Origin: Firmicutes bacterium UBA5389
GTDB taxonomy: Bacteria > Bacillota > DTU025
Length of the DNA: 64,000 nucleotides
Assembly (NCBI GenBank): GCA_002409965.1
Contig: DHON01000122.1
Span: 19,867-83,866 of the forward strand
Direction of reading: 5' to 3'
In this document: positions 1 through 64,000 of the stretch, one piece after another
How the letters are laid out: the number at the start of each line of letters is the position of its first letter
Numbering within the stretch: position 1 is the stretch's first letter
The notes under the pieces: generated by a model
The model's input: the letters and a program-made list of their open reading frames with translations, nothing else
What the model was told of the DNA's origin: nothing
Databases searched by the model: none
Made by a program: the position numbers and the translations under genes

Positions 1-282
1 TCCGATGAGCCCGCGCTGGGCTTGCCGCGCGAGCTGGTTCATGGAAAAGGCTGCAAGTCCTGCGGCAACACAGGCTACTCGGGTCGGACCGCGATCCACG
101 AGATCATGATGGTCAACGAGCCTGTTCGCGAGTTGGTGTCGCGCAATGCCCCGAGCGACGAGATAGCGTCCGTTGCCCGGCAGCAGGGCATGAAGAGGCT
201 GATCGAAGATGGGGCGGAGAAGGTGCTCGCGGGCGTAACCACCATAGACGAAGTGCTCAGGGTGTCGGCAGGCGATGAATGA
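1..282 (+). CDS. pilB: Type IV pilus assembly ATPase PilB/GspE, C-terminal fragment (5' end lies outside the window)
   Basis: The frame is open from base 1. The C-terminal motif GCKSCGNTGYSGRTAIHEIM is typical of GspE/PilB ATPases. pilT and pilC follow directly. Confidence 0.8.
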   Translation, partial: SDEPALGLPRELVHGKGCKSCGNTGYSGRTAIHEIMMVNEPVRELVSRNAPSDEIASVARQQGMKRLIEDGAEKVLAGVTTIDEVLRVSAGDE

Positions 283-1378
283 TCGGAGTGTGAAGGTACC
301 TGTGTCGCTCAGTATGGACGAGCTGTTGCTCGAGGCGGTAAAACTGAATGCTTCCGATTTGCACCTCACCACCGGCTTGCCGCCGATGGTGAGGGTAAAC
401 GGGGTGCTGAGGCCGCTTCCCGACCTACCCAGGCTGATGCCCCCTGATACCGAAACTTTGGTGCACAGTATCATGAAGGACGAGGTGCGCCACAGGTTCG
501 AAGAGGCGGGAGAGGTCGACTTTTCCTACGGCATTCCTCGAATCGCCCGGTTCAGGGTGAACGCGTACTTGCAGCGCGGTTCGGTGGGGGCGGCGCTCCG
601 CGTTATTCCAACTGAGATACGCACCTTAGAGCAGCTGGGCCTGCCGGCGGTAGTGCGCGGTTTCGCCGAGAAGACCCGGGGGATGCTGCTGGTAACAGGG
701 CCCACGGGCAGCGGCAAGTCAACAACCCTGGCCGCCATGATCGACATAATCAACCGCGAGCGCGCGTGTCACATAATCACGCTGGAGGACCCCATCGAGT
801 ACCTCCACAAGCACAACCAGAGCATGATCAACCAGAGGGAGGTCGGCTCCGACACCATGTCCTTCGCGGCGGCGCTCAGAGCCGCGCTGCGTGAAGACCC
901 CGATGTGATACTTGTGGGCGAGATGCGCGATTTGGAGACTACGTCGATAGCGTTGACCGCCGCCGAAACCGGCCACTTGGTTCTTGCAACGCTGCACACT
1001 AACGATTCGGTGCAGACTGTCGATAGAGTAATCGACCAGTTTCCGCCGCACCAGCAGCAGCAGATCCGCGTGCAGTTCTCAGGAGTCCTACTCGGGATAG
1101 TCTCGCAGGCCTTGCTGCAGCGGGCCGACGGCAACGGCCGAGTGGCAGCCATCGAGGTGATGGTGGCCACGCCCGCAGTGCGCAACCTGATCCGCGAGGG
1201 CAAGACGCACCAGCTCTACTCGGTGCTCCAGACCGGCTCCAGGTTCGGGATGCAGAGCCGCGACTCGCACCTTAAGGAGCTTGCGCAGAAGGGCACCGTC
1301 ACTTGGGAGGACGCGTTGACATACGCCACTGACCCGGAGGAGCTGAGACGACTATCTCAGCAGGCAGTGAAGCTCTAG
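275..1378 (+). CDS. pilT: Twitching-motility (retraction) ATPase PilT
   Basis: 367 aa. N-terminal LNASDLHL motif, Walker A GPTGSGKSTT, Asp box and His box (ATLHTN), overall PilT-like. The ATG overlaps the pilB stop. Confidence 0.9.
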   Translation: MNDRSVKVPVSLSMDELLLEAVKLNASDLHLTTGLPPMVRVNGVLRPLPDLPRLMPPDTETLVHSIMKDEVRHRFEEAGEVDFSYGIPRIARFRVNAYLQRGSVGAALRVIPTEIRTLEQLGLPAVVRGFAEKTRGMLLVTGPTGSGKSTTLAAMIDIINRERACHIITLEDPIEYLHKHNQSMINQREVGSDTMSFAAALRAALREDPDVILVGEMRDLETTSIALTAAETGHLVLATLHTNDSVQTVDRVIDQFPPHQQQQIRVQFSGVLLGIVSQALLQRADGNGRVAAIEVMVATPAVRNLIREGKTHQLYSVLQTGSRFGMQSRDSHLKELAQKGTVTWEDALTYATDPEELRRLSQQAVKL

Positions 1379-1396
1379 CAGAGGGAGGTGAGAGGG

Positions 1397-2635
1397 ATGG
1401 CTAGCGTAAGTTGGACCTATCGCGGCCGGGACATGTCCGGCAAGACTGTTGAAGGCTCCATGGACGCCGAGACGGCCGACGGCGTGGCCGAACGCCTGAG
1501 GCAGCAGGGTTACATACCCACCATGATAGCCCCTGCCAAGCGCGGGGTATCGGCCGCGCTCGACATGCCTATCGGCGGGGCCAAGAAGGTTCAGGCTGCG
1601 ACCAAGATGACCGTTACCCAGCTCTACCTGGTGTCTAGGCAGCTCGCCACGATGATCGCCGCCGGCATCCCTCTCGTGCAGTCCTTGGCCATCCTGGGCC
1701 AGCAGGTGGACGATGCCCGGGTAGGTCAGCTCCTCGCGGACGTCAGGCACAATGTGGAGTCGGGAGAGACGTTCGCCGCGTCGCTGGGCAAGTATCCGGC
1801 GGTGTTCCCTCCGCTCTTCGTGCACATGGTGGAGGCGGGCGAGGCCTCCGGTACCATGGACGTGGTGCTTGACCGGGTGGCTACGCATTTCGAGAAGGAG
1901 GTGGAGGTGCGGGGGAAGATCAAAGGGGCTCTTACATACCCCGCGGTGTTGGTATTGGTAGCCGCCGGGGCCATCATGGCCCTGATGGGGTTCGTGTTGC
2001 CAACGTTCATCGACATGTTCGCGGAGTTCGGCATGGAACTGCCCATGGTGACCCGCGTGCTCTTCGGCTACGGCAAGAGCGTGCAGAACTACTGGTACCT
2101 ACATTTCGGAGTGCCGGCGCTCATCATCATCGCGTTCATGAGGTACATCAAGGGTTCGGGCAAGTCGTGGTGGGACCACTTCCTGCTGGGAATCAAGGTC
2201 TTTGGATCCGTTGTGCGCAAATCCCAGACCGCCCAGTTTGCACGGACCTTTGGAATGTTGATGCAAAGCGGCGTGCCCATGCTACAGGCTCTTGACATCT
2301 TGGACAGGTTGTCAGACAATGCCGTTGTTCGAGAAACGGTGAAAGAAGCCAAAGCTTCAGTGCGAGACGGTGTAGGACTTGCGAGACCTCTCAGACAATC
2401 GCAAATCTTCCCACCAATGCTCGCGCACATGGTGGCCATCGGCGAGGAGACCGGCGCCCTCGACCAGTTGCTCCACAAGACCGCCGACTTCTACGATCGC
2501 GAAGTAGACCAGGCGATCCAGAGCCTCACCGCGATGATAGAGCCGGCGATCATACTGGTGATAGGCGTGTTCGCGGCCTTCATCGTGGCGGCGATCATGG
2601 TGCCTATGTTCAATATGGCGAATTTGGCGATGTAG
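1397..2635 (+). CDS. pilC: Type IV pilus platform protein PilC (GspF family)
   Basis: Two GspF-type repeats and three TM segments. GGGAGG lies 8 nt upstream of ATG 1397. The ORF track start at 1388 is an alternative. Confidence 0.9.
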   Translation: MASVSWTYRGRDMSGKTVEGSMDAETADGVAERLRQQGYIPTMIAPAKRGVSAALDMPIGGAKKVQAATKMTVTQLYLVSRQLATMIAAGIPLVQSLAILGQQVDDARVGQLLADVRHNVESGETFAASLGKYPAVFPPLFVHMVEAGEASGTMDVVLDRVATHFEKEVEVRGKIKGALTYPAVLVLVAAGAIMALMGFVLPTFIDMFAEFGMELPMVTRVLFGYGKSVQNYWYLHFGVPALIIIAFMRYIKGSGKSWWDHFLLGIKVFGSVVRKSQTAQFARTFGMLMQSGVPMLQALDILDRLSDNAVVRETVKEAKASVRDGVGLARPLRQSQIFPPMLAHMVAIGEETGALDQLLHKTADFYDREVDQAIQSLTAMIEPAIILVIGVFAAFIVAAIMVPMFNMANLAM

Positions 2636-2718
2636 AGGGTTCCCTATGGACAAGTCCCAGTACGTTGACCATTCGAAAGAAGACGTGTCGAGACTAGGAA
2701 AAGGAGTGAGATGATACT

Positions 2719-3078
2719 GTGAGGAATGAAAAAGGTTTCACCTTGATGGAGCTGATGATCGTTATCGTGATCATCGGTGTCTTGGCGGCAATTGGGATAC
2801 CTGCTTATAACGGCTATGTGAACAAGGCCAAAGAGGCCGCGTGCAAAGCGAACAAACGCACTATTGAGACAGCAGCAGGCCTGTACTGGGCCGAAACGGG
2901 GCTGGCGATTGCCGAAGATAAGATCACCACAAGTGCGGATTGCGTGCTGAAGGGTTACCTGACAAATGTAGGCGAGATACTATGCCCGCTGGATACCGCC
3001 GCAGAAAAGGCGGGCTATGGTTTCGGTATCGATGACGCTGGCAAAGTGACTGTAACCTGTAAGGCGGGCCACAATTAG
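2719..3078 (+). CDS. pilA: Type IVa major pilin (prepilin)
   Basis: Short leader MRNEKG followed by [22 protein letters not shown], the class III signal with N-methylation site and Glu5. 119 aa with four Cys. Composition is visibly more AT-rich than the neighbouring genes. Confidence 0.85.
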
Positions 3079-3150
3079 CGGTCAGCTCAGCTCGAATAAT
3101 GGTCGTACGGTCGGATGAGATGGCCCTTTCGGGCACAGTGTTGGTTCTGT

Positions 3151-3182
3151 CATGCCGGGCACTTTCTGCGTCGCCCGGCATG
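3151..3182 (+). terminator. Perfect 10-bp hairpin downstream of the pilin gene (possible attenuating terminator or stabiliser)
   Basis: CATGCCGGGC (3151-3160) pairs with GCCCGGCATG (3173-3182) around a 12-nt loop. There is no clear U-tract. Confidence 0.35.
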
Positions 3183-3227
3183 CTCCTTATCCAAAAAGAT
3201 GAAGTGAGCTGTGTTCGATTGCTGTTC

Positions 3228-3968
3228 ATGCTGACATTGCTAGCGGCTGTCTTGGGCCTTGGCATCGGCAGCTTCCTCAATGTCTGTATCTGCCGCTTAC
3301 CTGAGCATCGCTCGATCGCGTGGCCGCGGTCGTCATGCCCACACTGTGGGAGGCGGCTTGCGCCACGCGATCTAGTGCCGGTCGTGAGCTACTTGCGTTT
3401 GGGCGGCAGGTGCAGATACTGCAGGGAGCCCATATCACCTCAGTATCCGATCGTGGAACTTGCGACCGGTCTACTTTTTGCCGCCATCGTGGCAGCTTAC
3501 GGGGTCAGCCTGGCAAGCATCAAACACATGATCTTCGTTTCTCTTCTCATAGTCGTCGCGGGAACCGACATCAACACCCGTCTCATTCCCAACACCGTCA
3601 CCTATCCCGGTATGGCCATCGGCCTCATCTTGTCCCTGTTCGTCCCGGGCATCTCCCTGCTGCAGTCCATCATAGGCCTCCTGGTATGCGGGGGCGTTGT
3701 CTATTTGCTCGCCTTGGCTAGCCGTGGAGGCATGGGCGGGGGCGATATCAAGCTCATGGGGATGATGGGGGCGTTTCTGGGGTGGGATGCGGGCCTGCTG
3801 GCTCTGTTCATCGGGGCGCTTTTGGGGTCGGTTGTGGGGATTGAGCGTATCGCTTTGGGCAAGCAGAAGCGGCGCGACCCCATGCCGTTTGGGCCGTTTC
3901 TCGCCGTAGGAGGCCTGATTTCTGCGTTTTTCGCCCCGTCTATCCTGTCTTTCATCTTTTTTCAGTAG
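3228..3968 (+). CDS. pilD: Prepilin peptidase / N-methyltransferase PilD (peptidase A24)
   Basis: N-terminal CPHCGRRL...CRYC zinc-type motif and a multi-TM A24 body with a GGGDIKLMG motif. The upstream part of the ORF (3099-3227) does not look like PilD, so the call was trimmed to ATG 3228. Confidence 0.85.
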   Translation: MLTLLAAVLGLGIGSFLNVCICRLPEHRSIAWPRSSCPHCGRRLAPRDLVPVVSYLRLGGRCRYCREPISPQYPIVELATGLLFAAIVAAYGVSLASIKHMIFVSLLIVVAGTDINTRLIPNTVTYPGMAIGLILSLFVPGISLLQSIIGLLVCGGVVYLLALASRGGMGGGDIKLMGMMGAFLGWDAGLLALFIGALLGSVVGIERIALGKQKRRDPMPFGPFLAVGGLISAFFAPSILSFIFFQ

Positions 3969-4037
3969 GAGTTTATCTATTGCAGTCGAATAGCTAATAA
4001 GGTGTTTTGTACTCTTCGTCTCAGGGGGGATGGATCG

Positions 4038-5168
4038 GTGCCGATCGGTCTTTTCGGAAGACGCGCTAAGAGCATGGTCGGGCTTGACATCGGCACAAGC
4101 CGCGTCAAGTTGGTTGAACTAACGGCGAGGGGCGCGTCTGTCGAGCTTACGCGCGCGGCAGTCGAGCTGACCCCAGTGGACGTGATCCGCGACGGGAAGG
4201 TGGTACAGCCCGAGCAGGTGGCCGCGGTGATCAAGAAGGCTCTCGCTGCTGGTCGCTTCAGGCCGGGCGAGGTGGTGGCGGCCATTGCCGGGCAGGGAGT
4301 GGTCGTGCGGCATGTGCAGTTTCCGAAGATGCCTGAAGAGGAACTGCGCGAGGCTCTCAAGTGGGAGGGCCAGAAGTACATACCTTTCCCCATGGAAGAA
4401 GCGGCAGTTGATTTCGAGATCATCCGAGGCGTTGCCGACCCCGAGGCGGCGAACATGGAAGTGATGCTCGTCGCGGCGCAGCGGAGCATCGTCGACTCGC
4501 ATCTTGCGGCGATAGAACTGGCAGGGCTCAGGGTGGTCGCTGTGGACGTGCAGCCGTTTACGGTCCTTCGGGCGCTGCGATATGAGCCTTTGGGGGCCGA
4601 GAGCCCGTGCTCCGCGGCCAACGGGGTCGTGGCCTACGTCGACATCGGCGCAGGTACCACTGATATCGTCATCGCTGACGGCGAGATCATTCGGTTCACC
4701 CGAATCGTGCCCGTGGGAGGCTACAGCTTCACCAGGGCCATCGCCGACCGTCTTGGCATCGGATTCGAAGAGGCGGAGCAGATCAAGATCGAGGAAGCCC
4801 GCATCTATGAGGACCAGTCGCACCTGGATGCGCTGGACGCCCGGGGTCGCGCGATTGCCGAGGCGGTGCTCGAGACGGCCTGCGCCATCGGCACTGAGGT
4901 CCGCCGGTCGCTGGATTACCACGATCTGCAGCTGCAGGGCAGGAGGGACGATGCCTCCGTCAGCCGGGCGGTGTTGGCCGGAGGAGGATCTGTCCTAGAC
5001 GGGCTGGACCACTATCTCCAGGGCGAACTGGGGCTGCCCACCAGCATGTGCGACCCCCTGCGGAATATAGCGATCAACCCCAAGGTCGCGTCCAGGCTCG
5101 ATCTGGACAAGCTGGGGCCGATGCTCGCTGTGGGCGTGGGCCTCGCTCTGCGGGAGGTGGTTGATTAA
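4038..5168 (+). CDS. pilM: Type IV pilus assembly protein PilM (actin-like ATPase fold)
   Basis: N-terminal LFGRR...VGLDIGTSRVKLVEL is typical of PilM. GTG 4038 is preceded by GGGGGGA; ATG 4074 is an alternative start. Confidence 0.85.
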   Translation: MPIGLFGRRAKSMVGLDIGTSRVKLVELTARGASVELTRAAVELTPVDVIRDGKVVQPEQVAAVIKKALAAGRFRPGEVVAAIAGQGVVVRHVQFPKMPEEELREALKWEGQKYIPFPMEEAAVDFEIIRGVADPEAANMEVMLVAAQRSIVDSHLAAIELAGLRVVAVDVQPFTVLRALRYEPLGAESPCSAANGVVAYVDIGAGTTDIVIADGEIIRFTRIVPVGGYSFTRAIADRLGIGFEEAEQIKIEEARIYEDQSHLDALDARGRAIAEAVLETACAIGTEVRRSLDYHDLQLQGRRDDASVSRAVLAGGGSVLDGLDHYLQGELGLPTSMCDPLRNIAINPKVASRLDLDKLGPMLAVGVGLALREVVD

Positions 5169-5722
5169 TGCCCAGGATCAACCTGCTGCCAGAGCGCCAA
5201 GCCAAGAAGGCGCCGGTCAGTCCGAAGCGGCTTGTCTTCGTTGTTGTCGTGGAGGTCGTGGTGGTTGCCGCGCTCGCGGTCGGCCTGAGCCAGCTCTTTA
5301 CAATGCGCCAGATGGAGCGGGAGCTGGCGCAGGTTGGGGCACAACTCGCGACGATGCAGCAGGACCTGGACGTACTGAGCCGTGTGCAGACGCGCGCTAA
5401 GGAGATGGACGCTCTTGCCGACGAAATCCGGTCGATTCAGGCCGAGAACTGCGCCCCCGCTCCGGTCCTGCGTGAGCTGCGCAACATCATCCCGCAGGAT
5501 GTGTGGCTGGAATCGTTCTCAACTGACCCGAAGGGGGCCATAAGCATAGGCGGGGCCACGTTCTCTATGGAGTCTGCGGCCCGTCTTTCGTTGCAGCTCG
5601 AGCGTTCGCCCGTATTCGTCGATGTCAAGCTGGGTTCAGTCTCCTTGGGATCTAGGGGCGAAAGCCAGGTGTACACATTCAGCATCGGCTGTGCCCTTGA
5701 GACGGCCGGGGCGGGGAGGTGA
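5168..5722 (+). CDS. pilN: Type IV pilus assembly protein PilN
   Basis: N-terminal MPRINLLPERQ motif, a single TM helix, and a TAATG overlap with pilM. Confidence 0.8.
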   Translation: MPRINLLPERQAKKAPVSPKRLVFVVVVEVVVVAALAVGLSQLFTMRQMERELAQVGAQLATMQQDLDVLSRVQTRAKEMDALADEIRSIQAENCAPAPVLRELRNIIPQDVWLESFSTDPKGAISIGGATFSMESAARLSLQLERSPVFVDVKLGSVSLGSRGESQVYTFSIGCALETAGAGR

Positions 5723-5728
5723 GCCAGG

Positions 5729-6385
5729 ATGTCTGCATTTGACCACACCAACCGGCAGATGCGGCTATTGGGCGCGCTCATAGTAGTCCTGGCTGCGGCA
5801 GGCCTTTATCTGTACGTCTACTTACCGCAGCAGCGCCGGCACGAACAGCTCAGGGCCGACCTTGATAGGGCCAACTCGGAGCTTTCGATCAGCCTGGCGA
5901 AGATGCGCAAGGCACCCGAGGCTGAGGCGCAACTGGAAGCGGCCATCGCAGGGCTCGAGTCACTGATGCGCCTGATCCCGGAGGAGGACAAGCTCAACTG
6001 GATCGTGCGCGACATCGAATCGGTGGCCCTGGCCAACCGCGTAATCGTCGCCGAGGCCGCCCTGGACGACGGCAAGCTGCGCGGAAGGTACCTGGAGGTC
6101 CCCCTTACACTGGCTTTGACGGGCAAGTACGAGGATGTGCTCAGTTTCCTCGAGGGCCTGATCGGGCTGCCCAGGATCATCAACGTACACGGCTTCACTT
6201 TCGAGGGCGGGGCATCGCGCCCTGATGTTCAGGCGGCGGAGGCGATGGCAGAGACAGCCGAAGCCGAGTCCGGCCTGCCTCGCGAGAACTTGATCTCCGC
6301 CACCGTGCAGGCCACAACGTATGCTTTGGCAAAGGGGGGTGGGCAGGTTGATAAACCTCAGGCGAAGCCGGCCGCGGGTCGCTAA
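5729..6385 (+). CDS. pilO: Type IV pilus assembly protein PilO-like
   Basis: One N-terminal TM helix, a coiled-coil segment, then an alpha/beta domain. Its position after pilN supports the call. Confidence 0.65.
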   Translation: MSAFDHTNRQMRLLGALIVVLAAAGLYLYVYLPQQRRHEQLRADLDRANSELSISLAKMRKAPEAEAQLEAAIAGLESLMRLIPEEDKLNWIVRDIESVALANRVIVAEAALDDGKLRGRYLEVPLTLALTGKYEDVLSFLEGLIGLPRIINVHGFTFEGGASRPDVQAAEAMAETAEAESGLPRENLISATVQATTYALAKGGGQVDKPQAKPAAGR

Positions 6386-7007
6386 GGTGGACTTGGCCCC
6401 AGCCCCGGTTGCGGCAGGTTCTGTGGATTCGGCGGATTCCGCTGACGAGCAAGAGCGAGCGAGGCGGCGGCGGCATGTGTGGATACCCGCTCTGGTCCTG
6501 GTGGCGCTGATCGGAGTTGCGGCGGGATATTTCCTTTTCATGGCGAGCGACAGGCGTGCGGCTTTGAGCCCTGGTGCGTCTGGGCCGACCGTGGCGGCGG
6601 GCGGCCGTTTCGCTCAGAGGTTCGCCGACCTGCTAGCCGCGAGCGATGTCGCCGGGCTGACGGCAGACGGGCCGGCGCTTGGGGCGAACGAGGGAGGCCG
6701 TTGGGATCCGTTTGCGCCGCTGGTGGAATTGGGGCCGGCTGTCAAGCCCATCGAGTCCGATAGCCGAGCGGTTGCCCCGCCTGAGCCCGAGCCTGAGCCG
6801 CCCAAGCCGCCGCAGGCGATGCTCACGGGGGTGTTGCGGTCAGGGGGGAGGGCGGTCGCCATCATTCGCGTGGAAGGGCAGACACGGCTGACCCGGGTGG
6901 GGGAGTCTCCATTCGACGGCGCTGTGGTCAGATCCATAGACGACAAGTCTGTTGTAGTATCGTTTCTCGGAGAAGATATCCACTACTCCCTAGGGGGTGA
7001 GCAGTAA
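6348..7007 (+). CDS. PilP-like pilus assembly protein (TM anchor, Pro/Ala-rich linker, C-terminal beta domain)
   Basis: It sits between pilO and pilQ. The C-terminus LTGVLRSGGRAVAIIRVEGQTRLTRVGESPFDGAVVRSIDDKSVVV resembles the PilP beta-sandwich. The start is uncertain (6321, 6348 or 6387). Confidence 0.45.
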   Translation: MINLRRSRPRVAKVDLAPAPVAAGSVDSADSADEQERARRRRHVWIPALVLVALIGVAAGYFLFMASDRRAALSPGASGPTVAAGGRFAQRFADLLAASDVAGLTADGPALGANEGGRWDPFAPLVELGPAVKPIESDSRAVAPPEPEPEPPKPPQAMLTGVLRSGGRAVAIIRVEGQTRLTRVGESPFDGAVVRSIDDKSVVVSFLGEDIHYSLGGEQ

Positions 7008-10000
7008 TGATGAAGGTTGAACGCGCTGGCGCTCTTGCCTGTGCTGCGGCGGTCGTGATCTGCCTGGCGCTGGCTTTAGCGCCGGGAGCGTTGGCGGCAT
7101 CGCCCAAGGTCGACTTGGACCTGGTCGGGGCGGAGATCGCAGACGTGTTCCGGGCCCTGGCCGAGCTGGGCGAGATGAATATCGTGCTCGACCCCGCAGT
7201 GCAAGGCAGGCTCACCATTCGCCTGCATGACCTGACGTGCGAGGAGGCTCTGAAGCTGGTTGCCTACATTACGGGCGTGGAATACCGCATCGTGGGGACG
7301 AGCCTGATCGTCACCCCGCCCGGAAAACCCAGCGCCCTCGATCCGATGCAGGTTGAGAGGTTTTCGCTCACTCATGCTAGGGTGGACGATGTAATGCCCG
7401 TGCTGGGCTTGGTGGCCGACAGCACTAAGTTGCAGGCCGACCCGAGGACCAACTCGGTGATAGGCCGGGGCTCGGCTGCCGGATTGGAGCAGGTCAGGCA
7501 CGTCATCTCCATGCTGGACGTGGCGGTGGCTCCGCCTGAGGCCGTGATCCCTGCCGCCGGCGAGGGCGTGCAGGGCAAGCAGGAGGCTCCGGCTGAGTCT
7601 CTTGAAGTTGTGCGGCTCAGCTACGCCTCGGCGAAATCGGTGGCGGGCCTTCTGGGTCTGGTGGTCCCGACCGGCAAGATCCAGGCCGATTCGGAGATCA
7701 ACGCCATCGTAATGCTGGCGGACGAGGCCGCGCTGAACAGAGCCCGCGAGATCATAGCGCAGGTTGATATTGCGTCTGCCCAGGCACCGCTGGCTTCTGC
7801 TTCTGGGGGAACCAGAGTATCGGGGCAGGAAGCGCCGGCGGAGGCTGAGGCGGTCAAGGTAATCAAGCTGTCGTGGTCGCCGGCGGAGAGAGTCTCCGAG
7901 GCTCTGAGCGTGGTGGTGGACGGTGCGAGGATCGGCGTGGATTCCCGCACTAACTCGCTTGTGGTGCGCGCCCGGCAGTTGGAGATGTCGCGTGTCGAGG
8001 AGATCGCGGCGCTTCTCGATGTGCCGGTGGTCGAGCCGGAGAAGCCGATCGAGCCTGAGTCGCCCAAGCCCCAACCGCGCGCGCTGGAGTCGTTCTGTCT
8101 CACTCACGCAGACGCGCAGGCTGTGCAGGCAGCGCTGGCTTTGGTCGTTCCGGCCGAGGCCGTGCATGCCGATGCACGTACCAACTCGCTCCTGGTGTTC
8201 GGCGCGCCTGACGAAATGGCGCGCGCCCGGGAGATGATAGCTCTGATCGACGCGGCGGCTCCTGCGGAGGATTCCCCGACTGCGGTGGAGATAAGCGCGC
8301 CCGAGCCTGTCGCGCCGGTCGCGGACGCGGCTCCGGCCAGGACGGTTCACGCGTTCCGCTTGGCGCAGGCCGACCCCGCCGCAGTGCGGGAGGCGCTCGC
8401 CCTTGTGGTGTCCCGCGATGCGGTCCATGTGGACTCCCGTACTCGGACAGCGCTGGTTCTGGGGCTGCCTGACGAGATCGCCAGGGCAGCTGAGATAGTG
8501 GCCTTGCTCGATACGGCGCCGGCCGAGGCCTACCTCGTAGCGGAGCCGAAGCTCAAGCCGCAGCCGGAGCCGCCGGCCGATGTGATCCGCGTGGCGCGAC
8601 TGGAGCATGCCGTGGCGGCCGAGGCGCGCGCGGCTATCGCGTCCGCGATCCCCGGAGTGGGCCTGACGGCTGACGCCCGCACCAATTCCGTGATCGTAGT
8701 GGGCCCAGCTGAGCTGCAGTCGCGAGTGGACCAGCTCATCGCCGCGCTCGATGTTGGAGTGGACCAGCCTGAGCCTCCTGTTGCGCAGATGCAGCCGGCG
8801 CCCACCGTGTTCGGGCCCGAGCCGGAGACGGCCGAGGTAGTTCGGCTGGAGTATGCCGCGCCTGCGGCAGTGCGCCAGGCGCTCGCGCCCAGTCTGCCCG
8901 AGTCCAAGATGAGCGTGGACGAGCGGACCGCGTCCATTGTCATAGTGGGCACCGCCGCCCAACGCGAGCAGGCCAAGCGGATCATAGCCCGACTGGACGT
9001 GGAGGTTTCCTCGTCTGCCGACGAGATCACGGCGCCGGTGGCCCCGGCCGACCCCGAGGTGCTGCAGGTGTTCAGGCTGTCGCATGCGCAGGCAGCGCGT
9101 GTGCGGGAGGCGTTGGCCCCTGTGGTGCCGGTCGACTGCATGACGGTGGATGAGCGCACCAATTCGCTCATCATGAGTGCCTCCCGGTCGCGCGTAGCGC
9201 GGGCCGGAGAGGTCATAGAGAGGCTAGACGTGGAGGTTAAGCCCGTCCCGGGCCAGCCGGACGAGCCGCCGGAGGAGCCCGAGGCGGAAGTGGCAAGCTA
9301 CAGGCCGGCCAACGCCCCTGCGGAATCGCTGCGCCCGGCTGTGGGTCTCTTGGTGGCGCTATCCGACATTCAGGTCGATTCCAGGACCAACACTCTGCTG
9401 GTCCGAGCCGCGCCATCGGTGCAACAGCGCGTGGCCGAGCTGGTGCGAGGGCTGGATGTGCCGGTTGTACCTGCGCCTCAGCCGGAGCTTGGACCCGCGC
9501 CCGAAGCCCCGCCGCCTGAGGTGATGCGGGTGTTCCGGCTGACGCATGCGGCAGCATCCGACATGAAGGCACTCCTGGGAATAGCGGCGCCTGCAGCCAA
9601 AATGCAGCCGGATGATCGGACCAGGTCGCTGATTGTGATGGCGCCTGCGGCTACTTTGGCTGTTCTGGATGAAATGGTGCGAACGTTGGACATTCCGGCG
9701 GTGCCTAGCGTGCAGGCGAGTGCACAGTCGGAGCCTGAACCGGATCCTGTGGCGACGCGGGTGTACAGGCTAAACCACGCAGTGCCCGGGGATGTGGCGA
9801 AGGCCCTGGAAGGGCTGGTGAAGGGCGCCGTAAAGGCAGATTCACGCACATCCTCACTGGTAGTCGAGGCCGCGGAGTCGCAGCATGCCAGAGCGCTGAG
9901 TCTCATCGAAGCCCTCGACAGGGAGCTCCCGCAGGTGCTGATAGAGGCGAGGCTGGAGGAGCTGTCGGGCGATGCAGGCCAAAGGCTGGGGTTGGACTGG

Positions 10001-10645
10001 TCTTTCAACGGCCTGACCTTCAACCAGAACGCCTATGGCCAGTGGGTCAGCGTAAGCCTGGATTTCCTGGCAAGCCTGACCGCCCTTGAAGAGGAGGGCA
10101 AAGCCTCCCTGATAAGCCGTCAACATACGTTCACCGTGAGCGGCAGGACCGGCAAGATACTGATCGGCGACAGGATCCCTGTAATGATACAGGAGGTTCA
10201 GGACGGCGTTGCCGTTGCCAAGCTGGAGTTCATCAACGCCGGCATTGAACTTGCCATCACCCCTACCGTCAGTGAAGACGGGACGATCACGGCCGAGGTG
10301 AAGCCGGTGATAAGCTCCATCGTGGGATGGACCCCGCAGAATTACCCGCAGATCAGGACCAGGGAACTCGAAACTATGGTCTCGCTCAAGAGCGGGCAGA
10401 CGGCTGTCATCGGCGGCATGCTGCACCGCGATGAGATAGAGAGCCTGGCAAAGGTGCCGATCCTCGGGGAGATCCCGCTCCTTGGGGAGCTGTTCAAGAA
10501 GCGAAGCACGACTACCGAGAACACTGAGATTGTAGTGATGATCACCGCCTGGCAGGTGAACCCGGGTCAGTGCCCGGTCGCCGGCCCGGCGACGGACGAT
10601 GAGCGATTCCCGGTCAAGCTAGAGGGCGCGCCGACTCAGAAGTAG
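7007..10645 (+). CDS. pilQ: Type IV pilus secretin PilQ, 1212 aa, with an N0-like domain, 11 N-domain modules and a C-terminal secretin domain
   Basis: Signal peptide. The C-terminal part (PQVLIEARLEEL...GKILIGDRIPV...SGQTAVIGGML...VPILGEIPLLGELFKKRS) is a canonical secretin core. The N-terminal modules carry a DxRTNSL-type motif. Confidence 0.85.
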   Translation: MMKVERAGALACAAAVVICLALALAPGALAASPKVDLDLVGAEIADVFRALAELGEMNIVLDPAVQGRLTIRLHDLTCEEALKLVAYITGVEYRIVGTSLIVTPPGKPSALDPMQVERFSLTHARVDDVMPVLGLVADSTKLQADPRTNSVIGRGSAAGLEQVRHVISMLDVAVAPPEAVIPAAGEGVQGKQEAPAESLEVVRLSYASAKSVAGLLGLVVPTGKIQADSEINAIVMLADEAALNRAREIIAQVDIASAQAPLASASGGTRVSGQEAPAEAEAVKVIKLSWSPAERVSEALSVVVDGARIGVDSRTNSLVVRARQLEMSRVEEIAALLDVPVVEPEKPIEPESPKPQPRALESFCLTHADAQAVQAALALVVPAEAVHADARTNSLLVFGAPDEMARAREMIALIDAAAPAEDSPTAVEISAPEPVAPVADAAPARTVHAFRLAQADPAAVREALALVVSRDAVHVDSRTRTALVLGLPDEIARAAEIVALLDTAPAEAYLVAEPKLKPQPEPPADVIRVARLEHAVAAEARAAIASAIPGVGLTADARTNSVIVVGPAELQSRVDQLIAALDVGVDQPEPPVAQMQPAPTVFGPEPETAEVVRLEYAAPAAVRQALAPSLPESKMSVDERTASIVIVGTAAQREQAKRIIARLDVEVSSSADEITAPVAPADPEVLQVFRLSHAQAARVREALAPVVPVDCMTVDERTNSLIMSASRSRVARAGEVIERLDVEVKPVPGQPDEPPEEPEAEVASYRPANAPAESLRPAVGLLVALSDIQVDSRTNTLLVRAAPSVQQRVAELVRGLDVPVVPAPQPELGPAPEAPPPEVMRVFRLTHAAASDMKALLGIAAPAAKMQPDDRTRSLIVMAPAATLAVLDEMVRTLDIPAVPSVQASAQSEPEPDPVATRVYRLNHAVPGDVAKALEGLVKGAVKADSRTSSLVVEAAESQHARALSLIEALDRELPQVLIEARLEELSGDAGQRLGLDWSFNGLTFNQNAYGQWVSVSLDFLASLTALEEEGKASLISRQHTFTVSGRTGKILIGDRIPVMIQEVQDGVAVAKLEFINAGIELAITPTVSEDGTITAEVKPVISSIVGWTPQNYPQIRTRELETMVSLKSGQTAVIGGMLHRDEIESLAKVPILGEIPLLGELFKKRSTTTENTEIVVMITAWQVNPGQCPVAGPATDDERFPVKLEGAPTQK
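7352..9935 (+). repeat. Eleven tandem secretin N-domain modules inside pilQ, separated by Pro/Glu/Ala-rich linkers (protein-level repeat)
   Basis: The motif (V/L)xxxRLxHAxxxxVxxALxxxVP...D(S/A/E)RTNSL(I/V)V...LD(V/I) occurs 11 times. Anchors are DPRTNSV, DSEINAI, DSRTNSL, DARTNSL, DSRTRTA, DARTNSV, DERTASI, DERTNSL, DSRTNTL, DDRTRSL and DSRTSSL. Confidence 0.75.
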
Positions 10646-10683
10646 CTCGCCTGCGGCTTCCGGTCTTGCGCGGGAAGGCATTC

Positions 10684-10717
10684 GGAGAACGGTCTTCGCT
10701 GAACGCGGCCGTTCTCC
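10684..10717 (+). terminator. Hairpin downstream of pilQ (candidate terminator)
   Basis: GGAGAACGG (10684-10692) pairs with CCGTTCTCC (10709-10717). The tail TCGCGTTTCGG is only weakly U-rich. Confidence 0.4.
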
Positions 10718-10793
10718 TCGCGTTTCGGCCCTTGCCAGTTCTTGCCCGGCTTTCGCGGGTTGTGGTAAAGTAGTCTGAGGGAGGAATGAGCGA

Positions 10794-11858
10794 GTGAGCA
10801 CAAAGCTCGGGAACCTACGTTCGCTTTTCGCCGATAACGGCATTGATGGACTCATGATTACAGGGCCCGAGAACCGCTACTACATGAGCGGGTTCACCGG
10901 GTCGGCTGCTACTTTGGTCATAAGCGCCGACAAGGCGGCGCTGATCACCGACTTTCGGTATGTGGAGCAGGCAACTGCACAGGCTCGGCAGTACCGCGTG
11001 CACATGCACAAAACTCCCATGACCGACACCTTGCGCGAGGTGGTCGGCGATATGGGCATAACCAAGCTAGGATTCGAGTCGGACCGGATTACCTTCTCAT
11101 TATTCGATACCATTGCGAAGGCTCTGGAAGGCGTGGCGATGGCGCCGGTCAAAGGCCTTGTAGAATCGCTCAGGATGATCAAGAGCGAACACGAGATCGA
11201 ACTGATCGCGGACGCCGTCCGCATTACCGACGATGCTTTCGACTACGTTCTGGGCCTGATCAAGCCGGGCGTCACCGAAGCCGAGATCGCCAACGAGCTG
11301 ATCGCTTACATGATCAAGCACGACATGCGGCCCAGTTTCGACTTCATCGTCGCCTCGGGCGCGCGAGGCGCCATGCCCCATGGAGTGGCTTCCGACAAGG
11401 CTATAGAGCTCGGCGATCTGGTCACATTGGACATCGGCGGGTTCTACAAGCGCTACACGTCCGACATGACGCGCACGGTCGTGGTGGGCACGCCCAGCGA
11501 CGAGCAGAAGAGCATCTACGACCTGGTGCTCAGGGCGCAGCTTGCGGGGATTGAGGCGGCGCGGGCGGGCGCGACCGGCGCTGAAGTTGACAGGGCGTCG
11601 CGGGGAATGATAGAAGATGCGGGGCATGGCGATCATTTCGGCCACGGGCTGGGGCATTCGGTGGGGCTGGAGATACACGAGAGCCCCAGATTCTCTCCGA
11701 CCGATTCCAGCGTGATACAACCGGGAATGGTGCTCTCTGTCGAACCGGGCGTGTACGTGCCCGGCTGGGGCGGCGTGCGGATCGAGGACCTTGTCGTGAT
11801 AACTGATGGGGAGGCCAAAGTCCTGACTCGTTCACCTAAACACCTCATTCAACTGTAA
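10794..11858 (+). CDS. Xaa-Pro aminopeptidase/dipeptidase (peptidase M24B)
   Basis: 354 aa with a creatinase-like N-domain and an M24 pita-bread domain ([13 protein letters not shown], metal ligands). It sits directly upstream of efp, as yqhT does in Bacillus. Confidence 0.85.
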
Positions 11859-11874
11859 ACCAGGGGGGTTCCAT

Positions 11875-12432
11875 ATGATTTCCACTAACGATTTCAGGAC
11901 CGGGCAGACCATCGAGTGGGAAGGCGGCGTATGGATGGTCGTCGACTTCCAGCACGTCAAACCGGGCAAAGGCGCCGCGTTTGTCAGGACGAAGCTGAAG
12001 AACATTATCACCGGGAATGTCAACGAAACGACGTTCAGGGCGGGGGAGAAGCTTCCCAAGGCCCAGATCGAGTACAGGGATATGCAGTATCTCTACGAGT
12101 CGGGCGGCGATTACATGTTCATGGACCAGGCATCGTTTGAGCAAGTCTCTCTCTCAGCGGAGCTGCTCGGCGACGGCCTGAAATACCTCAAGGAGAACAT
12201 GGTAATCGGCGTCCAGTTTTACAGCGGCGCGCCCATCGGCGTCGAACTGCCCAACTTTGTCGAGCTGGTGATCGTTGAGACGGACCCGGGGCTCCGCGGC
12301 GATACCGCGTCCGGCGGCACTAAACCTGCCAAGCTCGAGACCGGCGCCATCGTGCAAGTGCCCCTGTTCGTGCAGCAAGGCGAGAAAATCAGAGTCGACA
12401 CACGCACCCACCAGTATCTCGAGCGCGTCTAG
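11875..12432 (+). CDS. efp: Translation elongation factor P
   Basis: 185 aa. The N-terminus [43 protein letters not shown] is near-canonical EF-P. Confidence 0.95.
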
Positions 12433-12481
12433 GTCGGATATAGACCTGCCTACATAGCTCCCGATAGCTCCCGGAAGACAT

Positions 12482-12524
12482 GCGGGCCGCCGGCGCAAAG
12501 AAGAGCGCCGGCGGCCCGCTTCTG
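12482..12524 (+). terminator. Intrinsic terminator-like hairpin after efp
   Basis: Perfect 15-bp stem: GCGGGCCGCCGGCGC (12482-12496) pairs with GCGCCGGCGGCCCGC (12505-12519) around the loop AAAGAAGA, followed by TTCTG. Confidence 0.65.
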
Positions 12525-12533
12525 TCCGGCTTG

Positions 12534-12561
12534 GAATATTCCCGCCGCTGCCCCATATGAT
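12534..12561 (+). promoter_or_regulatory. Candidate sigma-E-type (mother-cell) promoter for the spoIIIA operon
   Basis: GAATATT (12534-12540) is followed after 13 nt by CATATGAT (12554-12561). This is compared with my recollection of the B. subtilis sigma-E consensus (xxATAxx - ~14 - CATACAxT). Confidence 0.35.
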
Positions 12562-12588
12562 TGAATAGCATGTCTAGGGGGGACAGCT

Positions 12589-13629
12589 TTGTCGGCCAAG
12601 GTCCGAGACCCGGTGCTGGACGAGATTTTCCCAGCTCTCCCCCCTCGGGTCCGCGAGGCTGTCCTGGCGCTGCCCAGCGCGGACAGGCAGAGTCTTCTGG
12701 AGATTCGCCTGCGTCGAGGGCGAGCGGCCATGGCGGTTACGGCAGAGGGGGACTTGTATCTTCGTTGCGCGGGACAACCTGTGATATGCACAGAGAATGA
12801 ATGGGAGGCGGCGTTACGACTCGTCACCCAGTCCTCGATCTACGCCCTTGAACGCGAGCTTGCAGCGGGTTTTGTGACACTGGCCGGCGGTCACCGGGTC
12901 GGGTTGGTGGGCCGAGCGGTGCTGGAAGGCGAGCGGGTGCGCGGTCAGTCCGAGCTGTCGAGCATGAACTACAGAATCGCGCGGCAGATGATAGGCATCG
13001 CGGACCGAGTGATGCCCTACGTGTTTTCTGCAGATGGGACGCGAGTTATGAATGTTCTGATTTTATCCGGTCCCGGGCTGGGCAAGACAACGCTGCTGCG
13101 GGACATCGCCCGACAGCTATCGACGGGGTCGGGCGCAGAGTCGAGCATGGGCGCAGCGCCGGCCGCGGCCTCGATGGCAGGGTTCAAGGTGGGAATCGTC
13201 GATGAGCGATCGGAGATAGCTGCGTGCAGTCAGGGGGTGCCCCAGAACGAGCTGGGGCCGCGCGCGGATGTGATCGATGGGTGCCCGAAGGCCGTGGGAA
13301 TCATGATCATGATCAGGACGATGTCGCCGGATGTTGTGATCACCGACGAGGTGGGGCGGGCCGACGATGCAGATGCGCTGGAAGAGGCGTCTCGGTGTGG
13401 GGTATCGGTGATAGCTACGGCTCATGCCCTGGACCCCGAAGACGCGATGCGACGACCGGCCATCCGGGACGCGCTGGCACGGGGCGCTTTCGACCGGGCG
13501 ATTGTGCTCGGGAGGTCGCTTGGCCTGGGCACGTGCGAGCGCATTGTGGACTTGCGGTCGGGACGGGATCTGGCGGCGAGGCCGTTTCGTCTCGCGAGCG
13601 GCGGCGAAACCGGGGGAGTACGGCGATGA
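12589..13629 (+). CDS. spoIIIAA: Stage III sporulation protein AA (AAA-type ATPase)
   Basis: LLEIRLRRGRAAMAV motif and Walker A GPGLGKTTLLRD. It is the first gene of an 8-gene spoIIIA-like array after efp. Confidence 0.85.
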   Translation: MSAKVRDPVLDEIFPALPPRVREAVLALPSADRQSLLEIRLRRGRAAMAVTAEGDLYLRCAGQPVICTENEWEAALRLVTQSSIYALERELAAGFVTLAGGHRVGLVGRAVLEGERVRGQSELSSMNYRIARQMIGIADRVMPYVFSADGTRVMNVLILSGPGLGKTTLLRDIARQLSTGSGAESSMGAAPAAASMAGFKVGIVDERSEIAACSQGVPQNELGPRADVIDGCPKAVGIMIMIRTMSPDVVITDEVGRADDADALEEASRCGVSVIATAHALDPEDAMRRPAIRDALARGAFDRAIVLGRSLGLGTCERIVDLRSGRDLAARPFRLASGGETGGVRR

Positions 13630-14150
13630 CTGTGGCTTTGAGACTGGCCGGAGCGGTATTGACTGTGGGGGCCAGCGGGCTTCTGGGGTTGATGGTGGCT
13701 GAGTCCTATCGCGCGCGCGAGCGCGAGCTTGCGGCGTGGATTACGGCGCTGACATCGCTTCAGACCGAGATATCCTTCGGCCATACCCGTCTGGGACAGG
13801 CGATGCGCCGAGCGGGTTCCGCCTCGGGGGGCACGCCCGCCCGGATCCTGGCGCGCGCCGCGGAGCTCTTGGAGCAGGGCGACTCGGGAGGGGCGGGCGA
13901 GTGTCTGGCGGCGGCGCTCGGGCTCGGCCGCGCCGAGCGGGGCCGACGGGACGAGGCAGACGCTCTGCTGGCGCTGGGGCAGCGTCTGGGTGCGTCGGAC
14001 GCCGCCGACCAGGCCAGGCACATCGGCCTTGCCGTCGGGCGACTGGAGGGCTGCAGGGCCAGGGCGGCGGACGCTGCATCGCGAGACTGCCGGGTCTGGT
14101 CGTCAATCGGCTTCTTGCTGGGCGGGATGATCACGATAGCGCTTCTCTAA
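13626..14150 (+). CDS. spoIIIAB: Stage III sporulation protein AB
   Basis: 174 aa with an N-terminal TM helix and a helical body. ATG 13626 overlaps the spoIIIAA stop. The longer ORF 13224-14150 is out-of-frame read-through of spoIIIAA. Confidence 0.75.
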   Translation: MTVALRLAGAVLTVGASGLLGLMVAESYRARERELAAWITALTSLQTEISFGHTRLGQAMRRAGSASGGTPARILARAAELLEQGDSGGAGECLAAALGLGRAERGRRDEADALLALGQRLGASDAADQARHIGLAVGRLEGCRARAADAASRDCRVWSSIGFLLGGMITIALL

Positions 14151-14164
14151 AGGAGGGCCTGGCA

Positions 14165-14362
14165 GTGGGGCTGGATCTGGTGCTCAGGATTGCGGGAGTA
14201 GGAATACTTGTGTCGGTCCTGTGCGCTATCCTCAAGCAGCAGGGCAAGGAGGAGTATTCGCTTCTCGTCGCTACCGCCGGGCTCGTTGTGGTCTTCCTCA
14301 TGCTTGTGCAGCACATTGGCGAGTTGCTTTCCAGTGTGCGCACGGTCTTTCAACTGTGGTGA
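14165..14362 (+). CDS. spoIIIAC: Stage III sporulation protein AC
   Basis: 65 aa, two TM helices (LRIAGVGILVSVLCAILKQQGKEEY...). AAAGGAGGG lies upstream of GTG 14165. Confidence 0.8.
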   Translation: MGLDLVLRIAGVGILVSVLCAILKQQGKEEYSLLVATAGLVVVFLMLVQHIGELLSSVRTVFQLW

Positions 14363-14382
14363 CTGTGGTGAGGGGAGTTGCC

Positions 14383-14772
14383 ATGCTTATCGCGCAGGTA
14401 ATCGGGGTGGCGCTTCTCGGGTGCGCGCTGCTGGCGATGCTCAGGGGCGTAAGGTCGGACATGGCTGTGGCTCTCTCGGCGGCGCTTGGAGTGGTCCTGT
14501 TCGTGCTGGTGGTGTCGCGCCTGGCGGACTTCGTCGCAGCGCTTACAGGCATGGCATCGGCGGCGGGAGTGAACCGTCTCTACCTGGACACCGTGCTCCG
14601 GGCGGTCGGTGTGGCGTATCTTGCGTCCTTCGGCGCGCAGGTGTGCCGGGACGCGGGCGAGGGGGCGCTGGCCGTCAAGGTCGAACTGGTGGGGAAGGTG
14701 TTGATCCTGTGCATGGCTGCGCCTCTGATGTTCGCTCTGCTCGAAACGGTGCTTCGGGTGTTGCCGCAATGA
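14383..14772 (+). CDS. spoIIIAD: Stage III sporulation protein AD
   Basis: 129 aa, four TM helices. Conserved order after spoIIIAC. Confidence 0.8.
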   Translation: MLIAQVIGVALLGCALLAMLRGVRSDMAVALSAALGVVLFVLVVSRLADFVAALTGMASAAGVNRLYLDTVLRAVGVAYLASFGAQVCRDAGEGALAVKVELVGKVLILCMAAPLMFALLETVLRVLPQ

Positions 14773-15977
14773 GACGGGCAACGGTCTTGGCGCGGGGCGC
14801 TCTGCTGTGGGCAACTCTGACGGTTCTGGTTCTGGCGGGTGCGACCGCTGCGACATCGTCGGAGGACGAAGCGGTTTTGGCTGCAGAAACGCTGGAAGAC
14901 GCCGCCGTGGAACACCTCTCGCAGCTTGATACGGACGGAATAGAGCGGTTCTTGCGCGGGGTGGACGATGACGTGGCTCAGCGGCTGCCGGAATTTGACA
15001 TTAGGCGCATCATGTCAACACACGGCTCGAACCTGCTTGACCTGCCGCGGCTTGGACGCGAACTAGCCGGCGTTTTTATCCGCGAAGTCCAGCTCAACCT
15101 CAGGCTCCTCGGTGAGCTGGTGGTGGTGGCGGTGGTCTGCACCATGCTGTGCCTGCTGGGCGCGGGATTTGGGGAGGAGGGCCCGGCTGCCGTGGCGTGG
15201 GCGGCCTGCTACATGGTGATGGTGGTGTTGGGAGTTAGGTCTTTCTCCGTGTCAGCTGAGATCGCCACGCGCGCAGTGGACCAGATGACGTCTTTCATGT
15301 ACGCTGTCATACCTGCGCTCATTGGGACGCTGGCGGCGTCGGGGGGAGTGGCGACAGCCGCGGTGGTCTCGCCGTTCATGCTGGGGGCTACAGCGGCTGT
15401 GGGGACTCTGGTGAAGACGACGATCATACCCCTTCTGTTGATGGCGGTCACTCTGAGCCTGGTGGGGGAGATAAGTCGGCGCAAGCAGCTGTCGCGCCTG
15501 GCTGGGCTGCTGAAGTGGGCGGGGATGACCCTGCTGGGACTGGCGACTACGGTCTTCGTGGCGTTCACCGGCGTGCGGGGCGGGTTGGCCAGCATTTCAG
15601 ACGGAGCCGCGGCAAAGGCGGTCAAGTTCCTGTCGGGCAGCATGGTGCCTGTTGTCGGCAAGGTGTTCGGCGATGCGCTGGACCTGGTGGCCGCGTCTTC
15701 GCTGCTGGTGAGGGGTGCAGTGGGGGCGTTTGGCCTGGTGACGCTGGCCGTTGTATGCCTCTTTCCGGTGATGAAGATGACGGCCATCATGCTGATGTTT
15801 CGAATCGCGGCTGCAGTCACGCAGCCTCTGGGCGATAGCCGCGTGTCCGACTGCCTGAGCGAGCTGGGCGACGCGCTGTCGTCGCTGTGTGTGTGTGTGG
15901 CAACTGTGGGACTGATGTTCTTTATCGGGGTGTCAATCGTCGTTGGACTGGGCGGTGTGGTTGTGGCGGTGAGATAA
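14769..15977 (+). CDS. spoIIIAE: Stage III sporulation protein AE
   Basis: 402 aa with a signal peptide, a soluble N-domain and a polytopic membrane domain. ATG 14769 overlaps the spoIIIAD stop. Confidence 0.85.
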   Translation: MRRATVLARGALLWATLTVLVLAGATAATSSEDEAVLAAETLEDAAVEHLSQLDTDGIERFLRGVDDDVAQRLPEFDIRRIMSTHGSNLLDLPRLGRELAGVFIREVQLNLRLLGELVVVAVVCTMLCLLGAGFGEEGPAAVAWAACYMVMVVLGVRSFSVSAEIATRAVDQMTSFMYAVIPALIGTLAASGGVATAAVVSPFMLGATAAVGTLVKTTIIPLLLMAVTLSLVGEISRRKQLSRLAGLLKWAGMTLLGLATTVFVAFTGVRGGLASISDGAAAKAVKFLSGSMVPVVGKVFGDALDLVAASSLLVRGAVGAFGLVTLAVVCLFPVMKMTAIMLMFRIAAAVTQPLGDSRVSDCLSELGDALSSLCVCVATVGLMFFIGVSIVVGLGGVVVAVR

Positions 15978-15990
15978 GGAGGCGCCTGGC

Positions 15991-16545
15991 GTGGTGGACG
16001 GCGTGTTCCGGTGGGTGCGCGGCATAGTCGCGGTGGTGCTCACGATGACGTTCATGGAGATGGTTGTGCCGCGCTCAGAACTGAAGAAATACGTTGATGT
16101 GGTGGTGGGCTTGGCGGTGATTGGGGCCATCCTTACCCCCCTACTCGGCCTGGGCGTGGGCATCGGAACCGGGCTGGAGCTTGCTGCCGAGGCGACTCGC
16201 AGTTGGCCGGCATCCTGGAGGACGGCGGCGCAAACCGGAGCGCCGCCAGGGCTGGACGCAGAAATCGCCTCATCCGTTGCGTCTCGCGCGCTGGAAGCCC
16301 GCGTGCGGAAGGCCCTCAGTTCGTCCTACGGAAGGCTTGCAGACGGCTGGACCGTCAGAGTGCGCGTTACAGACGGCGGCGAGCTGGAGGCGGCGGAGGT
16401 GGATACGGGCCTGCGCGCGCCGTCAGGTGGGTCTGGCTCGCAGGGTCCGGAGGGCTCTCTGCCTGTCGCCGTGGACCGGACGGCTGTGACGCGGACGGTT
16501 GCTTTGGCGCTGGAATCGCCGCTTCAGTTGGTGACAGTGAGGTGA
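15991..16545 (+). CDS. spoIIIAF: Stage III sporulation protein AF
   Basis: N-terminus WVRGIVAVVLTMTFMEMVVPRSELKKYV with two TM helices. AAGGAGG lies 8 nt upstream. Confidence 0.75.
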   Translation: MVDGVFRWVRGIVAVVLTMTFMEMVVPRSELKKYVDVVVGLAVIGAILTPLLGLGVGIGTGLELAAEATRSWPASWRTAAQTGAPPGLDAEIASSVASRALEARVRKALSSSYGRLADGWTVRVRVTDGGELEAAEVDTGLRAPSGGSGSQGPEGSLPVAVDRTAVTRTVALALESPLQLVTVR

Positions 16546-16553
16546 CGGGCGGC

Positions 16554-17159
16554 ATGGGGCGGGATTTTCTGAATACCCCGGGGGTCAAGCCCCTTTTGGT
16601 GTTGGCGGCCGTGGGCGTGATGCTGATCATCATAGGCAGCCTGCTGCGGACGGGGACTTCCCGCGAGTCGCGGCAAACGCCCCTGCCGGATGGGGCGAGT
16701 GTCTCGAGCAAGCAGCCTGGATCGGGGGATACGGAAGGCGGTGCCGCGCTGGAGAGGTATAGGTCTGACTTGGAGTCGATGTGCGAGGAGATTCTGTCGA
16801 AGGTGGAGGGCGCGGGGGCGGTGAGCGTCCGGATCACTCTGGTCGGGAGTTCGTCCAGGGAGTATGCCCAAAACTCAGTGGTGGAGGAGAGCAACAGCGA
16901 GGAGCAGGCATCGGGGCAGACCAAACGTTCTTCGGAGCGGCGCCAGACGCGCGAGATGGTGCTTCTGACCGATCCGTCTTCTGGGCGCGGGCAGGTGCCG
17001 ATACTCCTTGCGGAGCAGGCGCCTCGAATAGCCGGAGTGCTGGTGGCAGCGCCCGGCGCCGAGGATTCGGCGATCAAGCGCGAACTGGCTGCAGCGGCCC
17101 AGACGCTGCTGGGCGTGCCGGCCCACCGGGTGATGGTGGTGGCCTCGTGCAAGCCGTGA
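16554..17159 (+). CDS. spoIIIAG: Stage III sporulation protein AG (ring-forming, EscJ/PrgK-like)
   Basis: An N-terminal TM helix, then VSVRITL...REMVLL...PRIAGVLVAAPGAEDSAIKRELAAAAQTLLGVPAHRVMV, which is typical of SpoIIIAG. Confidence 0.8.
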   Translation: MGRDFLNTPGVKPLLVLAAVGVMLIIIGSLLRTGTSRESRQTPLPDGASVSSKQPGSGDTEGGAALERYRSDLESMCEEILSKVEGAGAVSVRITLVGSSSREYAQNSVVEESNSEEQASGQTKRSSERRQTREMVLLTDPSSGRGQVPILLAEQAPRIAGVLVAAPGAEDSAIKRELAAAAQTLLGVPAHRVMVVASCKP

Positions 17160-17202
17160 CGGAACGCGCCAGAACTCACGACAAGTCCGAGGAGTGATCG
17201 GC

Positions 17203-17805
17203 GTGAAGGGCGACAGATGGTTTCTGCAGCTGTCTTATGCCATGGTTGGCCTGGCCGTGCTGGCCCTGGCCATCTCGTCGGCGGCGGACTCGCGACGAGG
17301 GCGGAGAGCATCGGCGTCCGTGCCCGCGCCGGCACCCACGTCGATACCTCAGCCGGCATCTGTACCGACAGAGCGGACAGAAGAAGGCGCGGGTTCGGGC
17401 TTGCCCATAGTGTCGGAATCCGCGTCTGCGCCCGTGCCCGTTGCTCTGCCCCGGTCGAGCTTCTTCGAAGAGTTCAGACTGGAGCGTGAGAGGGAGCGGG
17501 CGATCGAAATCGAGATCATCCAGGAAGTCGCGGAGGACCCCGATACTGATTCCGAGGTGAGACGCCAGGCGCAGGCCGCCTTGCTGGCCGCGGTGAGCAG
17601 GGCGCGCCGCGAGTTCGATGCCGAGAGCATGATACTGGCGAGGGGGTATGCGGATGCCATTGTGTCGTTGACTGACGAGGGTGCAAGCGTGGTGGTGAAG
17701 TCGGGAAGACTTGAAGAGGCGGATGCACGGGCGATAGGCGATATCGTGGGGCGCGCCGCAGGCATCGGCCTGAGCAGAATCACGATTGCCCAGAGAGAGG
17801 ACTGA
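17203..17805 (+). CDS. spoIIIAH: Stage III sporulation protein AH
   Basis: TM anchor, FFEEFRLERERERA motif and a C-terminal YscJ-like domain (AIVSLTDEGASVVVKS). GAGGAG lies 8 nt upstream of GTG 17203. Confidence 0.8.
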   Translation: MKGDRWFLQLSYAMVGLAVLALAISSAADSRRGRRASASVPAPAPTSIPQPASVPTERTEEGAGSGLPIVSESASAPVPVALPRSSFFEEFRLERERERAIEIEIIQEVAEDPDTDSEVRRQAQAALLAAVSRARREFDAESMILARGYADAIVSLTDEGASVVVKSGRLEEADARAIGDIVGRAAGIGLSRITIAQRED

Positions 17806-17867
17806 AGGATAAACCGTGGGGCGCGGTGAATTGTTTAGAGACAGCGACGGCAGAATGCTGCCTCGTC

Positions 17868-17876
17868 TGCTATAAT
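17868..17876 (+). promoter_or_regulatory. Extended -10 element TGcTATAAT upstream of asp23
   Basis: TGCTATAAT at 17868-17876. No good -35 element was seen. Confidence 0.35.
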
Positions 17877-17927
17877 TCTATTGCGGTCGCCAGTGATTCT
17901 TCCTGGCGGACGCCGGGGGGTGCAGAG

Positions 17928-18311
17928 ATGGAACTTGAGGAGAGGCCTGAACTCGGATCGGTCAAGATCGCCAACGAGGTTGTGGCGGTCATCGCCGGCC
18001 TGGCTGCGTCGGAGGTGGAAGGCATCGCCGGGATGTCCGGCGGCATTACCGAAGGCTGGAGCGAGCTGTGGGGCAAGAAGAACCTGGCTCGCGGGGTCAA
18101 GGTTGAGGTCGGCGAGAAGGAGGCTGCGGTCGACCTCAATGTGGTCGTGAAATACGGCGCGGTGATCCCCGAGGTGTGCGCAGGCGTGCAGCAGAATGTG
18201 AAGCGCGCCATTGAGATCATGACAGGGCTAGATGTAGTCGAAGTCAACGTTCATGTCACGAACGTTTTGGTCGATGAGAAGGAACCGCCTACAGAGGCGC
18301 GCGTGCGCTAG
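17928..18311 (+). CDS. Asp23/Gls24 family envelope-stress (alkaline shock) protein
   Basis: 127 aa. The sequence KIANEVVAVIAGLAASEVEGIAGM...VKVEVGEKEAAVDLNVVVKYG is typical of Asp23. Confidence 0.85.
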   Translation: MELEERPELGSVKIANEVVAVIAGLAASEVEGIAGMSGGITEGWSELWGKKNLARGVKVEVGEKEAAVDLNVVVKYGAVIPEVCAGVQQNVKRAIEIMTGLDVVEVNVHVTNVLVDEKEPPTEARVR

Positions 18312-18338
18312 TCTGCGCTGTGCGTCCGCACTGCGGAG

Positions 18339-18887
18339 GTGATGGAATTGAAGACGCTTGACCGGGTTGTACTGGTTGTTGCAGCGGCATTCGTAGTTGT
18401 GCTGAGCGCCGTGGTGTTGGCATCGGTAGCTGGCCCGGGCTTCCCGAATGGCTTCGCCATGGATTTCTTCGGGGCCGTGTCTGAGCACAAGCTTGTGACC
18501 GCGGCCGTGGGCATTCTGATGGCTCTGGTCGTCTTGTACCTTATTTCAGCCGCGCTCAGGAGCGAGGATGAGCCCACACCGATAGTGGTCAACACGGCGC
18601 TGGGCGATGTGCGCATATCGATGTCGGCGATCGAGGCCATAGTCCGCCGGGCCGCCCGCCAGGTCAGCGGGATCAGGGAAGTGGACGCTCAGGCGACGGG
18701 AGATTCGGAAGGAATCGCGGTGTCCACGAAGATTCAAGTGTACCCGGACGTCAGCATTCCCGAGGTATGCGAACGCCTCGAGAACGAGCTCTCGACGGCA
18801 TTCACTGCGATGGTGGGCCTTCCCGTCAAGTCGGTGCACACCATAGTCCGCGGCGTGGCGCATGAACGCAGCAAGCCCAGGGCGTAG
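18339..18887 (+). CDS. AmaP-like membrane anchor protein (Asp23-related, N-terminal TM helices)
   Basis: Two N-terminal TM helices followed by an Asp23-like domain (VRISMSAIEAIVRRAARQVSGIREV). Conserved position after asp23. The start is uncertain (18339-18348). Confidence 0.6.
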   Translation: MMELKTLDRVVLVVAAAFVVVLSAVVLASVAGPGFPNGFAMDFFGAVSEHKLVTAAVGILMALVVLYLISAALRSEDEPTPIVVNTALGDVRISMSAIEAIVRRAARQVSGIREVDAQATGDSEGIAVSTKIQVYPDVSIPEVCERLENELSTAFTAMVGLPVKSVHTIVRGVAHERSKPRA

Positions 18888-18926
18888 TCGCCCGGCTGTG
18901 GGCGTTGAGCGTGGAGGGGTGGCCGT

Positions 18927-19157
18927 ATGGCGTGGTTCAAGAACAGCAACTGGAGCATTCCCGAGGAGCATTCGGGCGAAGTGATCGGCGCAATCGCCGG
19001 CGGGGTCTTCGGGCTGCTTGTGATCATAGCCGGATTCTGGCGGGCGCTGGCGTTTGCGATCTTTGTGGTTATCGGATTCATGCTCGGCAGATACGTGGAC
19101 GATCACGAGGGGCTCAAGGCCGTGATTGCAAGGCGGTTTCGGAGGCCGCGCTACTAG
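18927..19157 (+). CDS. Small integral membrane protein, DUF2273-like
   Basis: 76 aa, two TM helices (GAIAGGVFGLLVIIAGFWRALAFAIFVVIGFMLG). It is the usual third gene of asp23 operons. Confidence 0.7.
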   Translation: MAWFKNSNWSIPEEHSGEVIGAIAGGVFGLLVIIAGFWRALAFAIFVVIGFMLGRYVDDHEGLKAVIARRFRRPRY

Positions 19158-19187
19158 GCCGCGCGATGGAAGTACGACAGGAGTGGT

Positions 19188-19661
19188 ATGCGGATGCGCG
19201 CTGAGCGGCGGCGAGCCAGAGAGGCCGCCATGAGGGCTCTTTATCAGGTAGACTTGTCCGGTTGCGCTGAAGAGTGGGCGATCCAGTGCGCGCTCGAGCA
19301 ATCGCATGATCTCGATCTCGGCGAACGGGGCAAGTCTTTCGCTCGTCAGCTCGTGCTGGGATCGTGCGAGCGCAAGCAGGATATCGACGGTATCATGGCA
19401 GAAGTCGCACACGACTGGGCCGTTAACCGTATGTCGCCGACGGACAGGAACATCATGCGGATTGCCGTCTATGAGATGCTGTATCTTGAGAGCGTGCCTG
19501 TGGCCAGCTCCATCGATGAGGCAGTGGAGATTGCCAAGCTCTACGGAAGCGCCGACTCTCCGCGGTTCGTCAACGGAATCCTGGGCACGCTGGCCGACAG
19601 GCTCAAGCGCCAGGCCTCCGGCGGCACTGCCGAGGGAGGGGACGGTGACACTGCTCGCTAA
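19188..19661 (+). CDS. nusB: Transcription antitermination factor NusB
   Basis: RRRAREAAMRALYQVD...RNIMRIAVYEML...AVEIAKLYGSADSPRFVNGILG is canonical NusB. Confidence 0.9.
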   Translation: MRMRAERRRAREAAMRALYQVDLSGCAEEWAIQCALEQSHDLDLGERGKSFARQLVLGSCERKQDIDGIMAEVAHDWAVNRMSPTDRNIMRIAVYEMLYLESVPVASSIDEAVEIAKLYGSADSPRFVNGILGTLADRLKRQASGGTAEGGDGDTAR

Positions 19662-20649
19662 CCTGTGCAGCCTGGGGCTGGACACAAGCTGCTACACAAC
19701 GTCAGTGGCCCTGGTTGACAGCGGCGGCCTTGTCTACGACGGCAGGACGCCGCTTGAGGTTTCTTTCGGGGCAGTGGGGCTGCGCCAGTCCGAGGCGGTG
19801 TTTCAACATGTCCGCAACACCCCCGCTCTCATTGAGGCCGCGCTACATACTGCCAGGCAGCGCGGCCTGAAGGTCGCGGCTGTGGGTGCCAGCGCCTGGC
19901 CACGGCGGGTTCGGGGATCATACATGCCGGTCTTTCTGGTGGGCTCGGGTTTTGGCCGGGCCGCATCGGCATCGCTGGCAGCGCCGTATATTGAGGTATC
20001 GCATCAGGAGGGACACATCGCCGCCGCCAGCTGGTCGTCGGATCTGGGCATCGCAAGATGCGGCGGTTTTCTCGCTCTCCACCTGTCGGGAGGCACGACC
20101 GAACTATTGGCGGTGCGCGACAGGTTCAGCGTAGAGCTGCTGGGAGGCACTGACGACTTAAGCGCCGGTCAGTTCATCGACAGAATCGGCGTCAAACTGG
20201 GGATACCTTTCCCTGCAGGCCCGGGGCTGGAGCGGTTGGCGGCGGATGGGCGCTCGGGGGCGGCGAGGTTGCCAGTGGCCGTTGCGCGCGCACGCGAGCC
20301 GGGGCATTTGGCGGTGAGCTTCTCAGGGCCGTGTTCAGCTGCCATGCGGGAACTGGGCGCAGGCACGCGCCAAGCGGACCTGGCTCTGGGCGTTCTGGAA
20401 TGCATAGGGCAGTCGGCGGCGGCGCTGTGCGCGGAGGGGCTAAGGGCCGCCGGCCTTCGTGAGCTGCTGGCCTCGGGCGGAGTGGCTTCGAATTCGATCA
20501 TCCGCCGCATAATGCAGGATGAAGTCGCGCGCATGGTCCCAGGCTCAGTGCTGCACTTCGCGGCGCCCGAGCATTCGCGCGACAATGCAGTGGGAGTGGC
20601 GCTTCTAGCGTGGCAGGCGCACATTGAGAATGGGGGTGCGTCCTGTTGA
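19645..20649 (+). CDS. Kae1/TsaD-like (peptidase M22 / ASKHA fold) protein
   Basis: N-terminal LGLDTSCYTTSVALVD and an HQEGH (HxxxH) motif resemble TsaD. GAGGGAGGGG precedes GTG 19645. The longer ORF from 19306 is out-of-frame read-through of nusB. Confidence 0.6.
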   Translation: MTLLANLCSLGLDTSCYTTSVALVDSGGLVYDGRTPLEVSFGAVGLRQSEAVFQHVRNTPALIEAALHTARQRGLKVAAVGASAWPRRVRGSYMPVFLVGSGFGRAASASLAAPYIEVSHQEGHIAAASWSSDLGIARCGGFLALHLSGGTTELLAVRDRFSVELLGGTDDLSAGQFIDRIGVKLGIPFPAGPGLERLAADGRSGAARLPVAVARAREPGHLAVSFSGPCSAAMRELGAGTRQADLALGVLECIGQSAAALCAEGLRAAGLRELLASGGVASNSIIRRIMQDEVARMVPGSVLHFAAPEHSRDNAVGVALLAWQAHIENGGASC

Positions 20650-21854
20650 ACGGATATTCCAGGATCGCCGGATTTCCCGGAGCGGGCGGTCCGCTCGAGA
20701 TTGAGGTCTACTCAGTCTCTCAGGTCACCGACTTCGTAGCCAGGTTGCTTCAGGCCGACACGCGCCTTGCCGATGTGTGGGTGAGCGGCGAGATATCCAA
20801 CTTCACGCACCACTCGTCTGGGCACATGTACCTGACGCTCAAGGACAATGCTTCGCGCCTTCGCGCCGTGATGTTCCAGGGAGCCAACAGGGGATTGCGT
20901 TTTCGCCCGGAGAGTGGGATGCGTGTGTTCGCCCATGGATACGTGGGCGTGTACAGAAGCGGAGGAGAGTATCAACTTTACGTAGACTTCATGGAACCCG
21001 CGGGGCTCGGGGCGCTGTTCCTCGCCTTTCAACAGCTCAAGGCCAAGTTGGAGGCACAAGGGCTGTTCGATCCGGCGCTGAAGCGGTCGCTGCCCAGATT
21101 TCCGAAGTGTATAGCTGTGGCCACATCGCCGACTGGAGCGGCGATTCGCGACATTATCACTGTGGCCAGGCGGCGGTGGCCTGCTGTGCATATCGTGGTC
21201 ATCCCCGCGCTGGTGCAGGGAGATGGGGCGCCTGCCAGCATTGTGGCTGCCATTGAACGCGCTAACGCCGCGAGCGGCACCGAGGGCATTGTCGACATCG
21301 ACGCGCTCATAGTCGGGCGGGGCGGCGGGTCGGCCGAGGAGCTGTGGGCTTTCAATGATGAGACGGTGGCCAGGGCGATCAGGTCGTCTCGGATTCCGGT
21401 GGTGTCGGCGGTGGGCCATGAAACCGACTTCACCATAGCCGACTTCGCCGCCGACGTCAGGGCGGCAACGCCATCGGCCGCAGCGGAGCTTGTGGTGCCC
21501 GACATGGGAGTGTACCTGCGTCAGCTGGACACGTTGCAGACGAGGCTGGCCAGGTCAGTGCGGCGATTGCTCGATCAGCGAAAACAGCGCATGGACGAGT
21601 TAGGGCGGTGGCTTACTCAGAGGATCCAGGTCAAGCTGCGGACCTCACGTGACAGAGTCCAGCGCCTATCGGGGGTGCTGTCGGCGCTCGACCCTGAGGC
21701 GGTGCTGGGACGCGGATACGCCATATGCCGGGGCCCGGACGGGTCGATCTTGAAAGACTCCCAAGATGTGCAGACGGGGGACGCGGTGCGCGTGAAGCTC
21801 GGCCGCGGGGCCATCGGCTGCGAAGTGCGCGAGCGCGAGGTGGTTGAAGGATGA
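20646..21854 (+). CDS. xseA: Exodeoxyribonuclease VII large subunit
   Basis: 402 aa with an OB-fold N-terminus (VWVSGEISNFTHHSSGHMYLTLKD) and catalytic core (RGGGSAEELWAFNDE). Confidence 0.9.
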   Translation: MNGYSRIAGFPGAGGPLEIEVYSVSQVTDFVARLLQADTRLADVWVSGEISNFTHHSSGHMYLTLKDNASRLRAVMFQGANRGLRFRPESGMRVFAHGYVGVYRSGGEYQLYVDFMEPAGLGALFLAFQQLKAKLEAQGLFDPALKRSLPRFPKCIAVATSPTGAAIRDIITVARRRWPAVHIVVIPALVQGDGAPASIVAAIERANAASGTEGIVDIDALIVGRGGGSAEELWAFNDETVARAIRSSRIPVVSAVGHETDFTIADFAADVRAATPSAAAELVVPDMGVYLRQLDTLQTRLARSVRRLLDQRKQRMDELGRWLTQRIQVKLRTSRDRVQRLSGVLSALDPEAVLGRGYAICRGPDGSILKDSQDVQTGDAVRVKLGRGAIGCEVREREVVEG

Positions 21855-22159
21855 AGGCATCGAATGCGAAGAATGCGAAGAATGCGAAGAATGCAGCGAA
21901 TGAGCCCAACGAGCTGACTTTCGAGGCGGCGCTGGCGCGCCTTGAGCAGATAGTTGCCAGGCTGGACGCGGGCGACTTGCCGCTCGAAGAGGCGCTCAAG
22001 CTATTTGGCGAAGGCAGCGAACTCGGCAAGTTCTGCTTATCCGTTCTCGATGAGGCAGAGGGCAGGCTTGAGATGCTGATCGAGGGAAAAGACGGCAGGC
22101 CGCAGGCGGTGCCGGCCCAGGACATACTGGGCAAGCTAGAAGGGGAGAGCGGCAATTGA
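21851..22159 (+). CDS. xseB: Exodeoxyribonuclease VII small subunit, with an N-terminal (NAK)n low-complexity extension
   Basis: LTFEAALARLEQIVARLDAGDLPLEEALKLFGEGSELGKFC is typical XseB. ATGA overlap with xseA. Confidence 0.85.
   Translation: MKASNAKNAKNAKNAANEPNELTFEAALARLEQIVARLDAGDLPLEEALKLFGEGSELGKFCLSVLDEAEGRLEMLIEGKDGRPQAVPAQDILGKLEGESGN
21862..21894 (+). repeat. 9-bp tandem repeat GAATGCGAA, 3.6 copies, inside the 5' end of xseB
   Basis: Read directly from the sequence. It encodes NAKNAKNAKNA. Confidence 0.85.
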
Positions 22160-23079
22160 GCAACCGTAAGTCCAAGGGCATGTCCTTTCCGTGGCTGGCA
22201 CAGGTGTCACAGATGGTGGACGCGGCGCTTGATTCCGTCATACCCGGGTGCGGCGCCGAACCAGAAACCCTCCTCCGCGCGGCGATGAGGCACGCGGTGT
22301 TCCCAGGCGGCAAGAGGCTCCGTCCGGCCCTGGCTGTGGCGGCCTGCGAGGCCGCGTTGGGCTTGGGACCGCGTCCCGAAAACGACATTCGTCTTGCTGC
22401 TGTAATACGGGCTGGAGCTGCTGTAGAGTTAGTCCACTGCTACTCTTTGGTCCATGATGACCTTCCATGTATGGACGACGACGATTTCAGACGCGGGCGT
22501 CCATCATGCCACAGTGCCTTCGGTGAGGCGGTGGCTCTGCTTGCAGGCGATGCCCTACTTACGCTGGCTTTCGAGTTGCTTATGCGCCCCGAGTTTGTGG
22601 AGGTCGCCGGGGCAGACCGGGCTTGTCGCTGCGCGCTCGAGCTTGCCAGGGCGGCCGGCAGTGCGGGAATGGCGGGTGGACAGGCACTTGAGCTTACGAT
22701 GCCTCGCCAATCGTGGGCAGGGCGGCTGTGCGAGGCTGCGGAGGCTGTACAGAGGATGGAATCGATGAAGACCGGGTGTCTGTTTGAAGCCGCGGCGCGA
22801 ATGGGGGGCATTGTGGGCGGTGCGGACGAGCCTGCGATGGGCGCGCTTTCGCGTTTCGCTTGCCAGTTCGGGCTGGCTTTTCAGATACGGGACGATGTCG
22901 AGGACGCGGTAGCGCAAGACGCAGAGTCGGGAAGGATCACGGCGGTTTCGGTGTGGGGGCTTGAAGGGGCCCGCGAGCAGTTTGGTGCGTCCATGGCCCA
23001 AGCGGCGCAGCTCGCCGATGTTTTTGGTGAGGCGGGATCCAAGCTTCGCGATATGGTTGATCTCATATCATTTGCCTGA
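22156..23079 (+). CDS. ispA: Farnesyl/geranyl diphosphate synthase (polyprenyl synthetase)
   Basis: First Asp-rich motif LVHDDLPCMDDDDFRRGRPSCH and second motif FQIRDDVED. It follows xseB as in Bacillus. Confidence 0.85.
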   Translation: MSNRKSKGMSFPWLAQVSQMVDAALDSVIPGCGAEPETLLRAAMRHAVFPGGKRLRPALAVAACEAALGLGPRPENDIRLAAVIRAGAAVELVHCYSLVHDDLPCMDDDDFRRGRPSCHSAFGEAVALLAGDALLTLAFELLMRPEFVEVAGADRACRCALELARAAGSAGMAGGQALELTMPRQSWAGRLCEAAEAVQRMESMKTGCLFEAAARMGGIVGGADEPAMGALSRFACQFGLAFQIRDDVEDAVAQDAESGRITAVSVWGLEGAREQFGASMAQAAQLADVFGEAGSKLRDMVDLISFA

Positions 23080-23125
23080 AGCGAGTCGGCCTCGGCGTGC
23101 GTGACGGCATGAGTGTGGTGGAGAC

Positions 23126-23575
23126 ATGTTTTCGCTCAGCAGTGGCGTATTTTCAAACAGAATCCTGTGGATCGCGGTGATCGCCTGGGCCATAGCTCAG
23201 ACCCTCAAGACCTTTACCAGCATAAGGAGTGAGGGCCGGATCGACTGGTCGAAGATCATGGGGCCGGGCGGCATGCCCAGTTCCCATTCGGCGTTCGTCA
23301 CGAGCCTGGCAACGGCGATAGGCCTCACCGAGGGGTGGAACTCCGGCATGTTCGCGGTGGCGTTTGTGTTTGCGGCAGTAGTGATGTACGATGCCGCAGG
23401 GGTCAGGCGCGCCGCGGGCAAGCAGGCGCGCGTGCTCAACCAGCTGATGACGATCATGCTGAAAGAAGGCCACGTGCCTGCTACCAAGCTTCGGGAACTG
23501 CTGGGGCATACTCCATTTGAAGTGGTAGTGGGAGCGCTGCTGGGCATCGCCATTGCGCGGCTGATGCTGCGGTAG
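23126..23575 (+). CDS. Divergent PAP2 / DUF212 (YuiD-like) membrane protein
   Basis: GGMPSSHSAFVTSLATAIG...MYDAAGVRRAAGKQARVLNQL...GHTPFEV is the family signature. Confidence 0.75.
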   Translation: MFSLSSGVFSNRILWIAVIAWAIAQTLKTFTSIRSEGRIDWSKIMGPGGMPSSHSAFVTSLATAIGLTEGWNSGMFAVAFVFAAVVMYDAAGVRRAAGKQARVLNQLMTIMLKEGHVPATKLRELLGHTPFEVVVGALLGIAIARLMLR

Positions 23576-23608
23576 TCCATATGACCGATTGTCCGATTGT
23601 CTGGCGAT

Positions 23609-23638
23609 TTGAATGGCGCTCGCAAGTTATGGTATAAT
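23609..23638 (+). promoter_or_regulatory. Near-consensus sigma-A promoter driving the large ncRNA
   Basis: TTGAAT (23609-23614), an 18-nt spacer, then the extended -10 element TGgTATAAT (23630-23638). Confidence 0.6.
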
Positions 23639-23644
23639 CAAGGT

Positions 23645-24255
23645 CGCAGTGGATAGGTGGCGCAGTATCCTAGTCGGAGCGGGCACTCCTGAAGGCGGGG
23701 GTAAAAGACCGCTAAGGGCACATCGATGAAGTCCGTTGTGCTGGCTTTCAACGCCCAGTTGGGGGCTGGTGCAGGGGGTTAAGGTTGTGGGGCGATCCGC
23801 AATGGCATGTGGGCGTAGACCCCGCTTCCGCGGAGGCCCAAGTGCGTGGTTGGTTCTACGGCTTGGGGGTAACCTGCATGCGGTACCGGCCTGCGAAAAG
23901 CGCAGAATGGTGTTGGGTGCAGCGTAGCCTGCCTTGAGTGGACGTGTGGGATGCGGGTATCAAGTCATGTTCTCCCCGGCCAGGGAGACTGACCTTCTGC
24001 CGTCTGAAAGCACGCCTGCAAAAGAGGCTAAGGAATAGCCCGCGCTGCCGAGGAAAACTCCTAGGCTGTTTGCGATGCTTGGCGCCCCGGGGATTACAGT
24101 GTGCACTAAGTGGCAATCCAGTTGCTCCTGCGGCGACGGGGAGAGCCTGTCGTAAAGGGAAACCGCCCCCCGGCGACGGGAGGGTGTACAGGCGGGAAAA
24201 CCTACTGGACCTTAAGTCACAATATTTACTCGGGGCGCTGCCACCTATCGACATG
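23645..24255 (+). ncRNA. ole: OLE (ornate, large, extremophilic) RNA candidate, ~600 nt
   Basis: There is a 757-nt gap with no credible ORF and its own promoter. GATAGGTGGC (23652-23661) is perfectly complementary to GCCACCTATC (24240-24249), closing ~600 nt. Many internal hairpins are present. The context ispA-[RNA]-small membrane protein-dxs-tlyA-nadK-argR-recN matches the known OLE locus. The ends are approximate. Confidence 0.7.
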
Positions 24256-24332
24256 CATTCATCTCCAGCTCGTCACCGCTCGCGCAGGAGTGTGGGTTGA
24301 GATGAGAGACAGGCAAAACTGATGAGGTGAAC

Positions 24333-24968
24333 ATGACCTTGCCACAAGGACTGGGACGGATCCTTGCCGTCGGGCTGTGGACTTTCGTCCTGTCGGCCGC
24401 GTTAAGCTTCAGCTCAGGGGCTCTGGCGGGCACCATGAACATCGGGTTTTCGATCTCCGTTCTTACTGCAATAATAGCTACAGGGATCCTGTTTGATATC
24501 GTCGGCACCGCTGCCGCTGCGGCCAGCGAGGCGCCGATAAACGCCATGGCCGCCAACCGCGTGTACGGGGCGCCCGAGGCCTTGGGAATTGTGCGAAACG
24601 CGCCGGCGGTGGCCAACTTCTGCAACGATCTTGTGGGCGACATATGCGGCACGGTAAGCGGCGCCGTTGGAGCCACGATCGCCATCAATATCGCCCTGGC
24701 TCCGGCAACGCTGCCTGCGAAGGTAGCGTCTGCGGCAATGATAGGTCTGATCTCAGCCGCCACTGTGGCCGGCAAGGCTGCGGGCAAGAGGTTTGCCATT
24801 GAATCGGCCAATAGCGTGGTGCTGGCGGTGGGGCGAGTGATCGCCGCGTTTCACCGGCTGGTCCCCAGGGGCAGCTGGGCTTGGCATTCGCGGCGAGGCA
24901 ACTCCGGGCGGTCGCGCAATAGGAACGGCAGGAGCGGCGGGAACGGCAGGAATGGCGAGGACGTGTGA
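24333..24968 (+). CDS. oapA: OLE-associated membrane protein OapA candidate, with an Arg/Gly/Asn-rich C-terminal tail
   Basis: About 211 aa and about four TM helices. It lies immediately downstream of the OLE-like RNA and upstream of dxs, the position of oapA. The tail reads SRRGNSGRSRNRNGRSGGNGRNGEDV. Confidence 0.6.
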   Translation: MTLPQGLGRILAVGLWTFVLSAALSFSSGALAGTMNIGFSISVLTAIIATGILFDIVGTAAAAASEAPINAMAANRVYGAPEALGIVRNAPAVANFCNDLVGDICGTVSGAVGATIAINIALAPATLPAKVASAAMIGLISAATVAGKAAGKRFAIESANSVVLAVGRVIAAFHRLVPRGSWAWHSRRGNSGRSRNRNGRSGGNGRNGEDV

Positions 24969-24969
24969 A

Positions 24970-26913
24970 ATGCGAAGGGACGATGTGCTCCCGATGACAA
25001 CCATTCTGCAGCAGATCCAGTGTCCTGCCGATCTTCGAAAGCTGTCGGGCGGGCAGATCGGGCGGCTTGCGGCAGAGATACGACAGTGCATAATCGAAAC
25101 AGTCTCCCGCACCGGCGGCCATCTGGCACCTAATCTCGGCGTCGTAGAACTCACGATAGCGATCCACCTGGCCCTAGATTGCCCTCGCGACAAGGTCATA
25201 TGGGATGTGGGCCACCAGTCTTATGTGCACAAACTCCTTACCGGGAGATGCGGGGCCTTCGCTTCTCTGCGCCAGCAGGGGGGCATCTGCGGTTTTCCGA
25301 GGCCCGAGGAGAGCCCGTACGACTGCTTCGCTACCGGGCACTCCAGCACTTCCATATCCGTAGCTCTCGGCATGGCGCGAGCCCGCGACCTCGCCGGGGA
25401 CGACTACACTGTGATGGCCGTAATCGGAGACGGTTCCTTGGCGAGCGGCATGGCTTTCGAGGCTGTGAACGATGCCGGGCATGCCAATACCTCCCTAATC
25501 GTCATCCTGAACGACAACGAGATGTCGATTTCACGCAGCGTGGGAGGGCTTGCCAGCTACCTGGGTTCGGCCAGAGCCAATCCCAGGCGAAGGCAGCTGA
25601 GGTCTGCCATGCAGCGGGCGGTGCTGCGCATACCCATCGTCGGGCGCGCGCTCCGCGCCGTTGGCCACTCCGTCAAGCGGAGCGTCAAATCCCTTCTCCT
25701 GCGAGGCATGCTCTTCGAGGAACTGGGGTTCATGTACATCGGCCCCATCGATGGCCACAATGTGCGCGCAGTTCGACGCGCCATTGACGATGCGCGTCAG
25801 GCCGGGGGGCCTGTGTTGATTCACGTCATAACCAGGAAAGGCCTGGGGTACCCTCCGGCTGAGGCCAACCCGGCCAGGTTCCATGGGACGGGCCCGTTCG
25901 ACGTGCGCACAGGCGAGGCGGCGCCCGATGTGCGAAAGTCTTTTACTGCGCATTTCAGCGATTTCATGGTGCGCGCCGGAGAGTCCGACGAGGCAGTGGT
26001 GGCGATCACTGCCGCAATGACTAACGGCACCGGGCTGCGCGCATTCTCAGAACGCTTCCCTGACCGCTTCTTCGATGTGGGCATAGCGGAACAGCATGCG
26101 GTGACCATGGCAGCGGGTCTGGCTGCCGGCGGCTGCCGCCCTGTGGTGGCTGTCTACTCCACGTTCCTCCAGCGCGCATACGACCAGGCAGTCCATGACG
26201 TTGGCATCGGACGCCTTCCGGTGGTGTTCGCCATCGACCGGGCCGGAATCGTGGGCGAGGACGGCTATACGCATCAGGGCGCGTTCGATGTGTCTTTCAT
26301 GCGCCATATCCCTGGGATGACTGTGATGGCTCCCAAAGACGAGGCCGAGCTTTACGCCATGATGCAGGCCGCTCTTGGGCATCCGGGGCCGTGCGCCGTG
26401 AGATATCCCAGGTCGCCCGGGACGGGCGTGGATGTGCGGTACCCGGCTCAGCCCGTGGAGATGGGCCGAGCCGAAGTGGTTCGCGATGGTCGGCATTGCG
26501 CGATCTTCGCTCTGGGTCCGATGGTGTGGCCTTCTCTCGAAGCCAGCAGGATTCTGTCGGCGCGTGGCGTAAGTTGTGCAGTAGTGAACGTCAGGTTCGT
26601 GAAGCCGCTTGATACGGGCATACTGGCGAAATACGCGTCCTCTACGGGCATGATCATCACGTGCGAGGATGCGGCGCTTTCCGGCGGTCTGGGCTCGGCG
26701 GTGCTTGAGGCGCTGGCGCAGGAGGGCATGAGCGGCGTTCGCGCCGTCAGGCTGGGTATTCCTGATAGGTTCATAGAACACGGGCGCCGGGATGCCGTAC
26801 TTGCGCAGCTGGGATTGGATGCCCGGGGCATAGCGGCCGTGGCGATGCAGGCTCTTTCGGAGCTACCTGACGCCAGCCCGTCGGGCGGTGGTGCGCGTGT
26901 CTCCACAGTGTAG
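24970..26913 (+). CDS. dxs: 1-deoxy-D-xylulose-5-phosphate synthase
   Basis: ILQQIQCPADLRKL N-terminus, TPP-binding GDGSLASGMAFEAVNDAG, transketolase-like domains. The start is 24970 or 24994. Confidence 0.9.
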   Translation: MRRDDVLPMTTILQQIQCPADLRKLSGGQIGRLAAEIRQCIIETVSRTGGHLAPNLGVVELTIAIHLALDCPRDKVIWDVGHQSYVHKLLTGRCGAFASLRQQGGICGFPRPEESPYDCFATGHSSTSISVALGMARARDLAGDDYTVMAVIGDGSLASGMAFEAVNDAGHANTSLIVILNDNEMSISRSVGGLASYLGSARANPRRRQLRSAMQRAVLRIPIVGRALRAVGHSVKRSVKSLLLRGMLFEELGFMYIGPIDGHNVRAVRRAIDDARQAGGPVLIHVITRKGLGYPPAEANPARFHGTGPFDVRTGEAAPDVRKSFTAHFSDFMVRAGESDEAVVAITAAMTNGTGLRAFSERFPDRFFDVGIAEQHAVTMAAGLAAGGCRPVVAVYSTFLQRAYDQAVHDVGIGRLPVVFAIDRAGIVGEDGYTHQGAFDVSFMRHIPGMTVMAPKDEAELYAMMQAALGHPGPCAVRYPRSPGTGVDVRYPAQPVEMGRAEVVRDGRHCAIFALGPMVWPSLEASRILSARGVSCAVVNVRFVKPLDTGILAKYASSTGMIITCEDAALSGGLGSAVLEALAQEGMSGVRAVRLGIPDRFIEHGRRDAVLAQLGLDARGIAAVAMQALSELPDASPSGGGARVSTV

Positions 26914-27733
26914 AGGCCGCCTTGACCAGTTGCTCCTCCAGCGGGGCCTGGTTTCCAGCCGCGAGGCGGGGCGGCGCGAGATTATGTCGGGATGTGTCTG
27001 GGTCGATGGGGTGCGTGAAGACAAGCCCGGCACGATGATCAGGCAGGATGCAGTTCTTGAGATCAGGTCAGTCCGTCCGCGCTTTGCGAGCCGCGGCGGC
27101 GAGAAACTGGCCCACGCGATGGAAGTGTTCGCGCTGGACGCAACGGGACGCACCGCAGTGGACATCGGAGCGTCCACAGGGGGATTCACAGACGTCCTGC
27201 TGCGAGCGGGCGCGTCTCGTGTGTACTCGGTGGACGTGGGATACGGGCAGCTTGCGTGGAATCTGAGGCAAGACCCTCGAGTGGTCGTGATGGACCGCGT
27301 CAATGCGCGCTACCTCACCCCCGCGATGTTCGACCCCCGGCCCGATCTGGCGGTGGTGGATGTATCCTTCATCTCGCTGTCGAGGATATTGCCGGCCTTG
27401 CGGGAGGTGCTCGTCCCGGTGGCCGAGGCTGTGTGCCTGGTCAAGCCGCAGTTCGAAGCGGGGCGCGAACGCGTGGGGAAAAAGGGAGTTGTGCGCTCCC
27501 CCGAAGTGCACGCGGATGTCCTGATGGCCACGGCTGAGCATGCCTGGGCCAATGGGTTCGAGGCGGCGGGAGTTGTGGCTTCTCCCATCCGCGGGCCTGA
27601 GGGCAATATCGAGTTCTTGATGTATCTGTTTCGGGGAGGCCGGGGCGATCAGCATGGCGTTGCGCCTTTGGCCCGCGAGGAGTTGCGCGAGATCGTCCTG
27701 CGCGTGGTGGCGCAGGCCCACAACGCGCCCTGA
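26888..27733 (+). CDS. tlyA: TlyA-family rRNA 2'-O-methyltransferase (hemolysin A-like)
   Basis: S4 domain (RLDQLLLQRGLVSSREAGRREI) followed by an FtsJ-like methyltransferase domain (DIGASTGGFTDVLL). Confidence 0.85.
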   Translation: MVRVSPQCRGRLDQLLLQRGLVSSREAGRREIMSGCVWVDGVREDKPGTMIRQDAVLEIRSVRPRFASRGGEKLAHAMEVFALDATGRTAVDIGASTGGFTDVLLRAGASRVYSVDVGYGQLAWNLRQDPRVVVMDRVNARYLTPAMFDPRPDLAVVDVSFISLSRILPALREVLVPVAEAVCLVKPQFEAGRERVGKKGVVRSPEVHADVLMATAEHAWANGFEAAGVVASPIRGPEGNIEFLMYLFRGGRGDQHGVAPLAREELREIVLRVVAQAHNAP

Positions 27734-27776
27734 TGGCCGGGGCGGGTTGCGATGAAACCCCCACGCGAACGGGGGT

Positions 27777-28616
27777 GTGTCGGGAGGGGTTATTACGAAG
27801 AAGGCCGCGATAGTCGTGCGAAAGACAAAGCCGGAGGCCGACCAAGTGGCCCTCCAGATAGAGTCCTGGATGAAGCGCGCGGGGATCGAGACGTATCTCG
27901 ACTACAGCTGGGACGGGCCGTTGGCCGATTCCACCGACTGCGTGATTGTGCTGGGGGGCGACGGCACCCTTCTCTCAGTCGCCAGGCGCGCTGCGGCGAT
28001 GGAAATCCCGATACTCGGCGTGAACCTGGGCAACCTGGGGTTCCTCACCGAGGTGGAGCCGGTCAACCTCGAGAAGGCTCTGGAGGCCCTCGTGCGCGGC
28101 GATTACACCATCGAAGAGCGAACGATGGTACAGGCGACTGTGATGAGGGCGGGTCACAGCGTTGCGTCGTTTTCGGGCCTGAATGACGTTGTGATCAGCA
28201 AAGGCGCATTCGCGCGCATCATCAGTCTCGACATTTTCGTAAACGAGGAGTATTACTCCACTTTCCCGGCCGATGGCATTATTGTCTCCAGTCCTACCGG
28301 TTCCACTGCGTATTCGCTTTCTGCGGGGGGGCCGCTCATCAGCCCCAATATCGATGTCATGCTGGTAACGCCCATATGTCCGCACACTCTCTTCTCGCGT
28401 TCGCTGGTCATCGCCGGCCACGACAGAGTGCGCGTCGTGGTGGAGGCGCCGCACGAGGACGTTGCCGTCACAGTCGATGGTCAGGTCGGCTTCAAGGTGG
28501 AATCGCATGACGAGATCATTGTTGAGCGAGCGGCGCAAGTGACGCGGTTTGTGCGGCTTCAGGCCAAGAGCTTCTACGGTACCATGAGGGAGCGTCTGAA
28601 ACAGGACCGTCTATGA
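27777..28616 (+). CDS. nadK: NAD kinase
   Basis: GGDGTLL motif, NLGNLGFLTE, SSPTGSTAYSLSAGGP. Confidence 0.9.
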   Translation: MSGGVITKKAAIVVRKTKPEADQVALQIESWMKRAGIETYLDYSWDGPLADSTDCVIVLGGDGTLLSVARRAAAMEIPILGVNLGNLGFLTEVEPVNLEKALEALVRGDYTIEERTMVQATVMRAGHSVASFSGLNDVVISKGAFARIISLDIFVNEEYYSTFPADGIIVSSPTGSTAYSLSAGGPLISPNIDVMLVTPICPHTLFSRSLVIAGHDRVRVVVEAPHEDVAVTVDGQVGFKVESHDEIIVERAAQVTRFVRLQAKSFYGTMRERLKQDRL

Positions 28617-28638
28617 TACCGACGTGCGGGGGGGGTCA

Positions 28639-29094
28639 ATGGTGAAGGCCAGGCGACACCAGAGAATTCTGGACATAGTCAGGAGCAAACCCATTAAGAC
28701 TCAGGAAGACCTAGCCGAAGAGCTTGCGCGGGAGGGAATCGCGGTTACGCAGGCCACCATATCCCGCGACATCAAGGAACTACGGCTGATCAAGGCTCCG
28801 GTGGGCGATGGATCTTACCGGTACACCATTCCAGTTGACCGCAACATTGAAGACATTAACAGACGGATAGAGCGCGTTTTCCGTGAGGCTGTCATGAGTA
28901 TTGAAGACAGCGAGAACATGGTGGTCGTCAAGACGCTTGAAGGCGCGGCGCAGGCCGTTGGCGCCATCATAGACGACCTGGACTGGCCGGAGGTAGTAGG
29001 CTCTTTGGCAGGCGACGACACCATTTTGGTGGTGGTCAAGTCCGCGGAGAGCACTCCGGAGGTAATGGCCAGGTTCAACAAGTTCCGCAGGTAG
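28639..29094 (+). CDS. argR: Arginine repressor
   Basis: RHQRILDIVRSKPIKTQEDLAEELAREGIAVTQATISRDIKEL winged helix and a C-terminal GDDTILVV oligomerisation motif. Confidence 0.9.
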   Translation: MVKARRHQRILDIVRSKPIKTQEDLAEELAREGIAVTQATISRDIKELRLIKAPVGDGSYRYTIPVDRNIEDINRRIERVFREAVMSIEDSENMVVVKTLEGAAQAVGAIIDDLDWPEVVGSLAGDDTILVVVKSAESTPEVMARFNKFRR

Positions 29095-29143
29095 CATCGG
29101 CGGTTTGCTTTTTCGAGCCGCCTTCTGAAGCGGGGGCGGAATC

Positions 29144-30883
29144 ATGCTATTGGAAATGGTCGTCCGAAACTACGCCCTAATAGAGCAGATTGCCATTCGT
29201 TTCGGCAGCGGTTTCAACGTGCTCACGGGCGAGACGGGCGCAGGAAAATCCCTTGTCATCGACTGCCTAGGGCTGGCCGTTGGCGGCCGTGCATCGGCGG
29301 AGGCCGTTCGCACAGGTGCCGAGTCTGCCGTGGTGGAGGCGGTGTTCGACCTCTCCGGGTTGCCTTCCATGGTGGGCGTGCTTGCGGAGCAGGGCATAGA
29401 GTCCGAGCCCGATGGGACGCTCATCTTGTCGCGCGAAGTGTGGCGGCAAGGCCGCTCACGCTGCCGCGTAAACGGGCGCATCGTCACGTTGACATCGCTT
29501 GGGGCCATCGGGGAGCGGCTAGTCGATATCTACGGTCAGCACGAATACCAATCGCTGGCGCGTCCTTCGCGCCATCTGGCGCTCCTCGATTCATACTGCG
29601 GTACGGAGCTGGCAGAGGCCCTGGCGGCATACAGAGGCCGATACGCTCTGTGGATGTCGGCCCGCCGTGAACTGGCCGACCTTCTGACCAGCGTTCGTGA
29701 GCGCGCCCGGCGCGCCGACATCCTCGCCTTTCAGGTCGACGAAGTCGAATCCGCCAAACTCGAGCCGGATGAGGACGCGCGCCTTGCGGCTGAGCGCGTT
29801 GTGCTGGCCAATGGCGAGCGCCTGTATGACGGTGTGAGCCAGGCGTTTGAGCTAGTATACGAATCGGCCCGACCGGACTCGCCGCCTGCTTACGACCTGC
29901 TTGCAGACGCTCTTGCTCAGCTGGACGCTGCTGCGCGCATCGACGTCTCGCTGGGCTCAGTCCGCGATTCCCTGGCGTCCATATGTGAACAGGCCAGCGA
30001 GGCAGCTAGGGCCATGCGTTCGTACCGAGAGTCGATAGACTTCAGCCCGGAGCGCCTTGCCGCCGTTGAGGAGCGGCTGGCCTTGATAGCGCGGCTCAAG
30101 CGCAAGTACGGCGACACTCTTGAAGAGGTGATAGAGCACGGGCGGGCAGCGCGCGAGGCGCTCGACTCGATCGTCCATGCGGATGAGCGCTGCGCTGAGC
30201 TGGAGCGGCGCGTGGCAGGGCTGGCCCTGGACGTGGCCGGCGCCGCCGAAGAGGTTTCGCGGATCAGAAGCCGGGCCGCTCGACAGCTGGAACAAGATAT
30301 CACCGGCGAGCTCTGCGAGCTGTCTATGGCCAAGGCGGCGTTTCGAGTGCAGATGCGCAGGCGCCGTGGCGATGCCGAAGAGGAACTCACAGTGGACGGC
30401 CAGCCGTGTCTGGCGGGGCCGGACGGTGCCGACGATGTGGAGTTTCTGTTTTCGGCCAACCCGGGCGAAGAACCGCGTCCGGTGGCGCGCATAGCCAGCG
30501 GAGGCGAGATGAGCCGGGTGATGCTGGCAATCAAGTCGGTGCTCGCGCAGGTGGACGAGACGCCCACCATGGTGTTCGACGAGGTGGATCAGGGCATCGG
30601 AGGCGAAGCGTCTGTGGCGGTGGCCGTGCGGCTTTCGGGGATAGGTCGAGTTAGGCAGGTTCTGGCCGTAACGCATCTGCCTCAGATTGCGGCCGTCGCC
30701 GCCCGCCATTTCGCCGTGAGCAAGCGGGAACGCGGGGGCCGGACCCAGGTGAGCCTGGATGCCCTGGATGGAGATGACCGCGTGGCGGAGGTCGCCAGGA
30801 TGCTGGGCGGCGAGAATCCGTCGGCGCTCACGTTGGCGCACGCGCGAGAGATGCTAGGACGGCTCAAAGTGGGCAGGACTTGA
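29144..30883 (+). CDS. recN: DNA repair protein RecN
   Basis: 579 aa. Walker A GETGAGKS, long coiled coil, C-terminal [13 protein letters not shown] signature and [11 protein letters not shown]. Confidence 0.9.
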
Positions 30884-30971
30884 GCGTTCTTTGTGGAAAA
30901 TCCAGTCGTATAGCCATTTCGCTCAGAGGAGGGAGGAGTCGGGTCGCCCGCTCGGGCGGCCGCGGCTCGGT

Positions 30972-31286
30972 ATGGTGAGGTTGAAGGAACACCCGATTTT
31001 GGACTTCCCACCAGGACGGGAAGTCGCGTTCACATTCAACGGCAAAGAGATCCGGGGCGTCGAAGGCGAGCCCATCGCGGCGGCGCTCCACGCTGCCGGC
31101 GTAAGAGTCCTCCGTCACAGTCCGGTACTCGGACGTGCACGGGGGTTCTTTTGTGCCATCGGCACTTGTTCGTCTTGCCTGATGACTGTGGACGGCGTTC
31201 CGAATGTACGCGTATGCACTGAGCCTTTGACGCAGGGAATGGTGATCGAGACTCAAAAAGGCCACGGCCACTTGCCCATTGACTGA
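30972..31286 (+). CDS. (2Fe-2S)-binding small subunit (HcnA / sarcosine-oxidase-alpha N-terminal-like)
   Basis: 104 aa. FTFNGKEIRGVEGEPIAAAL...FFCAIGTCSSCLMTVDGVPNVRVC. Confidence 0.7.
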   Translation: MVRLKEHPILDFPPGREVAFTFNGKEIRGVEGEPIAAALHAAGVRVLRHSPVLGRARGFFCAIGTCSSCLMTVDGVPNVRVCTEPLTQGMVIETQKGHGHLPID

Positions 31287-31306
31287 GGCGGGGCTAAGCG
31301 AGGACG

Positions 31307-32410
31307 GTGACGCAGTTGAAAGAGGTTGATATCGCCGTGATCGGCGCCGGGCCGGCGGGTCTCTCGGCCGCCCTGGCATGCGGCAAATCAGGAGCTACAA
31401 CGCTTCTCATTGACTTCATGGATGCCCCAGGCGGACAGCTCATCAAGCAGACGCACAAGTTTTTCGGGTCTGAGCGGCAGTTCGCGGGCACCCGCGGGAT
31501 TCAGATCCCCAGCATCTTCATCAACCAGCTTTCGCAGATGCCCAACGTGCAACTGGTGTTGGGCGTGAACGCTTCGGGCTACTACGCCGACTCCGGAGTG
31601 CTAACGCTGGAGGACGGCGGCAAGTTCATCAAGGTTAAGGCGAAACGAGTGATAATCGCGACAGGCGCTGGAGAGAAGGCGCTGGCGTTTGAGAACAACG
31701 ACCTGCCGGGGGTGTACGGGGCGGGCGCGGTGCAGACTCTCATGAACGCGTACGGGGTCAAGCCCGGCAACCGCGTGCTCATGGTGGGCTCGGGGAACAT
31801 CGGACTAATCGTAAGCTACCAGCTCATCCAGGCGCATGTGCAGGTGGTCTCGTTGGTAGAAGCGGCTGGGCGTATCGGCGGATACCTAGTGCATGCGGCC
31901 AAGCTTCGCAGGGCCGGCGTGCCGATTCTCACTTCCCACACCATCGTGCGGGCGATCGGCGAAGAGACGGTGCGAGGCGCGGTGGTGGCTCAGGTCGACC
32001 AGTCCTGGCAGGCGGTGCCGGGATCGCAACGCGAAGTGGCGTGTGACGTGATATGCCTGGCGGTGGGTCTCACTCCGCTTGTGGACATGATGTGGCAGGC
32101 CGGGTGTGAGATGAAATACGTGCCCGCCCTGGGTGGGCATGTTCCAGTTAGGGACGAGAACATGCGCGCTTCGAACCCTGCCGTGTATGTTGCGGGAGAC
32201 GCGGGCGGCGTGGAAGAGGCCAGCTCGGCCATGATCTCGGGGGAGATCGCCGGAATAAGCGCAGCCGTGTCGCTTGGCTTTAGGGCTCAAGATGCCGATG
32301 CGCGCCTGGCGCTGCTCAAATCGGATCTGGCTGCGATCAGATCCGCCCCCGCCGGCGAGAAGATACGCGCCGGCATCATGAGCGCAATGGCGTGCGGAGG
32401 TGAGCGGTGA
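31307..32410 (+). CDS. FAD/NAD(P)-binding pyridine nucleotide-disulfide oxidoreductase subunit (HcnB / OoxA / PDH-alpha-like)
   Basis: Two Rossmann dinucleotide motifs: VIGAGPAGLSAA and MVGSGNIGLIVS. Confidence 0.75.
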   Translation: MTQLKEVDIAVIGAGPAGLSAALACGKSGATTLLIDFMDAPGGQLIKQTHKFFGSERQFAGTRGIQIPSIFINQLSQMPNVQLVLGVNASGYYADSGVLTLEDGGKFIKVKAKRVIIATGAGEKALAFENNDLPGVYGAGAVQTLMNAYGVKPGNRVLMVGSGNIGLIVSYQLIQAHVQVVSLVEAAGRIGGYLVHAAKLRRAGVPILTSHTIVRAIGEETVRGAVVAQVDQSWQAVPGSQREVACDVICLAVGLTPLVDMMWQAGCEMKYVPALGGHVPVRDENMRASNPAVYVAGDAGGVEEASSAMISGEIAGISAAVSLGFRAQDADARLALLKSDLAAIRSAPAGEKIRAGIMSAMACGGER

Positions 32411-32688
32411 TGACTGACGACGACATCATCATATGCAGGTGCGAAGATATCACTCTGAGGCAGATCAGGGAGCTGATCGCCCAGGGCTATCACACCATCG
32501 ACGAAATCAAGAGGGTTTCGAGGGCCGGGATGGGGCCGTGCCAGGGCAGAACGTGCCGGCAGCTGATAGCCAGGGAATTGGCCGGTGCCCTGGGAGTGCC
32601 CATCGAACAGGTTGAGATGCCCACGTTCCGACCGCCTTCGAGGCCGGTGCTACTATCCACGATTGCGAGGGGCGAGGCCGATGAGTAG
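32407..32688 (+). CDS. BFD-like (2Fe-2S)-binding protein
   Basis: 93 aa. CRCEDIT...GMGPCQGRTC Cys pattern of BFD-like [2Fe-2S] domains. ATGA overlap with the upstream gene. Confidence 0.7.
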   Translation: MMTDDDIIICRCEDITLRQIRELIAQGYHTIDEIKRVSRAGMGPCQGRTCRQLIARELAGALGVPIEQVEMPTFRPPSRPVLLSTIARGEADE

Positions 32689-33835
32689 GAACAGCGCTGA
32701 CGTTGTCGTCATAGGCGGCGGAGTGGTTGGGTGCGCAGTCGCCTTCGAGCTTGCGCAGAGGGGTTGCACCAACGTGGTTCTGCTCGAGCGCAACACGCTG
32801 GCGTCCGGCTCGTCGGGTAGGTGCGGCGCCGGCGTGCGGCAGCAGTTCGGCACAGAGCTCAACTGCGTGCTTGCGCGGGAAGCAGTTCGGATCTTCGAGA
32901 AGATGGACGAGCGCCTCGACTACCAGCCCAGCGTGGAGTTTCGGCAGAGCGGCTACCTCATGCTGGCTTACTCTGACCACCAGTGGGAGCAGTTCCAGAG
33001 GAATGTGGCTCTCGAGCGCAGCCTGGATATAGACGTGAAGACCTTGACTCCCCGCCAGACCCTGGACATAGTCCCGTTTCTGAACATCGATGGAATGGTC
33101 GGGGCCACGTTCTGTCAAGAAGACGGGCACGCCAACCCATTCCACACCACGTTCGCATACGCGAGGGCAGCTCGCCGTCTGGGCGTGGAGATACTCACGC
33201 ACACCGAGGTCTGCGGCATAGAGGTGGAGAACGACCAGATCAAGTCGGTGGTGACCGACCGCGGCGTAATCGCCACATCCACCGTAGTCAACTGCGCCGG
33301 GGCCTACTCGGGGAAGGTGGCCGCCATGGCCGGCATCGACCTGCCGGTGTGGGGCGAACGGCACCAGATCCTGATCACAGAGCCCGTCGAGCCTATCATG
33401 GGGCCGATGGTGATCTCGTTCCACCACGACTTCTACTGCCAGCAGGTGCCCCACGGCAGCTTCATCATGGGGATCGGAATGCCTGGGGAGCCCAAAGGCT
33501 ACAGCATCCATTCGTCAGTGGATTTCCTGGAGGGCATGGCCGTAACCCTGCGCCAACTGCTTCCCCCCGTGGCGCAGCTGCGTGTGGTGCGCCAGTGGGC
33601 CGGGCTTTACGACAGATCGCCCGATGCTCAGCCTATCCTGGGCGAGTGCCCGCCGGTTGAGAGGTTCTTCAACGCCAACGGTTTTTCAGGCCACGGCTTT
33701 ATGCTTTCCCCGATTGTGGGAGTCATTATGGCCGAGCTGGTCACGACTGGGCGCAGTTCCATCGATATCAGCAAGCTCGACGCTGGCAGATTTGCCCGCG
33801 GTGAGCTGGTGCTGGAACCTACGGTAGTGGGGTAA
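32681..33835 (+). CDS. FAD-dependent oxidoreductase, DAO family (sarcosine oxidase beta / HcnC / proline dehydrogenase beta-like)
   Basis: N-terminal VVVIGGGVVGCAVAFELAQRG. 384 aa, DAO-type architecture. Confidence 0.8.
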   Translation: MSRNSADVVVIGGGVVGCAVAFELAQRGCTNVVLLERNTLASGSSGRCGAGVRQQFGTELNCVLAREAVRIFEKMDERLDYQPSVEFRQSGYLMLAYSDHQWEQFQRNVALERSLDIDVKTLTPRQTLDIVPFLNIDGMVGATFCQEDGHANPFHTTFAYARAARRLGVEILTHTEVCGIEVENDQIKSVVTDRGVIATSTVVNCAGAYSGKVAAMAGIDLPVWGERHQILITEPVEPIMGPMVISFHHDFYCQQVPHGSFIMGIGMPGEPKGYSIHSSVDFLEGMAVTLRQLLPPVAQLRVVRQWAGLYDRSPDAQPILGECPPVERFFNANGFSGHGFMLSPIVGVIMAELVTTGRSSIDISKLDAGRFARGELVLEPTVVG

Positions 33836-33928
33836 ACCTAGAGGAATTTCGAGTACTGCGTAGAAGAATGGGGGTGCGTCCAAAGGGCTGTAGAGGGCGC
33901 AGATGCAGGTTAAGGAGGAATTGCTCCA

Positions 33929-34567
33929 ATGCTGAAGTACATATCCGCCGGTGGGCCGGTCATGTACCCCATCATACTCTGCTCAGTGGTGGGGTTGGCC
34001 GTCTCGATACAGAAGATCATCCAGCTCGTATTGATGCCCACTGGTTCGGATCAGCTGATGCGCTCGGTAAAGCTCAACATGTCTCAAGGACGCCCCGTGG
34101 AAGCGATGCAGGCGGCCAAGGCCGCAAAGGGTCCGGTGGCAGGTCTTGCCCGCGCCGCCGTCTCCAGCTACGGCAGGCCCTACAGTGAGATCAAGGATTC
34201 CATCGAAATGGCGGGCCGAGAAGAGGTACACGCGATGGAGAGGAAGATGAACGTCCTCGACGGCATCGTCACTCTGGCACCTCTTCTTGGCCTGCTAGGC
34301 ACAGTTGTGGGCCTGATCAAGAACTTTCAGGTTCTCTCTGCGTTCGCCGGCCTCACCACGCCGGCTCAGCTGTCAGGAGGCATCGCCGAAGCGATGATAA
34401 CTACTGCGGCCGGCCTCATAGTCGCTGCGCCGCTCATGCTCGTGTACAGCTGGCTCTCGGTGGTCATCGACGACAAGGTGGCCGAGATGGACAGGCGGGC
34501 GGCAGAACTCCTCGCGATAACGGCTGGCGATGGGGGAGGGCGCAGCGATGTTCGCGAAATATCGTAA
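33929..34567 (+). CDS. MotA/TolQ/ExbB proton-channel family protein
   Basis: 212 aa, three TM helices. C-terminal LSGGIAEAMITTAAGLIVAAPLMLVYSWL signature. Confidence 0.85.
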   Translation: MLKYISAGGPVMYPIILCSVVGLAVSIQKIIQLVLMPTGSDQLMRSVKLNMSQGRPVEAMQAAKAAKGPVAGLARAAVSSYGRPYSEIKDSIEMAGREEVHAMERKMNVLDGIVTLAPLLGLLGTVVGLIKNFQVLSAFAGLTTPAQLSGGIAEAMITTAAGLIVAAPLMLVYSWLSVVIDDKVAEMDRRAAELLAITAGDGGGRSDVREIS

Positions 34568-34973
34568 GCGCAGGAGAACGCGGGTCGAGATACTCCCCAT
34601 GATCGACATCATGTTCTATCTGGTGCTGTTTTTCATGGTCTTCGGCACCTTCAGAACCGAGACTGCCGGAGTCCCTCTGGAGCTTCCGCGGGCGGCGACC
34701 CCGCGCGATCTGGCGCGCGACCACATCGTAGTGGCCATCGACGCCAAGGGCAAGCTCTACTACAACGAGCGCCAATTCGCCGACGGCGATCTCACACGGG
34801 CCTTACTACCGCCGCTTCGAGCCAATCCGGATCGTGTTGTGATAGTCAAGGCCGACAAGTCAGTCAGATATGAGCGGCTGATCCAGACCATCGACGCGAT
34901 CAGGATGGCCGGCGGCGTTCATCTGGCCCTGGCTGTGGAGCGCGCCGCCGGATCAGGCGGTGGCGCGAGATGA
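34548..34973 (+). CDS. ExbD/TolR biopolymer transport protein
   Basis: ILPMIDIMFYLVLFFMV with the conserved Asp in the TM helix, and a periplasmic domain (VVIVKADKSVRYERLIQTIDAIRMAG). Confidence 0.85.
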   Translation: MFAKYRKRRRTRVEILPMIDIMFYLVLFFMVFGTFRTETAGVPLELPRAATPRDLARDHIVVAIDAKGKLYYNERQFADGDLTRALLPPLRANPDRVVIVKADKSVRYERLIQTIDAIRMAGGVHLALAVERAAGSGGGAR

Positions 34974-35860
34974 GAGGCCGCGAAAAAGAGCAGGGCGGCA
35001 TTGAAAGCCTGCTCATATCGATTGCGGTGCACCTGGCGGTGATACTGCTGGTACCTTATGCCGAGCAGCCTGTTCTGGAGGTGTACCCTCTTGACATAGC
35101 AGGCGTGATCGAGATCGCCACGGTTGAAACCGCGCCTGCCGCCCCGGCTCCTGCTCCGGGCGTCTCCGTGCAGGAGGTAACGCCCAAACCCAAACCTGCG
35201 GCGCCTGAGCCCGCCAAGCCAACCCCGGCGCCGACGCCCAAGCCGAAACCCGAGCCGAAGGTTGCGCCCAAGCCCGAGCCGGCCAAAGAGGAACCGCCTA
35301 AGCAGCAGGTGCCTGTGAAGCAGGACAAACCCGAGGTGGTAACGAGCCCGGCGGGGAAGACGCCTCCTCCAGTCGCCGATTCGGAGCCTCCGAAATCGGC
35401 GCAGCCGGAGCCTGAACCAACGCCCGAACCGCAGGCGACGCAGGTCGGTGCGACGACCAGCCCGCCCGGGCCGGGGCAGCCCGACGGGGCGGGCACGATT
35501 CCCCGTCCCGAATACCCTGGCGACGATCCGACCGGGCTGAGCATGATACGTTCTACAGGCGGCGACGATCACGGCGTCTGGATCCCCAAGGGCGTTCAGA
35601 ACTTGAGGGGCCGCGGAGAGGCTCTGGTGCGTATCCGGATCAAGGCAGACGGGTCCATGGACACCATGTCGTTTCTGGAACCGCCGCCCGATTCGGCTAT
35701 GACCCAGGCGATACGGACTGCTATCTCCACCGCCTGGCGGTTTGGGAAAGACTCTGCCCCGGGCCGTGCTGATGATTACTATCTCGATGTGCGAGTCGGC
35801 TACGACGGCGGCACCATGGACGTCTGGGTCAAGAGTGAGCGCGCGTCGTACATACGATAA
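34970..35860 (+). CDS. TonB/TolA-like energy-transducer protein (TM anchor, Pro/Lys/Glu-rich spacer, C-terminal TonB_C-like domain)
   Basis: N-terminal TM helix, a ~130 aa linker rich in PKPEP-type repeats, and a C-terminus GEALVRIRIKADGSMDTMSFLEPPPDSAMTQAIRTAI. Confidence 0.6.
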   Translation: MRGREKEQGGIESLLISIAVHLAVILLVPYAEQPVLEVYPLDIAGVIEIATVETAPAAPAPAPGVSVQEVTPKPKPAAPEPAKPTPAPTPKPKPEPKVAPKPEPAKEEPPKQQVPVKQDKPEVVTSPAGKTPPPVADSEPPKSAQPEPEPTPEPQATQVGATTSPPGPGQPDGAGTIPRPEYPGDDPTGLSMIRSTGGDDHGVWIPKGVQNLRGRGEALVRIRIKADGSMDTMSFLEPPPDSAMTQAIRTAISTAWRFGKDSAPGRADDYYLDVRVGYDGGTMDVWVKSERASYIR

Positions 35861-35899
35861 CCCGCCAGCGGCCATCGCCGGCACGAGGAGGTGCTTTGC

Positions 35900-37924
35900 A
35901 TGTTTTCCATTATCCGCGAGCGATTATGGGCGCGCCGCTTCGCTTCGGCCATTGCCATCGCCCTGTGTGCCCTGTCCGCGATGGGCGGGGGCGCGTGGGC
36001 CGCGAATGCCGCGCCTGTTGCGATAAGCAACGAGTTCATCAGAATACTCGTGAACCCTGGCCCCGAGGAGGCAGGGCGATTCGGGGTCGAAACCACCGGA
36101 GGAGATCCGCGCAATCCGGCAGACGATGACCTGCCCCTGATCTACGGGCGGCCCATGCCCTGGACATCTTACACAACTGTGCAGGTAGACGGGGTCGATT
36201 GGGTTTTCGGAGGCAAGACTACTCGCCGCGCCGGTAGGAGCGGGCGTTACGGTGAGGCAATCGGGCCCGCCCAGGTCAAAGACGGGCGGATAGTGTGTTC
36301 CTATTCTCTGGGCGACCTCCGAGTCACCCAGCAGCTGTCGTTCGTCAAGAGCCCGACGACGCGTTACCTCGACACCTCGAGGATCCACTATATTGTGGAG
36401 AACGCCGGGCAGATGACGCACAGCGTAGGATTGCGTCTGTTGATCGACACCATGCTTGGTGCGAACGACGGCGCCCCTCTGCGAGCCGGGGACCAGGCTA
36501 TGACGGGAGATACGATGCTTTCCGGGGCGCAGATACCCGACTACTGGCAGGCCTTTGACTCGCTGGTCGAACCGTCAGTTACCTCGCAGGGCACGATGGC
36601 CGGCGGCGAGCTGACCTCGCCTTCGCGCATCGCCTTTTCCAACTGGGGCACGTTCGCCGACAACCTGTGGGTTGCCGAAATCGTCCCTGGACGCGAGTTC
36701 GTACGCTCACGCGAATCCGATCTCGACTCGGCAGTTGCGATGTACTGGGACCCGTCTGCGCTTGCTCCGGGAGAGGTCAGGCATTACGTGACCTACTACG
36801 GGCTGGGCGGGATCACTCTCGCTCCGGGCAAGCTCGCACTGGGCATCACCGCGCCTGCAGAGGTGGGCCTGTCGTCGGACGGAGCGGCACCTTTCCTGGC
36901 TGTTGCGTACGTGCACAACACAGGCGAAGGGCCGGCTCATGACCTAGTTGCTCGGCTGGACTTGCCCATCGGCTACAAGCTCGCGGGCGGCCAAGGCAAT
37001 ACTCGCTCAATCGGCGACCTCGAACCTGGGCAGACGGCGCAAGTCGCGTGGCAAGTCGTTGCAACGTGGGCTTCGGTGGGACGGGCCGATCTGTGCGTAT
37101 CGGTATCTGCCAAGAACGCTGATCCAAACGTGGTGTCCAGAGAGATCCAGGTCCTCGGGCCGCCGCGACTGCTGGCGAGCGTGAGGCGGGTCGAGGCGCT
37201 TTTGGTCCGCGACGAGAGGCTCTATCCGTGGCCCGCCAGGGTGACGGTGAGAGTGGAGAACACCGGCGGGTCCGATGCCAACTGGGTTCGTGTCCGCCTC
37301 GACTCCCTGGGCGATTTCGCTTTGTCAGGCGGAGATCATCGCGAACTCCTCCTCGGCAGCTTGCAGCCCAACCAGGGGCAGGACATCACGTGGATGCTGG
37401 GAGGCGAACCGCGTCCGGGCGAACAGAAGATAGTGGCCTCGGCCGCCGCGCAGAACGCTCCGATTTCGCTGGCGAGCGCGTCTGTGCAGGTGCCGGAGCT
37501 CGTGCCCAGGGCATGGATCAAGCCGGGCAAAGGACGCGTCAAGGCAGGCGACATGGTGCACGTGGACGTGATGCTTACCAACATGGTCGGCGTGGATTCG
37601 TTCAAGTTCGATCTGAGCTACGATCAAGAGCTGCTGCAACTGGCCATGGTATCCAGGGGCGACCTGACGGTAGCAGGCAACGACTTGCTGCCGTGGGACG
37701 CAGGCGCGCCCAAGCCGGCCTCAGGGCGCATCGTGGGCATATCCGGCCGCATCGGCGAGCCCGGCAAAGTCTGGGGAAGCGCCGCGACGGTCTACTTCCT
37801 AGCGAAGCAGCCCGGCAGCGCAGTCCTGTCTATAGAGAATCTGACTCTTCTGGACGCATCAGGCAGGGCCATCACGGCCGTTCCGGCCCTGATTCCTTGT
37901 ACGGTCCAAATCAGCAGGGAATAG
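35900..37924 (+). CDS. Secreted multidomain protein: unknown N-domain, two CARDB-like domains and a C-terminal cohesin-like domain
   Basis: Signal peptide ending AWAANA. The C-terminus GDMVHVDVMLTNMVGVDSFKFDLSYDQELLQLAMVSRGDL fits the cohesin type I pattern. VENTGG and HNTGEG motifs are CARDB-like. Confidence 0.55.
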   Translation: MFSIIRERLWARRFASAIAIALCALSAMGGGAWAANAAPVAISNEFIRILVNPGPEEAGRFGVETTGGDPRNPADDDLPLIYGRPMPWTSYTTVQVDGVDWVFGGKTTRRAGRSGRYGEAIGPAQVKDGRIVCSYSLGDLRVTQQLSFVKSPTTRYLDTSRIHYIVENAGQMTHSVGLRLLIDTMLGANDGAPLRAGDQAMTGDTMLSGAQIPDYWQAFDSLVEPSVTSQGTMAGGELTSPSRIAFSNWGTFADNLWVAEIVPGREFVRSRESDLDSAVAMYWDPSALAPGEVRHYVTYYGLGGITLAPGKLALGITAPAEVGLSSDGAAPFLAVAYVHNTGEGPAHDLVARLDLPIGYKLAGGQGNTRSIGDLEPGQTAQVAWQVVATWASVGRADLCVSVSAKNADPNVVSREIQVLGPPRLLASVRRVEALLVRDERLYPWPARVTVRVENTGGSDANWVRVRLDSLGDFALSGGDHRELLLGSLQPNQGQDITWMLGGEPRPGEQKIVASAAAQNAPISLASASVQVPELVPRAWIKPGKGRVKAGDMVHVDVMLTNMVGVDSFKFDLSYDQELLQLAMVSRGDLTVAGNDLLPWDAGAPKPASGRIVGISGRIGEPGKVWGSAATVYFLAKQPGSAVLSIENLTLLDASGRAITAVPALIPCTVQISRE

Positions 37925-37949
37925 CATCGAAAGGCAAGGAGGGATAGGG

Positions 37950-40022
37950 ATGTCTGTGGTATCAAGGCGGTTGCTCACCGCTGTCAGTAGTTTGCTCGTG
38001 GTTGTGCTGATGGCTTCGGCCGCTATCGCGGCGCCTGCTGCGGTGGCCGATGTGCCCACCGACCACTGGGCGTATGAAGCCGTGACATTGCTGGTGAATA
38101 AGGGATACATGGGTGTCTACGAGTCGGGGCAGTTCCGAGGGGACGATAGCGTTAGCAGGTACCTGCTGGCGTTTGTGGCAGCGCGGCTTCTGCGCGATGT
38201 GGAGTCGGGCCGAACTACGCTTACCGACGACGACATGAAAGTCGTTCGGGAGCTTTCGCTCAATCTACGGGAACAGCTGGCGGTGGTCACTGGCCGTCTG
38301 GCCCAGCTGGAGAAGGCCGCGGCGGATGCAGCGAGCGGTGCCGCCATCGCTTCCGACAATACGGCGCGCATGGCTGTGCAGTACGCCGAGTTCGTTGCGG
38401 CGATAGAGGAGCAGTTCAAACAGATCAAGGAAGATGCCGATGCCCGCGCCGGCGCCGGCGACCAGAAGCTAACTGCGCTGTACGCCGACTCCAAGAGGCA
38501 GATAATGGAAGGAGATGAAGCTCTCCGTCAGGAGCTGGCCGTGGTGTCGGCCAAGGCCGACTCGATCCATGCCTCTGTATTGGCAGCAGCGGAGAGCGAA
38601 ACCAAGTCCCGCCGGGATCTCGAATCCAAGCTGAGCCTGTCGATAGATGGTCTGAAGGCTGCGGACGGCGCTCAGCAGGCGCAGATAGACCGGCTCTCCT
38701 TGAAGCTGGATGAGGCCGTGGCCGCCAGCGCTTCAGTTCGGGCCTGGGCTGAGTCTGCCATTGCCGGAGAGGCCGCGGCCAGGCAGAGCCAGGTCGCGTC
38801 CCTCCAGGCCAAGCAGGACGAATTTGCCAAGTCGATGAGGCTTTCTTTCGATTCCGCGCTGGAGGCCGAGCGGGCCGCGCGCGCCAATGACCTGTCCGAC
38901 CTTCTGACTAAGCTAGAAGGGCTTACGAAGGTGCAAGACAACTTGGCCCAATCCTCCGCTCTGGCCCTTGGCGCCGCTGTCGAGGCCGAGCGGCGCGACC
39001 GCGAGGCGGCAGACGAAGCCCTGAGAGATGCAGACGACAAGCTCAGGCTGTCGCTGGACGCACTTGGGGCGCGGCTCGCGGCGGAGCGTACTGCGCGAGA
39101 GGCGGACACAGCGGAGCTAGCGAAAGCCCTCGGCGATCTGACAGCCAGCCATGATGAGTTGGCGGCATCGGCGGCATCGAAGGAAGCCCTCTCACAAGCT
39201 GCTGCTGCCGCATCGGCGTCCCTGGGCGCTGAGCAAATCGCCAGGCAGGAAGAGGCGCGCCGCATACTTGCGGATCTGGCCGCCGCGCGCGGCGAGATAG
39301 CCGACCTTGATCGCAAGACCGCCGAGGCTGATGCGGCGATCCTTGCAGGGCTCGCGGCCGAGCGGGCGCGGATAGACGCCGTCGCCGCTGAGCTTGCAGA
39401 CCTTAAGGAGAGCGTGGCGCAGCTTCAGCAGTACGCGCAGACCATCGATGGCGGGCTAGGTGAGCTCGCCCAGAAGCAGGGCTCCGATTACAGGCAACAG
39501 CGGCAAGCGCTGATCGATTTGCAGGTTGCACTGGATCAGCTCTCGAAGGCTCTGAACGACAAGATCGCGGCCAATGCCGCGGAAGATGTGCGCACCGGCG
39601 CCAAGATCGTCGAGAACGCTATGGATATCCGCAAGGTAGTCGATGCCCTAAACGAGACCAGGCAGGCGCTGAATGCCACTGCCGCGTCGACGAAAGAGGC
39701 ACACGCCGCCGTTGCCGAGGTCAACGCGGCCATAGAAGACGTGAACACGCGTCTGGCCAGCATCGAAATGATGCTCCAGGGCAGCGTGGACGAACTCAAG
39801 AGGCGCTTTGCAGACGATCTGGTGGCCGAGAGGTGGGAAGCGGAGGCCCGCGAGGTCAAGCTGCAGTCGATGATCGAAGAACTGCAGTCGCGTGTGGAAC
39901 GGCTCGAGGGGCAGAGAGAGGACCAGCCCGCCAAGATGAGCGGCGGAGCCATGATCGGCGTCCTAGCTGTAGTGGCTGCCATCGTGGCCGCGATAGCCAT
40001 CGGCTCCGGCGGAAGCAAGTAG
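37950..40022 (+). CDS. SLH-domain protein with a ~560 aa coiled-coil rod and C-terminal TM anchor (Omp-alpha-like spacer)
   Basis: Signal peptide, one SLH motif (VPTDHWAYEAVTLLVNKGYMGVYESGQFRGDDSVSRYLLAFVAARLL), a long Ala/Glu/Leu/Arg heptad-like region, and the terminal GGAMIGVLAVVAAIVAAIAIGSGGSK. Confidence 0.7.
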   Translation: MSVVSRRLLTAVSSLLVVVLMASAAIAAPAAVADVPTDHWAYEAVTLLVNKGYMGVYESGQFRGDDSVSRYLLAFVAARLLRDVESGRTTLTDDDMKVVRELSLNLREQLAVVTGRLAQLEKAAADAASGAAIASDNTARMAVQYAEFVAAIEEQFKQIKEDADARAGAGDQKLTALYADSKRQIMEGDEALRQELAVVSAKADSIHASVLAAAESETKSRRDLESKLSLSIDGLKAADGAQQAQIDRLSLKLDEAVAASASVRAWAESAIAGEAAARQSQVASLQAKQDEFAKSMRLSFDSALEAERAARANDLSDLLTKLEGLTKVQDNLAQSSALALGAAVEAERRDREAADEALRDADDKLRLSLDALGARLAAERTAREADTAELAKALGDLTASHDELAASAASKEALSQAAAAASASLGAEQIARQEEARRILADLAAARGEIADLDRKTAEADAAILAGLAAERARIDAVAAELADLKESVAQLQQYAQTIDGGLGELAQKQGSDYRQQRQALIDLQVALDQLSKALNDKIAANAAEDVRTGAKIVENAMDIRKVVDALNETRQALNATAASTKEAHAAVAEVNAAIEDVNTRLASIEMMLQGSVDELKRRFADDLVAERWEAEAREVKLQSMIEELQSRVERLEGQREDQPAKMSGGAMIGVLAVVAAIVAAIAIGSGGSK

Positions 40023-40061
40023 CGCCCGCCGAGCCAGCGTTTCGCGAGAGGTTGAAGAAAG

Positions 40062-40105
40062 GCTCGCAGCACTCGCGCCGTCAAATGGCGCGAAGCGCTG
40101 CGAGC
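40062..40105. terminator. Bidirectional hairpin between convergent genes
   Basis: GCTCGCAGC (40062-40070) pairs with GCTGCGAGC (40097-40105), with an inner GCGCC/GGCGC helix. The minus-strand tail is T-rich (CCTTTCTTC). Confidence 0.5.
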
Positions 40106-40116
40106 TTCCTGCTTCG

Positions 40117-40518
40117 CTACTTCTTCACGCCCTTCACACTGACCATGCCGCCTTTGGGATCGACCTTGTGGCAGTGCGTGCATGAACCGCCGTAGGTCTT
40201 CACGAAGTCGTTGCCCTCGCCCAGATGGCCCCGGTGCATGAGCTTGCCCATGTCGCCGCGCTTGGCGTGGCATATGTAGCAATTGTTGATGTCTTCCTTC
40301 ACCGATGGATGCTTCGGGAAAGCTTTCTTGATGGTCGCGCCCAGGCCGGAGTCCCCATCGCCGCCCTTAACATGACAATCCGTGCAGCCCTTCGGGTTCA
40401 CGTCAGCGGTGGCGCCTACGCCGTTTTGGGGATTGGCGGGCGCTGCGCCGAGGATTGCCATGGATGCTGCTATGGCTACCACCGCGGCCATGCAAAGAAT
40501 CACCAATGATTTCTTCAC
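40117..40518 (-). CDS. Small secreted triheme c-type cytochrome
   Basis: Three CXXCH motifs (CTDCH, CYICH, CTHCH) and a signal peptide. GGAGG lies 7 nt upstream of GTG 40518. Confidence 0.75.
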   Translation of the reverse strand: MKKSLVILCMAAVVAIAASMAILGAAPANPQNGVGATADVNPKGCTDCHVKGGDGDSGLGATIKKAFPKHPSVKEDINNCYICHAKRGDMGKLMHRGHLGEGNDFVKTYGGSCTHCHKVDPKGGMVSVKGVKK

Positions 40519-40728
40519 CAAATATCCTCCTTCAGCCATCTCTAACTGCGTACATTGCGCCTTATGTCACGATTATACCATTCGACCACAGAATGCAAAA
40601 GTCGCCGCCCCATCCTGCGGTTCCCGGGACGAACGCGATCCGCGGGTGGAACCAACGCTGTTCCAAAGTCATAATGTATAGCGCTTTGAGGTTGCAGGGC
40701 GGCGCGCGCTGCAAGGAGGGGTACACGG

Positions 40729-40908
40729 ATGGAGGAGGCGTCGAGCAGAGGGTTTATAGCTGATATCCTGGTCATCGCGGCGTTGATGGCCAGCATGTGG
40801 TTGACGACCGATGGCGAAGCCGAGGGGGAGGATCAGGTCGGGACCACGGCGGCAGCCGGGCCGCCCAAAGCTGGCGTGCATTTGGGCAGAGGCGAACCGA
40901 CGAGCTAG
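40729..40908 (+). CDS. Candidate 59-aa small membrane protein (below the ORF-track size cut-off)
   Basis: AAGGAGGGG lies 7-8 nt upstream of ATG 40729. It has one hydrophobic helix (FIADILVIAALMASMWL). No family was recognised. Confidence 0.3.
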   Translation: MEEASSRGFIADILVIAALMASMWLTTDGEAEGEDQVGTTAAAGPPKAGVHLGRGEPTS

Positions 40909-40943
40909 AGCATAGTGTGTGGCAGAGCTGGGGAGGTGGTGTC

Positions 40944-42110
40944 ATGCTACGGTCTTCCATCAGATTCTCCAAGTCGGGCAAGCGCCGTCAGCAGAAGATC
41001 GTGGTGTTCGAGGAGACCGTGGATCCTGCCGACTGGGTTGAGATTCTGTCGGGCTGCAGGGGGCATGTGTTGAAGGAACTGCCTTTGGTGCACGGACTTC
41101 TCGTTCTGGTCGACGAGGATGAGGCGGCGGACGTGCAGTCGCTGGCTAGCTCCCGGTCGGGAGTGCTTCGAGTGGATGACGATATCGACATCGATATGGT
41201 AGTTGAAGTGGGGCATCTGGCGTGGGGGCCCAAGTTCGTTGAGAACACGCCGTGGGGCCTATCCCGCATTAACCTAAAGGGTGTGGACCGGACAGGGAAG
41301 GGAGTCAAGATCGGTGTTCTGGACACGGGCGTGGATTCGACTCACCCGGACATCGGCCGGAACGTGAAGGGCGCAATCAACGCTATCGGCGGCGCGGCGT
41401 CTGCGCGCGATGACAACGGGCATGGCACTCACGTGTCGGGCACCATAGCTGCTCTGAGAAACGGGGTCGGTGTTGTGGGCGTCGCGCCTGACGCCAGCGT
41501 CTACTCTGTGAAAGTGCTTGACAACCGAGGGTCGGGCAAGTTGTCCAGCCTGGCTCAGGGAATGGAGTGGTGCATCGAACAGCAGATAAAGGTGGTCAAT
41601 CTCAGTCTCAGCGCGAGCAGAGACAATCAGACGTTCAGAGACGTGGTGCAAAGCGCAAGGAAGGCAGGGATCACCATGGTGTGCGCGGCGGGAAACAGCG
41701 GTCCATCGGCCAACACGGTGGGATACCCGGCCAAGTACATCGAGACTATCGCGGTTGCGGCTATAAACGACAAGGACGCAGTGGCAGACTTCTCCAGCAG
41801 GGGGAGGGAGGTCGCGGTGAGCGCGCCGGGAGTGGAGATCCTCTCGACATGGCCAGGGCGGAGATACCGCAAGAGTACGGGCACGTCCATGGCGGCGCCG
41901 CACGTTACGGGCGCTGTCGCGCTCCTGCTGGAAGCCGACCCCGCGCTGACGCCGTCTGAGATCAAGTCTATCCTCCAATCCACGTCCACGCCGCTTTCAG
42001 GAGCGGGCCCCGATGAACAGGGGGCGGGTGTCATAGACGTTGCCGCGGCCCTGGCCAGAGTGGCCAGAAAGAGGAGTCTAGCAGCCTCGAAGGTGGAGGT
42101 GGCCACATGA
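40944..42110 (+). CDS. Subtilisin-like serine protease (peptidase S8) with an I9-like propeptide and no obvious signal peptide
   Basis: Catalytic triad motifs VLDTGVD, HGTHVSGTIAA and GTSMAAPHVTGAVALL. GGGAGGTGG precedes ATG 40944. Confidence 0.9.
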   Translation: MLRSSIRFSKSGKRRQQKIVVFEETVDPADWVEILSGCRGHVLKELPLVHGLLVLVDEDEAADVQSLASSRSGVLRVDDDIDIDMVVEVGHLAWGPKFVENTPWGLSRINLKGVDRTGKGVKIGVLDTGVDSTHPDIGRNVKGAINAIGGAASARDDNGHGTHVSGTIAALRNGVGVVGVAPDASVYSVKVLDNRGSGKLSSLAQGMEWCIEQQIKVVNLSLSASRDNQTFRDVVQSARKAGITMVCAAGNSGPSANTVGYPAKYIETIAVAAINDKDAVADFSSRGREVAVSAPGVEILSTWPGRRYRKSTGTSMAAPHVTGAVALLLEADPALTPSEIKSILQSTSTPLSGAGPDEQGAGVIDVAAALARVARKRSLAASKVEVAT

Positions 42111-42598
42111 GATTGCCCACTGATTCCGAGAGCGTGGCTTTGATCCGGGCCTTGCGACCGTTCCTGAGCGATCGAGGGCAGTCGGCGGCAGACGACTTGC
42201 TGGGCTCTGTGAATCTCGTATCTGTATTCGATTCTCTGGGAGATGTCGTCAGGAAGCGGCGCGGGACGGGGTTGCACGATCGCCCGCTGGCGTTCCTGTC
42301 GGGCCTGGCCAACCTGGACCTCGATCCCAAGATTGTGGCGAAGGCGGTGGAGAGCATGATGGATATGGAGAAACCTAAGACTCCGCGCGAACCTCAGGTT
42401 CCGCACGAACCTCAGGCTCCGCGGCCGGAGGATATCACCAAGATGCTGCAGACCGTGATGGCGAGAGCCTCGTCTGACCCAAGTTTCGCATCTCTCCTCG
42501 GCTCGTTGGCCGAGGAGGGAATGAGGTCCAATATGCTCCCTAAGCTAATGGAGACGCTTGGCCCGGGGCTCGCTCCTCCAGGCGATAGGCCAGAGTAG
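42107..42598 (+). CDS. Hypothetical protein translationally coupled to the S8 protease
   Basis: 163 aa with an ATGA overlap with the protease stop. Helical N-part, Pro-rich centre (PREPQVPHEPQAPRPED). No family was recognised. Confidence 0.5.
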   Translation: MRLPTDSESVALIRALRPFLSDRGQSAADDLLGSVNLVSVFDSLGDVVRKRRGTGLHDRPLAFLSGLANLDLDPKIVAKAVESMMDMEKPKTPREPQVPHEPQAPRPEDITKMLQTVMARASSDPSFASLLGSLAEEGMRSNMLPKLMETLGPGLAPPGDRPE

Positions 42599-42623
42599 AA
42601 GGGGTAAGATCGGAGGCGCGGCA

Positions 42624-42725
42624 GTGAAACTCGATGGTCTGTTTTCGTCAAACACAGGGCTTGGCAAGCTGTTGCCGCTCTTCATCCTGCTTGTCGTGTT
42701 CCTGTTCGTCGAATGGTGGTTCTAG
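42624..42725 (+). CDS. Candidate 33-aa tiny hydrophobic peptide
   Basis: GGAGG lies 7 nt upstream of GTG 42624. Sequence: VKLDGLFSSNTGLGKLLPLFILLVVFLFVEWWF. Confidence 0.35.
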   Translation: MKLDGLFSSNTGLGKLLPLFILLVVFLFVEWWF

Positions 42726-42755
42726 CATGCCCATGGGGCACGGGGGTGAGACGTA

Positions 42756-42872
42756 ATGACTGAGAAGAGCGCTGAAACCAAGACGACCTGGTTTCTCTGG
42801 GGATTCCCGTGGTGGTGGTGGCTGATCATCATCGGCATAGTACTGGTCGTAGTTTTCCTCCTGTTTAGATAG
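42756..42872 (+). CDS. Candidate 38-aa tiny Trp-rich membrane peptide
   Basis: GGGGGTGAG lies upstream of ATG 42756. Sequence: MTEKSAETKTTWFLWGFPWWWWLIIIGIVLVVVFLLFR. A GC palindrome hairpin follows. Confidence 0.4.
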   Translation: MTEKSAETKTTWFLWGFPWWWWLIIIGIVLVVVFLLFR

Positions 42873-42888
42873 TGCATCGGTCCATTCC

Positions 42889-42914
42889 CAGGGCCGCGCG
42901 CGCGCGCGGCCCTG
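42889..42914 (+). terminator. GC-rich palindromic hairpin after the tiny-peptide ORFs
   Basis: CAGGGCCGCGCGCGCGCGCGGCCCTG is a perfect inverted repeat. Confidence 0.45.
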
Positions 42915-42955
42915 CCGCTTATATCCAGCCCTGCTTTTCGCCTGCCTGCGATGGG

Positions 42956-42964
42956 TGGTATAAT
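42956..42964 (+). promoter_or_regulatory. Extended -10 element TGgTATAAT upstream of the oxidoreductase/miaB genes
   Basis: TGGTATAAT at 42956-42964. The -35 element is weak. Confidence 0.35.
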
Positions 42965-43018
42965 ACGCGTAGAGCGCTCAAGCTCAGACTGCAGTTCGAA
43001 GAGGAGGTTGCCTCGACC

Positions 43019-44266
43019 ATGAACCGTTCTGAAGAACCGGGCATTGTCATCATCGGACTTGGCCCGGCCGGCCTGATGGCCCTTGAAGGAATAAGAGACC
43101 ACGATCCGGACGTTCCCGTGACGATTGTGTCGGGCGAACCTCATTATGCCTACTTCCGCCCCAGGCTGTCACACCTCCTCGGATCAGAAATCGCGCCCGA
43201 GCGTATTGCTGTGAAACCGCCTGCATGGTACGGGGATCGCCGGGCAGAGGTGTTGCTCGGACGCATGGCGCGGGCCATCGATGCGGAGCGCAGAGAGGTC
43301 GTCCTCGACGACGATGCGCGTCTGCCTGCGCGCGCAATTGTGCTGGCCTGCGGCAGCAGGCCGTTCATGCCTCCGCTGCCCGGGCTCGACAGGGAGGGCG
43401 TGTTCGCCCTGCGCACGGCGGCCGATGCCCAGGCGATCACTAGAGCCTGCAGGCGCGCGCGGGAGGTTTGCGTGGTGGGCGCAGGCCCGCTCGGGCTGGA
43501 AGCGGCGTGGGCCCTGGCCAAGCTGGACCTCACGGTCCACCTGCTCGAACATGGGCCCCGGCTTCTCGGCAAGATCCTGGACGAGCAGGCATCGCAGATG
43601 CTTTCGGACATCGTGGCGCGGGCAGGGATCAAGCTGCACCTTGCGGCTTCCAGCGAGTCAGTGACGGCGCGCGGAGTGCGACTGGCCTCAGGCGAGGAGA
43701 TCCCAGGCGAAGTGGTGCTGTTCTCCACGGGGGTCAGGCCCAACTTGGACCTTGCGGAGTCGGCGGCGATCCGCGTCAACCGCGGAGTCGTGGTGGACTC
43801 CATGATGCGCACATCGCAGCCGTGGATACATGCCGCAGGCGATGTGGCGGAGTTTGCAGGCGCGCCCGGCGGTACCTGGCCGGTGGCCATGGCTCAGGGA
43901 AAGGTGGCCGGCGCCAACGCTGCCGGGGCTATCGCCGACAACGCACTGATTGAGTATAAGGCTGTGCCGCCGTCGTACACTCTGATGGTGATGGGTACCA
44001 GGATCTTCACAATCGGGGATGTGCAGGATCAGGCTGGCGCGACAGCCGTCGTGTCCGAGGATGCGGCGCGAGGAATCCGACGCAAGCTGGTGTTGTCTGG
44101 GGGAAGGCTCGTGGGCGGGCTGCTTTTTGGGGATCTGGCCAAATTTGACAAGGTGCGGGATGGCATCGAGCGGAGGATTGAGTTGCCGGAGGCGGGACCT
44201 GTGCCCGCGCCCGACTACGATCAGATCATGGACATGCTCATCGGGGCGCTCGCGCCCGCTCAGTAG
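43019..44266 (+). CDS. NAD(P)/FAD-dependent pyridine nucleotide-disulfide oxidoreductase (rubredoxin/ferredoxin-reductase or NirB-N-terminal-like)
   Basis: IVIIGLGPAGLMA and VVGAGPLGLEAA dinucleotide motifs, YFRPRLSHLL, and AAGDVAEF. Confidence 0.8.
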   Translation: MNRSEEPGIVIIGLGPAGLMALEGIRDHDPDVPVTIVSGEPHYAYFRPRLSHLLGSEIAPERIAVKPPAWYGDRRAEVLLGRMARAIDAERREVVLDDDARLPARAIVLACGSRPFMPPLPGLDREGVFALRTAADAQAITRACRRAREVCVVGAGPLGLEAAWALAKLDLTVHLLEHGPRLLGKILDEQASQMLSDIVARAGIKLHLAASSESVTARGVRLASGEEIPGEVVLFSTGVRPNLDLAESAAIRVNRGVVVDSMMRTSQPWIHAAGDVAEFAGAPGGTWPVAMAQGKVAGANAAGAIADNALIEYKAVPPSYTLMVMGTRIFTIGDVQDQAGATAVVSEDAARGIRRKLVLSGGRLVGGLLFGDLAKFDKVRDGIERRIELPEAGPVPAPDYDQIMDMLIGALAPAQ

Positions 44267-44291
44267 CGATTGCCGTTCGGGAGGCTTGGTG

Positions 44292-45725
44292 ATGCACGTT
44301 GAACACAAGAAAGCCAGGGTTGTCGCCTTTGGCTGCCAGATGAACGAGCGTGATGCCGAAACCATCTCAGGGCTCTTGGAGCAGATTGGATACGAAACGG
44401 CGCGGCCGGGCGAAGACGGCGGCGACCGCGGCGATGCTGACCTTGTTATATTCGTCACATGCTGCGTGCGGGAGAACGCGGAGAACCGCGCCTTGGGCAA
44501 TCTGGGCGACACGAAGAGGCTCAAAGAGCGCAGGCCGGGCATGATCGTAGGCATCTCGGGATGCATGGTGCAGCAGGAACACGTCAGGGCCATGGTGCGC
44601 GATCGAATGCCCTGGGTCGACCTGGTGTTTGGGACTCACAACATTCACCGACTGCCTGAGCTTGTGGCGCGGGTCGCGGCGGGGGAGCGCGTGATCGAGG
44701 TATGGGACGAAGCCCATGAGATCGTGGAGGGGTTGCCGGCATCGAGGGCGTTCGCGCACAAGGCCTTTGTCAACATCACCTACGGGTGCAATAACTTTTG
44801 CGCCTACTGCATCGTGCCCTACGTGCGGGGCAGAGAGCGCAGCAGGCGACCGGAGGACATCCTGGCCGAAGTGCGCGAGCTTGCGGCATCGGGCTGCCGC
44901 GAAGTGACGCTTCTGGGCCAGAACGTGAATTCATACGGACGCGGCCTGCCGCCGGGAAGCTGCGGCCGGGCCCCGGATTTCGCTGACCTGCTTCGCGCAG
45001 TGAACGCCGTAACGGGGATCTCGCGAATACGGTTCACTACATCACACCCCCGCGATTTCAGCGACGAGATGATTGGGGCAGTCGCCTCATGCGAGAAGGT
45101 ATGCGAGCACTTCCATCTGCCGCTTCAGGCCGGAAGCGACAGAGTGCTTAAGGCGATGAACCGGGGCTACACCAGGGCACGTTACCTGGACCTGCTCAGC
45201 CGTATCAGGCAGGCTGTACCCGGAGCGTCCATAACCACCGACATCATGGTGGGCTTCCCGGGTGAAACCGAAGCCGACTTTGAGGCGACCCTGGATGTGG
45301 TGCGGGAGGCGCGGTTCGACGCCGCGTTCACCTTCATCTACTCTCCGCGGGAAGGCACCGTGGCGGCCTCCTTGCCCGATCAGGTGCCGGAGGACGTGAA
45401 GCGTGGCCGGATATACCGTCTCATAGAATTGGTGAACGCCACTGCCGAGAGCGTCAATGAGTCACTGCGCGGGCACGTAGTTGAGGTCATGGTGGACGGC
45501 CCGTCTGAGCGCGATCCGTCCACCTTCGCCGGCAGGACCAGGTCCAACAAGATGGTGCACTGGCGCCCCAAAGCGCCCGATGCGGCCGGCGCCGACGGCG
45601 ACCGCCGTTCAGGCGGCGTCCTCGCTCCGGGCGACCTGGTGATGGTGAAGGTGATCGAGCCGCACACGTGGACGCTTCACGGCGAGCAGATCGGCGTGCC
45701 GGGGAAGGCGGGGCCGATAGAGTGA
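44292..45725 (+). CDS. miaB: tRNA-i6A37 methylthiotransferase MiaB (radical SAM)
   Basis: N-terminal FGCQMNERD, radical-SAM CNNFCAYCIVP, and a TRAM domain at the C-terminus. Confidence 0.9.
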   Translation: MHVEHKKARVVAFGCQMNERDAETISGLLEQIGYETARPGEDGGDRGDADLVIFVTCCVRENAENRALGNLGDTKRLKERRPGMIVGISGCMVQQEHVRAMVRDRMPWVDLVFGTHNIHRLPELVARVAAGERVIEVWDEAHEIVEGLPASRAFAHKAFVNITYGCNNFCAYCIVPYVRGRERSRRPEDILAEVRELAASGCREVTLLGQNVNSYGRGLPPGSCGRAPDFADLLRAVNAVTGISRIRFTTSHPRDFSDEMIGAVASCEKVCEHFHLPLQAGSDRVLKAMNRGYTRARYLDLLSRIRQAVPGASITTDIMVGFPGETEADFEATLDVVREARFDAAFTFIYSPREGTVAASLPDQVPEDVKRGRIYRLIELVNATAESVNESLRGHVVEVMVDGPSERDPSTFAGRTRSNKMVHWRPKAPDAAGADGDRRSGGVLAPGDLVMVKVIEPHTWTLHGEQIGVPGKAGPIE

Positions 45726-48295
45726 GTCCTAAGCCGACGCCGATGATCAAGCAGTACCGCGACCTGAAGCAGAAGCACCCCGATGCCATACTCCTGTTCA
45801 GGCTGGGCGACTTCTTCGAAATGTTCTGCGAAGATGCGGAGGTGGCCAGCCGCGAGCTGGGCATCGTGCTGACGAGCCGCGATGCGGGCCCGTCCAACAA
45901 GATGCCCATGTGCGGGGTTCCTCACCACGCCGTGGACGGCTACATCGCCACGCTGGTGCAGAATGGTCACAAGGTGGCCATAGCCGATCAAGTGGAGGAT
46001 CCCCGTGTGGCCCGGGGCCTAGTCCGCCGGGAGGTCGTGCGCGTGGTCACCCCCGGAACCCTGGCAGACGCGGTCGACCCAGCAGTCAACAACTTCCTGA
46101 TCGCAGTGGTTGCCGCATCGGCAGGCATAGGTCTTGCGGCATGCGATGCTTCCACTGGAGAACTCCTGGCCACGCAGGCTCTGGGCGACGATGCGTCCAG
46201 GCTGATCTGCGAGGAGGTGGGCAGGATCGCGCCGAGCGAGTGCATCTATCCCGAGGACGAGGCCGTGCCTTGCGCGCAGGGCGAATTCGTGTCGTATCCC
46301 AGGCCGCGCAGGCACTTTGAACTGACGCACGCTCGGGAGACGCTTCTTGGGCAGTTCGATGCGGCGTCGCTCGAAGGCTTCGGCGCCCACGGCATGGACC
46401 TGGCTGTCCGGGCCGCCGGGGCCCTCGTCTCCTACATTCAGGAGACCCAGATGTCTCGCGCGCCGCAGATATCGCGCATGCGCGTCTACCGCCTGGGGGA
46501 TTTCATGCAGGTGGACGCGCCCACGCGGCGGGCTTTGGATCTTTTCGGGCGGGAAAGGGGTCTGCTTCGGGCGATGGACGATACGCGCACGCCCATGGGC
46601 GGCAGGCTTGTCCGGGCCTGGCTGGAGCGCCCGTCCATTTCGGTCGCGGAGATCAACGCGCGGCTCGACTGTGTTGAGGAGCTGGCTGCCGAGGCGTTCA
46701 TGCGAGCCGATGTCCGCGCTGCGCTGGACCGAATGTACGACCTGGAGCGCACATGCGGCCGGATCGGCTACAGGACGGCCGGACCCCGAGACCTGCTGGC
46801 CCTGGCCGCGTCGCTTGAGGCCGCAGGCCAACTGCAGCAGGCGCTTTCGGCGGCGACCGCGCCGCGCCTTGTGGAGCTTCGATCTGCCGTGGATCCCGTT
46901 CCCGAGGCGGTGAGGCGAATCCGTGAGTCCATACGCGAAGACGCCAAAGCCAGCGCGAACGAGGGCGGGGTCATCCGCCCCGGGTTCAGCACGGAAGTGG
47001 ACGAACTGAGCCAGGCGTCCACCGAGGGGCGCGAGTGGTTGGTTACGCTTGAGGCCGACGAGCGCGAGCGCACCGGGATCCGGTCGCTAAAGGTCGGCTT
47101 CAACCAGGTATTCGGTTACTACATCGAGGTGACGCATGCCAACGCCCACTTAGTGCCCGACAACTACACGCGCAAACAGACGCTGGCCAACGCCGAAAGA
47201 TACATCACGCCCGAGCTGAAGGAGCTGGAATCCAAGATCCTCGGTGCCGAAGAGCGCCTAGTGCGGTTGGAAGCGGCCATATTCCAGCAAGTAGTCGAGG
47301 AGGTCTCGGGGTATCTGCCTCGGATTCTGTCGACCGCCCGTGCGGTTGCACAGGTGGACGCGGCGGCATGCTTCGCCGAGGATGCGCGGGCCTGCGGCTA
47401 CGTGCGGCCTGTGGTCGACGACGGACGCGCCACCGTGATCCGCGAAGCTCGCCATCCGGTGCTGGCCAGGATCCTGGGGCCGTCTCGATACGTGCCCAGC
47501 GACATGGAGACGGGCGCCGATGGGGGGCGCCTCTTGATCATCACCGGTCCCAACATGGCGGGCAAGTCTACGGTTCTCGCCACCATGGGCTTGATCACGC
47601 TCATGGCCCAGGTGGGATCGTTCGTGCCTGCCAGGGAGGCGAGAATCGGCGTGTGCGACGCCATATTCTACCGCGCCGGCTCCTACGACGACATCGGCTC
47701 GGGGAAGAGCAGTTTTATGGTGGAGCTGCTGGAGGTGGCCAGCATATTGAACACCGCGACCTCCCGCAGCCTGGTCCTCGTAGACGAGCTGGGCCGTGGG
47801 ACCAGCACCTACGACGGGATGGCCCTGGCCTGGGCGACGGCGGAATGGATGCATGATGAGGTGGGGGCGCGCACTCTGTTCACCACCCACTACCACGAGC
47901 TTGCAGCGCTCGAGGAACGTCTGGCGTATGCGCGGAACTACCACGTTGGGGCGGTCGAGCGCCAAGGTGAACTGGTCTTTCTGTACAGACTGGCGCGGGG
48001 GAGCGTGGACCGTAGCTATGGCCTGAATGTGGCGCGAATGGCCGGGCTGCCCAGGGAGGTCGTCAGACGGGCGCAGCAGATCCTGCGCGGCCTAGAGAGC
48101 GCCCAGCCGTCAGGCGGGCATCAGATGACCCTGTTCGGCTGGACGGATGAGGAACCTCTGCCGATAGCCGCTGTGACCGATGGCGACGACTGCGCCAGGC
48201 GGGTGTGGGAGCGGCTCGAGAGCATCGACCCCGATGCGCTAGCGCCGCGCGAAGCGCTGTCCTTGCTCTACGAGCTGAAGCGAATGCAGGAGTAG
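45722..48295 (+). CDS. mutS: DNA mismatch repair protein MutS
   Basis: TPMIKQYRDLKQKHPDAILLFRLGDFFEMF, Walker A GPNMAGKST, and DELGRGTSTYDG. GTGA overlap with the miaB stop. Confidence 0.95.
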   Translation: MSPKPTPMIKQYRDLKQKHPDAILLFRLGDFFEMFCEDAEVASRELGIVLTSRDAGPSNKMPMCGVPHHAVDGYIATLVQNGHKVAIADQVEDPRVARGLVRREVVRVVTPGTLADAVDPAVNNFLIAVVAASAGIGLAACDASTGELLATQALGDDASRLICEEVGRIAPSECIYPEDEAVPCAQGEFVSYPRPRRHFELTHARETLLGQFDAASLEGFGAHGMDLAVRAAGALVSYIQETQMSRAPQISRMRVYRLGDFMQVDAPTRRALDLFGRERGLLRAMDDTRTPMGGRLVRAWLERPSISVAEINARLDCVEELAAEAFMRADVRAALDRMYDLERTCGRIGYRTAGPRDLLALAASLEAAGQLQQALSAATAPRLVELRSAVDPVPEAVRRIRESIREDAKASANEGGVIRPGFSTEVDELSQASTEGREWLVTLEADERERTGIRSLKVGFNQVFGYYIEVTHANAHLVPDNYTRKQTLANAERYITPELKELESKILGAEERLVRLEAAIFQQVVEEVSGYLPRILSTARAVAQVDAAACFAEDARACGYVRPVVDDGRATVIREARHPVLARILGPSRYVPSDMETGADGGRLLIITGPNMAGKSTVLATMGLITLMAQVGSFVPAREARIGVCDAIFYRAGSYDDIGSGKSSFMVELLEVASILNTATSRSLVLVDELGRGTSTYDGMALAWATAEWMHDEVGARTLFTTHYHELAALEERLAYARNYHVGAVERQGELVFLYRLARGSVDRSYGLNVARMAGLPREVVRRAQQILRGLESAQPSGGHQMTLFGWTDEEPLPIAAVTDGDDCARRVWERLESIDPDALAPREALSLLYELKRMQE

Positions 48296-48305
48296 GTGAT
48301 TTGGC

Positions 48306-50141
48306 ATGCGCATCGTGAAGCTTTCGCCGGAGGTGGCCGACAGGATCGCAGCAGGCGAGGTTGTGGAGCGCCCGGCCTCTGTCGTGAAAGAACTCGTCGA
48401 GAACTCGATAGACGCAGGGGCGCGCGCTGTGCGAGTTGAGGTGGCCGGCGGAGGGCTCGAGATGATCTCGGTATCCGACGACGGATGCGGAATGAGCCGC
48501 GACGATGCATCCCGCGCTTTTGCCCGGCACGCCACGAGCAAGATATCCCGGGCCGAGGATCTGTTTTCCATTACGACTCTGGGCTTTCGAGGCGAGGCGC
48601 TGCCCAGCATCGCATCGGTGGCCAAGGTGAGGCTGATCACGCGCGAGCGGGGCGCTGCCCAAGGCACACTGGTGACAGCCGAGGGCAGCCTGGTGGGCGC
48701 GCCGGCCCCAGCGGGCGCGCCGGAGGGCACCACGATAACCGTGTGCGACCTGTTCTACAACACCCCGGCACGCCTTAAGTACCTTCGCTCTCCTGCTACG
48801 GAGACACGGCGAATCATAGGCGCCCTTGGCAGGCTGGCGCTGGCTCACCCCCAGGTCTGCTTCGGCCTCGAGGTGGACGGGCGGAACGTGCTGTCCACGC
48901 CGCACGATGGGTCACTGCGCGAGGCGGCGGCAGCCGTGCTCGGCGTGGAGCTGGCTCGCGCCATGGCTCCGGTGGACAAGACGTCCCATGGGATAGCGGT
49001 GCGGGGCCTGGCCGGGCCGGCCGATTTGGCCAAGTCCAGCCGGGACGTGCAGCACGTCCTGGTTAACGGGAGGCCTGTCTCCTGCAAGACGGTATGGGCG
49101 GCCATCGACCGCGCCTACGATCGATCGGTGCCGGCCGGCAAGAAGGCCCCTGTGGTGCTCTGCATAACGCTGGACCCAGCGTGTGTTGACGTCAACGTGC
49201 ACCCGGCCAAGAGCGAGGTGAGGTTCGCGTCTGAGTCAGATGTGTATTCAGCGGTGCACGGCGCAGTATCCGCCGCTCTACGGTCGATGGAGGCCGTGCC
49301 GGATATCGGCCGCGATCTGCGAGGCGGGGTCGCCGAGGCTGTCGACATCGGTGGGTTTGGCAGCGGATCGAGCAGCGGGCCAGGCGGCGGGCCAGGCCGC
49401 GGGCTGGGCAGCGGGCCAGGCAGCGGGCCAGGCGGCGAAGGCGCGCGGTTGTGGCCGAGCGCGGCGTCTGACCGCGGCTCGGATTACGGACCTGGCCATA
49501 GCTACAGCCACAGCGACCTGAGCGGCCCGCGCGGCGCGATCGCCGGCCCGGCCGGGCCCATCGCCGTAATCGGCCAACTCGCCGGAACCTACATACTGGC
49601 CGAGAGCGATTCCGGTCTGCTCATCATCGACCAACACGTGGCGCACGAAAGGGTGCTGGTGGAGGCGTACAGGCGGCGGCTCGCATCGGCCTCGGCATCG
49701 TCCGGCGGTTGCACTCAGCTGTTGCTCTCGCCGGAGCTGGTGGAGCTGGGGGCTGCCGACACTGATCTAGTGACGCGCCATCAGTCGACCTTGGCCCGGA
49801 TGGGCTTTGAGGTAGACGTATTCGGCGCGGCCTCTGTTCTGGTTCGCGGTGTTCCGTTCGCGGCGGCGGCCATGCTGCCACGAGAAGCCCTGGGCGCGGC
49901 GGTGGAGGGAATTGCGGCGGCGCCTGCGGAGGCTGATCCTGAGTCGTTGGCCGACCATGTCGCCGTATCGCTTGCGTGTCATGCCGCGGTGAAGGCCGGC
50001 GCCGCGCTGCGCCGCGAGGAGATGGAGTCGCTGGTAGAGGGCCTGTTGCAGTGTGAGGATCCCATGAGATGCCCGCACGGACGGCCTGTGATAGTCACTG
50101 TGTCCAAGGAGTCACTGGAAAGGAGCTTTGGTCGGCGTTGA
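48306..50141 (+). CDS. mutL: DNA mismatch repair protein MutL
   Basis: IAAGEVVERPASVVKELVENSIDAG, DDGCGM, GFRGEALPSI, and a C-terminal endonuclease-type domain (DQHVAHERV, CPHGRP). Confidence 0.95.
   Translation: MRIVKLSPEVADRIAAGEVVERPASVVKELVENSIDAGARAVRVEVAGGGLEMISVSDDGCGMSRDDASRAFARHATSKISRAEDLFSITTLGFRGEALPSIASVAKVRLITRERGAAQGTLVTAEGSLVGAPAPAGAPEGTTITVCDLFYNTPARLKYLRSPATETRRIIGALGRLALAHPQVCFGLEVDGRNVLSTPHDGSLREAAAAVLGVELARAMAPVDKTSHGIAVRGLAGPADLAKSSRDVQHVLVNGRPVSCKTVWAAIDRAYDRSVPAGKKAPVVLCITLDPACVDVNVHPAKSEVRFASESDVYSAVHGAVSAALRSMEAVPDIGRDLRGGVAEAVDIGGFGSGSSSGPGGGPGRGLGSGPGSGPGGEGARLWPSAASDRGSDYGPGHSYSHSDLSGPRGAIAGPAGPIAVIGQLAGTYILAESDSGLLIIDQHVAHERVLVEAYRRRLASASASSGGCTQLLLSPELVELGAADTDLVTRHQSTLARMGFEVDVFGAASVLVRGVPFAAAAMLPREALGAAVEGIAAAPAEADPESLADHVAVSLACHAAVKAGAALRREEMESLVEGLLQCEDPMRCPHGRPVIVTVSKESLERSFGRR
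49374..49433 (+). repeat. 12-bp tandem repeat (RGCGGGCCAGGC, 5 copies) in the MutL interdomain linker
   Basis: Read directly from the sequence. It encodes SGPGGGPGRGLGSGPGSGPG. Confidence 0.85.
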
Positions 50142-50212
50142 TTATCGTTGATGGACTGGGGGAGCCGGATCGAATACGGTATCATAGATGTCGACTGCGG
50201 GGCCAATCGGCC

Positions 50213-51205
50213 ATGACGGAACTGGGGCGCCTTCCGGTGCTGGCAATTGTGGGCCCGACGGCTTCAGGCAAGTCGGCAGTGGGGATGGAGCTTGGGCGCA
50301 GGCTCGGTGGGGAGATCGTCTCCGCCGACTCCATGCAAGTCTACCGCGGAATGGACATCGGCACCGCCAAGCCGACCCGAAGCGAACAGGCTGACGTCCC
50401 ACATCATCTCATAGACGTCGCCGATCCGGACGAGGTGTGGAACGTAGCGCGTTACCAGGAGCTGGCCGCGGCAGCCATAGCGGACATCGCCTATCGGGGC
50501 GGCCTGCCCATCATGGTGGGCGGCACAGGTCTGTATGTGGACGCTGTGGTGAGGGGGTTCCTATTCCCGGACGAAGGCCGAAACCCCGAGGTGCGAGCCA
50601 GGCTCCAGCGCGAGGCAGAGGCGGCGGGGCCGGAGGGAGCGGCCGTGCTCCATGCCAGGCTGGCGCTGGCCGACCCTGAGGCCGCCAGGCGCATTCATCC
50701 CAACGACCTAAGGAGGATCGTGCGCGCCCTCGAGGTGCACGAGGTGACCGGTTGCCCCATCACTCGGCTGCAGAGGAAGCATGTGCCCGCGCTCGCCTAT
50801 GATGCCAGGCTTTTTGGGCTGACCATGCCGCGCGATGCGCTCAACCGGCGGATTGACATGCGCGTAGACCAGATGGTCGCCGATGGGCTGGCCCGCGAGG
50901 TAGGCGGGCTGCTCCGGATGGGCTACAATCCTGAGGCCACTGCCATGCAGGCCATAGGGTACAAGGAGTTCGCTCTATACCTCGCGGGCCGGGAGACGCT
51001 GGAACAGGCGGTCGACGCTGTGAAGCTCGAGACGCGCAAATACGCCAAACGGCAGATGACGTGGTTCCGAAAGCACCACGACATCACCTGGCTGGACATG
51101 GAGGAGTTCTCGGGGCCCTCGGATGTGGCCGAAGAGATCATGCTGAGGCTTGCTGACTGGATGGAAGAGGTGGACATTACGCTTGGACGACATGAACGAC
51201 GGTGA
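50213..51205 (+). CDS. miaA: tRNA dimethylallyltransferase MiaA
   Basis: IVGPTASGKSAVGMELGRRLGGEIVSADSMQVYRGMDIGTAKP. Confidence 0.9.
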   Translation: MTELGRLPVLAIVGPTASGKSAVGMELGRRLGGEIVSADSMQVYRGMDIGTAKPTRSEQADVPHHLIDVADPDEVWNVARYQELAAAAIADIAYRGGLPIMVGGTGLYVDAVVRGFLFPDEGRNPEVRARLQREAEAAGPEGAAVLHARLALADPEAARRIHPNDLRRIVRALEVHEVTGCPITRLQRKHVPALAYDARLFGLTMPRDALNRRIDMRVDQMVADGLAREVGGLLRMGYNPEATAMQAIGYKEFALYLAGRETLEQAVDAVKLETRKYAKRQMTWFRKHHDITWLDMEEFSGPSDVAEEIMLRLADWMEEVDITLGRHERR

Positions 51206-52472
51206 AATCGCGCTCCGGCTCGGGCTGGAGCGCGAATGGCTGGACACGGCGCGGCAGGTGCGGGCGGGCATAGCGGCCGAACTCGCCGCAACCGATGAGA
51301 TCGCTCGGGTCAACACTGCGCGAGTGCTGGCGGCGCTGGGCAGAGCCGGGCTGGGCGACTATCACTTCGGCGGAACAAACGGTTACGGGTATGACGACAC
51401 TGGCCGGGAGCGCCTGGAGAGAGCATTCGCCGACATCTTCGCGGTTGAGGCTGCTCTGGTGCGGATACAGATGGTATCGGGAACGCACGCCTTGGCGGCG
51501 GTGGTCTTTGGCGTGCTGCGCCCGGGCGACCTTCTCGTGTCGGCGTACGGGGCGCCTTACGACACCATGGTCACCATGATCGGCCGCGACCGCAAGGTGC
51601 GCGGTTCCCTCGCTGACTACGGCGTGGACTACCTGGAGGTGGCGCCGGACGAATCCGGGGAGCCCGACTACGAAGCCATATCCCGGGCAGCCGAGGGCGC
51701 TCGGATGGTGCTGATTCAGCGTTCGCGCGGCTACTCATGGCGCAGGGCCCTGTCATGCGCCGACATAGGAATAATATCCCATTGCGTGAAGGCCGCCAAT
51801 CCCGAGGCCGTGGTGTTCGTGGACAACTGCTACGGCGAGTTCACCGAAACCGGCGAACCCACTCGGGCGGGCGCGGATGTGGCGGCCGGGTCGCTGATCA
51901 AGAACCCCGGCGGCGGGATCGCTCCGTGCGGCGGTTACGTGGTGGGCCGAGCCGACCTGGTGGAGATGGCGGCGGAGCGGCTTACCGCGCCCGGACTGGG
52001 CTCGCACGCAGGCCCCACTCTGGGGTTTACGCGTCTTCTGGCCCAGGGGCTTTTCATGGCGCCCCTCGTTACAGGAGAGGCGGTGGCGGGCTCGCAGTTC
52101 GCATCGGCGTTCCTTTCGAGCCTCGGCTTCGAGGTGTCGCCGCAGCCCGGCGAAGGCAGGCACGATATAGTGCTCGCTGTCAGGTTGGGCTCGCCGGAGG
52201 CCGTTCATGCTTTCTGCCGGGCGGTACAGTCCACATCGCCCGTAGACGCCGGCGTCGCCCCTGTGGCCGCGCCGATGCCAGGCTACGCCGACGAAGTCAT
52301 AATGGCGGCGGGCACATTCGTGCAGGGCGCGTCGATAGAGCTGTCGGCCGATGCCCCGTTACGCCCTCCGTACGATGTCTATCTGCAGGGAGGTCTCACT
52401 CGTCACCAGGTGGAATTTGCCATGCTCAGATTCGCGCAGGACCTGCAGAGGAAACTCGGGGGTCGGAGTTGA
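51192..52472 (+). CDS. Methionine gamma-lyase family / aluminium-resistance (YnbB-like) PLP protein
   Basis: GYGYDDTGRERLERAFADIFAVEAALVRIQMVSGTHA...LRPGD...GAPYDT matches the family pattern. It overlaps the miaA stop by 14 nt. Confidence 0.8.
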   Translation: MNDGEIALRLGLEREWLDTARQVRAGIAAELAATDEIARVNTARVLAALGRAGLGDYHFGGTNGYGYDDTGRERLERAFADIFAVEAALVRIQMVSGTHALAAVVFGVLRPGDLLVSAYGAPYDTMVTMIGRDRKVRGSLADYGVDYLEVAPDESGEPDYEAISRAAEGARMVLIQRSRGYSWRRALSCADIGIISHCVKAANPEAVVFVDNCYGEFTETGEPTRAGADVAAGSLIKNPGGGIAPCGGYVVGRADLVEMAAERLTAPGLGSHAGPTLGFTRLLAQGLFMAPLVTGEAVAGSQFASAFLSSLGFEVSPQPGEGRHDIVLAVRLGSPEAVHAFCRAVQSTSPVDAGVAPVAAPMPGYADEVIMAAGTFVQGASIELSADAPLRPPYDVYLQGGLTRHQVEFAMLRFAQDLQRKLGGRS

Positions 52473-52556
52473 ATCTTCATCTTTAGAGCAACATCGGAGG
52501 TTGACAGCCAGATGTGGATTGGAACACTCGGGAGAGCCTCAAGCCCTGGTGCGCGT

Positions 52557-53717
52557 ATGCGCCGAGCGGGGCTGTTCGTGCTGGTTGCCCTGGCGCTCTT
52601 GGCCATGGCTGCGCCGGGGGGATCCAGCGCATCGGCTGAGCCTGGTGTTCCCGCCGTGTCCGACATTCTCGTGGTGTACCAATCCGGGTCTGCTGTGGGC
52701 ACGCGCGTGATCGAGGCGGATCTTGAGGCCGGGCCCAACCGCCTGGTGGTCGGCCCACTGCCGGAATCGGTGAACGCCCAGAATGCAGAGCTTGCGGCTG
52801 TAGACGGCCGCGTTGAAGTGAAGTCCAAGTTTTTCGACCCGTCCGCGCGATGCCTGGTGTTCACAGTGGTTCCCCAGTCACCCGGCCCGGCGTCGCTGAG
52901 GCTGACGTATGCATTCTCCGGTCTCACCTGGAGCGCGTCGTACACCATAGTCCTGGACGGGCGCCGGGATGAGGCCGCCGTCTTTGGATGGTACTGTGTG
53001 AGCAACCAGACCGGGTCCCCGTTGTCTCCTCGAAGCATGACGCTGGTCGCAGGGTATTCGAATGTCGTTGACGGCCAGTCCGGTGTGCGCGGCGCGGCCG
53101 CTTTGGGCGTTACGTCAGTCGGCGTGGCCTGCCCGGACGAGATGCCGCACGGCGCTGACTTCTACTTGCAGGCCGTGAAGGCGGACAAAGTGCCGGCCCG
53201 CATGGTGTACCTTGTCGATCGAATAGGGATCACCCAGCCGGACCCAGCCGTCTATCGTAAGGAAGAGCCCCACGTCGTTCTGGCGCTGGAGATGACCGTG
53301 TCAGGGCCTGAGCTGGAGCCGCCGTTGCCCGGCGGATGTGCGACCGTGTACGCGCGTTCTGAAGACGGTGCTGCCTACCTGCTCGGCGAGGATAATGTGG
53401 CGCCGATCGGCGCTTCCGGTTCTGTCATGGTGCGTCTGGGCAGAGCGCCTTTCTTGCGCGTGGAGAAGGCCCGCACTGACCAGAAGAAGATCGGAACCAG
53501 CTCGTGGGAGGAGGCCTACCAGATACGCATAACCAACTCCGGGTCGGACCAGGCCGATGTGGTTATTCTGGAGGAGTTCCCAGGTGAGTGGGCCGTCCTC
53601 CAGAGCGCTCCGGTTACAGCCGCGCGCAGTCCGTCAGGGCTGGCGCGCTTCAGCCTGCCGGCGCCGGTGGGGCGCACAGAGGTTCTCTACAGAGTCCGCT
53701 ATACGCTGCAGCTGTAG
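52557..53717 (+). CDS. Secreted DUF4139-like protein
   Basis: Signal peptide. LRLTYAFSGLTWSASYTIVLD...VSNQTG...MTLVAG resembles the DUF4139 core pattern, from memory of that family only. Confidence 0.45.
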   Translation: MRRAGLFVLVALALLAMAAPGGSSASAEPGVPAVSDILVVYQSGSAVGTRVIEADLEAGPNRLVVGPLPESVNAQNAELAAVDGRVEVKSKFFDPSARCLVFTVVPQSPGPASLRLTYAFSGLTWSASYTIVLDGRRDEAAVFGWYCVSNQTGSPLSPRSMTLVAGYSNVVDGQSGVRGAAALGVTSVGVACPDEMPHGADFYLQAVKADKVPARMVYLVDRIGITQPDPAVYRKEEPHVVLALEMTVSGPELEPPLPGGCATVYARSEDGAAYLLGEDNVAPIGASGSVMVRLGRAPFLRVEKARTDQKKIGTSSWEEAYQIRITNSGSDQADVVILEEFPGEWAVLQSAPVTAARSPSGLARFSLPAPVGRTEVLYRVRYTLQL

Positions 53718-53754
53718 TCGGAATCGGCCCTGGCTGAACGGAGGTTGAGATGGC

Positions 53755-54615
53755 TTGCCCGTCCCCGATTTCCCTCGCGGGGCGCCCGTGGAAAACGCCT
53801 TCGGCGAGTGCATCGTGATAGAGAGGCCGGTTACTGTCGATCTCGGATGCGTTTGGACCGCCGAGCGGTCCGCCGCGTGCTGCATAGCGCAGAACCTGCA
53901 GTTGGTGTACGGTATCGGCCCGGTTACCGAGGCCCGCCTGCGGGCAGAGGGCTACAACACCCTGTACGACCTTCTGGAGCATCCACGCTGGGCCGACTTG
54001 GCGCGTCCGGCAGTCGAGGCGTTGGACCGCGCCGATGGTCACACTCTCGCGCGCCTCGGAGTGCGCGATATCGAGCTGCTGAGCCTATGCGGTCCGGACG
54101 ATGTTGCGTTCGTCGACATCGAGACCACTGGCCTGGCATCCACGTGCCCGCTGTTCATGGTGGGCATGCTGCTGCCCCAGTCGGAGCCTGGCTTCCGCCT
54201 AGTGCAGGCCTTCGCGCGCGACTATGACGAAGAAGCGGCCGTGCTCGAAGAAGCGCGCGCGCGGCTTGCCCGGGCGCGGGCGGTTGTAACCTACAACGGC
54301 AAGTCGTTCGACCTGCCGTTCATCTCGCGCCGCATGGCCTACCATGGGTGGACGGACGAGCTCGACGCCATGGTGGTCGACTTGCGATGGCCCGCTAGGC
54401 GCCGCTTCTATGACGCCCTGCCCGACTGCAAGCTCGCCACCATTCAGAGCATGGTGCTCGATTGTCCCAGGGAAGACGACATCCCCGGACGACTCATCCC
54501 CGAGGTGTACGTCGAGTATGTCAGGACGGGCGATCCGAGCCTGGTCTTGCCCATCATCGACCACAACGAGCTGGACTTGCTGGCGATGGCAGGTCTTTTG
54601 CCCCGCCTGGTCTGA
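53755..54615 (+). CDS. RNase H-like (YprB-type) exonuclease-fold protein
   Basis: VAFVDIETTGL...VTYNGKSFDLPFISRRM...DHNELDLLAM (DEDD-like motifs). Confidence 0.6.
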   Translation: MPVPDFPRGAPVENAFGECIVIERPVTVDLGCVWTAERSAACCIAQNLQLVYGIGPVTEARLRAEGYNTLYDLLEHPRWADLARPAVEALDRADGHTLARLGVRDIELLSLCGPDDVAFVDIETTGLASTCPLFMVGMLLPQSEPGFRLVQAFARDYDEEAAVLEEARARLARARAVVTYNGKSFDLPFISRRMAYHGWTDELDAMVVDLRWPARRRFYDALPDCKLATIQSMVLDCPREDDIPGRLIPEVYVEYVRTGDPSLVLPIIDHNELDLLAMAGLLPRLV

Positions 54616-54620
54616 CTTCT

Positions 54621-54650
54621 GCATAATCCCCCCACCGCCTAATATACATA
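54621..54650 (+). promoter_or_regulatory. Candidate sigma-E-type promoter for spoIVA
   Basis: GCATAAT (54621-54627) is followed after 15 nt by TATACATA (54643-54650). This is compared with the remembered sigma-E consensus xxATAxx / CATACAxT. Confidence 0.35.
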
Positions 54651-54738
54651 TAGCGTCATGGAGCAGGTACAACCCGCGCATGGTCTTGCGGGTGTGGCAC
54701 CGCCTCCACCCGGACACGATGCGAGGGAGGGCACGCGT

Positions 54739-56217
54739 ATGGAGAAATTCGATATCTTCCGGCACATTGCGGAGCGCACGGGAGGAGATGTCTACATAGG
54801 CGTCGTCGGCCCGGTCAGGACGGGCAAGTCCACGTTCATCTCAAGGTTCATGGACCTGATCGTCCTGCCCAACATGAAGGATGCCTACGAGAAGGAGCGA
54901 ACCCGTGACGAGCTGCCTCAAAGCGGCGCCGGCAAGACCATCATGACTACCGAGCCCAAGTTCGTGCCGGGCGAGGCGGTCGAGATCACACTGGCCGAGA
55001 AGACCCGAGCAGCGGTGCGAATGGTTGACTGCGTTGGGTACACCGTGCCGGGCGCCCTGGGATACGAGGAGGCTAACTTCCCGCGTATGGTGCGAACGCC
55101 CTGGTTTGACGAGGAAGTATCGTTTCAAGAAGCGGCCGAAATCGGAACGGAGAAGGTCATACAGGAGCACTCCACCATAGGGCTGGTGGTCACGACAGAC
55201 GGGTCGATCACGGAGATCAAGAGGGAAGACTACGTAGACGCAGAGCGCCGAGTCATCAGCGAACTGAAGGAACTGGGCAAGCCGTTCATCGTGGTGCTCA
55301 ACTCGATGCACCCCGCCTCTGACGACACCCGCGGTCTGGGTGAGACCCTGGCGGCCGCGTACGATGTGCCCGTCATCCCAGTGGACTGCCTGCGCATGTC
55401 GAGTGAGGATATCATGGGCGTTCTCGACGGCGTGTTGAGCGAGTTCCCAGTGCGCGAAATATCGGTACGCTTGCCTGACTGGGTTGCGGAACTGGATGAG
55501 ACGCACCCGGTGCGCGCCGGGTTCATCGCCAGTGTCCGACAGGCGGTGGAGTCTGTGGACAGAGTCCGAGACGTGCAGGGCGCGGTCCAGATGCTCGGGT
55601 TGTCGCCTAACGCCCAGTCTGCCGTGGTGGCCCTGCTCGATCTGGGAACCGGGCGCGTCTCAATCGAGCTGACTGCCCCGAGGGCGCTGTTCTACACGGT
55701 CATCTCGGAGGTGATCGGGGCGGAGGTTGCAGGCGATTCCGATGTGATGAGGATGATGCGTAGCCTCGCTCACGCCAAGCGCGAGTACGACAAGGTAGCT
55801 ACCGCTCTCGATCAGGTGCGTTCGAAGGGCTACGGCATCGTGATGCCGTTCCTGGACGAGATCGCCTTCGAAGAGCCGGACATCATCAGGCAGGGCAGCA
55901 GGTGCGGCGTGAGGCTGAAGGCCATGGCCCCATCGATTCACATGATCCGTGCCGACATCAAGACGGAAGTCACGCCGCTTGTGGGAACGGAGAAGCAGAG
56001 CGAGGAGTTTGCGCGGCGCATTGCGGAGGAGTTTGCGGAAGACCCTAGCAAGATCTGGCAGACGGAGTTCCTGGGAACGTCCATGCAGGACCTGATCAGG
56101 GAGGGCATAGAGGCAAAACTGGCTCACATGCCCACCAACGCCCAGGAGAAACTCCAGGAAACGCTGCAGAAGATCGTGAATGAGGGAAGCGGCGGGCTGA
56201 TCTGTATCATTCTGTAG
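54739..56217 (+). CDS. spoIVA: Stage IV sporulation protein A (spore-coat basement-layer ATPase)
   Basis: MEKFDIFRHIAERTGGDVYIGVVGPVRTGKSTFI (Walker A). 492 aa with a conserved C-terminus ...GLICIIL. GAGGGAGG RBS. Confidence 0.9.
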   Translation: MEKFDIFRHIAERTGGDVYIGVVGPVRTGKSTFISRFMDLIVLPNMKDAYEKERTRDELPQSGAGKTIMTTEPKFVPGEAVEITLAEKTRAAVRMVDCVGYTVPGALGYEEANFPRMVRTPWFDEEVSFQEAAEIGTEKVIQEHSTIGLVVTTDGSITEIKREDYVDAERRVISELKELGKPFIVVLNSMHPASDDTRGLGETLAAAYDVPVIPVDCLRMSSEDIMGVLDGVLSEFPVREISVRLPDWVAELDETHPVRAGFIASVRQAVESVDRVRDVQGAVQMLGLSPNAQSAVVALLDLGTGRVSIELTAPRALFYTVISEVIGAEVAGDSDVMRMMRSLAHAKREYDKVATALDQVRSKGYGIVMPFLDEIAFEEPDIIRQGSRCGVRLKAMAPSIHMIRADIKTEVTPLVGTEKQSEEFARRIAEEFAEDPSKIWQTEFLGTSMQDLIREGIEAKLAHMPTNAQEKLQETLQKIVNEGSGGLICIIL

Positions 56218-56297
56218 CCGGGCCCCCGACTCGCTGCGCCTGAAGTAATAATGGCGCGCGGGGCTGGAAAACATACTGGTGGAAGGGGGCGGAGGGC

Positions 56298-56570
56298 ATG
56301 ACCAAGTCCGACCTGGTTGATTCGGTAGCCGCCAAGGCCGGGATGACCAAGAAAGACAGCGCCCGGGCGGTCGACGCAGTCTTCGACACCATAAAAGAGC
56401 AGCTCAAGACGGGTGACAAGGTGCAGCTCGTTGGGTTCGGCAGCTTCGAGGTGAAGCAGAGAGAAGCCCGCGTTGGCCGCAACCCGAAGACCATGGAGGA
56501 AATACGCATTCCAGCGCGCAGAGTGCCGGTGTTCAGGCCAGGCAAGGAACTGAAAGACTCGGTTATGTAG
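56298..56570 (+). CDS. hup: Nucleoid protein HU
   Basis: 90 aa. MTKSDLVDSVAAKAGMTKKDSARAVDAVFDTI...GFGSFEVKQREARVGRNPKT. Confidence 0.95.
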   Translation: MTKSDLVDSVAAKAGMTKKDSARAVDAVFDTIKEQLKTGDKVQLVGFGSFEVKQREARVGRNPKTMEEIRIPARRVPVFRPGKELKDSVM

Positions 56571-56608
56571 CCAGGCGGACATCTGGTCGGCGTAGCTCGA
56601 TTGCCGGG

Positions 56609-56636
56609 GCGACAAGCGACAAGCGACAAGCGACAA
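56609..56636 (+). repeat. Heptamer tandem repeat GCGACAA, 4 copies
   Basis: Read directly from the sequence. It lies immediately 5' of the hup terminator hairpin. Confidence 0.85.
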
Positions 56637-56670
56637 GCGTAGACCGTGACCACGGCTACGCTTATTCATT
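56637..56670 (+). terminator. Intrinsic terminator-like hairpin after hup
   Basis: GCGTAG-a-CCGT GACC ACGG CTACGC gives a 10 bp stem with one bulge, followed by TTATTCATT. Confidence 0.55.
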
Positions 56671-56880
56671 GAAGTCCAGTTGCACTGAGACTGTCGCGCC
56701 AACCGCGCCCTCGACGACTTCGGCGCGCCTGATCAGCCAAGTGTCGGGATCCACGTACAGCGTCCATCTGAGCTGAACCGGGTTTTGGGGTGAGGCTATC
56801 GCGGATATGAACCATCTTGAGCAGGACTTCCAGGGCTTCGGCATCACCTGGGCTGTGATCGCCGGACGCTGCAATGCGCC

Positions 56881-58002
56881 TCACTGTGATCCGCACTCTC
56901 TATGACATCTTACTAAGTGTGGGGAGGTGGAGTCCGGGTCGGCGCTAGGGCCCACGCCCACGGCCACGCCCGGGCATGGGTCTGAGTACTTCGACAATGG
57001 GGCCAGAACGGGATACTCCGTCGCGCACATGCGAGCCGCATTCGGGCAGCGGTGGGCGAAACCACAGCCGCGCCGTTGCTCATGCTCCTCGCCGCTGGCC
57101 GACGCCCGGGCGCCGGCGCCGTTAGGACCCAAAGCGCGAGTCTGCCGTGAGCTACGTCTGCTGAGCCGGTGACCGCTGCCGGGGATGGCTGACAACAGTT
57201 GCTGGGTATACGGGTGAGACGGTCGCGCGAAAAGCTCTTCGGCAGGGGCCGATTCCACGATCTGCCCGCGATACATGACGGCCACAGTGTCGCTCATATA
57301 GTACACTACCCGCAGATCGTGCGAGATGAGCAAGTAGGAGAGTCCGTATTCCCTCTGGAGGTCCTGCAGCAGCCCGATTATCTGGGCTTGCACCGACACG
57401 TCCAGCGAGGACAGAGGCTCGTCCGCCACTATGAACTGCGGGCGCATGGCCAGGGCGCGCGCGATGCCCACACGCTGGCGCTGCCCGCCGCTGAGCTGGT
57501 GTGGGTATCGATCAAGATGGTCCGGGGCCAGGCCGACCCGCCTAACCAAGGATTGCGTCTCGCGTTCGCCGTCGGCGGGCTTGACCCCGCGCGCGGCCAG
57601 AGCTGTTCCGACGATGCGGCGAACTGTATATCTGGGGTTGAGCGAGCTGTATGGGTTCTGAAAGATGATCTGGGCCTTGTCCTTTAGCTCGCCGCGGCCG
57701 AGGCGGTCACGGCCCCATACCGCGGATCCTTCGTAGAAGACTTGCCCGGACGTGGGCTCGGTCAGCCCCACCAGAGTGCGGCCGAACGTGCTCTTGCCGC
57801 AGCCTGATTCGCCGACGAGGCCGACGGTCTGACCGCGAAATATGTCGAGCGTGACTCCGTCCACGGCCCGAGTGCGCCTAGTGGCTGCGCCGCCCAGTCG
57901 GCGCGCGAGGAATGACTCGGTCATTATGAAGTGTTTGGTGACATCCACTGCGGAAACCAGTGGTGTACGAGGGTCTCTTGGCGTCAAGCCCATCACCTCC
58001 AT
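56881..58002 (-). CDS. Peptide/nickel-family ABC transporter ATP-binding protein (OppF/DppF-like)
   Basis: Walker A GESGCGKST, signature LSGGQRQRVGIARAL, Walker B IVADEP, and a C-terminal oligopeptide-type extension. The start is ATG 58002 (possibly leaderless) or ATG 57993 (after GGAGGTG). Confidence 0.85.
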   Translation of the reverse strand: MEVMGLTPRDPRTPLVSAVDVTKHFIMTESFLARRLGGAATRRTRAVDGVTLDIFRGQTVGLVGESGCGKSTFGRTLVGLTEPTSGQVFYEGSAVWGRDRLGRGELKDKAQIIFQNPYSSLNPRYTVRRIVGTALAARGVKPADGERETQSLVRRVGLAPDHLDRYPHQLSGGQRQRVGIARALAMRPQFIVADEPLSSLDVSVQAQIIGLLQDLQREYGLSYLLISHDLRVVYYMSDTVAVMYRGQIVESAPAEELFARPSHPYTQQLLSAIPGSGHRLSRRSSRQTRALGPNGAGARASASGEEHEQRRGCGFAHRCPNAARMCATEYPVLAPLSKYSDPCPGVAVGVGPSADPDSTSPHLVRCHRECGSQ

Positions 58003-58008
58003 GGGTAT

Positions 58009-58037
58009 ATTATAGCATTGCGGCGCCGGGGTTGGAA
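58009..58037 (-). promoter_or_regulatory. Minus-strand promoter for the oppF-like gene
   Basis: On the minus strand, TTCCAA is followed after 17 nt by TGcTATAAT. The -10 element ends 6-7 nt before ATG 58002. Confidence 0.45.
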
Positions 58038-58070
58038 TTCGCGGGGTAGTCGGACGGGGTAGCAGGATGG

Positions 58071-58099
58071 TTGACATCGCCTGTTCTGGATGATAGCAT
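58071..58099 (+). promoter_or_regulatory. Promoter of the riboswitch-controlled ABC operon
   Basis: TTGACA (58071-58076), a 17-nt spacer, then TGaTAGCAT (58091-58099). Confidence 0.5.
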
Positions 58100-58149
58100 T
58101 CAGGGTAGCGACAGTTGAATACGTGCGTGAACGATGTGCGCCTCCCGGC

Positions 58150-58285
58150 GCGCATCCGCTGAATCTTCCCTGGTGGAAGAGCGGGGGACCCAAATCCCAG
58201 TGGATGGGGCGAATCCTGCGAAGTGCAGGTAGGGCTATCACCTTCGGCCCGAGCCCGTCAGCTAACCTCGCAAGCGAAATGAAGG
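58150..58285 (+). promoter_or_regulatory. c-di-AMP riboswitch (ydaO-yuaA motif) aptamer
   Basis: The conserved blocks are present in the right order. They are CCGCTGAATC (58156), GAGCGGGGGACCCA (58179-58192), GGGGCGAATCC (58206-58216), GGTAGGGC (58228-58235) and AGCCCGTCAGCTAACCTCGCAAGCG (58252-58276). They match the blocks I recall from the B. subtilis ydaO leader. Confidence 0.75.
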
Positions 58286-58296
58286 GACGCTCATCC

Positions 58297-58329
58297 GTGC
58301 CCGGGTGTGTCCCTGGGCACTTTTTGTTT
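58297..58329 (+). terminator. Intrinsic terminator (riboswitch expression platform)
   Basis: GTGCCCGGG tgtgt CCCTGGGCAC followed by TTTTTGTTT. It lies 120 nt upstream of the SBP start codon. Confidence 0.8.
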
Positions 58330-58451
58330 CGGCCCATTGTGCCTTTGTCTCTTCATCTGCAGCTTGCTCTCCACTTGCTTATCTTGCGTTCCCCATCAGC
58401 TAATCGCACGTCTATCTGGAAATCCAGTATGGACGGAGGGTGATCATATCT

Positions 58452-60014
58452 ATGAAGCACCGTTGGATAATGGCCATTTCGATAGGTCTATTGCTTGCGT
58501 GTGCGGCGACCTCTCTGCCTGTGTCGGCGAGCGGCGCGAGGAAGATCCTCTCAGTGATTGTGGATACAACCGCCGACCGCTCAGATGAAGCCCAGGCGAT
58601 CTCCGAGTATCTCCGCGCCGTTGGCGTGTCGGCGGAAGTGCGGGTATGGGAGTGGAGCGCGCTCAAGGAGCGCATTCTGGCTGGGGAAAGGCAGATGTAC
58701 CTTACGGACTGGGGCAGCGCTTACTTCGACCCGTTCGATCTGGCGGTACCCAAGCTCAAGACGGGTGATCGCGGCAACTACTCCTTCTACAGCAACCCGC
58801 GTTTCGACGCGGCGCTCGACGCGGCGCTCGGTATGAGCAGCGCCGAGGCCGAGGCGCGACAACGCGTCTACTTCGAGGCGCAGGACATTCTCTGGGAAGA
58901 TGCGCCGTGGATCTTTGGCTACGCTCTGCTTGAGACCGAGGCGGCCCGAGCCGATGTGCTCGACTGGCGCCCATCGATGGACTCCAGGATCAACTTGCAC
59001 GATGTGGGGCTGAAGCGCGGCGACACTATCGTGGTGGGGATGGCGGGCGACAGCATATTGACGCTGGATCCCGCGGCCTACCGCGACCGCCTGACTGAGA
59101 CCGTGATCAGGAACATGTTCGATGGCCTTGTTACGCGCACCCCAGACGGCAGGGTCGTTCCGGAGATAGCAGAGTCGTGGACCGCGCTGTCCGACACTGA
59201 GTACGTGCTCAAGATCCGCCGTGGCATCAAGTTCCACAATGGGGACGCGCTCACTGCGGACGATGTGGTTTTCAGCTTCGACCGGGTCATCCGCGATGGA
59301 GCCATGGGAGGCAGGACCTCGCCGCGCAAGGGACTGCTTGGCACTCTGGTCGCTGTGGAGAAGATCGACAGCCACGCAGTGAGGTTCAGACTGTCATCGC
59401 CTTTCTCCGTTTTGCTGCAGGCGCTGGTGCATGTGCAGATAGTGCCCAAAGGCTACCTGTTGAGCGTGGGCGACGATGCGTTCGCCCGCAAACCCGTAGG
59501 CTGCGGTCCGTTCAAGTTCGTCGAAGGTCGTCTAGACGACAAGATAGTGATGGAGAGATTCGGCGACTACTACGGGGGTTCGCCCGATCTGCAACCGGTC
59601 GGTCCCGCTCGCGTGAAGAGGGCCATATTCCGCATGATGCCCGATCCCACCGTGCGGGTTGCCGCGCTGAAAACGGGTGAGGTGAGTATCATCCAGACCG
59701 TTCCGGCCCATCTGGCGGCCAACCTCTTGCGCGACCGCAACCTGCAAGTGAAGTCGGCTGAAGGGACTAGGGTGTATTGCGTCGAGATGAACTGCGCGCG
59801 GCCGCCATTTGGCGATGCCCGGGTGCGCAAGGCCATGAACCATGCAATCGACTGGGACACCATTCTCAACACTATATACGCTGGAGGCGCCTCGAGGCTA
59901 GCAACAGCCTTCCTGCCCAGCGGGTTCGGGCACAACCCGGATCTGGAGCCGTACGGTTACGATCCGCAGAAGGCGCGGGCGCTTCTGGCTGAAGCAGGGT
60001 ATGGTGCTAGATGA
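58452..60014 (+). CDS. ABC transporter substrate-binding protein, family 5 (OppA/DppA/NikA type), apparently circularly permuted; probable lipoprotein
   Basis: Signal/lipobox LLLAC. Residues ~35-190 look like the normal C-terminal third of family-5 SBPs. Residues ~195-524 look like the normal N-terminal two thirds, ending at the YDPQKARALLAEAGY motif. Confidence 0.8.
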   Translation: MKHRWIMAISIGLLLACAATSLPVSASGARKILSVIVDTTADRSDEAQAISEYLRAVGVSAEVRVWEWSALKERILAGERQMYLTDWGSAYFDPFDLAVPKLKTGDRGNYSFYSNPRFDAALDAALGMSSAEAEARQRVYFEAQDILWEDAPWIFGYALLETEAARADVLDWRPSMDSRINLHDVGLKRGDTIVVGMAGDSILTLDPAAYRDRLTETVIRNMFDGLVTRTPDGRVVPEIAESWTALSDTEYVLKIRRGIKFHNGDALTADDVVFSFDRVIRDGAMGGRTSPRKGLLGTLVAVEKIDSHAVRFRLSSPFSVLLQALVHVQIVPKGYLLSVGDDAFARKPVGCGPFKFVEGRLDDKIVMERFGDYYGGSPDLQPVGPARVKRAIFRMMPDPTVRVAALKTGEVSIIQTVPAHLAANLLRDRNLQVKSAEGTRVYCVEMNCARPPFGDARVRKAMNHAIDWDTILNTIYAGGASRLATAFLPSGFGHNPDLEPYGYDPQKARALLAEAGYGAR

Positions 60015-61039
60015 TACGCCTGGGCCGCGTGCAGGTCAAGGTGATCGAGCGCGTAGTGGCCACGATTCCGTTGGCGCTGGCTGTGGCCCTGGCGGCTTTT
60101 GTGCTGATGCGAGCGATACCAGGCGACCCTGTGGACATCATGATGGGGGAGGGGGCCAGCTCCTCAGAGGAGGAGATGGCCGCCCTCCGCACTGGGCTGG
60201 GGTTGGATCAGCCGATCCACCGTCAGCTGGTGGTCTACCTTAAGGCGCTTCTCCGGGGAGACCTGGGCTATTCAATAGTACGGTCGCGCCCGGTGGCACA
60301 GATGATACGCGAGGCGCTGCCCGCAACGATCGAACTTGCCATGTGCGCCATGCTGTTCGCCCTGGCTCTGGGGATCCCCGTGGGAGTGGTGTCGGCGCTC
60401 AAGCACAACACCGCGTTCGACAGGGTGAGTACGGCCGTGTCTTTCATCGGTGTATCTCTTCCCGCATTCTGGCTCGGCATAGTAGGTATCCTCGTGTTCT
60501 CCATGACTTTCGGATGGCTGCCCACATCTGGGCGCATCGCCTACGGTATGGAGCCCCGGCACATTACCGGTCTCCTCACACTGGACGCATTGCTCACAGG
60601 GGATATGACGGCGTTGGGCAACGCTCTTCGCCATCTCTGCCTTCCCGCTGCCGCGCTGGGGTTGGGTGTTGCGGCCGTAGTGGCCAGAGTTACCCGCTCA
60701 AGCATGCTCGACGTGTTGGGGTCGGACTATGTTCTGTTTGCGAGGGCTAAGGGAGTGCCCGAGCCGGCAGTGACCACGCGCCACGCTCTGCGCAACGCGA
60801 TGATTCCCACAGTGACGCTGGTAGGGCTGCAGTTCGGTTCGCTTCTGGGTGGGAACATGATTGTGGAGACCATATTCGGGTGGCCCGGCCTAGGAAGGGT
60901 GGTCGTGGATGCGATATTCGCTCGAGACTACCCGGTGGTGCAGGCGGCGGTGATGGTGTACGCGCTTACCTTCGTGGGGGTGAACCTCATTACCGACCTA
61001 CTATATACGGTGTTGGATCCCAAGATGGCCCTTGAGTGA
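60011..61039 (+). CDS. ABC transporter permease (OppB/DppB-like)
   Basis: 342 aa with 6 TM helices and an EAA-type loop (YVLFARAKGVPEPAVTTRHALRNA). ATGA overlap with the SBP gene. Confidence 0.9.
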   Translation: MIRLGRVQVKVIERVVATIPLALAVALAAFVLMRAIPGDPVDIMMGEGASSSEEEMAALRTGLGLDQPIHRQLVVYLKALLRGDLGYSIVRSRPVAQMIREALPATIELAMCAMLFALALGIPVGVVSALKHNTAFDRVSTAVSFIGVSLPAFWLGIVGILVFSMTFGWLPTSGRIAYGMEPRHITGLLTLDALLTGDMTALGNALRHLCLPAAALGLGVAAVVARVTRSSMLDVLGSDYVLFARAKGVPEPAVTTRHALRNAMIPTVTLVGLQFGSLLGGNMIVETIFGWPGLGRVVVDAIFARDYPVVQAAVMVYALTFVGVNLITDLLYTVLDPKMALE

Positions 61040-61989
61040 CCAGGACCGCTGTGGAGGTGAGACCCATGGGGCAGGCTTCGCTGCACACTGACGAACTGTA
61101 TCAGGGCGCTCTTGCGCGCTCCGCCGACATGTCAGGCTCAAGCGGGGCGAGGGCAGGCTTCTGGCCCAGACTGATGTCGCACAGGGGAGGACGGCTCGGC
61201 CTGATCATAGTCTTGGCCTATGTGGTGGTCGCCGTGGCTGCCCCGGTATTGGCCCCATACTCTCCCGGCGCTGTGGACCTGGTAAGACGGTTGGTTCCGC
61301 CCGGGCTGAGAACAGGCAACCTACTCGGCACTGACCAGCTGGGCCGGGATATTCTGTCGAGGATAATGCACGGAGCCAGAGTGTCGATTCTGGTGGGCCT
61401 GGCCACAGTGTGCATCTCGGCTTTCGTTGGCGTGGGACTGGGCATGGTTGCGGGCTACTATGGAGGCGTGCTGGACCGAGCGCTCGCCCGATTCACCGAG
61501 TTGCTGCTGGCGTTTCCGTACCTGATATTCGTGATAGGAGCGATGTCGGTCATGGGCCCCGGCTTTTGGAATCTGGTGTGGGCCCTCAGTTTCAAAGGAT
61601 GGGTAGAGTTCTACAGGCTGGCGCGGGCTCTGGTCATGTCGGAGAAGAATCGGGAGTACGTGGAGGCTGCGCGCGTGCTGGGCAGGTCCGATGGCGTGAT
61701 TCTCACGTGCGAGATACTTCCCAACATCGTCAACTCCATGCTGGTTCTGGGCACATTGCGCATGGGGAACATGATCGTTATGGAGTCTTCCCTGAGCTTC
61801 CTGGGACTTGGCATTCCGCCTCGGATGCCCGCGTGGGGCTCCATGATAAACGATGGACGGCGCTACATGCTTACCTCACCGTGGGTGGCAACCTTTCCAG
61901 GGCTTGCGCTGGCGCTGTTGGTGCTGGGGATGAACCTGCTCGGAGAGGGATTGCGCGATGTGTTGGACCCCAAGATGATGGAGGGATAG
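61036..61989 (+). CDS. ABC transporter permease (OppC/DppC-like)
   Basis: LLGTDQLGRDILSRIMHGARVS N-terminal motif and EAA loop (YVEAARVLGRSDGVIL). GTGA overlap with the upstream gene. Confidence 0.9.
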   Translation: MTRTAVEVRPMGQASLHTDELYQGALARSADMSGSSGARAGFWPRLMSHRGGRLGLIIVLAYVVVAVAAPVLAPYSPGAVDLVRRLVPPGLRTGNLLGTDQLGRDILSRIMHGARVSILVGLATVCISAFVGVGLGMVAGYYGGVLDRALARFTELLLAFPYLIFVIGAMSVMGPGFWNLVWALSFKGWVEFYRLARALVMSEKNREYVEAARVLGRSDGVILTCEILPNIVNSMLVLGTLRMGNMIVMESSLSFLGLGIPPRMPAWGSMINDGRRYMLTSPWVATFPGLALALLVLGMNLLGEGLRDVLDPKMMEG

Positions 61990-61997
61990 TATCGGCA

Positions 61998-63098
61998 ATG
62001 GGATCTGTGATGATGCATGAGGTAGCTAGTGGCGTAGACGCCGGCGCGGCCGCGGGAGCCGGCATGTTGCTTGACGTGCGCAATTTGCACACTGTTTATC
62101 CTTCAGCCCGCGGGAATGTGCGAGCCGTGAGAGACGTTAGTCTGACCGTGGCGCCCCGAGAGGTACTTGGCGTAGTGGGCGAATCGGGATGCGGGAAGAG
62201 CGCGCTCATGCTGTCGATAATGCGATTGGTGCCTCGACCGGGGCGCATTGTGGAAGGCAACGTGCGGCTGGATGGGGTCGATCTGCTTGAGCTATCGCCG
62301 GCCCAGATGCGCGATGTGCGAGGCAAGAGGATAGCCATGGTGTTTCAGGACCCAATGACCACCCTGAACCCAGCGCACCGGGTGGGCGATCAGATCGTCG
62401 AGTCGCTGCGCGTACATGGCATGACGCCGTCCGGCGCAGGCAGGCCGGAAGCCCGACGCGATTGCCTGCGGTCGCGCCTGTGGCAGGGAAGGCGCGACCG
62501 CGAGGAAGAGCGCGACTACGTGATCGAGTTGATGAGACGGGTGGGCATCGCATCGCCGGAGCACCGTCACCTCGAGTATCCGCACCAGTTTAGCGGGGGT
62601 ATGCAGCAGAGGATCATGATCGCCATCGCTCTTGCGTGCAAGCCGCGCTTGCTGCTGGCAGACGAGCCCACCACGGCGCTGGATGTGACCATACAAGCGC
62701 AAGTGCTCGACTTGATGGAAGAGATCAACCATGACATGGGCACTGCCATAGTCATAGTCACCCACGACCTTGCGCTTGCGGGCGATTTCTGCGACAACAT
62801 AGCGGTGATGTACGCAGGGCAGATTGTAGAGTGCGGGCCGGCCGATGCGATCATGGAGGATCCCCTTCATCCGTACACCCGCGGGCTCTTGCTCTCCATG
62901 CCGCGCCTGGGCAGCAGGCAGCCGCTGCACGCGATATCGGGAGAAGTGCCCGATCTCACCTCGGTGGGCGCTGGTTGCGCCTTCGCTCCCAGGTGCGAAC
63001 GGCGAACGAGCCGGTGCGAGGCTGAGGAGTCGCCGCTTGTGCAGACTCGCGATGGACGGGTCATCCGCTGTCACGCAGGGACGATCGTGTCTCTATAG
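61998..63098 (+). CDS. ABC transporter ATP-binding protein (OppD/DppD-like)
   Basis: Walker A GESGCGKS, signature FSGGMQQRIMIAIAL, Walker B LLADEPTTALD, and a C-terminal CAFAPRC motif. The longer ORF from 61410 is out-of-frame read-through of the permease gene. Confidence 0.9.
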   Translation: MGSVMMHEVASGVDAGAAAGAGMLLDVRNLHTVYPSARGNVRAVRDVSLTVAPREVLGVVGESGCGKSALMLSIMRLVPRPGRIVEGNVRLDGVDLLELSPAQMRDVRGKRIAMVFQDPMTTLNPAHRVGDQIVESLRVHGMTPSGAGRPEARRDCLRSRLWQGRRDREEERDYVIELMRRVGIASPEHRHLEYPHQFSGGMQQRIMIAIALACKPRLLLADEPTTALDVTIQAQVLDLMEEINHDMGTAIVIVTHDLALAGDFCDNIAVMYAGQIVECGPADAIMEDPLHPYTRGLLLSMPRLGSRQPLHAISGEVPDLTSVGAGCAFAPRCERRTSRCEAEESPLVQTRDGRVIRCHAGTIVSL

Positions 63099-63209
63099 TC
63101 CGCGAGTCATGCAGCTTCCCGGCTTCTATCGGCGGCCGTAGCGCGAGGCGAACTCCGGATCTGCCGAGACTCAGGCGATTGGTGGGCCTTCCGCGAAAGG
63201 CCTTCCGTG

Positions 63210-63268
63210 GAGACCTGCGAGACCCGGGAGACCTGCGAGACCCGGGAGACCTGCCAGACCTGCGAGTC
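63210..63268 (+). repeat. Tandem repeat with unit GAGACCTGCGAGACCCGG (18 bp, built of 9-bp half units), ~3 copies
   Basis: Read directly from the sequence, in a non-coding region downstream of the ABC operon. Confidence 0.85.
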
Positions 63269-63917
63269 TCGTGACAAGTTGGACAAAGCCCTGTTCAGCG
63301 CGGGTATGCCGATGCGCGACCCGTCTCGGACTGTGCTGCGGCGCCGCTTCCTCCCATGCGAAAGCCCCAGCTACACGATGCGGGCCGAGAGGCAGGCATC
63401 AGCGCAGCGCGGCGTTGCGGGAGGTAGGGGCAGAAAAGCGGGTGATTGCATGCCCAGGCACATGGCAACAAGTGGGTACGTCAATACTTGACGGAAAATC
63501 CAGGCATGTGCTCACATTCTGACGCGAGCACTGCAACAAGTGAGCATCCGGCCCAGATGTCCCCATGTTTTCGCCGTTTTGGCCCATGTTTCTGCCGCCC
63601 TGCGCGCCTCTGGGCGGCGAATTCCCATGGACTGTTATCAGGCGGCTGTCCAATGGCTGCGAGAGCCAGTACGTTCCCTGGAATTGGCCGGCGCATGCTC
63701 ACTAATTGATGCACCCATGCTCACATTTGGCCGCTACCCGCGGAATTTTCGTCAAAGAGCGAGCATCCCAGTTTGTACCATACGCAGCCGGGTCAACGGC
63801 GCGATCACATCTATGGAGTGGCTGCGGCTTCAGGAAGCACGAAAGCGGGGGCAAGCTCAGGAAACCGATTGTGCGGCCTTCCAGAGCGTCTGTGAGAATC
63901 GGCTTCGGTTCCACCTT

Positions 63918-63943
63918 AGGGCAAAGTCATAGGGCAAAGTCAG
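63918..63943 (+). repeat. Direct 13-bp repeat AGGGCAAAGTCAK, 2 copies, abutting a -35 element
   Basis: Read directly from the sequence. Possible operator or UP-like element. Confidence 0.7.
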
Positions 63944-63945
63944 GG

Positions 63946-63974
63946 TTGAATGGCCTGCTGATGTCTGCTATAAT
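63946..63974 (+). promoter_or_regulatory. Near-consensus sigma-A promoter firing out of the window
   Basis: TTGAAT (63946-63951), a 17-nt spacer, then TGcTATAAT (63966-63974). The downstream 26 nt end in GGGTCGGGGCGTG at the window edge. Confidence 0.55.
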
Positions 63975-64000
63975 AGCGATTGTGAAAGGGTCGGGGCGTG

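What the first reader, a model, noticed from the sequence alone, without database searches (positions are those of the whole stretch)
7007..10645. PilQ secretin with eleven tandem N-domain modules
Seen in sequence: after a signal peptide and an N0-like domain, a ~60-aa module recurs 11 times. The module reads (V/L)xxxRLxHAxxxxVxxALxxxVP....D(S/A/E)RTNSL(I/V)V.G.......R......LD(V/I). Each copy is followed by a 15-25 aa Pro/Glu/Ala-rich linker, before a canonical secretin core. Established knowledge: typical PilQ/GspD proteins carry one to four such ring-building N-domains. Thermus thermophilus PilQ is noted for a stack of about six, which spans an unusually wide periplasm. Inference: eleven modules predict a very long periplasmic conduit and therefore an unusually thick or wide envelope. 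The repeats are diverged at the DNA level, so they are old and selected, not an assembly artefact.
Basis: partly seen in the sequence, partly recalled or inferred. Interest (0 to 1): 0.7.

Follow-up and report, generated by a model that had tools for sequence, protein, structure and literature searches.

The report
Type IV pilus secretin with eleven rings
This gene encodes an outer-membrane pilus channel with eleven copies of the ring-building domain instead of the usual one to five, and across related genomes its length rises and falls with that of a rod-shaped protein tying the outer membrane to the cell wall, which points to an unusually wide gap between the two membranes.

Summary
ORF 7007-10645 (+) encodes a 1212-aa secretin with a signal peptide, an N0/STN domain, eleven Secretin_N modules (Pfam E 4.7e-105, 11 stretches), ten disordered Pro/Glu/Ala linkers of 12-23 aa, and a secretin core. 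The modules are 20-52% identical in protein and 42-57% in DNA. They are under purifying selection (dN/dS 0.13-0.15; linkers 0.32-0.54). [quoted passage not shown]

The gene closes a pilT-pilC-pilA-pilD-pilM-pilN-pilO-pilP-like cluster, so it is the type IV pilus secretin. The host is an uncultured, spore-forming Bacillota lineage with an outer membrane.

Eleven is not a record. Relatives carry 9-16 modules, and one assembly shows 20, partly from a suspect exact duplication. Planctomycetota secretins reach 13.

New evidence supports the wide-envelope inference. The window also encodes an Omp-alpha-like protein of 690 aa (SLH domain, about 560-residue helical rod, C-terminal membrane helix). In 12 genomes, PilQ length tracks this tether's length (r 0.83; independent contrasts 0.83-0.92).

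No paper in the searched library describes such secretins. No envelope has been measured.

The parts
275..1378 (+). pilT-like retraction ATPase
   Evidence: Pfam T2SSE E 2e-49
1388..2635 (+). pilC platform protein
   Evidence: Pfam T2SSF E 4e-64, two stretches
2719..3078 (+). pilA type IV pilin, 119 aa, with G|FTLMEL prepilin motif
   Evidence: Pfam N_methyl E 1.3e-9; sequence
3099..3968 (+). pilD prepilin peptidase
   Evidence: Pfam A24_N_bact and Peptidase_A24
4002..5168 (+). pilM
   Evidence: Pfam PilM_2 E 5e-54
5168..5722 (+). pilN, ordinary length (184 aa)
   Evidence: Pfam PilN E 1.6e-14
5729..6385 (+). pilO, ordinary length (218 aa)
   Evidence: Pfam PilO E 7e-15
6321..7007 (+). pilP-like protein, 228 aa, in the pilP slot directly upstream of pilQ; a hydrophobic segment and a long Ala/Gly/Pro-rich stretch precede the C-terminal domain
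   Evidence: Weak, sub-threshold Pfam T2SSC match at aa 165-218, E 0.0014. An unannotated gene of similar size (204 aa) holds the same slot in a relative. The domain layout is read from the translation.
7007..10645 (+). pilQ secretin ORF, 1212 aa
7007..7096 (+). signal peptide, aa 1-30, ending ALA|AS
   Evidence: Read from the sequence; no predictor run
7097..7342 (+). N0/STN domain, aa 31-112
   Evidence: Pfam STN and GspD N0 are sub-threshold here and above threshold in homologues. Modelled fold has pLDDT about 80-87. Foldseek hits the PilQ N0 structure 4ar0.
7343..7534 (+). Secretin_N module 1
7592..7783 (+). Secretin_N module 2
7844..8035 (+). Secretin_N module 3
8075..8266 (+). Secretin_N module 4
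8336..8527 (+). Secretin_N module 5
8576..8767 (+). Secretin_N module 6
8822..9013 (+). Secretin_N module 7
9053..9244 (+). Secretin_N module 8
9281..9472 (+). Secretin_N module 9
9515..9706 (+). Secretin_N module 10
9743..9934 (+). Secretin_N module 11, adjoining the core
10082..10549 (+). secretin core (outer-membrane barrel and gate), aa 1026-1181
   Evidence: Pfam Secretin E 5e-39. Best solved relative is P. aeruginosa PilQ 6ve2, E 1e-29.
37950..40022 (+). Omp-alpha-like tether between outer membrane and cell wall, 690 aa: signal peptide, SLH domain, helical rod aa 93-656, C-terminal membrane helix
   Evidence: Pfam SLH 24.7 bits against a cut-off of 20.8. AlphaFold2 secondary structure. 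Its length co-varies with PilQ length.

Best explanation
This is the outer-membrane secretin (PilQ) of a type IV pilus machine. The host is an uncultured, spore-forming Bacillota lineage with an outer membrane, probably in or near Limnochordia.

Each subunit carries an N0 domain, which docks on the PilP-like protein at the inner membrane. Eleven ring-building N-domains follow, joined by short flexible linkers, and then the membrane-embedded core.

In the oligomer, the twelve periplasmic domains would stack into a conduit of roughly 60 nm if compact. It could reach about 100 nm if the linkers are stretched. That is about twice the length of the six-ring Thermus channel (about 35 nm).

The stack is this long because the distance from outer membrane to cell wall and inner membrane is large. 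That distance is set by an Omp-alpha-like SLH/coiled-coil tether encoded 27 kb downstream.

The number of modules changes over evolution through duplication or loss of one to five modules in the middle of the stack. The end modules, which make specific contacts, stay fixed.

Shown here: domain content, fold, selection, gene context, and co-variation with the tether. Inferred: ring stacking, absolute lengths, and envelope width.
For: Identity as a secretin:
- Pfam finds Secretin_N 11 times plus one Secretin core.
- The best solved relatives are PilQ of P. aeruginosa and M. xanthus, then GspD.
- Foldseek matches only secretins.
- NCBIfam PilQ scores 283.7 bits against a cut-off of 284.35. GspD scores 291.2 against 351.35.

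Context:
- The cluster reads pilT, pilC, pilA, pilD, pilM, pilN, pilO, pilP-like, pilQ.
- The same order occurs in a relative.
- PilN and PilO have ordinary lengths. The extra distance must therefore be bridged by PilQ, perhaps with help from the PilP-like protein's linker.

Real, selected modules:
- dN/dS is 0.13-0.15 for modules, 0.15-0.18 for N0, 0.07-0.11 for the core and 0.32-0.54 for linkers.
- Each module is modelled as beta-alpha-beta-beta-alpha at pLDDT 80-88, and the linkers fall below 50.

Family:
- Relatives carry 9-16 modules, or 20 in one assembly.
- Modules 1-3 and 7-11 are orthologous across the clades 46-100% identical to the window's PilQ. Number changes are confined to the middle.

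Wide envelope:
- The Omp-alpha-like protein has an SLH domain, a helix over aa 93-656 and a C-terminal membrane helix.
- 564 helical residues at 0.1485 nm each give about 84 nm.
- In 12 genomes, PilQ length against tether length gives r 0.83 (p 0.001). Independent contrasts give r 0.92, or 0.83 with the suspect duplication collapsed. Ten of 11 contrasts share sign. The slope is 28-43 coiled-coil residues per module, about 4-6 nm.

Precedents:
- Thermus PilQ has six rings, forms a channel of about 35 nm, and spans part of a periplasm of about 70 nm (PMC5745081, PMC4463427).
- T. maritima has an Omp-alpha rod of 45 nm, a periplasm of about 70 nm, and tubes of about 80 nm ascribed to PilQ (PMC10160955).
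- The D. radiodurans SlpA coiled coil of 28 nm matches its outer membrane to cell wall distance of 30 nm (PMC9388160).
Against: - No cell of this lineage has been imaged, so envelope width and ring stacking are inferred.
- The linkers of 12-23 aa are predicted to be disordered. The stack could therefore be loose or compressible rather than a rigid tube.
- The Omp-alpha-like model has low confidence (pLDDT 56) and four short helix breaks. The rod could fold back and be shorter than 84 nm.
- The co-variation is noisy. Three genomes with 13 modules have tethers of 643, 724 and 869 aa. The window (11 modules, 690 aa) and its nearest relative (12 modules, 686 aa) differ by one module with no change in the tether.
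Two pairings use the full-length protein of a 90% cluster, because the genome's own copy is partial.
- The tree for the contrasts was built from PilQ itself.
- The 20-module extreme contains an exact 1092-nt tandem duplication in a short-read co-assembly.
- Subfamily models do not formally place the protein: it scores 0.65 bits under the PilQ cut-off.
Confidence: 0.75

Rival explanations
1. The extra modules do not build a long rigid conduit matched to a wide periplasm. Joined by disordered linkers, they form a loose or extensible chain. This chain would tolerate a variable gap, as at the ballooning poles of a toga-like envelope or during engulfment in sporulation. Alternatively, the modules serve another role such as binding the cell wall or partner proteins.
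For: All ten linkers are modelled with pLDDT below 50 and evolve fast, with dN/dS 0.32-0.54. The relation between module number and tether length is noisy. In T. maritima the periplasm varies from about 70 nm at the sides to about 450 nm at the poles (PMC10160955).
Against: Every module keeps the ring-building Secretin_N fold under purifying selection as strong as that on N0. Length changes track the tether in 10 of 11 contrasts. In all solved secretins these domains form stacked rings (PMC5745081).
Confidence: 0.13
2. The secretin mainly serves a type II secretion or DNA-uptake machine rather than pilus extrusion.
For: The GspD model scores slightly more bits than the PilQ model, 291 against 284. 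The protein in the pilP slot matches only the T2SS protein C family, and weakly. Sources label homologues GspD/PulD. Thermus PilQ serves both pili and DNA uptake (PMC5745081).
Against: The gene follows pilT, pilC, pilA, pilD, pilM, pilN and pilO directly, and no gspC-M set is in the window. The GspD score is 60 bits under its cut-off, whereas the PilQ score is 0.65 bits under. The best solved relatives are PilQ proteins. DNA uptake through the same pilus machine would not contradict the main reading.
Confidence: 0.08
3. The eleven copies are an assembly artefact or a decaying gene.
For: Many metagenome contigs of relatives break inside this gene. One relative carries an exact 1092-nt duplication.
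Against: The window copies are only 42-57% identical in DNA, so there are no exact repeats to mis-assemble. The frame is open over 1212 codons. A 97%-identical 1212-aa protein exists on an independent 119-kb contig. Modules are orthologous one by one in other species. dN/dS is 0.13-0.15.
Confidence: 0.01

Closest known systems
Thermus thermophilus PilQ (757 aa; PMC5745081, PMC4463427)
   Same: It is a type IV pilus secretin whose N-terminal domains form an exceptionally long stack of beta-alpha-beta-beta-alpha rings reaching deep into a wide periplasm. The organism also has an SLH/coiled-coil tether to the outer membrane.
   Different: Thermus has six rings (N0-N5) and a channel of about 35 nm. 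Here there are twelve periplasmic domains (N0 plus 11), and 10-17 or more in relatives. The modules are joined by Pro/Glu/Ala linkers of 12-23 aa. No structure or function has been tested here.
Thermotoga maritima envelope: Omp-alpha plus PilQ-ascribed tubes (PMC10160955)
   Same: It combines an SLH/coiled-coil rod with trans-periplasmic tubes about 80 nm long and 10 nm wide, ascribed to a PilQ machine, in a periplasm of about 70 nm. This is the pairing proposed here. From memory (Engel et al. 1992), T. maritima Omp-alpha also ends in a membrane anchor, as the window's protein does.
   Different: It belongs to a different phylum. The Omp-alpha rod there is 45 nm, against a possible 84 nm here. 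I could not test the domain count of the Thermotoga secretin or homology of the two Omp-alpha proteins.
Canonical type IVa PilQ (P. aeruginosa 6ve2, M. xanthus 3jc8)
   Same: These are the best sequence matches to the secretin core. The gene follows pilMNOP in the same way.
   Different: Those proteins have AMIN domains plus N0 and one N-domain. This one has no AMIN domain and eleven N-domains.
Type II secretion GspD (N0-N3)
   Same: It has the same N0, Secretin_N and Secretin domains. The Foldseek matches include GspD, ExeD, EpsD, PulD and XcpQ structures, including N0-N1-N2 crystal structures.
   Different: It has four periplasmic domains and a gsp operon context. The window protein falls 60 bits under the GspD equivalog cut-off.
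Planctomycetota (Phycisphaerae) giant secretins from metagenomes
   Same: They carry 9-14 Secretin_N domains in proteins of 1400-1800 aa. One has 13 by Pfam.
   Different: They are only 22-25% identical. They lack the STN/N0 match, their gene context is unknown, and they are uncharacterised.

Membership tests
Secretin superfamily | C-terminal secretin domain (Pfam PF00263) | tested here: met
   134 bits against a cut-off of 27.5, aa 1026-1181. It matches PilQ and GspD structures at E 1e-29 to 1e-19.
Secretin superfamily | [quoted passage not shown] | tested here: met
   11 stretches, 344 bits in total. The fold is modelled at pLDDT 80-88 in each.
Secretin superfamily | N0 (STN-like) domain at the mature N-terminus | tested here: inconclusive
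   STN scores 25.5 bits (cut-off 28.4) and N0 scores 22.7 (cut-off 27) in the window. Both are above threshold in homologues. The modelled fold is confident, and Foldseek hits the PilQ N0 structure 4ar0.
Secretin superfamily | Forms a 12-15-mer gated channel in the outer membrane | not testable with these tools
   Only a monomer could be modelled, and the core was poorly predicted.
Type IV pilus secretin PilQ (NCBIfam TIGR02515) | Score above the curated cut-off | tested here: not met
   283.7 bits against a cut-off of 284.35, a miss of 0.65 bits.
Type IV pilus secretin PilQ | Encoded directly after pilM, pilN, pilO and pilP, alongside pilin, prepilin peptidase, platform and ATPase genes | tested here: met
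   the same order occurs in a relative. The pilP identity is weak, resting only on a sub-threshold T2SSC match.
Type IV pilus secretin PilQ | AMIN domains (typical of proteobacterial PilQ, not universal) | tested here: not met
   No AMIN match in Pfam.
Type II secretion GspD (NCBIfam TIGR02517) | Score above the equivalog cut-off and gsp operon context | tested here: not met
   291.2 bits against 351.35. No gsp genes flank it.
Omp-alpha-type tether (for the 690-aa partner protein) | N-terminal SLH domain, long coiled-coil rod, C-terminal membrane helix | tested here: met
   SLH scores 24.7 bits against 20.8. The model is helical over aa 93-656 and 669-683. The hydrophobic C-terminus is conserved in all relatives. 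Sequence homology to T. maritima Omp-alpha was not tested.

The most novel reading that the evidence does not exclude
An uncultured clade of spore-forming Bacillota has a toga-like envelope whose outer membrane sits 60-120 nm from the cell wall. Two unrelated proteins act as co-evolving rulers of that gap. One is an Omp-alpha-type coiled-coil tether. The other is a secretin whose ring number (9 to 16, perhaps 20) is tuned by duplicating or deleting blocks of modules in the middle of the stack. These would be the longest secretin conduits known. They would also be a natural experiment on how machines that span the envelope keep pace with periplasm width.
Probability: 0.5. Interest if true: 0.75.

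Novelty: new variant of a known kind. Interest (0 to 1): 0.6.

Why it matters
Secretins are the outer-membrane gates of pili, secretion systems and DNA uptake. The six-ring Thermus PilQ has been called one of the largest characterised (PMC5745081).

A family with 10-17 periplasmic domains roughly doubles or triples that. It shows how the stack is lengthened: by block duplication in the middle, with fixed ends.

The co-variation with an independent tether gives a sequence-only way to predict envelope spacing in bacteria that cannot be cultured.

It also offers a natural counterpart to laboratory experiments in which lengthening Braun's lipoprotein widened the periplasm and affected machines that cross the envelope. 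I recall these experiments from memory and did not check them here.

Finally, it adds to the picture of outer membranes in the Bacillota, where the transition between one and two membranes is debated.

Tried and rejected
Tools unavailable or capped:
- The genome search and the fetch from genomes were shut. I could not search the window's own genome for other secretins, BamA, OmpM or LPS genes. I also could not fetch distant parts of relatives' contigs directly.
- The genome-contig scan returned only unnamed metagenome-assembled genomes and no cultured species.
- The metagenome scan with the tether alignment returned mostly generic SLH hits and no new pairs.

Pairing PilQ with the tether:
- With only 7 pairs the relation was weak for module counts (Spearman 0.59). 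It firmed up with 12 pairs.
- P0019 (932 aa, 9 modules) was dropped as an N-terminally truncated gene call.
- The tether-carrying genomes JAGNGE (882 aa), JAHZTK (886), JBJSVW (725) and JAIVRU (736) could not be matched by record to a secretin-bearing contig, so they are not separate data points.

Taxonomy:
- Placement from SpoIVA was only suggestive. The nearest named hits are 'Limnochordia bacterium' genomes at about 62% identity, barely above Desulfofundulus at 60%.

Literature:
- Searches on secretin with Limnochordia, on diderm Firmicutes, on Secretin_N/PF03958, on periplasm width and Planctomycetes, and on Thermotoga PilQ found no description of secretins with many N-domains.

Modelling:
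- The monomer AlphaFold model says nothing about ring stacking, and its secretin core is unreliable.

The artefact reading was rejected; see the rival explanations.
Full report
**The observation**

The ORF at 7007-10645 on the + strand is open for 1212 codons. Pfam finds Secretin_N in 11 separate stretches (E 4.7e-105) and one Secretin core at aa 1026-1181 (E 5e-39). At the N-terminus, STN and GspD-N0 match just below their thresholds.

An HMM built from the copies recovers exactly eleven full-length modules of about 64 aa, each at i-Evalue 1e-25 to 1e-31. Ten linkers of 12-23 aa, rich in Pro, Glu and Ala, separate them.

The copies are 20-52% identical in protein and 42-57% identical in DNA. 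Tandem Repeats Finder and the repeat finder see no long-period DNA repeat.

**Are the modules real domains under selection?**

AlphaFold2, run on the mature protein with an 18-sequence alignment, models an N0 domain and then eleven beta-alpha-beta-beta-alpha units at pLDDT 80-88. All ten linkers fall below pLDDT 50. As expected for a monomer, the core is poorly modelled. Foldseek against the PDB returns secretins throughout the 50 matches listed: Deinococcus 8co1, GspD, XcpQ N0-N1-N2, InvG and the PilQ N0 domain 4ar0.

I compared the gene with three orthologues from other species. dN/dS is 0.13-0.15 for modules, 0.15-0.18 for N0, 0.07-0.11 for the core and 0.32-0.54 for linkers. Every module is therefore maintained by selection about as strongly as N0. 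A 97%-identical 1212-aa protein sits on an independent 119-kb contig. An assembly artefact or a decaying gene is excluded.

**What machine does it belong to?**

The gene is the last of a co-directional cluster:

| Gene | Evidence |
|---|---|
| pilT-like ATPase | Pfam T2SSE |
| pilC | Pfam T2SSF |
| pilA | 119-aa pilin with G\|FTLMEL motif |
| pilD | prepilin peptidase domains |
| pilM, pilN, pilO | Pfam PilM_2, PilN, PilO |
| pilP-like | 228 aa, weak match to the T2SS protein C family |

A relative has the same order.

The best solved relatives of the core are PilQ of P. aeruginosa and M. xanthus, followed by GspD. The NCBIfam PilQ subfamily model scores 283.7 bits against a cut-off of 284.35. 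The GspD equivalog scores 291.2 against 351.35. By sequence, subfamily membership is borderline. By context, this is the type IV pilus secretin. There is no AMIN domain.

**What organism?**

Downstream lie pepP, efp and the spoIIIA operon, and further on spoIVA. The window also holds an OLE RNA. All relatives of the secretin come from uncultured Bacillota or Clostridia genomes assembled from metagenomes. Beyond the organism's own clade, the nearest named SpoIVA hits are 'Limnochordia bacterium' genomes at about 62% identity.

I read this as a spore-forming Bacillota lineage with an outer membrane, in or near Limnochordia. The placement is weak, and I could not search the rest of the genome because the genome tools were shut.

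**How unusual is eleven?**

In the characterised world it is unusual. [quoted passage not shown] It forms a channel of about 35 nm in a periplasm of about 70 nm (PMC5745081, PMC4463427).

Within its own family, eleven is at the low end. Full-length relatives carry 9 to 16 modules, and Pfam gives the same or nearly the same counts. One assembly shows 20 by my HMM and 19 by Pfam. That gene contains an exact 1092-nt tandem duplication in a short-read co-assembly. The true number there is either 15 or 20.

Secretins from Planctomycetota metagenomes carry 9-14 such domains. The literature searches found no paper describing any of these.

**How does module number change?**

I matched each module of 16 relatives to the window's modules. 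Modules 1-3 (next to N0) and 7-11 (next to the core) are orthologous across the clades 46-100% identical to the window's PilQ. All gains and losses lie in the middle. Examples are an extra module between 4 and 5 in the nearest species, a duplicated two-module unit in the 14-module proteins, and the five-module block in the 20-module assembly.

This is what one expects of a spacer whose ends make specific contacts. The window has the fewest modules of the clade 61-67% identical to it, which otherwise carries 12-14.

**Testing the wide-envelope inference**

I confirmed the following features:
- a signal peptide;
- an SLH domain (24.7 bits against a cut-off of 20.8);
- a model that is helical from aa 93 to 656 with four short breaks;
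- a hydrophobic C-terminal helix.

From memory, T. maritima Omp-alpha has the same layout. Its coiled coil is 45 nm long in a periplasm of about 70 nm. Tubes of about 80 nm ascribed to PilQ also cross that periplasm (PMC10160955). In D. radiodurans, the 28-nm coiled coil of SlpA matches the 30-nm distance from outer membrane to cell wall (PMC9388160). By the same logic, 564 helical residues here would span up to about 84 nm.

I then asked whether PilQ length and tether length change together. I assembled twelve genome pairs in four ways:
- both genes on one record;
- a shared genome-assembly prefix linking the tether's record to a pilQ locus already in hand;
- same-genome accession series.

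All the tethers compared share the same N-terminal SLH motif and C-terminal helix, so they differ only in the rod.

| Test | Result |
|---|---|
| PilQ length vs tether length, raw | r 0.83, p 0.001 |
| Independent contrasts on a PilQ N0-plus-core tree | r 0.92 |
| Same, with the suspect duplication collapsed | r 0.83 |
| Contrasts with the same sign | 10 of 11 |
| Slope | 28-43 coiled-coil residues per module, about 4-6 nm |

The slope is close to the roughly 4 nm per ring implied by the Thermus channel.

Sister comparisons are telling. One pair has 9 modules with a 670-aa tether against 14 modules with 929 aa. Another has 13 with 643 aa against 15 or 20 with 946 aa.

The relation is noisy, though. 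Three genomes with 13 modules have tethers of 643, 724 and 869 aa. Some pairings are indirect, and the tree comes from PilQ itself. I treat the result as good comparative support, not proof.

**Proposed mechanism**

N0 docks on the PilP-like protein near the inner membrane. PilN and PilO have ordinary lengths, so PilQ must cover most of the distance, perhaps helped by the long linker of the PilP-like protein.

Twelve periplasmic domains at about 4 nm each, plus a core of about 10 nm, give roughly 60 nm if compact. The 160 linker residues could add up to about 50 nm if stretched. This range brackets the 84 nm predicted for the tether. These lengths are inference from Thermus dimensions and textbook helix geometry.

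The main rival reading is that the disordered linkers make the stack loose or extensible rather than a rigid tube. Only imaging can decide between the two.

**Verdict**

This is a new variant of a known kind of system. It is a member of an undescribed family of very long type IV pilus secretins in uncultured Bacillota. Its length co-evolves with an Omp-alpha-like tether.

Noticed in passing
window 37950-40022: Omp-alpha-like protein of 690 aa with an SLH domain, a helical rod of about 560 residues and a C-terminal membrane helix. Relatives range from 643 to 946 aa and differ only in the rod.
   Followed up: yes
window 33929-40022; also L032 and L033 at about 16400-20500: A conserved five-gene block: ExbB/TolQ-like, ExbD-like, TonB_C-like, a secreted protein of about 660-677 aa with weak NPCBM_assoc/cohesin matches, and then the SLH tether. 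The block is kept in the distant relatives L032 and L033, and the 670-674-aa gene directly upstream of the tether recurs in the other relatives examined. This suggests one envelope-maintenance unit.
   Followed up: partly
L010 11121-13292: An exact 1092-nt tandem duplication (100% identical over about 1080 nt) inside the pilQ of CAZJHY010000004.1. It raises the module count from 15 to 20. It is either a very recent block duplication or a co-assembly artefact.
   Followed up: partly
P0027-P0121, e.g. P0047: Secretins of 1400-1800 aa from Planctomycetota and Phycisphaerae metagenomes carry 9-14 Secretin_N domains (13 by Pfam in P0047). This looks like an independent case of very long secretins in a phylum known for an enlarged periplasm.
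   Followed up: partly
L032 and L033, 3300-5600: In the clade about 35% identical to the window's PilQ, the spoIIIA operon is missing between efp and nusB. Asp23 and DUF2273 genes lie there instead. Sporulation genes may have moved or been lost in that clade.
   Followed up: no
L005, L007, L008, L011, L013-L015: Many short-read contigs of relatives end inside pilQ, so published genomes often list only partial secretins. Module counts from such records are unreliable. P0019 is an N-terminally truncated gene call.
   Followed up: partly
   Followed up: partly
window 7007-10645: The protein scores 0.65 bits below the NCBIfam PilQ cut-off and 60 bits below the GspD cut-off. Annotation pipelines therefore name it only 'secretin N-terminal domain-containing protein'.
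   Followed up: yes

Follow-up and report, generated by a model that had tools for sequence, protein, structure and literature searches.

The gap of 757 nt at positions 23576-24332 of the window, by which we mean the whole 64-kb stretch of DNA analyzed here, lies between the stop codon of a DUF212 gene (23575) and an ATG at 24333. With a probability of roughly nine in ten, the gap encodes a standard, full-length and functional OLE RNA, which is followed by oapA in the usual xseAB-ispA-[ole-oapA]-dxs-tlyA-nadK-argR-recN cluster of a probably diderm host. The locus is a bona fide OLE/OapA locus of the known kind, a textbook example, and it stands out solely by the apparent outer membrane of its host. 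Host envelope aside, it adds nothing new on the mechanism of OLE, which is among the largest conserved bacterial RNAs without an established biochemical function, the model organism included.

A Full-Length OLE RNA with Its Own Promoter

The window was found to match the Rfam family RF01071 with 442.3 bits (E 1.4e-126; the gathering score of the family is 50 bits) over model positions 1-616 of 616, the match having a length of 620 nt on the + strand (23641-24260). The original prediction, which was made from the letters of the DNA, had placed such a match on that strand at ~23645-24255, and every sequence detail that it described was located where it had been reported. Together with metatranscriptome contigs, the match defines a gene of the full-length type, whose mature RNA probably spans ~23643-24258. 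OLE RNAs are ~600 nt long and nearly invariant at about one position in four. An alignment of 67 OLE genes has 211 columns with a conservation of 90% or more, and the window RNA agrees with 208 of these, which is also the family median. The gap had further been described as less GC-rich than its flanks. A small dip is indeed present (0.59-0.61 versus 0.62-0.66 in most of the flanking genes), but the DUF212 gene is equally low.

The RNA is enclosed by a long-range helix that corresponds to the P1 stem of OLE. Its 5' arm, GATAGGTGGC (23652-23661, + strand), is exactly complementary to its 3' arm, GCCACCTATC (24240-24249, + strand), as had been claimed, and all ten pairs are formed in the window. 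Directly upstream is a promoter on the + strand with a -35 element TTGAAT (23609-23614), an 18-nt spacer and an extended -10 element TGgTATAAT (23630-23638), which a promoter scan found independently with a score of 10/12 and the TG extension. The predicted transcription start is at ~23644-23647. Taken alone, neither feature goes beyond chance, as we estimate that ~0.3 complements of 10 bp are expected in a 757-nt gap, and one promoter match was found where shuffled sequences gave 0.9. Both become significant because of comparative tests across OLE loci. For P1 in the 67 OLE genes, 88.4% of cells were paired, compared with just 35-64% in slid controls, and double-sided changes numbered 187, compared with 54 in shuffles. 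Such changes occurred at nine of the ten pairs, and the observed score was reached in 0 of 500 shuffles. Promoters of this type, in most cases with TGnTATAAT, were present in 30 of 37 OLE loci at the same distance from P1, compared with 4.5% of random windows, and they end ~17-18 nt 5' of the conserved GUGGNGCAGUA. The RNA's own promoter and the enclosing helix, both part of the original prediction, are thus conserved features of OLE. Both have already been described for the OLE RNA of H. halodurans, in which the promoter was experimentally verified with >100-fold expression, the half-life is ~3 h and the 5' ends map near P1 (PMC3413148).

Further elements of the OLE consensus are found on the + strand between the arms of P1. 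The A-rich hairpin loop CGGGGGUAAAAGACCG (23694-23709), which may be the published dimer contact P4, differs from the near-invariant CGGGCCUAAAAAUCCG at three positions, and these are the sole departures of the window from the columns conserved at 90% or more. The PilQ-bearing clade that is described below shows a similar change of this loop in each of its five OLE genes. The hairpin CTGCG-AAAAG-CGCAG, correctly reported at 23891-23905, is a small lineage-specific element within a variable stem-loop; against the Rfam consensus it shows up as an insertion of 19 nt, in a region that also varies in our alignment of OLE genes. A palindromic GGCC loop (23978-23981) at the end of a long P9-type stem aligns with the consensus GGCC loop of Rfam, and the GGCC of the P9 loop is the kissing loop of the OLE dimer (PMC12265935). 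In the 3' domain (24131-24180), the block CGGCGACGGG that had been noted as duplicated is present at 24131-24140 and 24171-24180, and both copies are hairpin loops containing GGCGAC that are conserved in the Rfam consensus and in our alignment.

The Membrane Protein Downstream Is OapA-Like

The gene that follows (24333-24968, + strand) encodes a membrane protein of 211 residues and probably starts at the ATG at 24333, with the ribosome-binding site GAGGTG just upstream. Searches of the window protein against Pfam, NCBIfam and PDB sequences gave no significant match, and its identity as OapA is therefore drawn from synteny, motifs and a predicted fold. Wherever upstream DNA was available, OLE was found directly upstream of the OapA relatives. 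These OLE-adjacent relatives include proteins of named Bacillaceae, Neomoorella, Thermosediminibacter and Thermoanaerobacter, and tblastn matches with E <=1e-33 were obtained to OLE-adjacent genes of Fictibacillus, Fervidibacillus, Bacillus kwashiorkori and the last three genera.

Hydropathy indicated four transmembrane helices (residues 12-30, 41-59, ~102-124 and ~129-151), in agreement with the helices of an AF2 model (pLDDT 72.8). A DxxxD motif is present as D101-L-V-G-D105, and D101, G104 and D105 do not vary among 24 relatives. The C-terminal tail is rich in Arg, Gly and Asn, with nine Arg/Lys versus two Asp/Glu in the last 38 residues, and basic tails were observed in all aligned relatives. 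The top four Foldseek matches of the model were to the CNNM protein MtCorB (7m1t/7m1u), with probabilities of 0.91-1.0 but weak E values (0.1-0.25) and TM scores of 0.37-0.48. Matches to PF01595 were likewise weak; they were seen in 11 of the 24 relatives (best E 2.4e-6), and the window protein itself falls below the threshold. The published definition of OapA comprises four transmembrane helices, a best structural match to 7M1U and the DxxxD motif, which is not found in CNNM domains (PMC11332333). The prediction that an OapA-like protein with four transmembrane segments follows the RNA is therefore well supported by the position of the family directly behind OLE, the DxxxD motif and the four helices, together with a possibly CNNM-like fold.

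The Operon and the DUF212 Gene

Pfam and NCBIfam assignments gave the gene order nusB, a TsaD-like gene, xseA, xseB, ispA, DUF212, the gap, the gene for the four-helix protein, dxs, tlyA, nadK, argR and recN, and so agree with the ispA-dxs operon neighbors that had been named from translations. The farnesyl diphosphate synthase gene ispA (PF00348, NF045485) is at 22156-23079 on the + strand. The frame of dxs (TIGR00204, 768 bits) is at 24952-26913 on the + strand, and its start is probably the ATG at 24970, 2 nt past the oapA stop codon, with a GAGGA ribosome-binding site within the end of oapA.

The original prediction also noted an extra yuiD-like PAP2 gene between ispA and the RNA. This gene is real (23126-23575, + strand; DUF212, divergent PAP2, YuiD-like; PF02681, E 3e-53), and its position recurs elsewhere. 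It occupies the same position in 14 related loci, which fall on at least six branches of a Dxs tree; some apparent absences in this tree are loci that are cut off upstream. We considered that the gene might be an insertion unique to the window genome and rejected this, as DUF212 is found there on several branches and in about one in four OLE loci.

A Probably Diderm Host

The host belongs to an uncultured, sporulation-competent lineage of Bacillota with ~63% GC from anaerobic digesters (biogas reactors). Its description as a spore-former is borne out by a spoIIIA operon and spoIVA in the window. Its description as apparently diderm is well motivated, with PilQ and ExbBD on the contig here and in two relatives, but not proven. 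The PilQ secretin (7007-10645, + strand; PF00263, E 5e-39; PF03958, Secretin_N, eleven times) lies on the same DNA as ole, 13 kb upstream of it, within an intact pilB/T/C-pilin-pilD-pilMNO type IV pilus operon that includes members of the T2SSE and T2SSF families and a prepilin peptidase. The window also encodes ExbB (E 1e-28) and ExbD (E 6e-26), and a TonB C-terminal match was weak (E 0.034). The related genomes GCA_034926675.1 and GCA_029567745.1 each have a single contig with the same gene order between PilQ and ole-oapA and with a full-length OLE; the pilus operon is conserved in both, and ExbB and ExbD are on the same contig as well. The PilQ secretin and ExbBD on the ole contig point to a diderm host, and a secretin in the pilus locus separates diderm from monoderm Firmicutes (PMC5007114). 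Genes for SLH proteins were also observed in the window.

We consider it unlikely that the host is monoderm after all, with a secretin that is a leftover or has another purpose, so that the diderm context has been over-read. That reading draws on the short list of envelope markers seen in the window, which are just PilQ, ExbB/ExbD, the weak TonB match and SLH proteins; genes for BamA/Omp85, TamB, Lpx, Lpt and OmpM were not found within the 64 kb. It is opposed by the integrity of the pilus operon around PilQ and by the conservation of PilQ, which at least three genomes of the clade share with 55-99% identity, and a secretin at the pilus locus of Firmicutes has been reported solely for diderm lineages (PMC5007114). 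The digester habitat, high GC content and sporulation genes, moreover, fit diderm spore-formers like the Limnochordia, and from its habitat, envelope genes and GC content we guess that the host is Limnochordia-like.

OLE RNA Accumulates as a Discrete Transcript in Close Relatives

Evidence on the RNA itself comes from assembled metatranscriptome contigs of close relatives that are 97-98% identical to the window; these contigs carry neither strand nor read-level ends. They are confined to 23643-24258, with a 5' start at 23643 and ends at 24252-24258 in five runs, and their depths exceed those of the flanking genes by a factor of hundreds. In run X32, single OLE pieces reached a depth of 13,000-25,000, compared with ~31 for oapA, and in the same run OLE was ~400-800 times deeper than the oapA pieces. 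Contigs from DNA runs, in contrast, continue through the whole stretch at a flat depth. These data show that a discrete RNA of ~615 nt accumulates in close relatives at hundreds of times the level of the flanking mRNAs. Low-depth RNA contigs also connect the 3' end of OLE with oapA, which shows that a low level of read-through from OLE into oapA occurs.

The same data bear on the possibility that the element acts mainly in cis, as a leader (5' UTR) on the oapA-dxs mRNA, and is not a stand-alone RNA. A leader would account for the bridging contigs, for the start of oapA just 72 nt beyond the end of the Rfam match, and for our finding no terminator-like site on the + strand between OLE and oapA. 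However, the excess of OLE over oapA in a single run and the shared stopping point of the RNA contigs, past which DNA contigs go on, are set against it, as is the single stable OLE species with a processed 3' end known from H. halodurans. We therefore regard a mainly leader role as very improbable and favor a stand-alone OLE RNA.

There is next to no chance that this OLE copy is a decaying relic or that the gap is protein-coding: it does hold open frames of 63-135 codons on both strands, but these shift in frame and position among the window and the related loci L001, L002 and L081, and we rejected a coding gap for this lack of conservation, while nearly all conserved OLE positions are kept, P1 is maintained by covariation and the RNA is abundant in relatives. 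Equally negligible is a chimeric assembly that joined secretin and OLE on one stretch, which the origin of the window (an uncultured organism assembled from metagenomes) would allow but which we rejected, given the PilQ to ole-oapA order on single contigs of the two other assemblies and an 18-kb contig of an independent DNA run that covers 23000-25200 with two differences.

OLE and the Cell Envelope

How the particle would work in this host is inferred from H. halodurans and from clostridial cryo-EM structures, and applies to the stability, 3' processing, dimerization, membrane anchoring and stress role of the RNA alike. As in H. halodurans, the RNA would be very stable, with a 3' end produced by processing or by trimming back to P1, and, as in H. 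halodurans and the clostridial structures, it would dimerize. OapA, a putative divalent-cation transporter of four helices that resembles CNNM/CorB and has a DxxxD motif and a basic tail, would form dimers that hold OLE at the cytoplasmic membrane. With OapB, OapC and bS21, OLE may then help the cell against short-chain alcohols, cold, excess Mg2+ and poor carbon sources. Because of the PilQ secretin in the pilus operon, this membrane is probably the inner membrane of a two-membrane cell.

Current views link OLE to Gram-positive envelopes and place part of the RNA outside the membrane, beside the wall (Fernando and Breaker 2024; Lyon and Breaker 2025), and the absence of OLE in Negativicutes has been read in print as a hint of a tie to Gram-positive cell walls. 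We tentatively propose, at somewhat less than even odds, that a whole clade of spore-forming Bacillota with an outer membrane keeps a complete and highly expressed OLE-OapA system. The clade consists of the window, 'Bacillota bacterium AMR_MDS_1359', Clostridia bacterium DTU025, GCA_034926675.1 and GCA_029567745.1, with PilQ on the ole contig confirmed solely for the window and the last two. If true, this would contradict the published hint, and in the transmembrane-dimer model domain 2 of OLE would occupy a true periplasm and not face a thick wall. If the two membranes are real, any role for which OLE must touch a thick wall is probably not a general one. The change of the A-rich loop that is specific to the clade might be an adaptation of the particle to a diderm envelope, and so might the fixation of the DUF212/PAP2-like gene between ispA and ole, which suggests a connection with polyprenyl-phosphate metabolism. 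A standard OLE-OapA locus together with outer-membrane machinery in one clade is a natural test case. Some Halanaerobiales may also carry OLE; no literature link between the two was found in our search, the 2006 and 2011 OLE papers being outside it.

Comparison with Known Systems

The window RNA resembles the OLE of H. halodurans in its length of ~600 nt, full consensus structure, closing helix P1 and high abundance, and in the strong proximal promoter directly 5' of P1. The loci are also alike, with oapA directly downstream, ispA and dxs on either side, and tlyA-nadK-argR-recN behind. They differ in that the window has a DUF212 gene between ispA and ole, and that its host is uncultured, has ~63% GC and apparently possesses an outer membrane. 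Unlike the H. halodurans RNA, the window RNA has one shortened hairpin and the inserted 19-nt hairpin in a variable region, and the A-rich hairpin loop of its clade is off the consensus at three positions. The GGCC loop and other conserved loop sequences are shared with the OLE dimers of Clostridium acetobutylicum and C. botulinum that were determined by cryo-EM, whereas the A-rich loop differs from theirs.

The window protein and known OapA have in common the four transmembrane helices, the DxxxD motif and a basic region, and the predicted fold may likewise be like that of CorB (7M1U). In known OapA, the positive charges cluster on the cytoplasmic side. The C-terminal tail of the window protein is an expanded stretch rich in Arg, Gly and Asn, and its identity to OapA of Bacillaceae is just 35-46%. 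The MpfA/CorB/CNNM Mg2+ transporters (PF01595; 7M1T, 7M1U) provide the best structural match for its membrane domain; in contrast to them, it is without CBS or CorC domains, has four helices instead of three, and has DxxxD.

The host can be compared with the diderm and partly spore-forming Limnochordia (Limnochorda pilosa, Geochorda, Carboxydochorda), with which it shares high GC, outer-membrane traits and sporulation genes, as well as the anaerobic-digester habitat of many Limnochordia genomes. In the transmembrane-RNA model of Lyon and Breaker (2025), domain 2 points towards the Gram-positive wall, whereas here, if the host is diderm, it would point into a periplasm under an outer membrane.

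OLE RNA Gene and Its Enclosing Helix

A search of the whole window against Rfam gave one strong match in the gap between the DUF212 gene and the downstream membrane protein gene, to OLE RNA (RF01071) at 23641–24260 on the + strand. The match scored 442 bits, where the threshold is 50 (E 1.4e-126), and covered model positions 1–616 of 616. The original prediction had proposed an OLE RNA in this gap, together with a covariance-model search as the check, and the full-length + strand match bears it out. Direct reading of 23400–25100 likewise returned the 757-nt gap (23576–24332), a small hairpin at 23891–23905, and two CGGCGACGGG blocks at 24131 and 24171. The gap had also been described as less GC-rich than the flanking genes; a dip is present, but it is small (0.59–0.61 versus 0.62–0.66 in most neighbours). 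That the gap encodes protein can be rejected because neither the frame nor the position of its ORFs is conserved among the closest relatives.

To place this RNA in its family, 80 loci encoding relatives of the downstream protein were gathered from species-representative genomes and 67 full-length OLE genes were aligned. The window RNA agrees at 208 of the 211 columns conserved at ≥90%, and the family median is also 208. Its only departures from the conserved columns fall in an A-rich hairpin loop (23694–23709) whose sequence is CGGGCCUAAAAAUCCG in almost every one of the 67 genes. This otherwise nearly invariant loop (CCUAAAAAU) is changed in each of the five OLE genes from the clade that carries a PilQ secretin (the window and loci L001, L002, L081, and L084), where it has the form CGGGG-N-UAAA(A)-NN-CCG. 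It may correspond to the loop that makes the P4 dimer contact in cryo-EM structures of OLE.

The 10-bp long-range complement noted in the original prediction, GATAGGTGGC (23652–23661) with GCCACCTATC (24240–24249), is exact and is the OLE P1 stem. The Rfam consensus line shows the P1 positions as unpaired. Across the 67 aligned genes, however, comparative evidence for P1 pairing is strong: 88.4% of P1 cells are paired versus 67% in shuffles, 187 cells are changed on both sides versus 54 in shuffles, and pairing falls to 35–64% when the partner is slid by 1–3 columns.

The sole other Rfam match in the window was a c-di-AMP riboswitch (RF00379; 58147–58291, + strand, 90 bits, full model). Some 150 nt downstream of it begins a gene for a family-5 solute-binding protein (58440–60014), with permease-sized ORFs behind, and the arrangement looks like an operon for uptake of peptides or osmolytes under c-di-AMP control. 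[quoted passage not shown]

Promoter and Expression

The promoter predicted at 23609–23638 (TTGAAT, an 18-nt spacer, and TGgTATAAT) was located independently by a consensus scan. As promoter-like sites occurred once per 2.3 kb, which is the chance level, a single site carried little weight and conservation was examined instead. A sigma-70-type site, mostly of the extended TGnTATAAT form, was found in 30 of the 37 OLE loci whose upstream DNA was long enough, against a background of 4.5% of random windows from those loci in the same scan. The -10 element usually ends 17–18 nt ahead of the conserved GUGGNGCAGUA. This conserved promoter agrees with experiments in H. halodurans, in which the proximal OLE promoter raised expression >100-fold, 5′ ends lay near the P1 start, and the RNA had a half-life of about 3 h (PMC3413148).

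Evidence for the RNA itself came from metatranscriptome contigs of relatives in digesters and sludge, 97–98% identical to the window OLE. In five RNA runs, OLE contigs start at 23643–23656 and stop at 24252–24258, although these are approximate transcript ends, as the contigs are assembled and carry neither strand nor read-level ends. In the same runs depth was 0 over the flanking DUF212 gene and 0 to about 70 over oapA. In one run (X32), single OLE pieces reached depths of 13,000–25,000 versus 31 for an oapA piece. The boundaries are not assembly artefacts, since contigs from DNA runs cross all of 23000–25200 at flat depth; one such 18-kb contig differs from the window at just 2 positions in that stretch.

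The OLE 3′ end is joined to oapA by low-depth RNA contigs, and a site scan found no + strand terminator-like site between the two genes. Processing or trimming as far as P1, which has been reported for H. halodurans, is thus the most likely source of the 3′ end. The spacer from the OLE 3′ end to oapA is not conserved, being 34–35 nt in close relatives (RNA contigs of runs X28 and X32) versus about 80 nt in the window (24257–24338).

OapA and the Gene Neighbourhood

The downstream protein gave nothing significant in Pfam, NCBIfam, or PDB sequence searches. We found 124 homologues, some with faint CNNM matches, and 11 of 24 family members matched PF01595. Four segments of the protein are hydrophobic, its tail is basic and rich in Arg/Gly/Asn, and D-x-x-G-D is invariant among 24 relatives; DxxxD is a distinctive mark of OapA (PMC11332333). 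The top four PDB matches of its AlphaFold model (mean pLDDT 72.8) are to the archaeal CNNM protein MtCorB (7M1T, 7M1U), with probabilities of 0.91–1.0 and weak E-values, and 7M1U is also the top structural match reported for H. halodurans OapA (PMC11332333). An OLE gene lies directly upstream in every relative with upstream DNA available, including named Fictibacillus, Fervidibacillus, Bacillus kwashiorkori, Neomoorella, Thermosediminibacter, and Thermoanaerobacter. The gene is oapA, as the prediction of an OapA-like protein of about four transmembrane segments had it, and the reading of the region as an OLE/OapA locus is supported.

Translation of oapA probably starts, as predicted, at ATG 24333, with the RBS GAGGTG upstream. 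The C-terminal tail (24885–24972) has 9 basic residues in its last 38 and is coded right up to the start of dxs. The likely dxs ATG (24970) is 2 nt past the oapA stop and its RBS is within oapA, which suggests translational coupling of the two genes.

Pfam and NCBIfam agreed with the predicted neighbours: nusB, xseA, xseB, and ispA before the gap, and the membrane protein, dxs, tlyA, nadK, argR, and recN after it. The full upstream order is nusB-TsaD-like-xseA-xseB-ispA-DUF212-gap. The nusB-xseA slot holds folD in Bacillus, whereas here it holds a TsaD/Kae1-family gene (19306–20649) that is kept in two related genomes (L081, 5416–6414; L084, 12943–13875).

The yuiD-like PAP2 gene predicted between ispA and ole (23126–23575) is a divergent PAP2 (DUF212) gene (PF02681, E 3e-53). 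It is not an insertion unique to the window, as 14 further loci, spread over at least six branches of a Dxs tree, share the ispA-DUF212-ole order; about one quarter of OLE loci have it, among them a named Anaerosolibacter and every member of the clade to which the window belongs. Loci with DUF212 adjoining ole upstream are L001–L003, L009–L011, L013, L016, L019, L022, L035, L064, L073, L081, and L084. A PAP2-like membrane phosphatase adjoining farnesyl diphosphate synthase suggests, by inference only, a role in polyprenyl-phosphate metabolism.

Some loci carried labels from outside Bacillota. The ole-oapA pair was seen on contigs of MAGs labelled Actinomycetota (T3Sed10_139) and "Candidatus Humimicrobium oleiphilum" UBA1414 (L046, L047), and oapA-dxs on a contig of a MAG labelled Desulfovibrionaceae (L076). 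In L047 (35% GC) the pair lies outside the ispA-dxs cluster, amid sigma-factor, DegV, TspO, HAD, and beta-CASP genes. These cases could reflect transfer or mis-binning; a 2024 survey lists 24 OLE matches outside Bacillota.

Host Envelope and Comparison with Known OLE Hosts

The window also encodes a type IV pilus operon with pilT/pilC-type genes (T2SSE and T2SSF families), a prepilin peptidase, pilM/N/O, and a PilQ secretin (7007–10645) of 1212 aa with 11 N-domain (Secretin_N) repeats. Its close relatives (P0121–P0144), only about two dozen and all from Firmicutes MAGs, are between 932 and 1574 aa long, and the number of repeats therefore seems to differ among clade members. Within Firmicutes, the diderm Negativicutes and Halanaerobiales are set apart from monoderm relatives by a pilus locus that includes a secretin (PMC5007114). 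ExbB, ExbD, a weak TonB-like protein, and an SLH protein are encoded as well, as are sporulation genes (the spoIIIA operon and spoIVA). We consider the host probably diderm, at odds of roughly four in five.

Linkage of PilQ and OLE is not an accident of assembly, as it recurs in two other genomes. One 89-kb contig of GCA_034926675.1 holds the pilus operon, PilQ, spoIIIA, nusB, xseAB, ispA, DUF212, OLE, oapA, dxs, and ExbB/ExbD in the same order as the window, and in GCA_029567745.1 a full-length OLE and PilQ are 7 kb apart. The spoIIIA operon, present in the efp-Asp23 slot of the window and GCA_034926675.1, is absent from that slot in GCA_029567745.1 (L084, 10673–12921); some clade members may have lost or relocated sporulation genes.

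The genomes closest to the window are labelled "Bacillota bacterium AMR_MDS_1359" and "Clostridia bacterium DTU025", and the sequence is present in DNA runs that sampled fermenters, biogas plants, landfill, and sludge. Limnochordia are diderm and partly spore-forming, with many genomes from digesters (PMC11456536); the envelope genes, sporulation, and digester habitat of the window host agree with these traits, and it may belong to that class.

OLE, its promoter, P1, oapA, and their gene neighbourhood are all already established, and the 2,822 OLE genes counted across Bacillota in GTDB by the 2024 survey probably include the MAGs of this clade. In that survey Negativicutes were the sole major class without OLE, which was read as hinting at a connection with the Gram-positive wall, and a 2025 perspective proposed membrane-spanning OLE dimers whose domain 2 faces the wall. 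The only aspect here beyond routine annotation is that a clade with the secretin has a standard OLE-OapA system at high expression, and this bears on the Gram-positive wall idea.

Follow-up and report, generated by a model that had tools for sequence, protein, structure and literature searches.

A naturally circularly permuted family-5 substrate-binding protein encoded with a Dpp/Opp-type ABC importer behind a c-di-AMP riboswitch

Results and Discussion

Organization of the locus

The window (the whole stretch of 64,000 nucleotides that was analysed) contains a gene for a substrate-binding protein (SBP), referred to here as P0001, which stands behind a riboswitch leader and is followed by two permease genes and an ATPase gene, with a second ATPase gene diverging from this operon (Table 1). 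The reading frame of P0001 is open from 58440, its likely start is the ATG at 58452, and a GGAGG sequence lies at 58435-58439. Translational coupling to the downstream permease gene, proposed in a preliminary description of this DNA, is borne out: the stop codon of the SBP gene and the start codon of the permease gene overlap. For the divergent F-like ATPase, gene callers stretch the frame to 58155, which would make it overlap the aptamer. The layout of one ATPase on the minus strand upstream and one on the plus strand downstream is kept in 11 examined relatives (L005, L009, L011, L012, L014, L017, L018, L024, L025, L026 and L015, the sequence of the last stopping before the downstream ATPase).

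Table 1. Coordinates of the genes, RNA elements and protein segments at the locus, in positions of the window.
Feature	Position	Strand	Basis
Second Opp/Dpp-type ATPase (F-like), divergent from the riboswitch operon	56881..58002	-	ABC_tran, oligo_HPY
Promoter-like site ahead of the leader: TTGACA, 17 nt spacer, TAGCAT, TG before the second hexamer	58071..58099	+	consensus match only
c-di-AMP (ydaO-type) riboswitch aptamer	58147..58291	+	Rfam RF00379
Intrinsic terminator-like hairpin (9 pairs, 7 G-C) with T-run, directly 3' of the aptamer	58297..58330	+	sequence
Circularly permuted family-5 substrate-binding protein gene (P0001, 520 aa)	58452..60014	+	ORF, Pfam, PDB and relative alignments, AlphaFold
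Export signal peptide, residues 1-27	58452..58532	+	sequence; AlphaFold helix 2-20, low confidence at 22-27
Segment C', residues 30-189, equivalent to the last ~160 residues of canonical relatives (P0124 349-513; 6ofq 377-498)	58539..59018	+	alignments
Join K188-R189-G190-D191: old C-terminal tail ...DSRINLHDVGLK into old mature N-terminal strand TIVVGMAGDSILTLDP	59013..59024	+	canonical termini compared
Segment N', residues 191-517, equivalent to mature residues 29-354 of canonical P0124; chain stops after helix DPQKARALLAEAGY	59022..60002	+	alignments
DppB/OppB-type permease; start codon overlaps SBP stop (ATGA, 60011-60014)	60011..61039	+	BPD_transp_1_N, BPD_transp_1
DppC/OppC-type permease; ORF open from 61036	61066..61989	+	OppC_N, BPD_transp_1
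DppD/OppD-type ATPase	62010..63098	+	ABC_tran, oligo_HPY

P0001 is predicted to be exported and is encoded with permease and ATPase genes of the DppBCDF/OppBCDF type. Its signal peptide (MKHRWIMAISIGLLLACAATSLPVSA|SG) would be cleaved either at an A-x-A site after VSA or through a weak lipobox, LLAC, at residues 14-17. A comparison of N-termini across the family showed that the closest relatives read LLVC at this position and that many members carry plain A-x-A signal peptidase I sites, others having clear LAGC or LSAC lipoboxes. Of the signal and lipobox described earlier, the signal peptide stands and the lipobox is doubtful.

A rotated chain of single length

P0001 belongs to the family-5 (SBP_bac_5, cluster C) substrate-binding proteins and has a rotated chain: the signal peptide is followed by the canonical C-terminal ~160 residues, a join of about three residues and the canonical mature N-terminal ~330 residues. 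Compared with P0124, a canonical-order relative of 513 aa, residues 191-517 correspond to 29-354 (48% identity, E 8e-109) and residues 24-189 to 349-513, the last being the very last residue of P0124 (41% identity, E 4e-34), values that rule out chance. The same two swapped blocks are found against P0125, also of canonical order. As the blocks wholly cover the mature chains of these close canonical relatives (41-50% identity) with no loss and no duplication, P0001 is a single-length rotated chain, as had been proposed from its domain order and its length of about 520 aa, that of one SBP. The junctions agree with this arrangement: canonical relatives have C-termini ending in ...INLHDVGLKDN and mature N-termini starting with ...TLVVG, and P0001 itself ends at the loop after which the C' segment would normally come.

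Pfam family PF00496 (SBP_bac_5), the only one matching P0001, gives 272.9 bits (gathering score 32.4) in two stretches, in line with the two swapped matches that had been anticipated; the best of them places residues 235-518 on model positions 2-279 of 368. At an E-value of up to 0.001, 104 distinct PDB sequences match P0001, and the best 60 of the 104 are cluster C-type binding proteins. In 6ofq, residues 187-517 of P0001 match chain residues 26-369 and residues 37-154 match 377-498, a swap that recurs with 3m8u and 1uqw; among the PDB matches listed none was collinear, every comparison consisting of two swapped blocks. P0001 scores far below the cut-offs of all NCBIfam equivalogs considered (GsiB, Opp4A, NikA, DppA, SapA, OppA), the best being GsiB with 158.8 bits against a cut-off of 594, DppA reaching 128.2 against 1005 and OppA 100 against 947, so that substrate specificity cannot be transferred from GsiB, DppA, OppA or the others.

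Predicted fold

AlphaFold predicts one confident fold for P0001 (pLDDT 92.8, pTM 0.86; 94-97 at the join), a confidence that depends on the alignment of the protein's own family. When residues 34-166 and then 192-514 of P0001 are read, their secondary-structure string is a rotated form of the string given by residues 364-494 and 35-357 in the canonical sister model. In Foldseek searches with the P0001 model, the top matches were all cluster C SBPs at probability 1.0, aligned over only 341-383 columns (about two-thirds; TMq 0.46-0.55, best E 1e-24); the canonical L074 model, run as a control against the same PDB entries, gave full alignments, of 489-549 columns (TMq 0.72-0.86, best E 4e-54). 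We found no solved structure of a permuted OppA/DppA-type protein, and the models suggest that P0001 is equivalent in three dimensions to the canonical bilobed fold. In the ancestral order both chain ends would lie adjacent in lobe I, where P0001 appears to link them by about three residues, and the new ends would lie in lobe II, at the surface loop that connects the helix DPxKAxxLLxEAGY with the following strand. With the old ends joined in one lobe and the new ends placed in the other, the bilobed clamp would be unchanged and the signal peptide or tether would sit on the other lobe.

Distribution and origin of the rotated order

A two-probe tblastn survey found the permuted order in 66 of 87 examined loci, some of them in complete genomes of Thermaerobacter and Ca. 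Fermentithermobacillus, and the canonical order in 19. Related genomes, in which the preliminary description had proposed to look for the order, do share it: it occurs in at least 59 genomes that represent species. An initial reading, in which all 80 related loci were permuted, including those of Caldanaerobacter, Syntrophomonadaceae and Chloroflexota, was rejected: it had arisen because only the span of matched query residues was reported, and the start of L074 is a canonical N-terminus. The loci L069-L087 proved canonical with the two probes, and the wider taxonomic claim was dropped. When a junction-spanning query was compared with 1.84 billion representatives, only about six full-length 50%-identity clusters matched unbroken over the join. 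E-value thresholds could not be used to count the family, as values below 1e-30 are reached by canonical relatives at about 50% identity as well. The exact protein of P0112, from Thermaerobacter marianensis, has no entry in the contig index.

In the phylogenetic tree, 66 permuted rows form one clade (SH-aLRT 99) whose sister is the canonical Thermoanaerobacter clade (99). The main permuted group has a single origin, in which one gene was rotated once. Two divergent permuted clusters, P0176 and P0263, fall outside it in the free tree, so that a second origin of the permutation is possible; a single clade for all 68 permuted rows is not rejected by the AU test (p 0.98). The rotation took place in an ancestor of the main clade, most probably in a gene resembling the canonical, c-di-AMP-riboswitch-controlled 'OppA9' of Thermoanaerobacter and Caldanaerobacter, and the rotated gene would then have spread over several phyla. 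A tandem duplication that later lost its two ends, the route suggested earlier, would be plausible; no intermediate, tandem SBP copy or leftover C-part fragment was present in any of the 87 loci.

The order could also have been produced by recombination between two different SBP paralogues, one contributing the C-part and the other the N-part. The C-part is indeed somewhat more diverged from canonical relatives (41-53% identity, compared with 48-59% for the N-part), but the C-terminal third is more variable among canonical proteins too, and trees built separately from the two parts give the same canonical sister clade, that of Thermoanaerobacter and Caldanaerobacter. We therefore regard such a chimera as very unlikely and retain the rotation of a single gene.

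Regulation, ligand and role of the receptor

The riboswitch noted earlier upstream of the operon is a c-di-AMP aptamer that matches RF00379 with 90.3 bits (gathering score 38, E 1e-20) over model positions 1-134 of 134. The hairpin behind it is probably the expression platform, acting as an OFF switch. The same riboswitch precedes the permuted gene at 35 other examined loci (36 permuted sources in all) and the canonical sister gene at 5 loci. The operon, made up of the SBP, the two permeases and one ATPase together with the divergent second ATPase, is read through this riboswitch and its terminator, so that high c-di-AMP should shut off uptake. Such control would suit an importer whose solute matters for osmotic balance, for example small peptides or gamma-glutamyl compounds, and the substrate of P0001 may belong to this class.

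Permuted and canonical members of the subfamily carry the motif TDWGS[AS], in which Ala or Ser replaces the Asp of the W-T-G-D motif of DppA, the residue that binds the peptide amino group there; the ligand may thus not be an ordinary peptide. No conclusion on the substrate was drawn from the binding-site motifs, the WTGD aspartate being unconserved in either order.

Most probably by far, P0001 is a working exported receptor of the adjacent Dpp/Opp-type ABC importer, with a naturally circularly permuted family-5 (cluster C) fold. The same permuted module also stands at the N-terminal end of giant hybrid histidine kinases (P0122, 1770 aa; an ORF of 1911 aa at L060), in which it is followed by three SBP_bac_3 domains, HisKA, HATPase and a receiver. 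It could accordingly be asked whether P0001 serves mainly as a sensor input, feeding a kinase or chemoreceptor, rather than as a transport receptor. This is highly improbable, since the gene in the window is translationally coupled to a permease gene, a complete importer operon accompanies it at nearly all loci, and no kinase gene adjoins it in the window. In the giant ORF of L060, a Pfam match seemed to extend beyond the N-part, as though an extra C-part were present; BLAST shows none.

Integrity, selection and expression

The receptor gene is under purifying selection. Values of dN/dS are 0.06-0.14 in C', in N' and across the join, and 90 columns are invariant among 50 sequences with identity down to 54%. 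Only one RNA run, a metatranscriptome, contains part of the sampled words (6%), as short contigs at 95-99% identity that could stem from a related strain or from DNA carry-over, a weak indication that the gene is expressed. This faint RNA signal, and the reliance on sequence and model for the protein and its transport, would be compatible with an SBP gene that has been rearranged, does not function and has simply kept its reading frame open. Such a decaying relic is extremely improbable given dN/dS of about 0.1 in both segments and the join, the invariant columns, the single confident fold and the retention of signal peptide, ribosome-binding site, riboswitch and coupled permease genes; the earlier view of an intact permutant is upheld by the same selection and model data and by the order in 66 loci.

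The window comes from a metagenome-type assembly, and a permuted order would result if tandem copies of an ordinary SBP gene had been collapsed or mis-joined, but the chance of such an artefact is practically nil. Separate ENA, JGI and Logan assemblies contain at least 23 contigs that carry the identical protein next to the same neighbours, and in contigs of three independent studies 58100-60100 is covered without joints and with 0 differences. The order recurs at the 66 loci, including the complete genomes named above, and no second SBP copy lies within 6 kb at any locus.

Implications

Cluster C binding proteins such as DppA, OppA and NikA are textbook receptors and frequent biosensor scaffolds. 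The permuted clade and its canonical sister share riboswitch, importer genes and accessory genes and so form a natural matched pair. One tentative proposal, which we hold to be possible though rather doubtful as it stands, is that one transporter system can use the family-5 clamp in both chain topologies and that the rotation is not neutral. If so, the rotation would shift the membrane tether and the free C-terminus to lobe II, holding the receptor differently over the permease, and might have allowed the module to serve as the leading unit of periplasmic sensors with several domains, such as P0122 and L060. The permutant is conserved across phyla, and its close canonical sister has the same operon and the same, structurally solved, riboswitch; together they amount to a natural experiment on what the connectivity of the chain and the position of the tether mean for folding, export, lipidation and permease docking. 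The pair also bears on how circular permutations arise and become fixed, and on the sites at which this large fold can accept new termini, a matter of use for engineered insertions and split sensors. For annotation, permuted SBPs receive too low a score from tools that depend on domain order (equivalog models, Foldseek, and Pfam with its split match), and one search tool merged swapped and canonical matches into a single apparent match, so that the two forms are easily confused.

Comparison with known systems

P0001 is homologous over its whole chain to canonical cluster C SBPs (PF00496), for which the comparators were E. coli DppA (1DPP/1DPE, 8Z1Z), GsiB/YliB (1UQW), GbpA/HbpA (3M8U), H. pylori DppA (6OFQ) and B. 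anthracis 5U4O. It is predicted to share their bilobed fold, has DppBCDF-like operon partners, and differs in its rotated chain, the last ~160 residues coming first. We know of no permuted subclass for cluster C in SBP classifications. A literature search returned no paper on a permuted OppA/DppA-type protein (and none connecting AtuA with DUF4387), and circular permutation seems not to have been described before for family-5 binding proteins.

The nearest canonical system is 'OppA9' of Caldanaerobacter subterraneus (T. tengcongensis) with its Thermoanaerobacter relatives (L069-L074), the sister of the main permuted clade, which shows 56-57% identity to P0001 in the N-part and 51-54% in the C-part. 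This group has the same A-B-C-D-F importer genes and c-di-AMP riboswitch leader but a canonical chain, running from signal and lipobox through the N-part to the C-part. The leader of L074 is the RNA crystallised as 4QLM/4QLN, structures of the c-di-AMP riboswitch (PMC5393176).

In Listeria, Opp-mediated peptide uptake is under the control of c-di-AMP, which holds down the import of osmotically active solutes, oligopeptides among them (PMC10117814). The present locus resembles this system in placing an Opp/Dpp-type importer directly behind a c-di-AMP riboswitch and terminator, and links such an importer directly to riboswitch control. The control of opp in Listeria is indirect, via CbpB, Rel and CodY (PMC10117814), whereas that of the operon in the window would be direct, via RNA.

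The closest precedent for the rotation is TpMglB-2 (Tp0684) of Treponema pallidum, a circularly permuted glucose-binding protein of 'Type Ic / Cluster Bc' (Brautigam et al. 2016, PMC4990184). It, too, is a natural, conserved circular permutation of an ABC binding protein that still works as a receptor, and permutation of this type occurs mainly in tethered binding proteins (PMC4990184). TpMglB-2 is documented by a crystal structure and binding data (PMC4990184), P0001 by sequence and model. The Treponema protein is a type I / cluster B sugar binder with another break point, not a family-5 / cluster C protein, and P0001 falls outside Cluster Bc / Type Ic, matching only SBP_bac_5 in Pfam and having cluster C-type proteins as its listed PDB relatives. 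What P0001 and TpMglB-2 have in common is circular permutation, not family.

Chain order and export signal of the binding protein

The family-5 (SBP_bac_5, cluster C) substrate-binding protein (SBP) of the window, P0001, had been described as permuted; in it the canonical last ~160 residues (C-part, 30-189) stand between the signal peptide and the canonical mature N-terminal ~330 residues (N-part, 191-517). The Pfam profile SBP_bac_5, for which two matches were expected, indeed matches in two stretches (272.9 bits), the larger aligning residues 235-518 with positions 2-279 of 368 in the model. In a PDB sequence search, H. pylori DppA (6ofq) is matched over chain residues 26-369 by residues 187-517 of P0001 and over 377-498 by residues 37-154; GbpA (3m8u) and GsiB (1uqw) give the identical block swap, and no PDB chain matched collinearly. 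A 201-residue query across the join, searched against 1.84 billion cluster representatives, brought up canonical-order relatives much closer than the PDB chains. In one of these, P0124 (513 aa), residues 29-354 match P0001 191-517 (48% identity, E 8e-109) and residues 349-513, up to the very last, match P0001 24-189 (41% identity, E 4e-34); a second, P0125, shows the same swapped blocks. Judged from these alignments P0001 is a rotation without loss or duplication of any part, as the preliminary description had it. At the join, the old C-terminal tail (...DSRINLHDVGLK) is followed by about three residues (R-G-D) and the old mature N-terminal strand TIVVGMAGDSILTLDP; canonical proteins end in ...INLHDVGLKDN. 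Helix DPQKARALLAEAGY is followed by the loop that holds the new chain ends, precisely where the break had been placed.

A GGAGG at 58435-58439 favours the ATG start of the two candidates (see table), which gives 520 aa. The predicted lipobox at the N-terminus was borne out only in part: a signal peptide is present (MKHRWIMAISIGLLLACAATSLPVSA/SG), but its Cys17 (LLAC) forms a weak lipobox that reads LLVC in the closest relatives, and in much of the family the N-terminus has just an A-x-A site. Members from Thermaerobacter and Fermentithermobacillaceae, in contrast, show an unambiguous lipobox (LAGC or LSAC) with a linker behind it. Export is thus a conserved trait of the family, whereas it is uncertain whether P0001 itself is lipidated.

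Integrity, distribution and origin

A mis-assembled tandem duplicate could have produced such an order, yet the identical protein with identical neighbours is found on at least 23 contigs of separate ENA, JGI and Logan assemblies, and across 58100-60100 the window is matched without a single difference or joint by Logan contigs of three independent studies. The gene is also intact, as had been proposed: pairwise comparison with five relatives gives a dN/dS of 0.06-0.14 for the C-part, for the N-part and for the 41 codons around the join, and the 50-member family alignment, which reaches down to 54% identity, retains 90 invariant columns. The permuted gene is thus neither artefact nor relic.

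The best 120 hits in a search of 5.8 billion proteins were all full-length and permuted. Among GTDB species representatives 80 loci were retained in a locus summary without chain order, in which the overall query span misleads, as two swapped HSPs of a canonical relative mimic a full-length collinear match; counting permuted members from such spans would over-count. Chain order was therefore assigned by a two-probe tblastn test, which found L008-L068 to be permuted (59 loci, and 2 more that are truncated) and L069-L087 (19 loci) to be canonical; the order recurs in related genomes. Permuted members are found mainly in Bacillota (Limnochordales, Thermaerobacter, Symbiobacterium, Ca. Fermentithermobacillaceae and many fermenter MAGs), also in Armatimonadota/Ca. 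Sysuimicrobiota and Thermodesulfobacteriota, and in a small number of MAGs with a Pseudomonadota (L041 among them) or Myxococcota label. L018, from a MAG labelled Betaproteobacteria, has a permuted gene with 70% identity to that of the window as well as a Bacillota-type c-di-AMP riboswitch, and its place in the tree is among MAGs of Bacillota; it is probably a mis-binned contig rather than a case of lateral transfer.

In a maximum-likelihood tree, for which permuted sequences were first rotated back to canonical order, the 66 main permuted rows form one clade (SH-aLRT 99), which arose once; its sister is a canonical-order Thermoanaerobacter/Caldanaerobacter group (99). Two divergent permuted clusters, P0176 and P0263, have the same break point; in the tree they sit on a long branch apart from the main clade. 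With all 68 permuted rows constrained to one clade the score was even better (AU p 0.98), and a single origin of all permuted members is not rejected. Trees built for the N-part and the C-part individually find the identical canonical sister, indicating that one gene was rotated and ruling out a chimera of two paralogues. Tandem duplication followed by trimming of both ends is a reasonable candidate route; none of the loci retains a tandem copy, a fused double or a leftover fragment.

The join-spanning search also retrieved P0122 (1770 aa), which like L060:5953-11685 is a giant hybrid sensor histidine kinase. Their periplasmic part starts with the permuted family-5 module, behind which come three SBP_bac_3 domains and then (PAS), HisKA, HATPase_c and a receiver. 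Here the permuted module has thus been recruited as sensor input.

Riboswitch, operon and neighborhood

Features around the SBP gene of the window
Feature	Position	Strand	Remark
Opp/Dpp F-type ATPase	56881-58155	-	divergent from the riboswitch operon, not at its end
Promoter-like site	58071-58099		ahead of riboswitch
c-di-AMP riboswitch	58147-58291		full-length, RF00379, 90.3 bits
9-bp G+C-rich hairpin and T-run	58297-58330		directly after riboswitch
SBP (P0001)	58440 (GTG) or 58452 (ATG) to 60014	+	ORF call
DppB-like permease, DppC-like permease, one ATPase			downstream of SBP gene

Both the riboswitch and the coupled permease genes of the preliminary description were recovered, the latter in a group directly downstream that includes an ATPase. 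Hairpin and T-run follow the usual layout of an OFF-switch, the function inferred here. With Rfam the riboswitch is also recovered ahead of the gene in 13 of 13 close relatives tested, and a covariance model built from these and the window (14 sequences) detects it in 41 of 84 sources, namely 36 permuted sources and 5 canonical loci (L069, L070, L072, L073 and L074). For the crystallised c-di-AMP riboswitch 4QLM/4QLN, a position 5' of "OppA9" in T. tengcongensis is reported (PMC5393176); it forms the leader of the canonical sister gene (L074:3239-3372, Caldanaerobacter subterraneus), and the construct is identical to L074 except for engineered loops. Since the canonical sister carries the same riboswitch, the link is older than the permutation.

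Osmotically active solutes, among them oligopeptides in Listeria, are taken up less under c-di-AMP control (PMC10117814), and high c-di-AMP would accordingly shut the importer off. The system is best read as a high-affinity importer of small peptides or gamma-glutamyl-type compounds; its substrate is a guess, because all equivalog models score far below cut-off on P0001. Riboswitch-less members of both chain orders (permuted L001, L007, L037-L042, L047-L051, L059 and L061; canonical L071 and L075-L083) adjoin a GntR/UTRA regulator, a C26 (gamma-glutamyl-hydrolase-type) peptidase and AtuA, in some cases with DUF4387. Such a gene set resembles an uncharacterised module for uptake and catabolism and gives a hint of the substrate class.

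The divergent ATPase is kept in 11 fetched relatives, a layout shared with the window's nearest relatives. In the gene callers' form (424 aa) it would begin within the aptamer, on the opposite strand; 58002 (MEVMGLTPRDP...) seems the more likely start. Just upstream, at 54658-56570, lie genes for the sporulation ATPase SpoIVA and an HU-type DNA-binding protein, which together with ~62% G+C place the organism among high-G+C spore-forming Bacillota of fermenter or biogas metagenomes. The otherwise gene-poor 63100-64000, after the ATPase gene, contains a tandem repeat (63209-63266; 9-nt unit GAGACCTGC in ~6 copies, 18-nt unit in 2.9 copies) read as ETCETRETCETRETC in an ORF of 94 aa, probably not a true gene.

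Predicted structure and comparison with known systems

AlphaFold2, run on the 50-sequence alignment, folds P0001 into one compact model (pLDDT 92.8, pTM 0.86; 94-97 across the join), with the canonical L074 protein as control (pLDDT 88.9). Secondary-structure elements of P0001 34-166 and 192-514 correspond one-for-one to those of the L074 model at 364-494 and 35-357. With Foldseek, which depends on sequence order, no more than 341-383 columns of the P0001 model aligned with structures of cluster C (TMq 0.46-0.55, best E 1e-24), whereas the control reached 489-549 columns against the same entries (TMq 0.72-0.86, best E 4e-54), the contrast that circular permutation predicts for such models. In DppA both chain ends lie in domain I. 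The new break of P0001 falls at about DppA residues 340-345, probably in domain II, which would have shifted the tether to the other lobe.

The original observation and its interpretation hold: P0001 belongs to a circularly permuted subclass of family-5 binding proteins that is conserved across phyla and whose function appears unchanged after permutation. Together with the canonical sister, which shares the regulation, it forms a natural matched pair well suited to experiments. Circular permutations in themselves are familiar in evolution; a permuted family-5 subclass should still be somewhat surprising to specialists. No paper on a permuted cluster C/family 5 binding protein was found in the literature searched, nor a solved structure with this order among the PDB sequence matches or Foldseek hits. 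The glucose receptor TpMglB-2 of Treponema pallidum is likewise a natural circular permutant of an ABC binding protein, but one of cluster B ("Cluster Bc"; PMC4990184), whereas P0001 belongs to cluster C/family 5.
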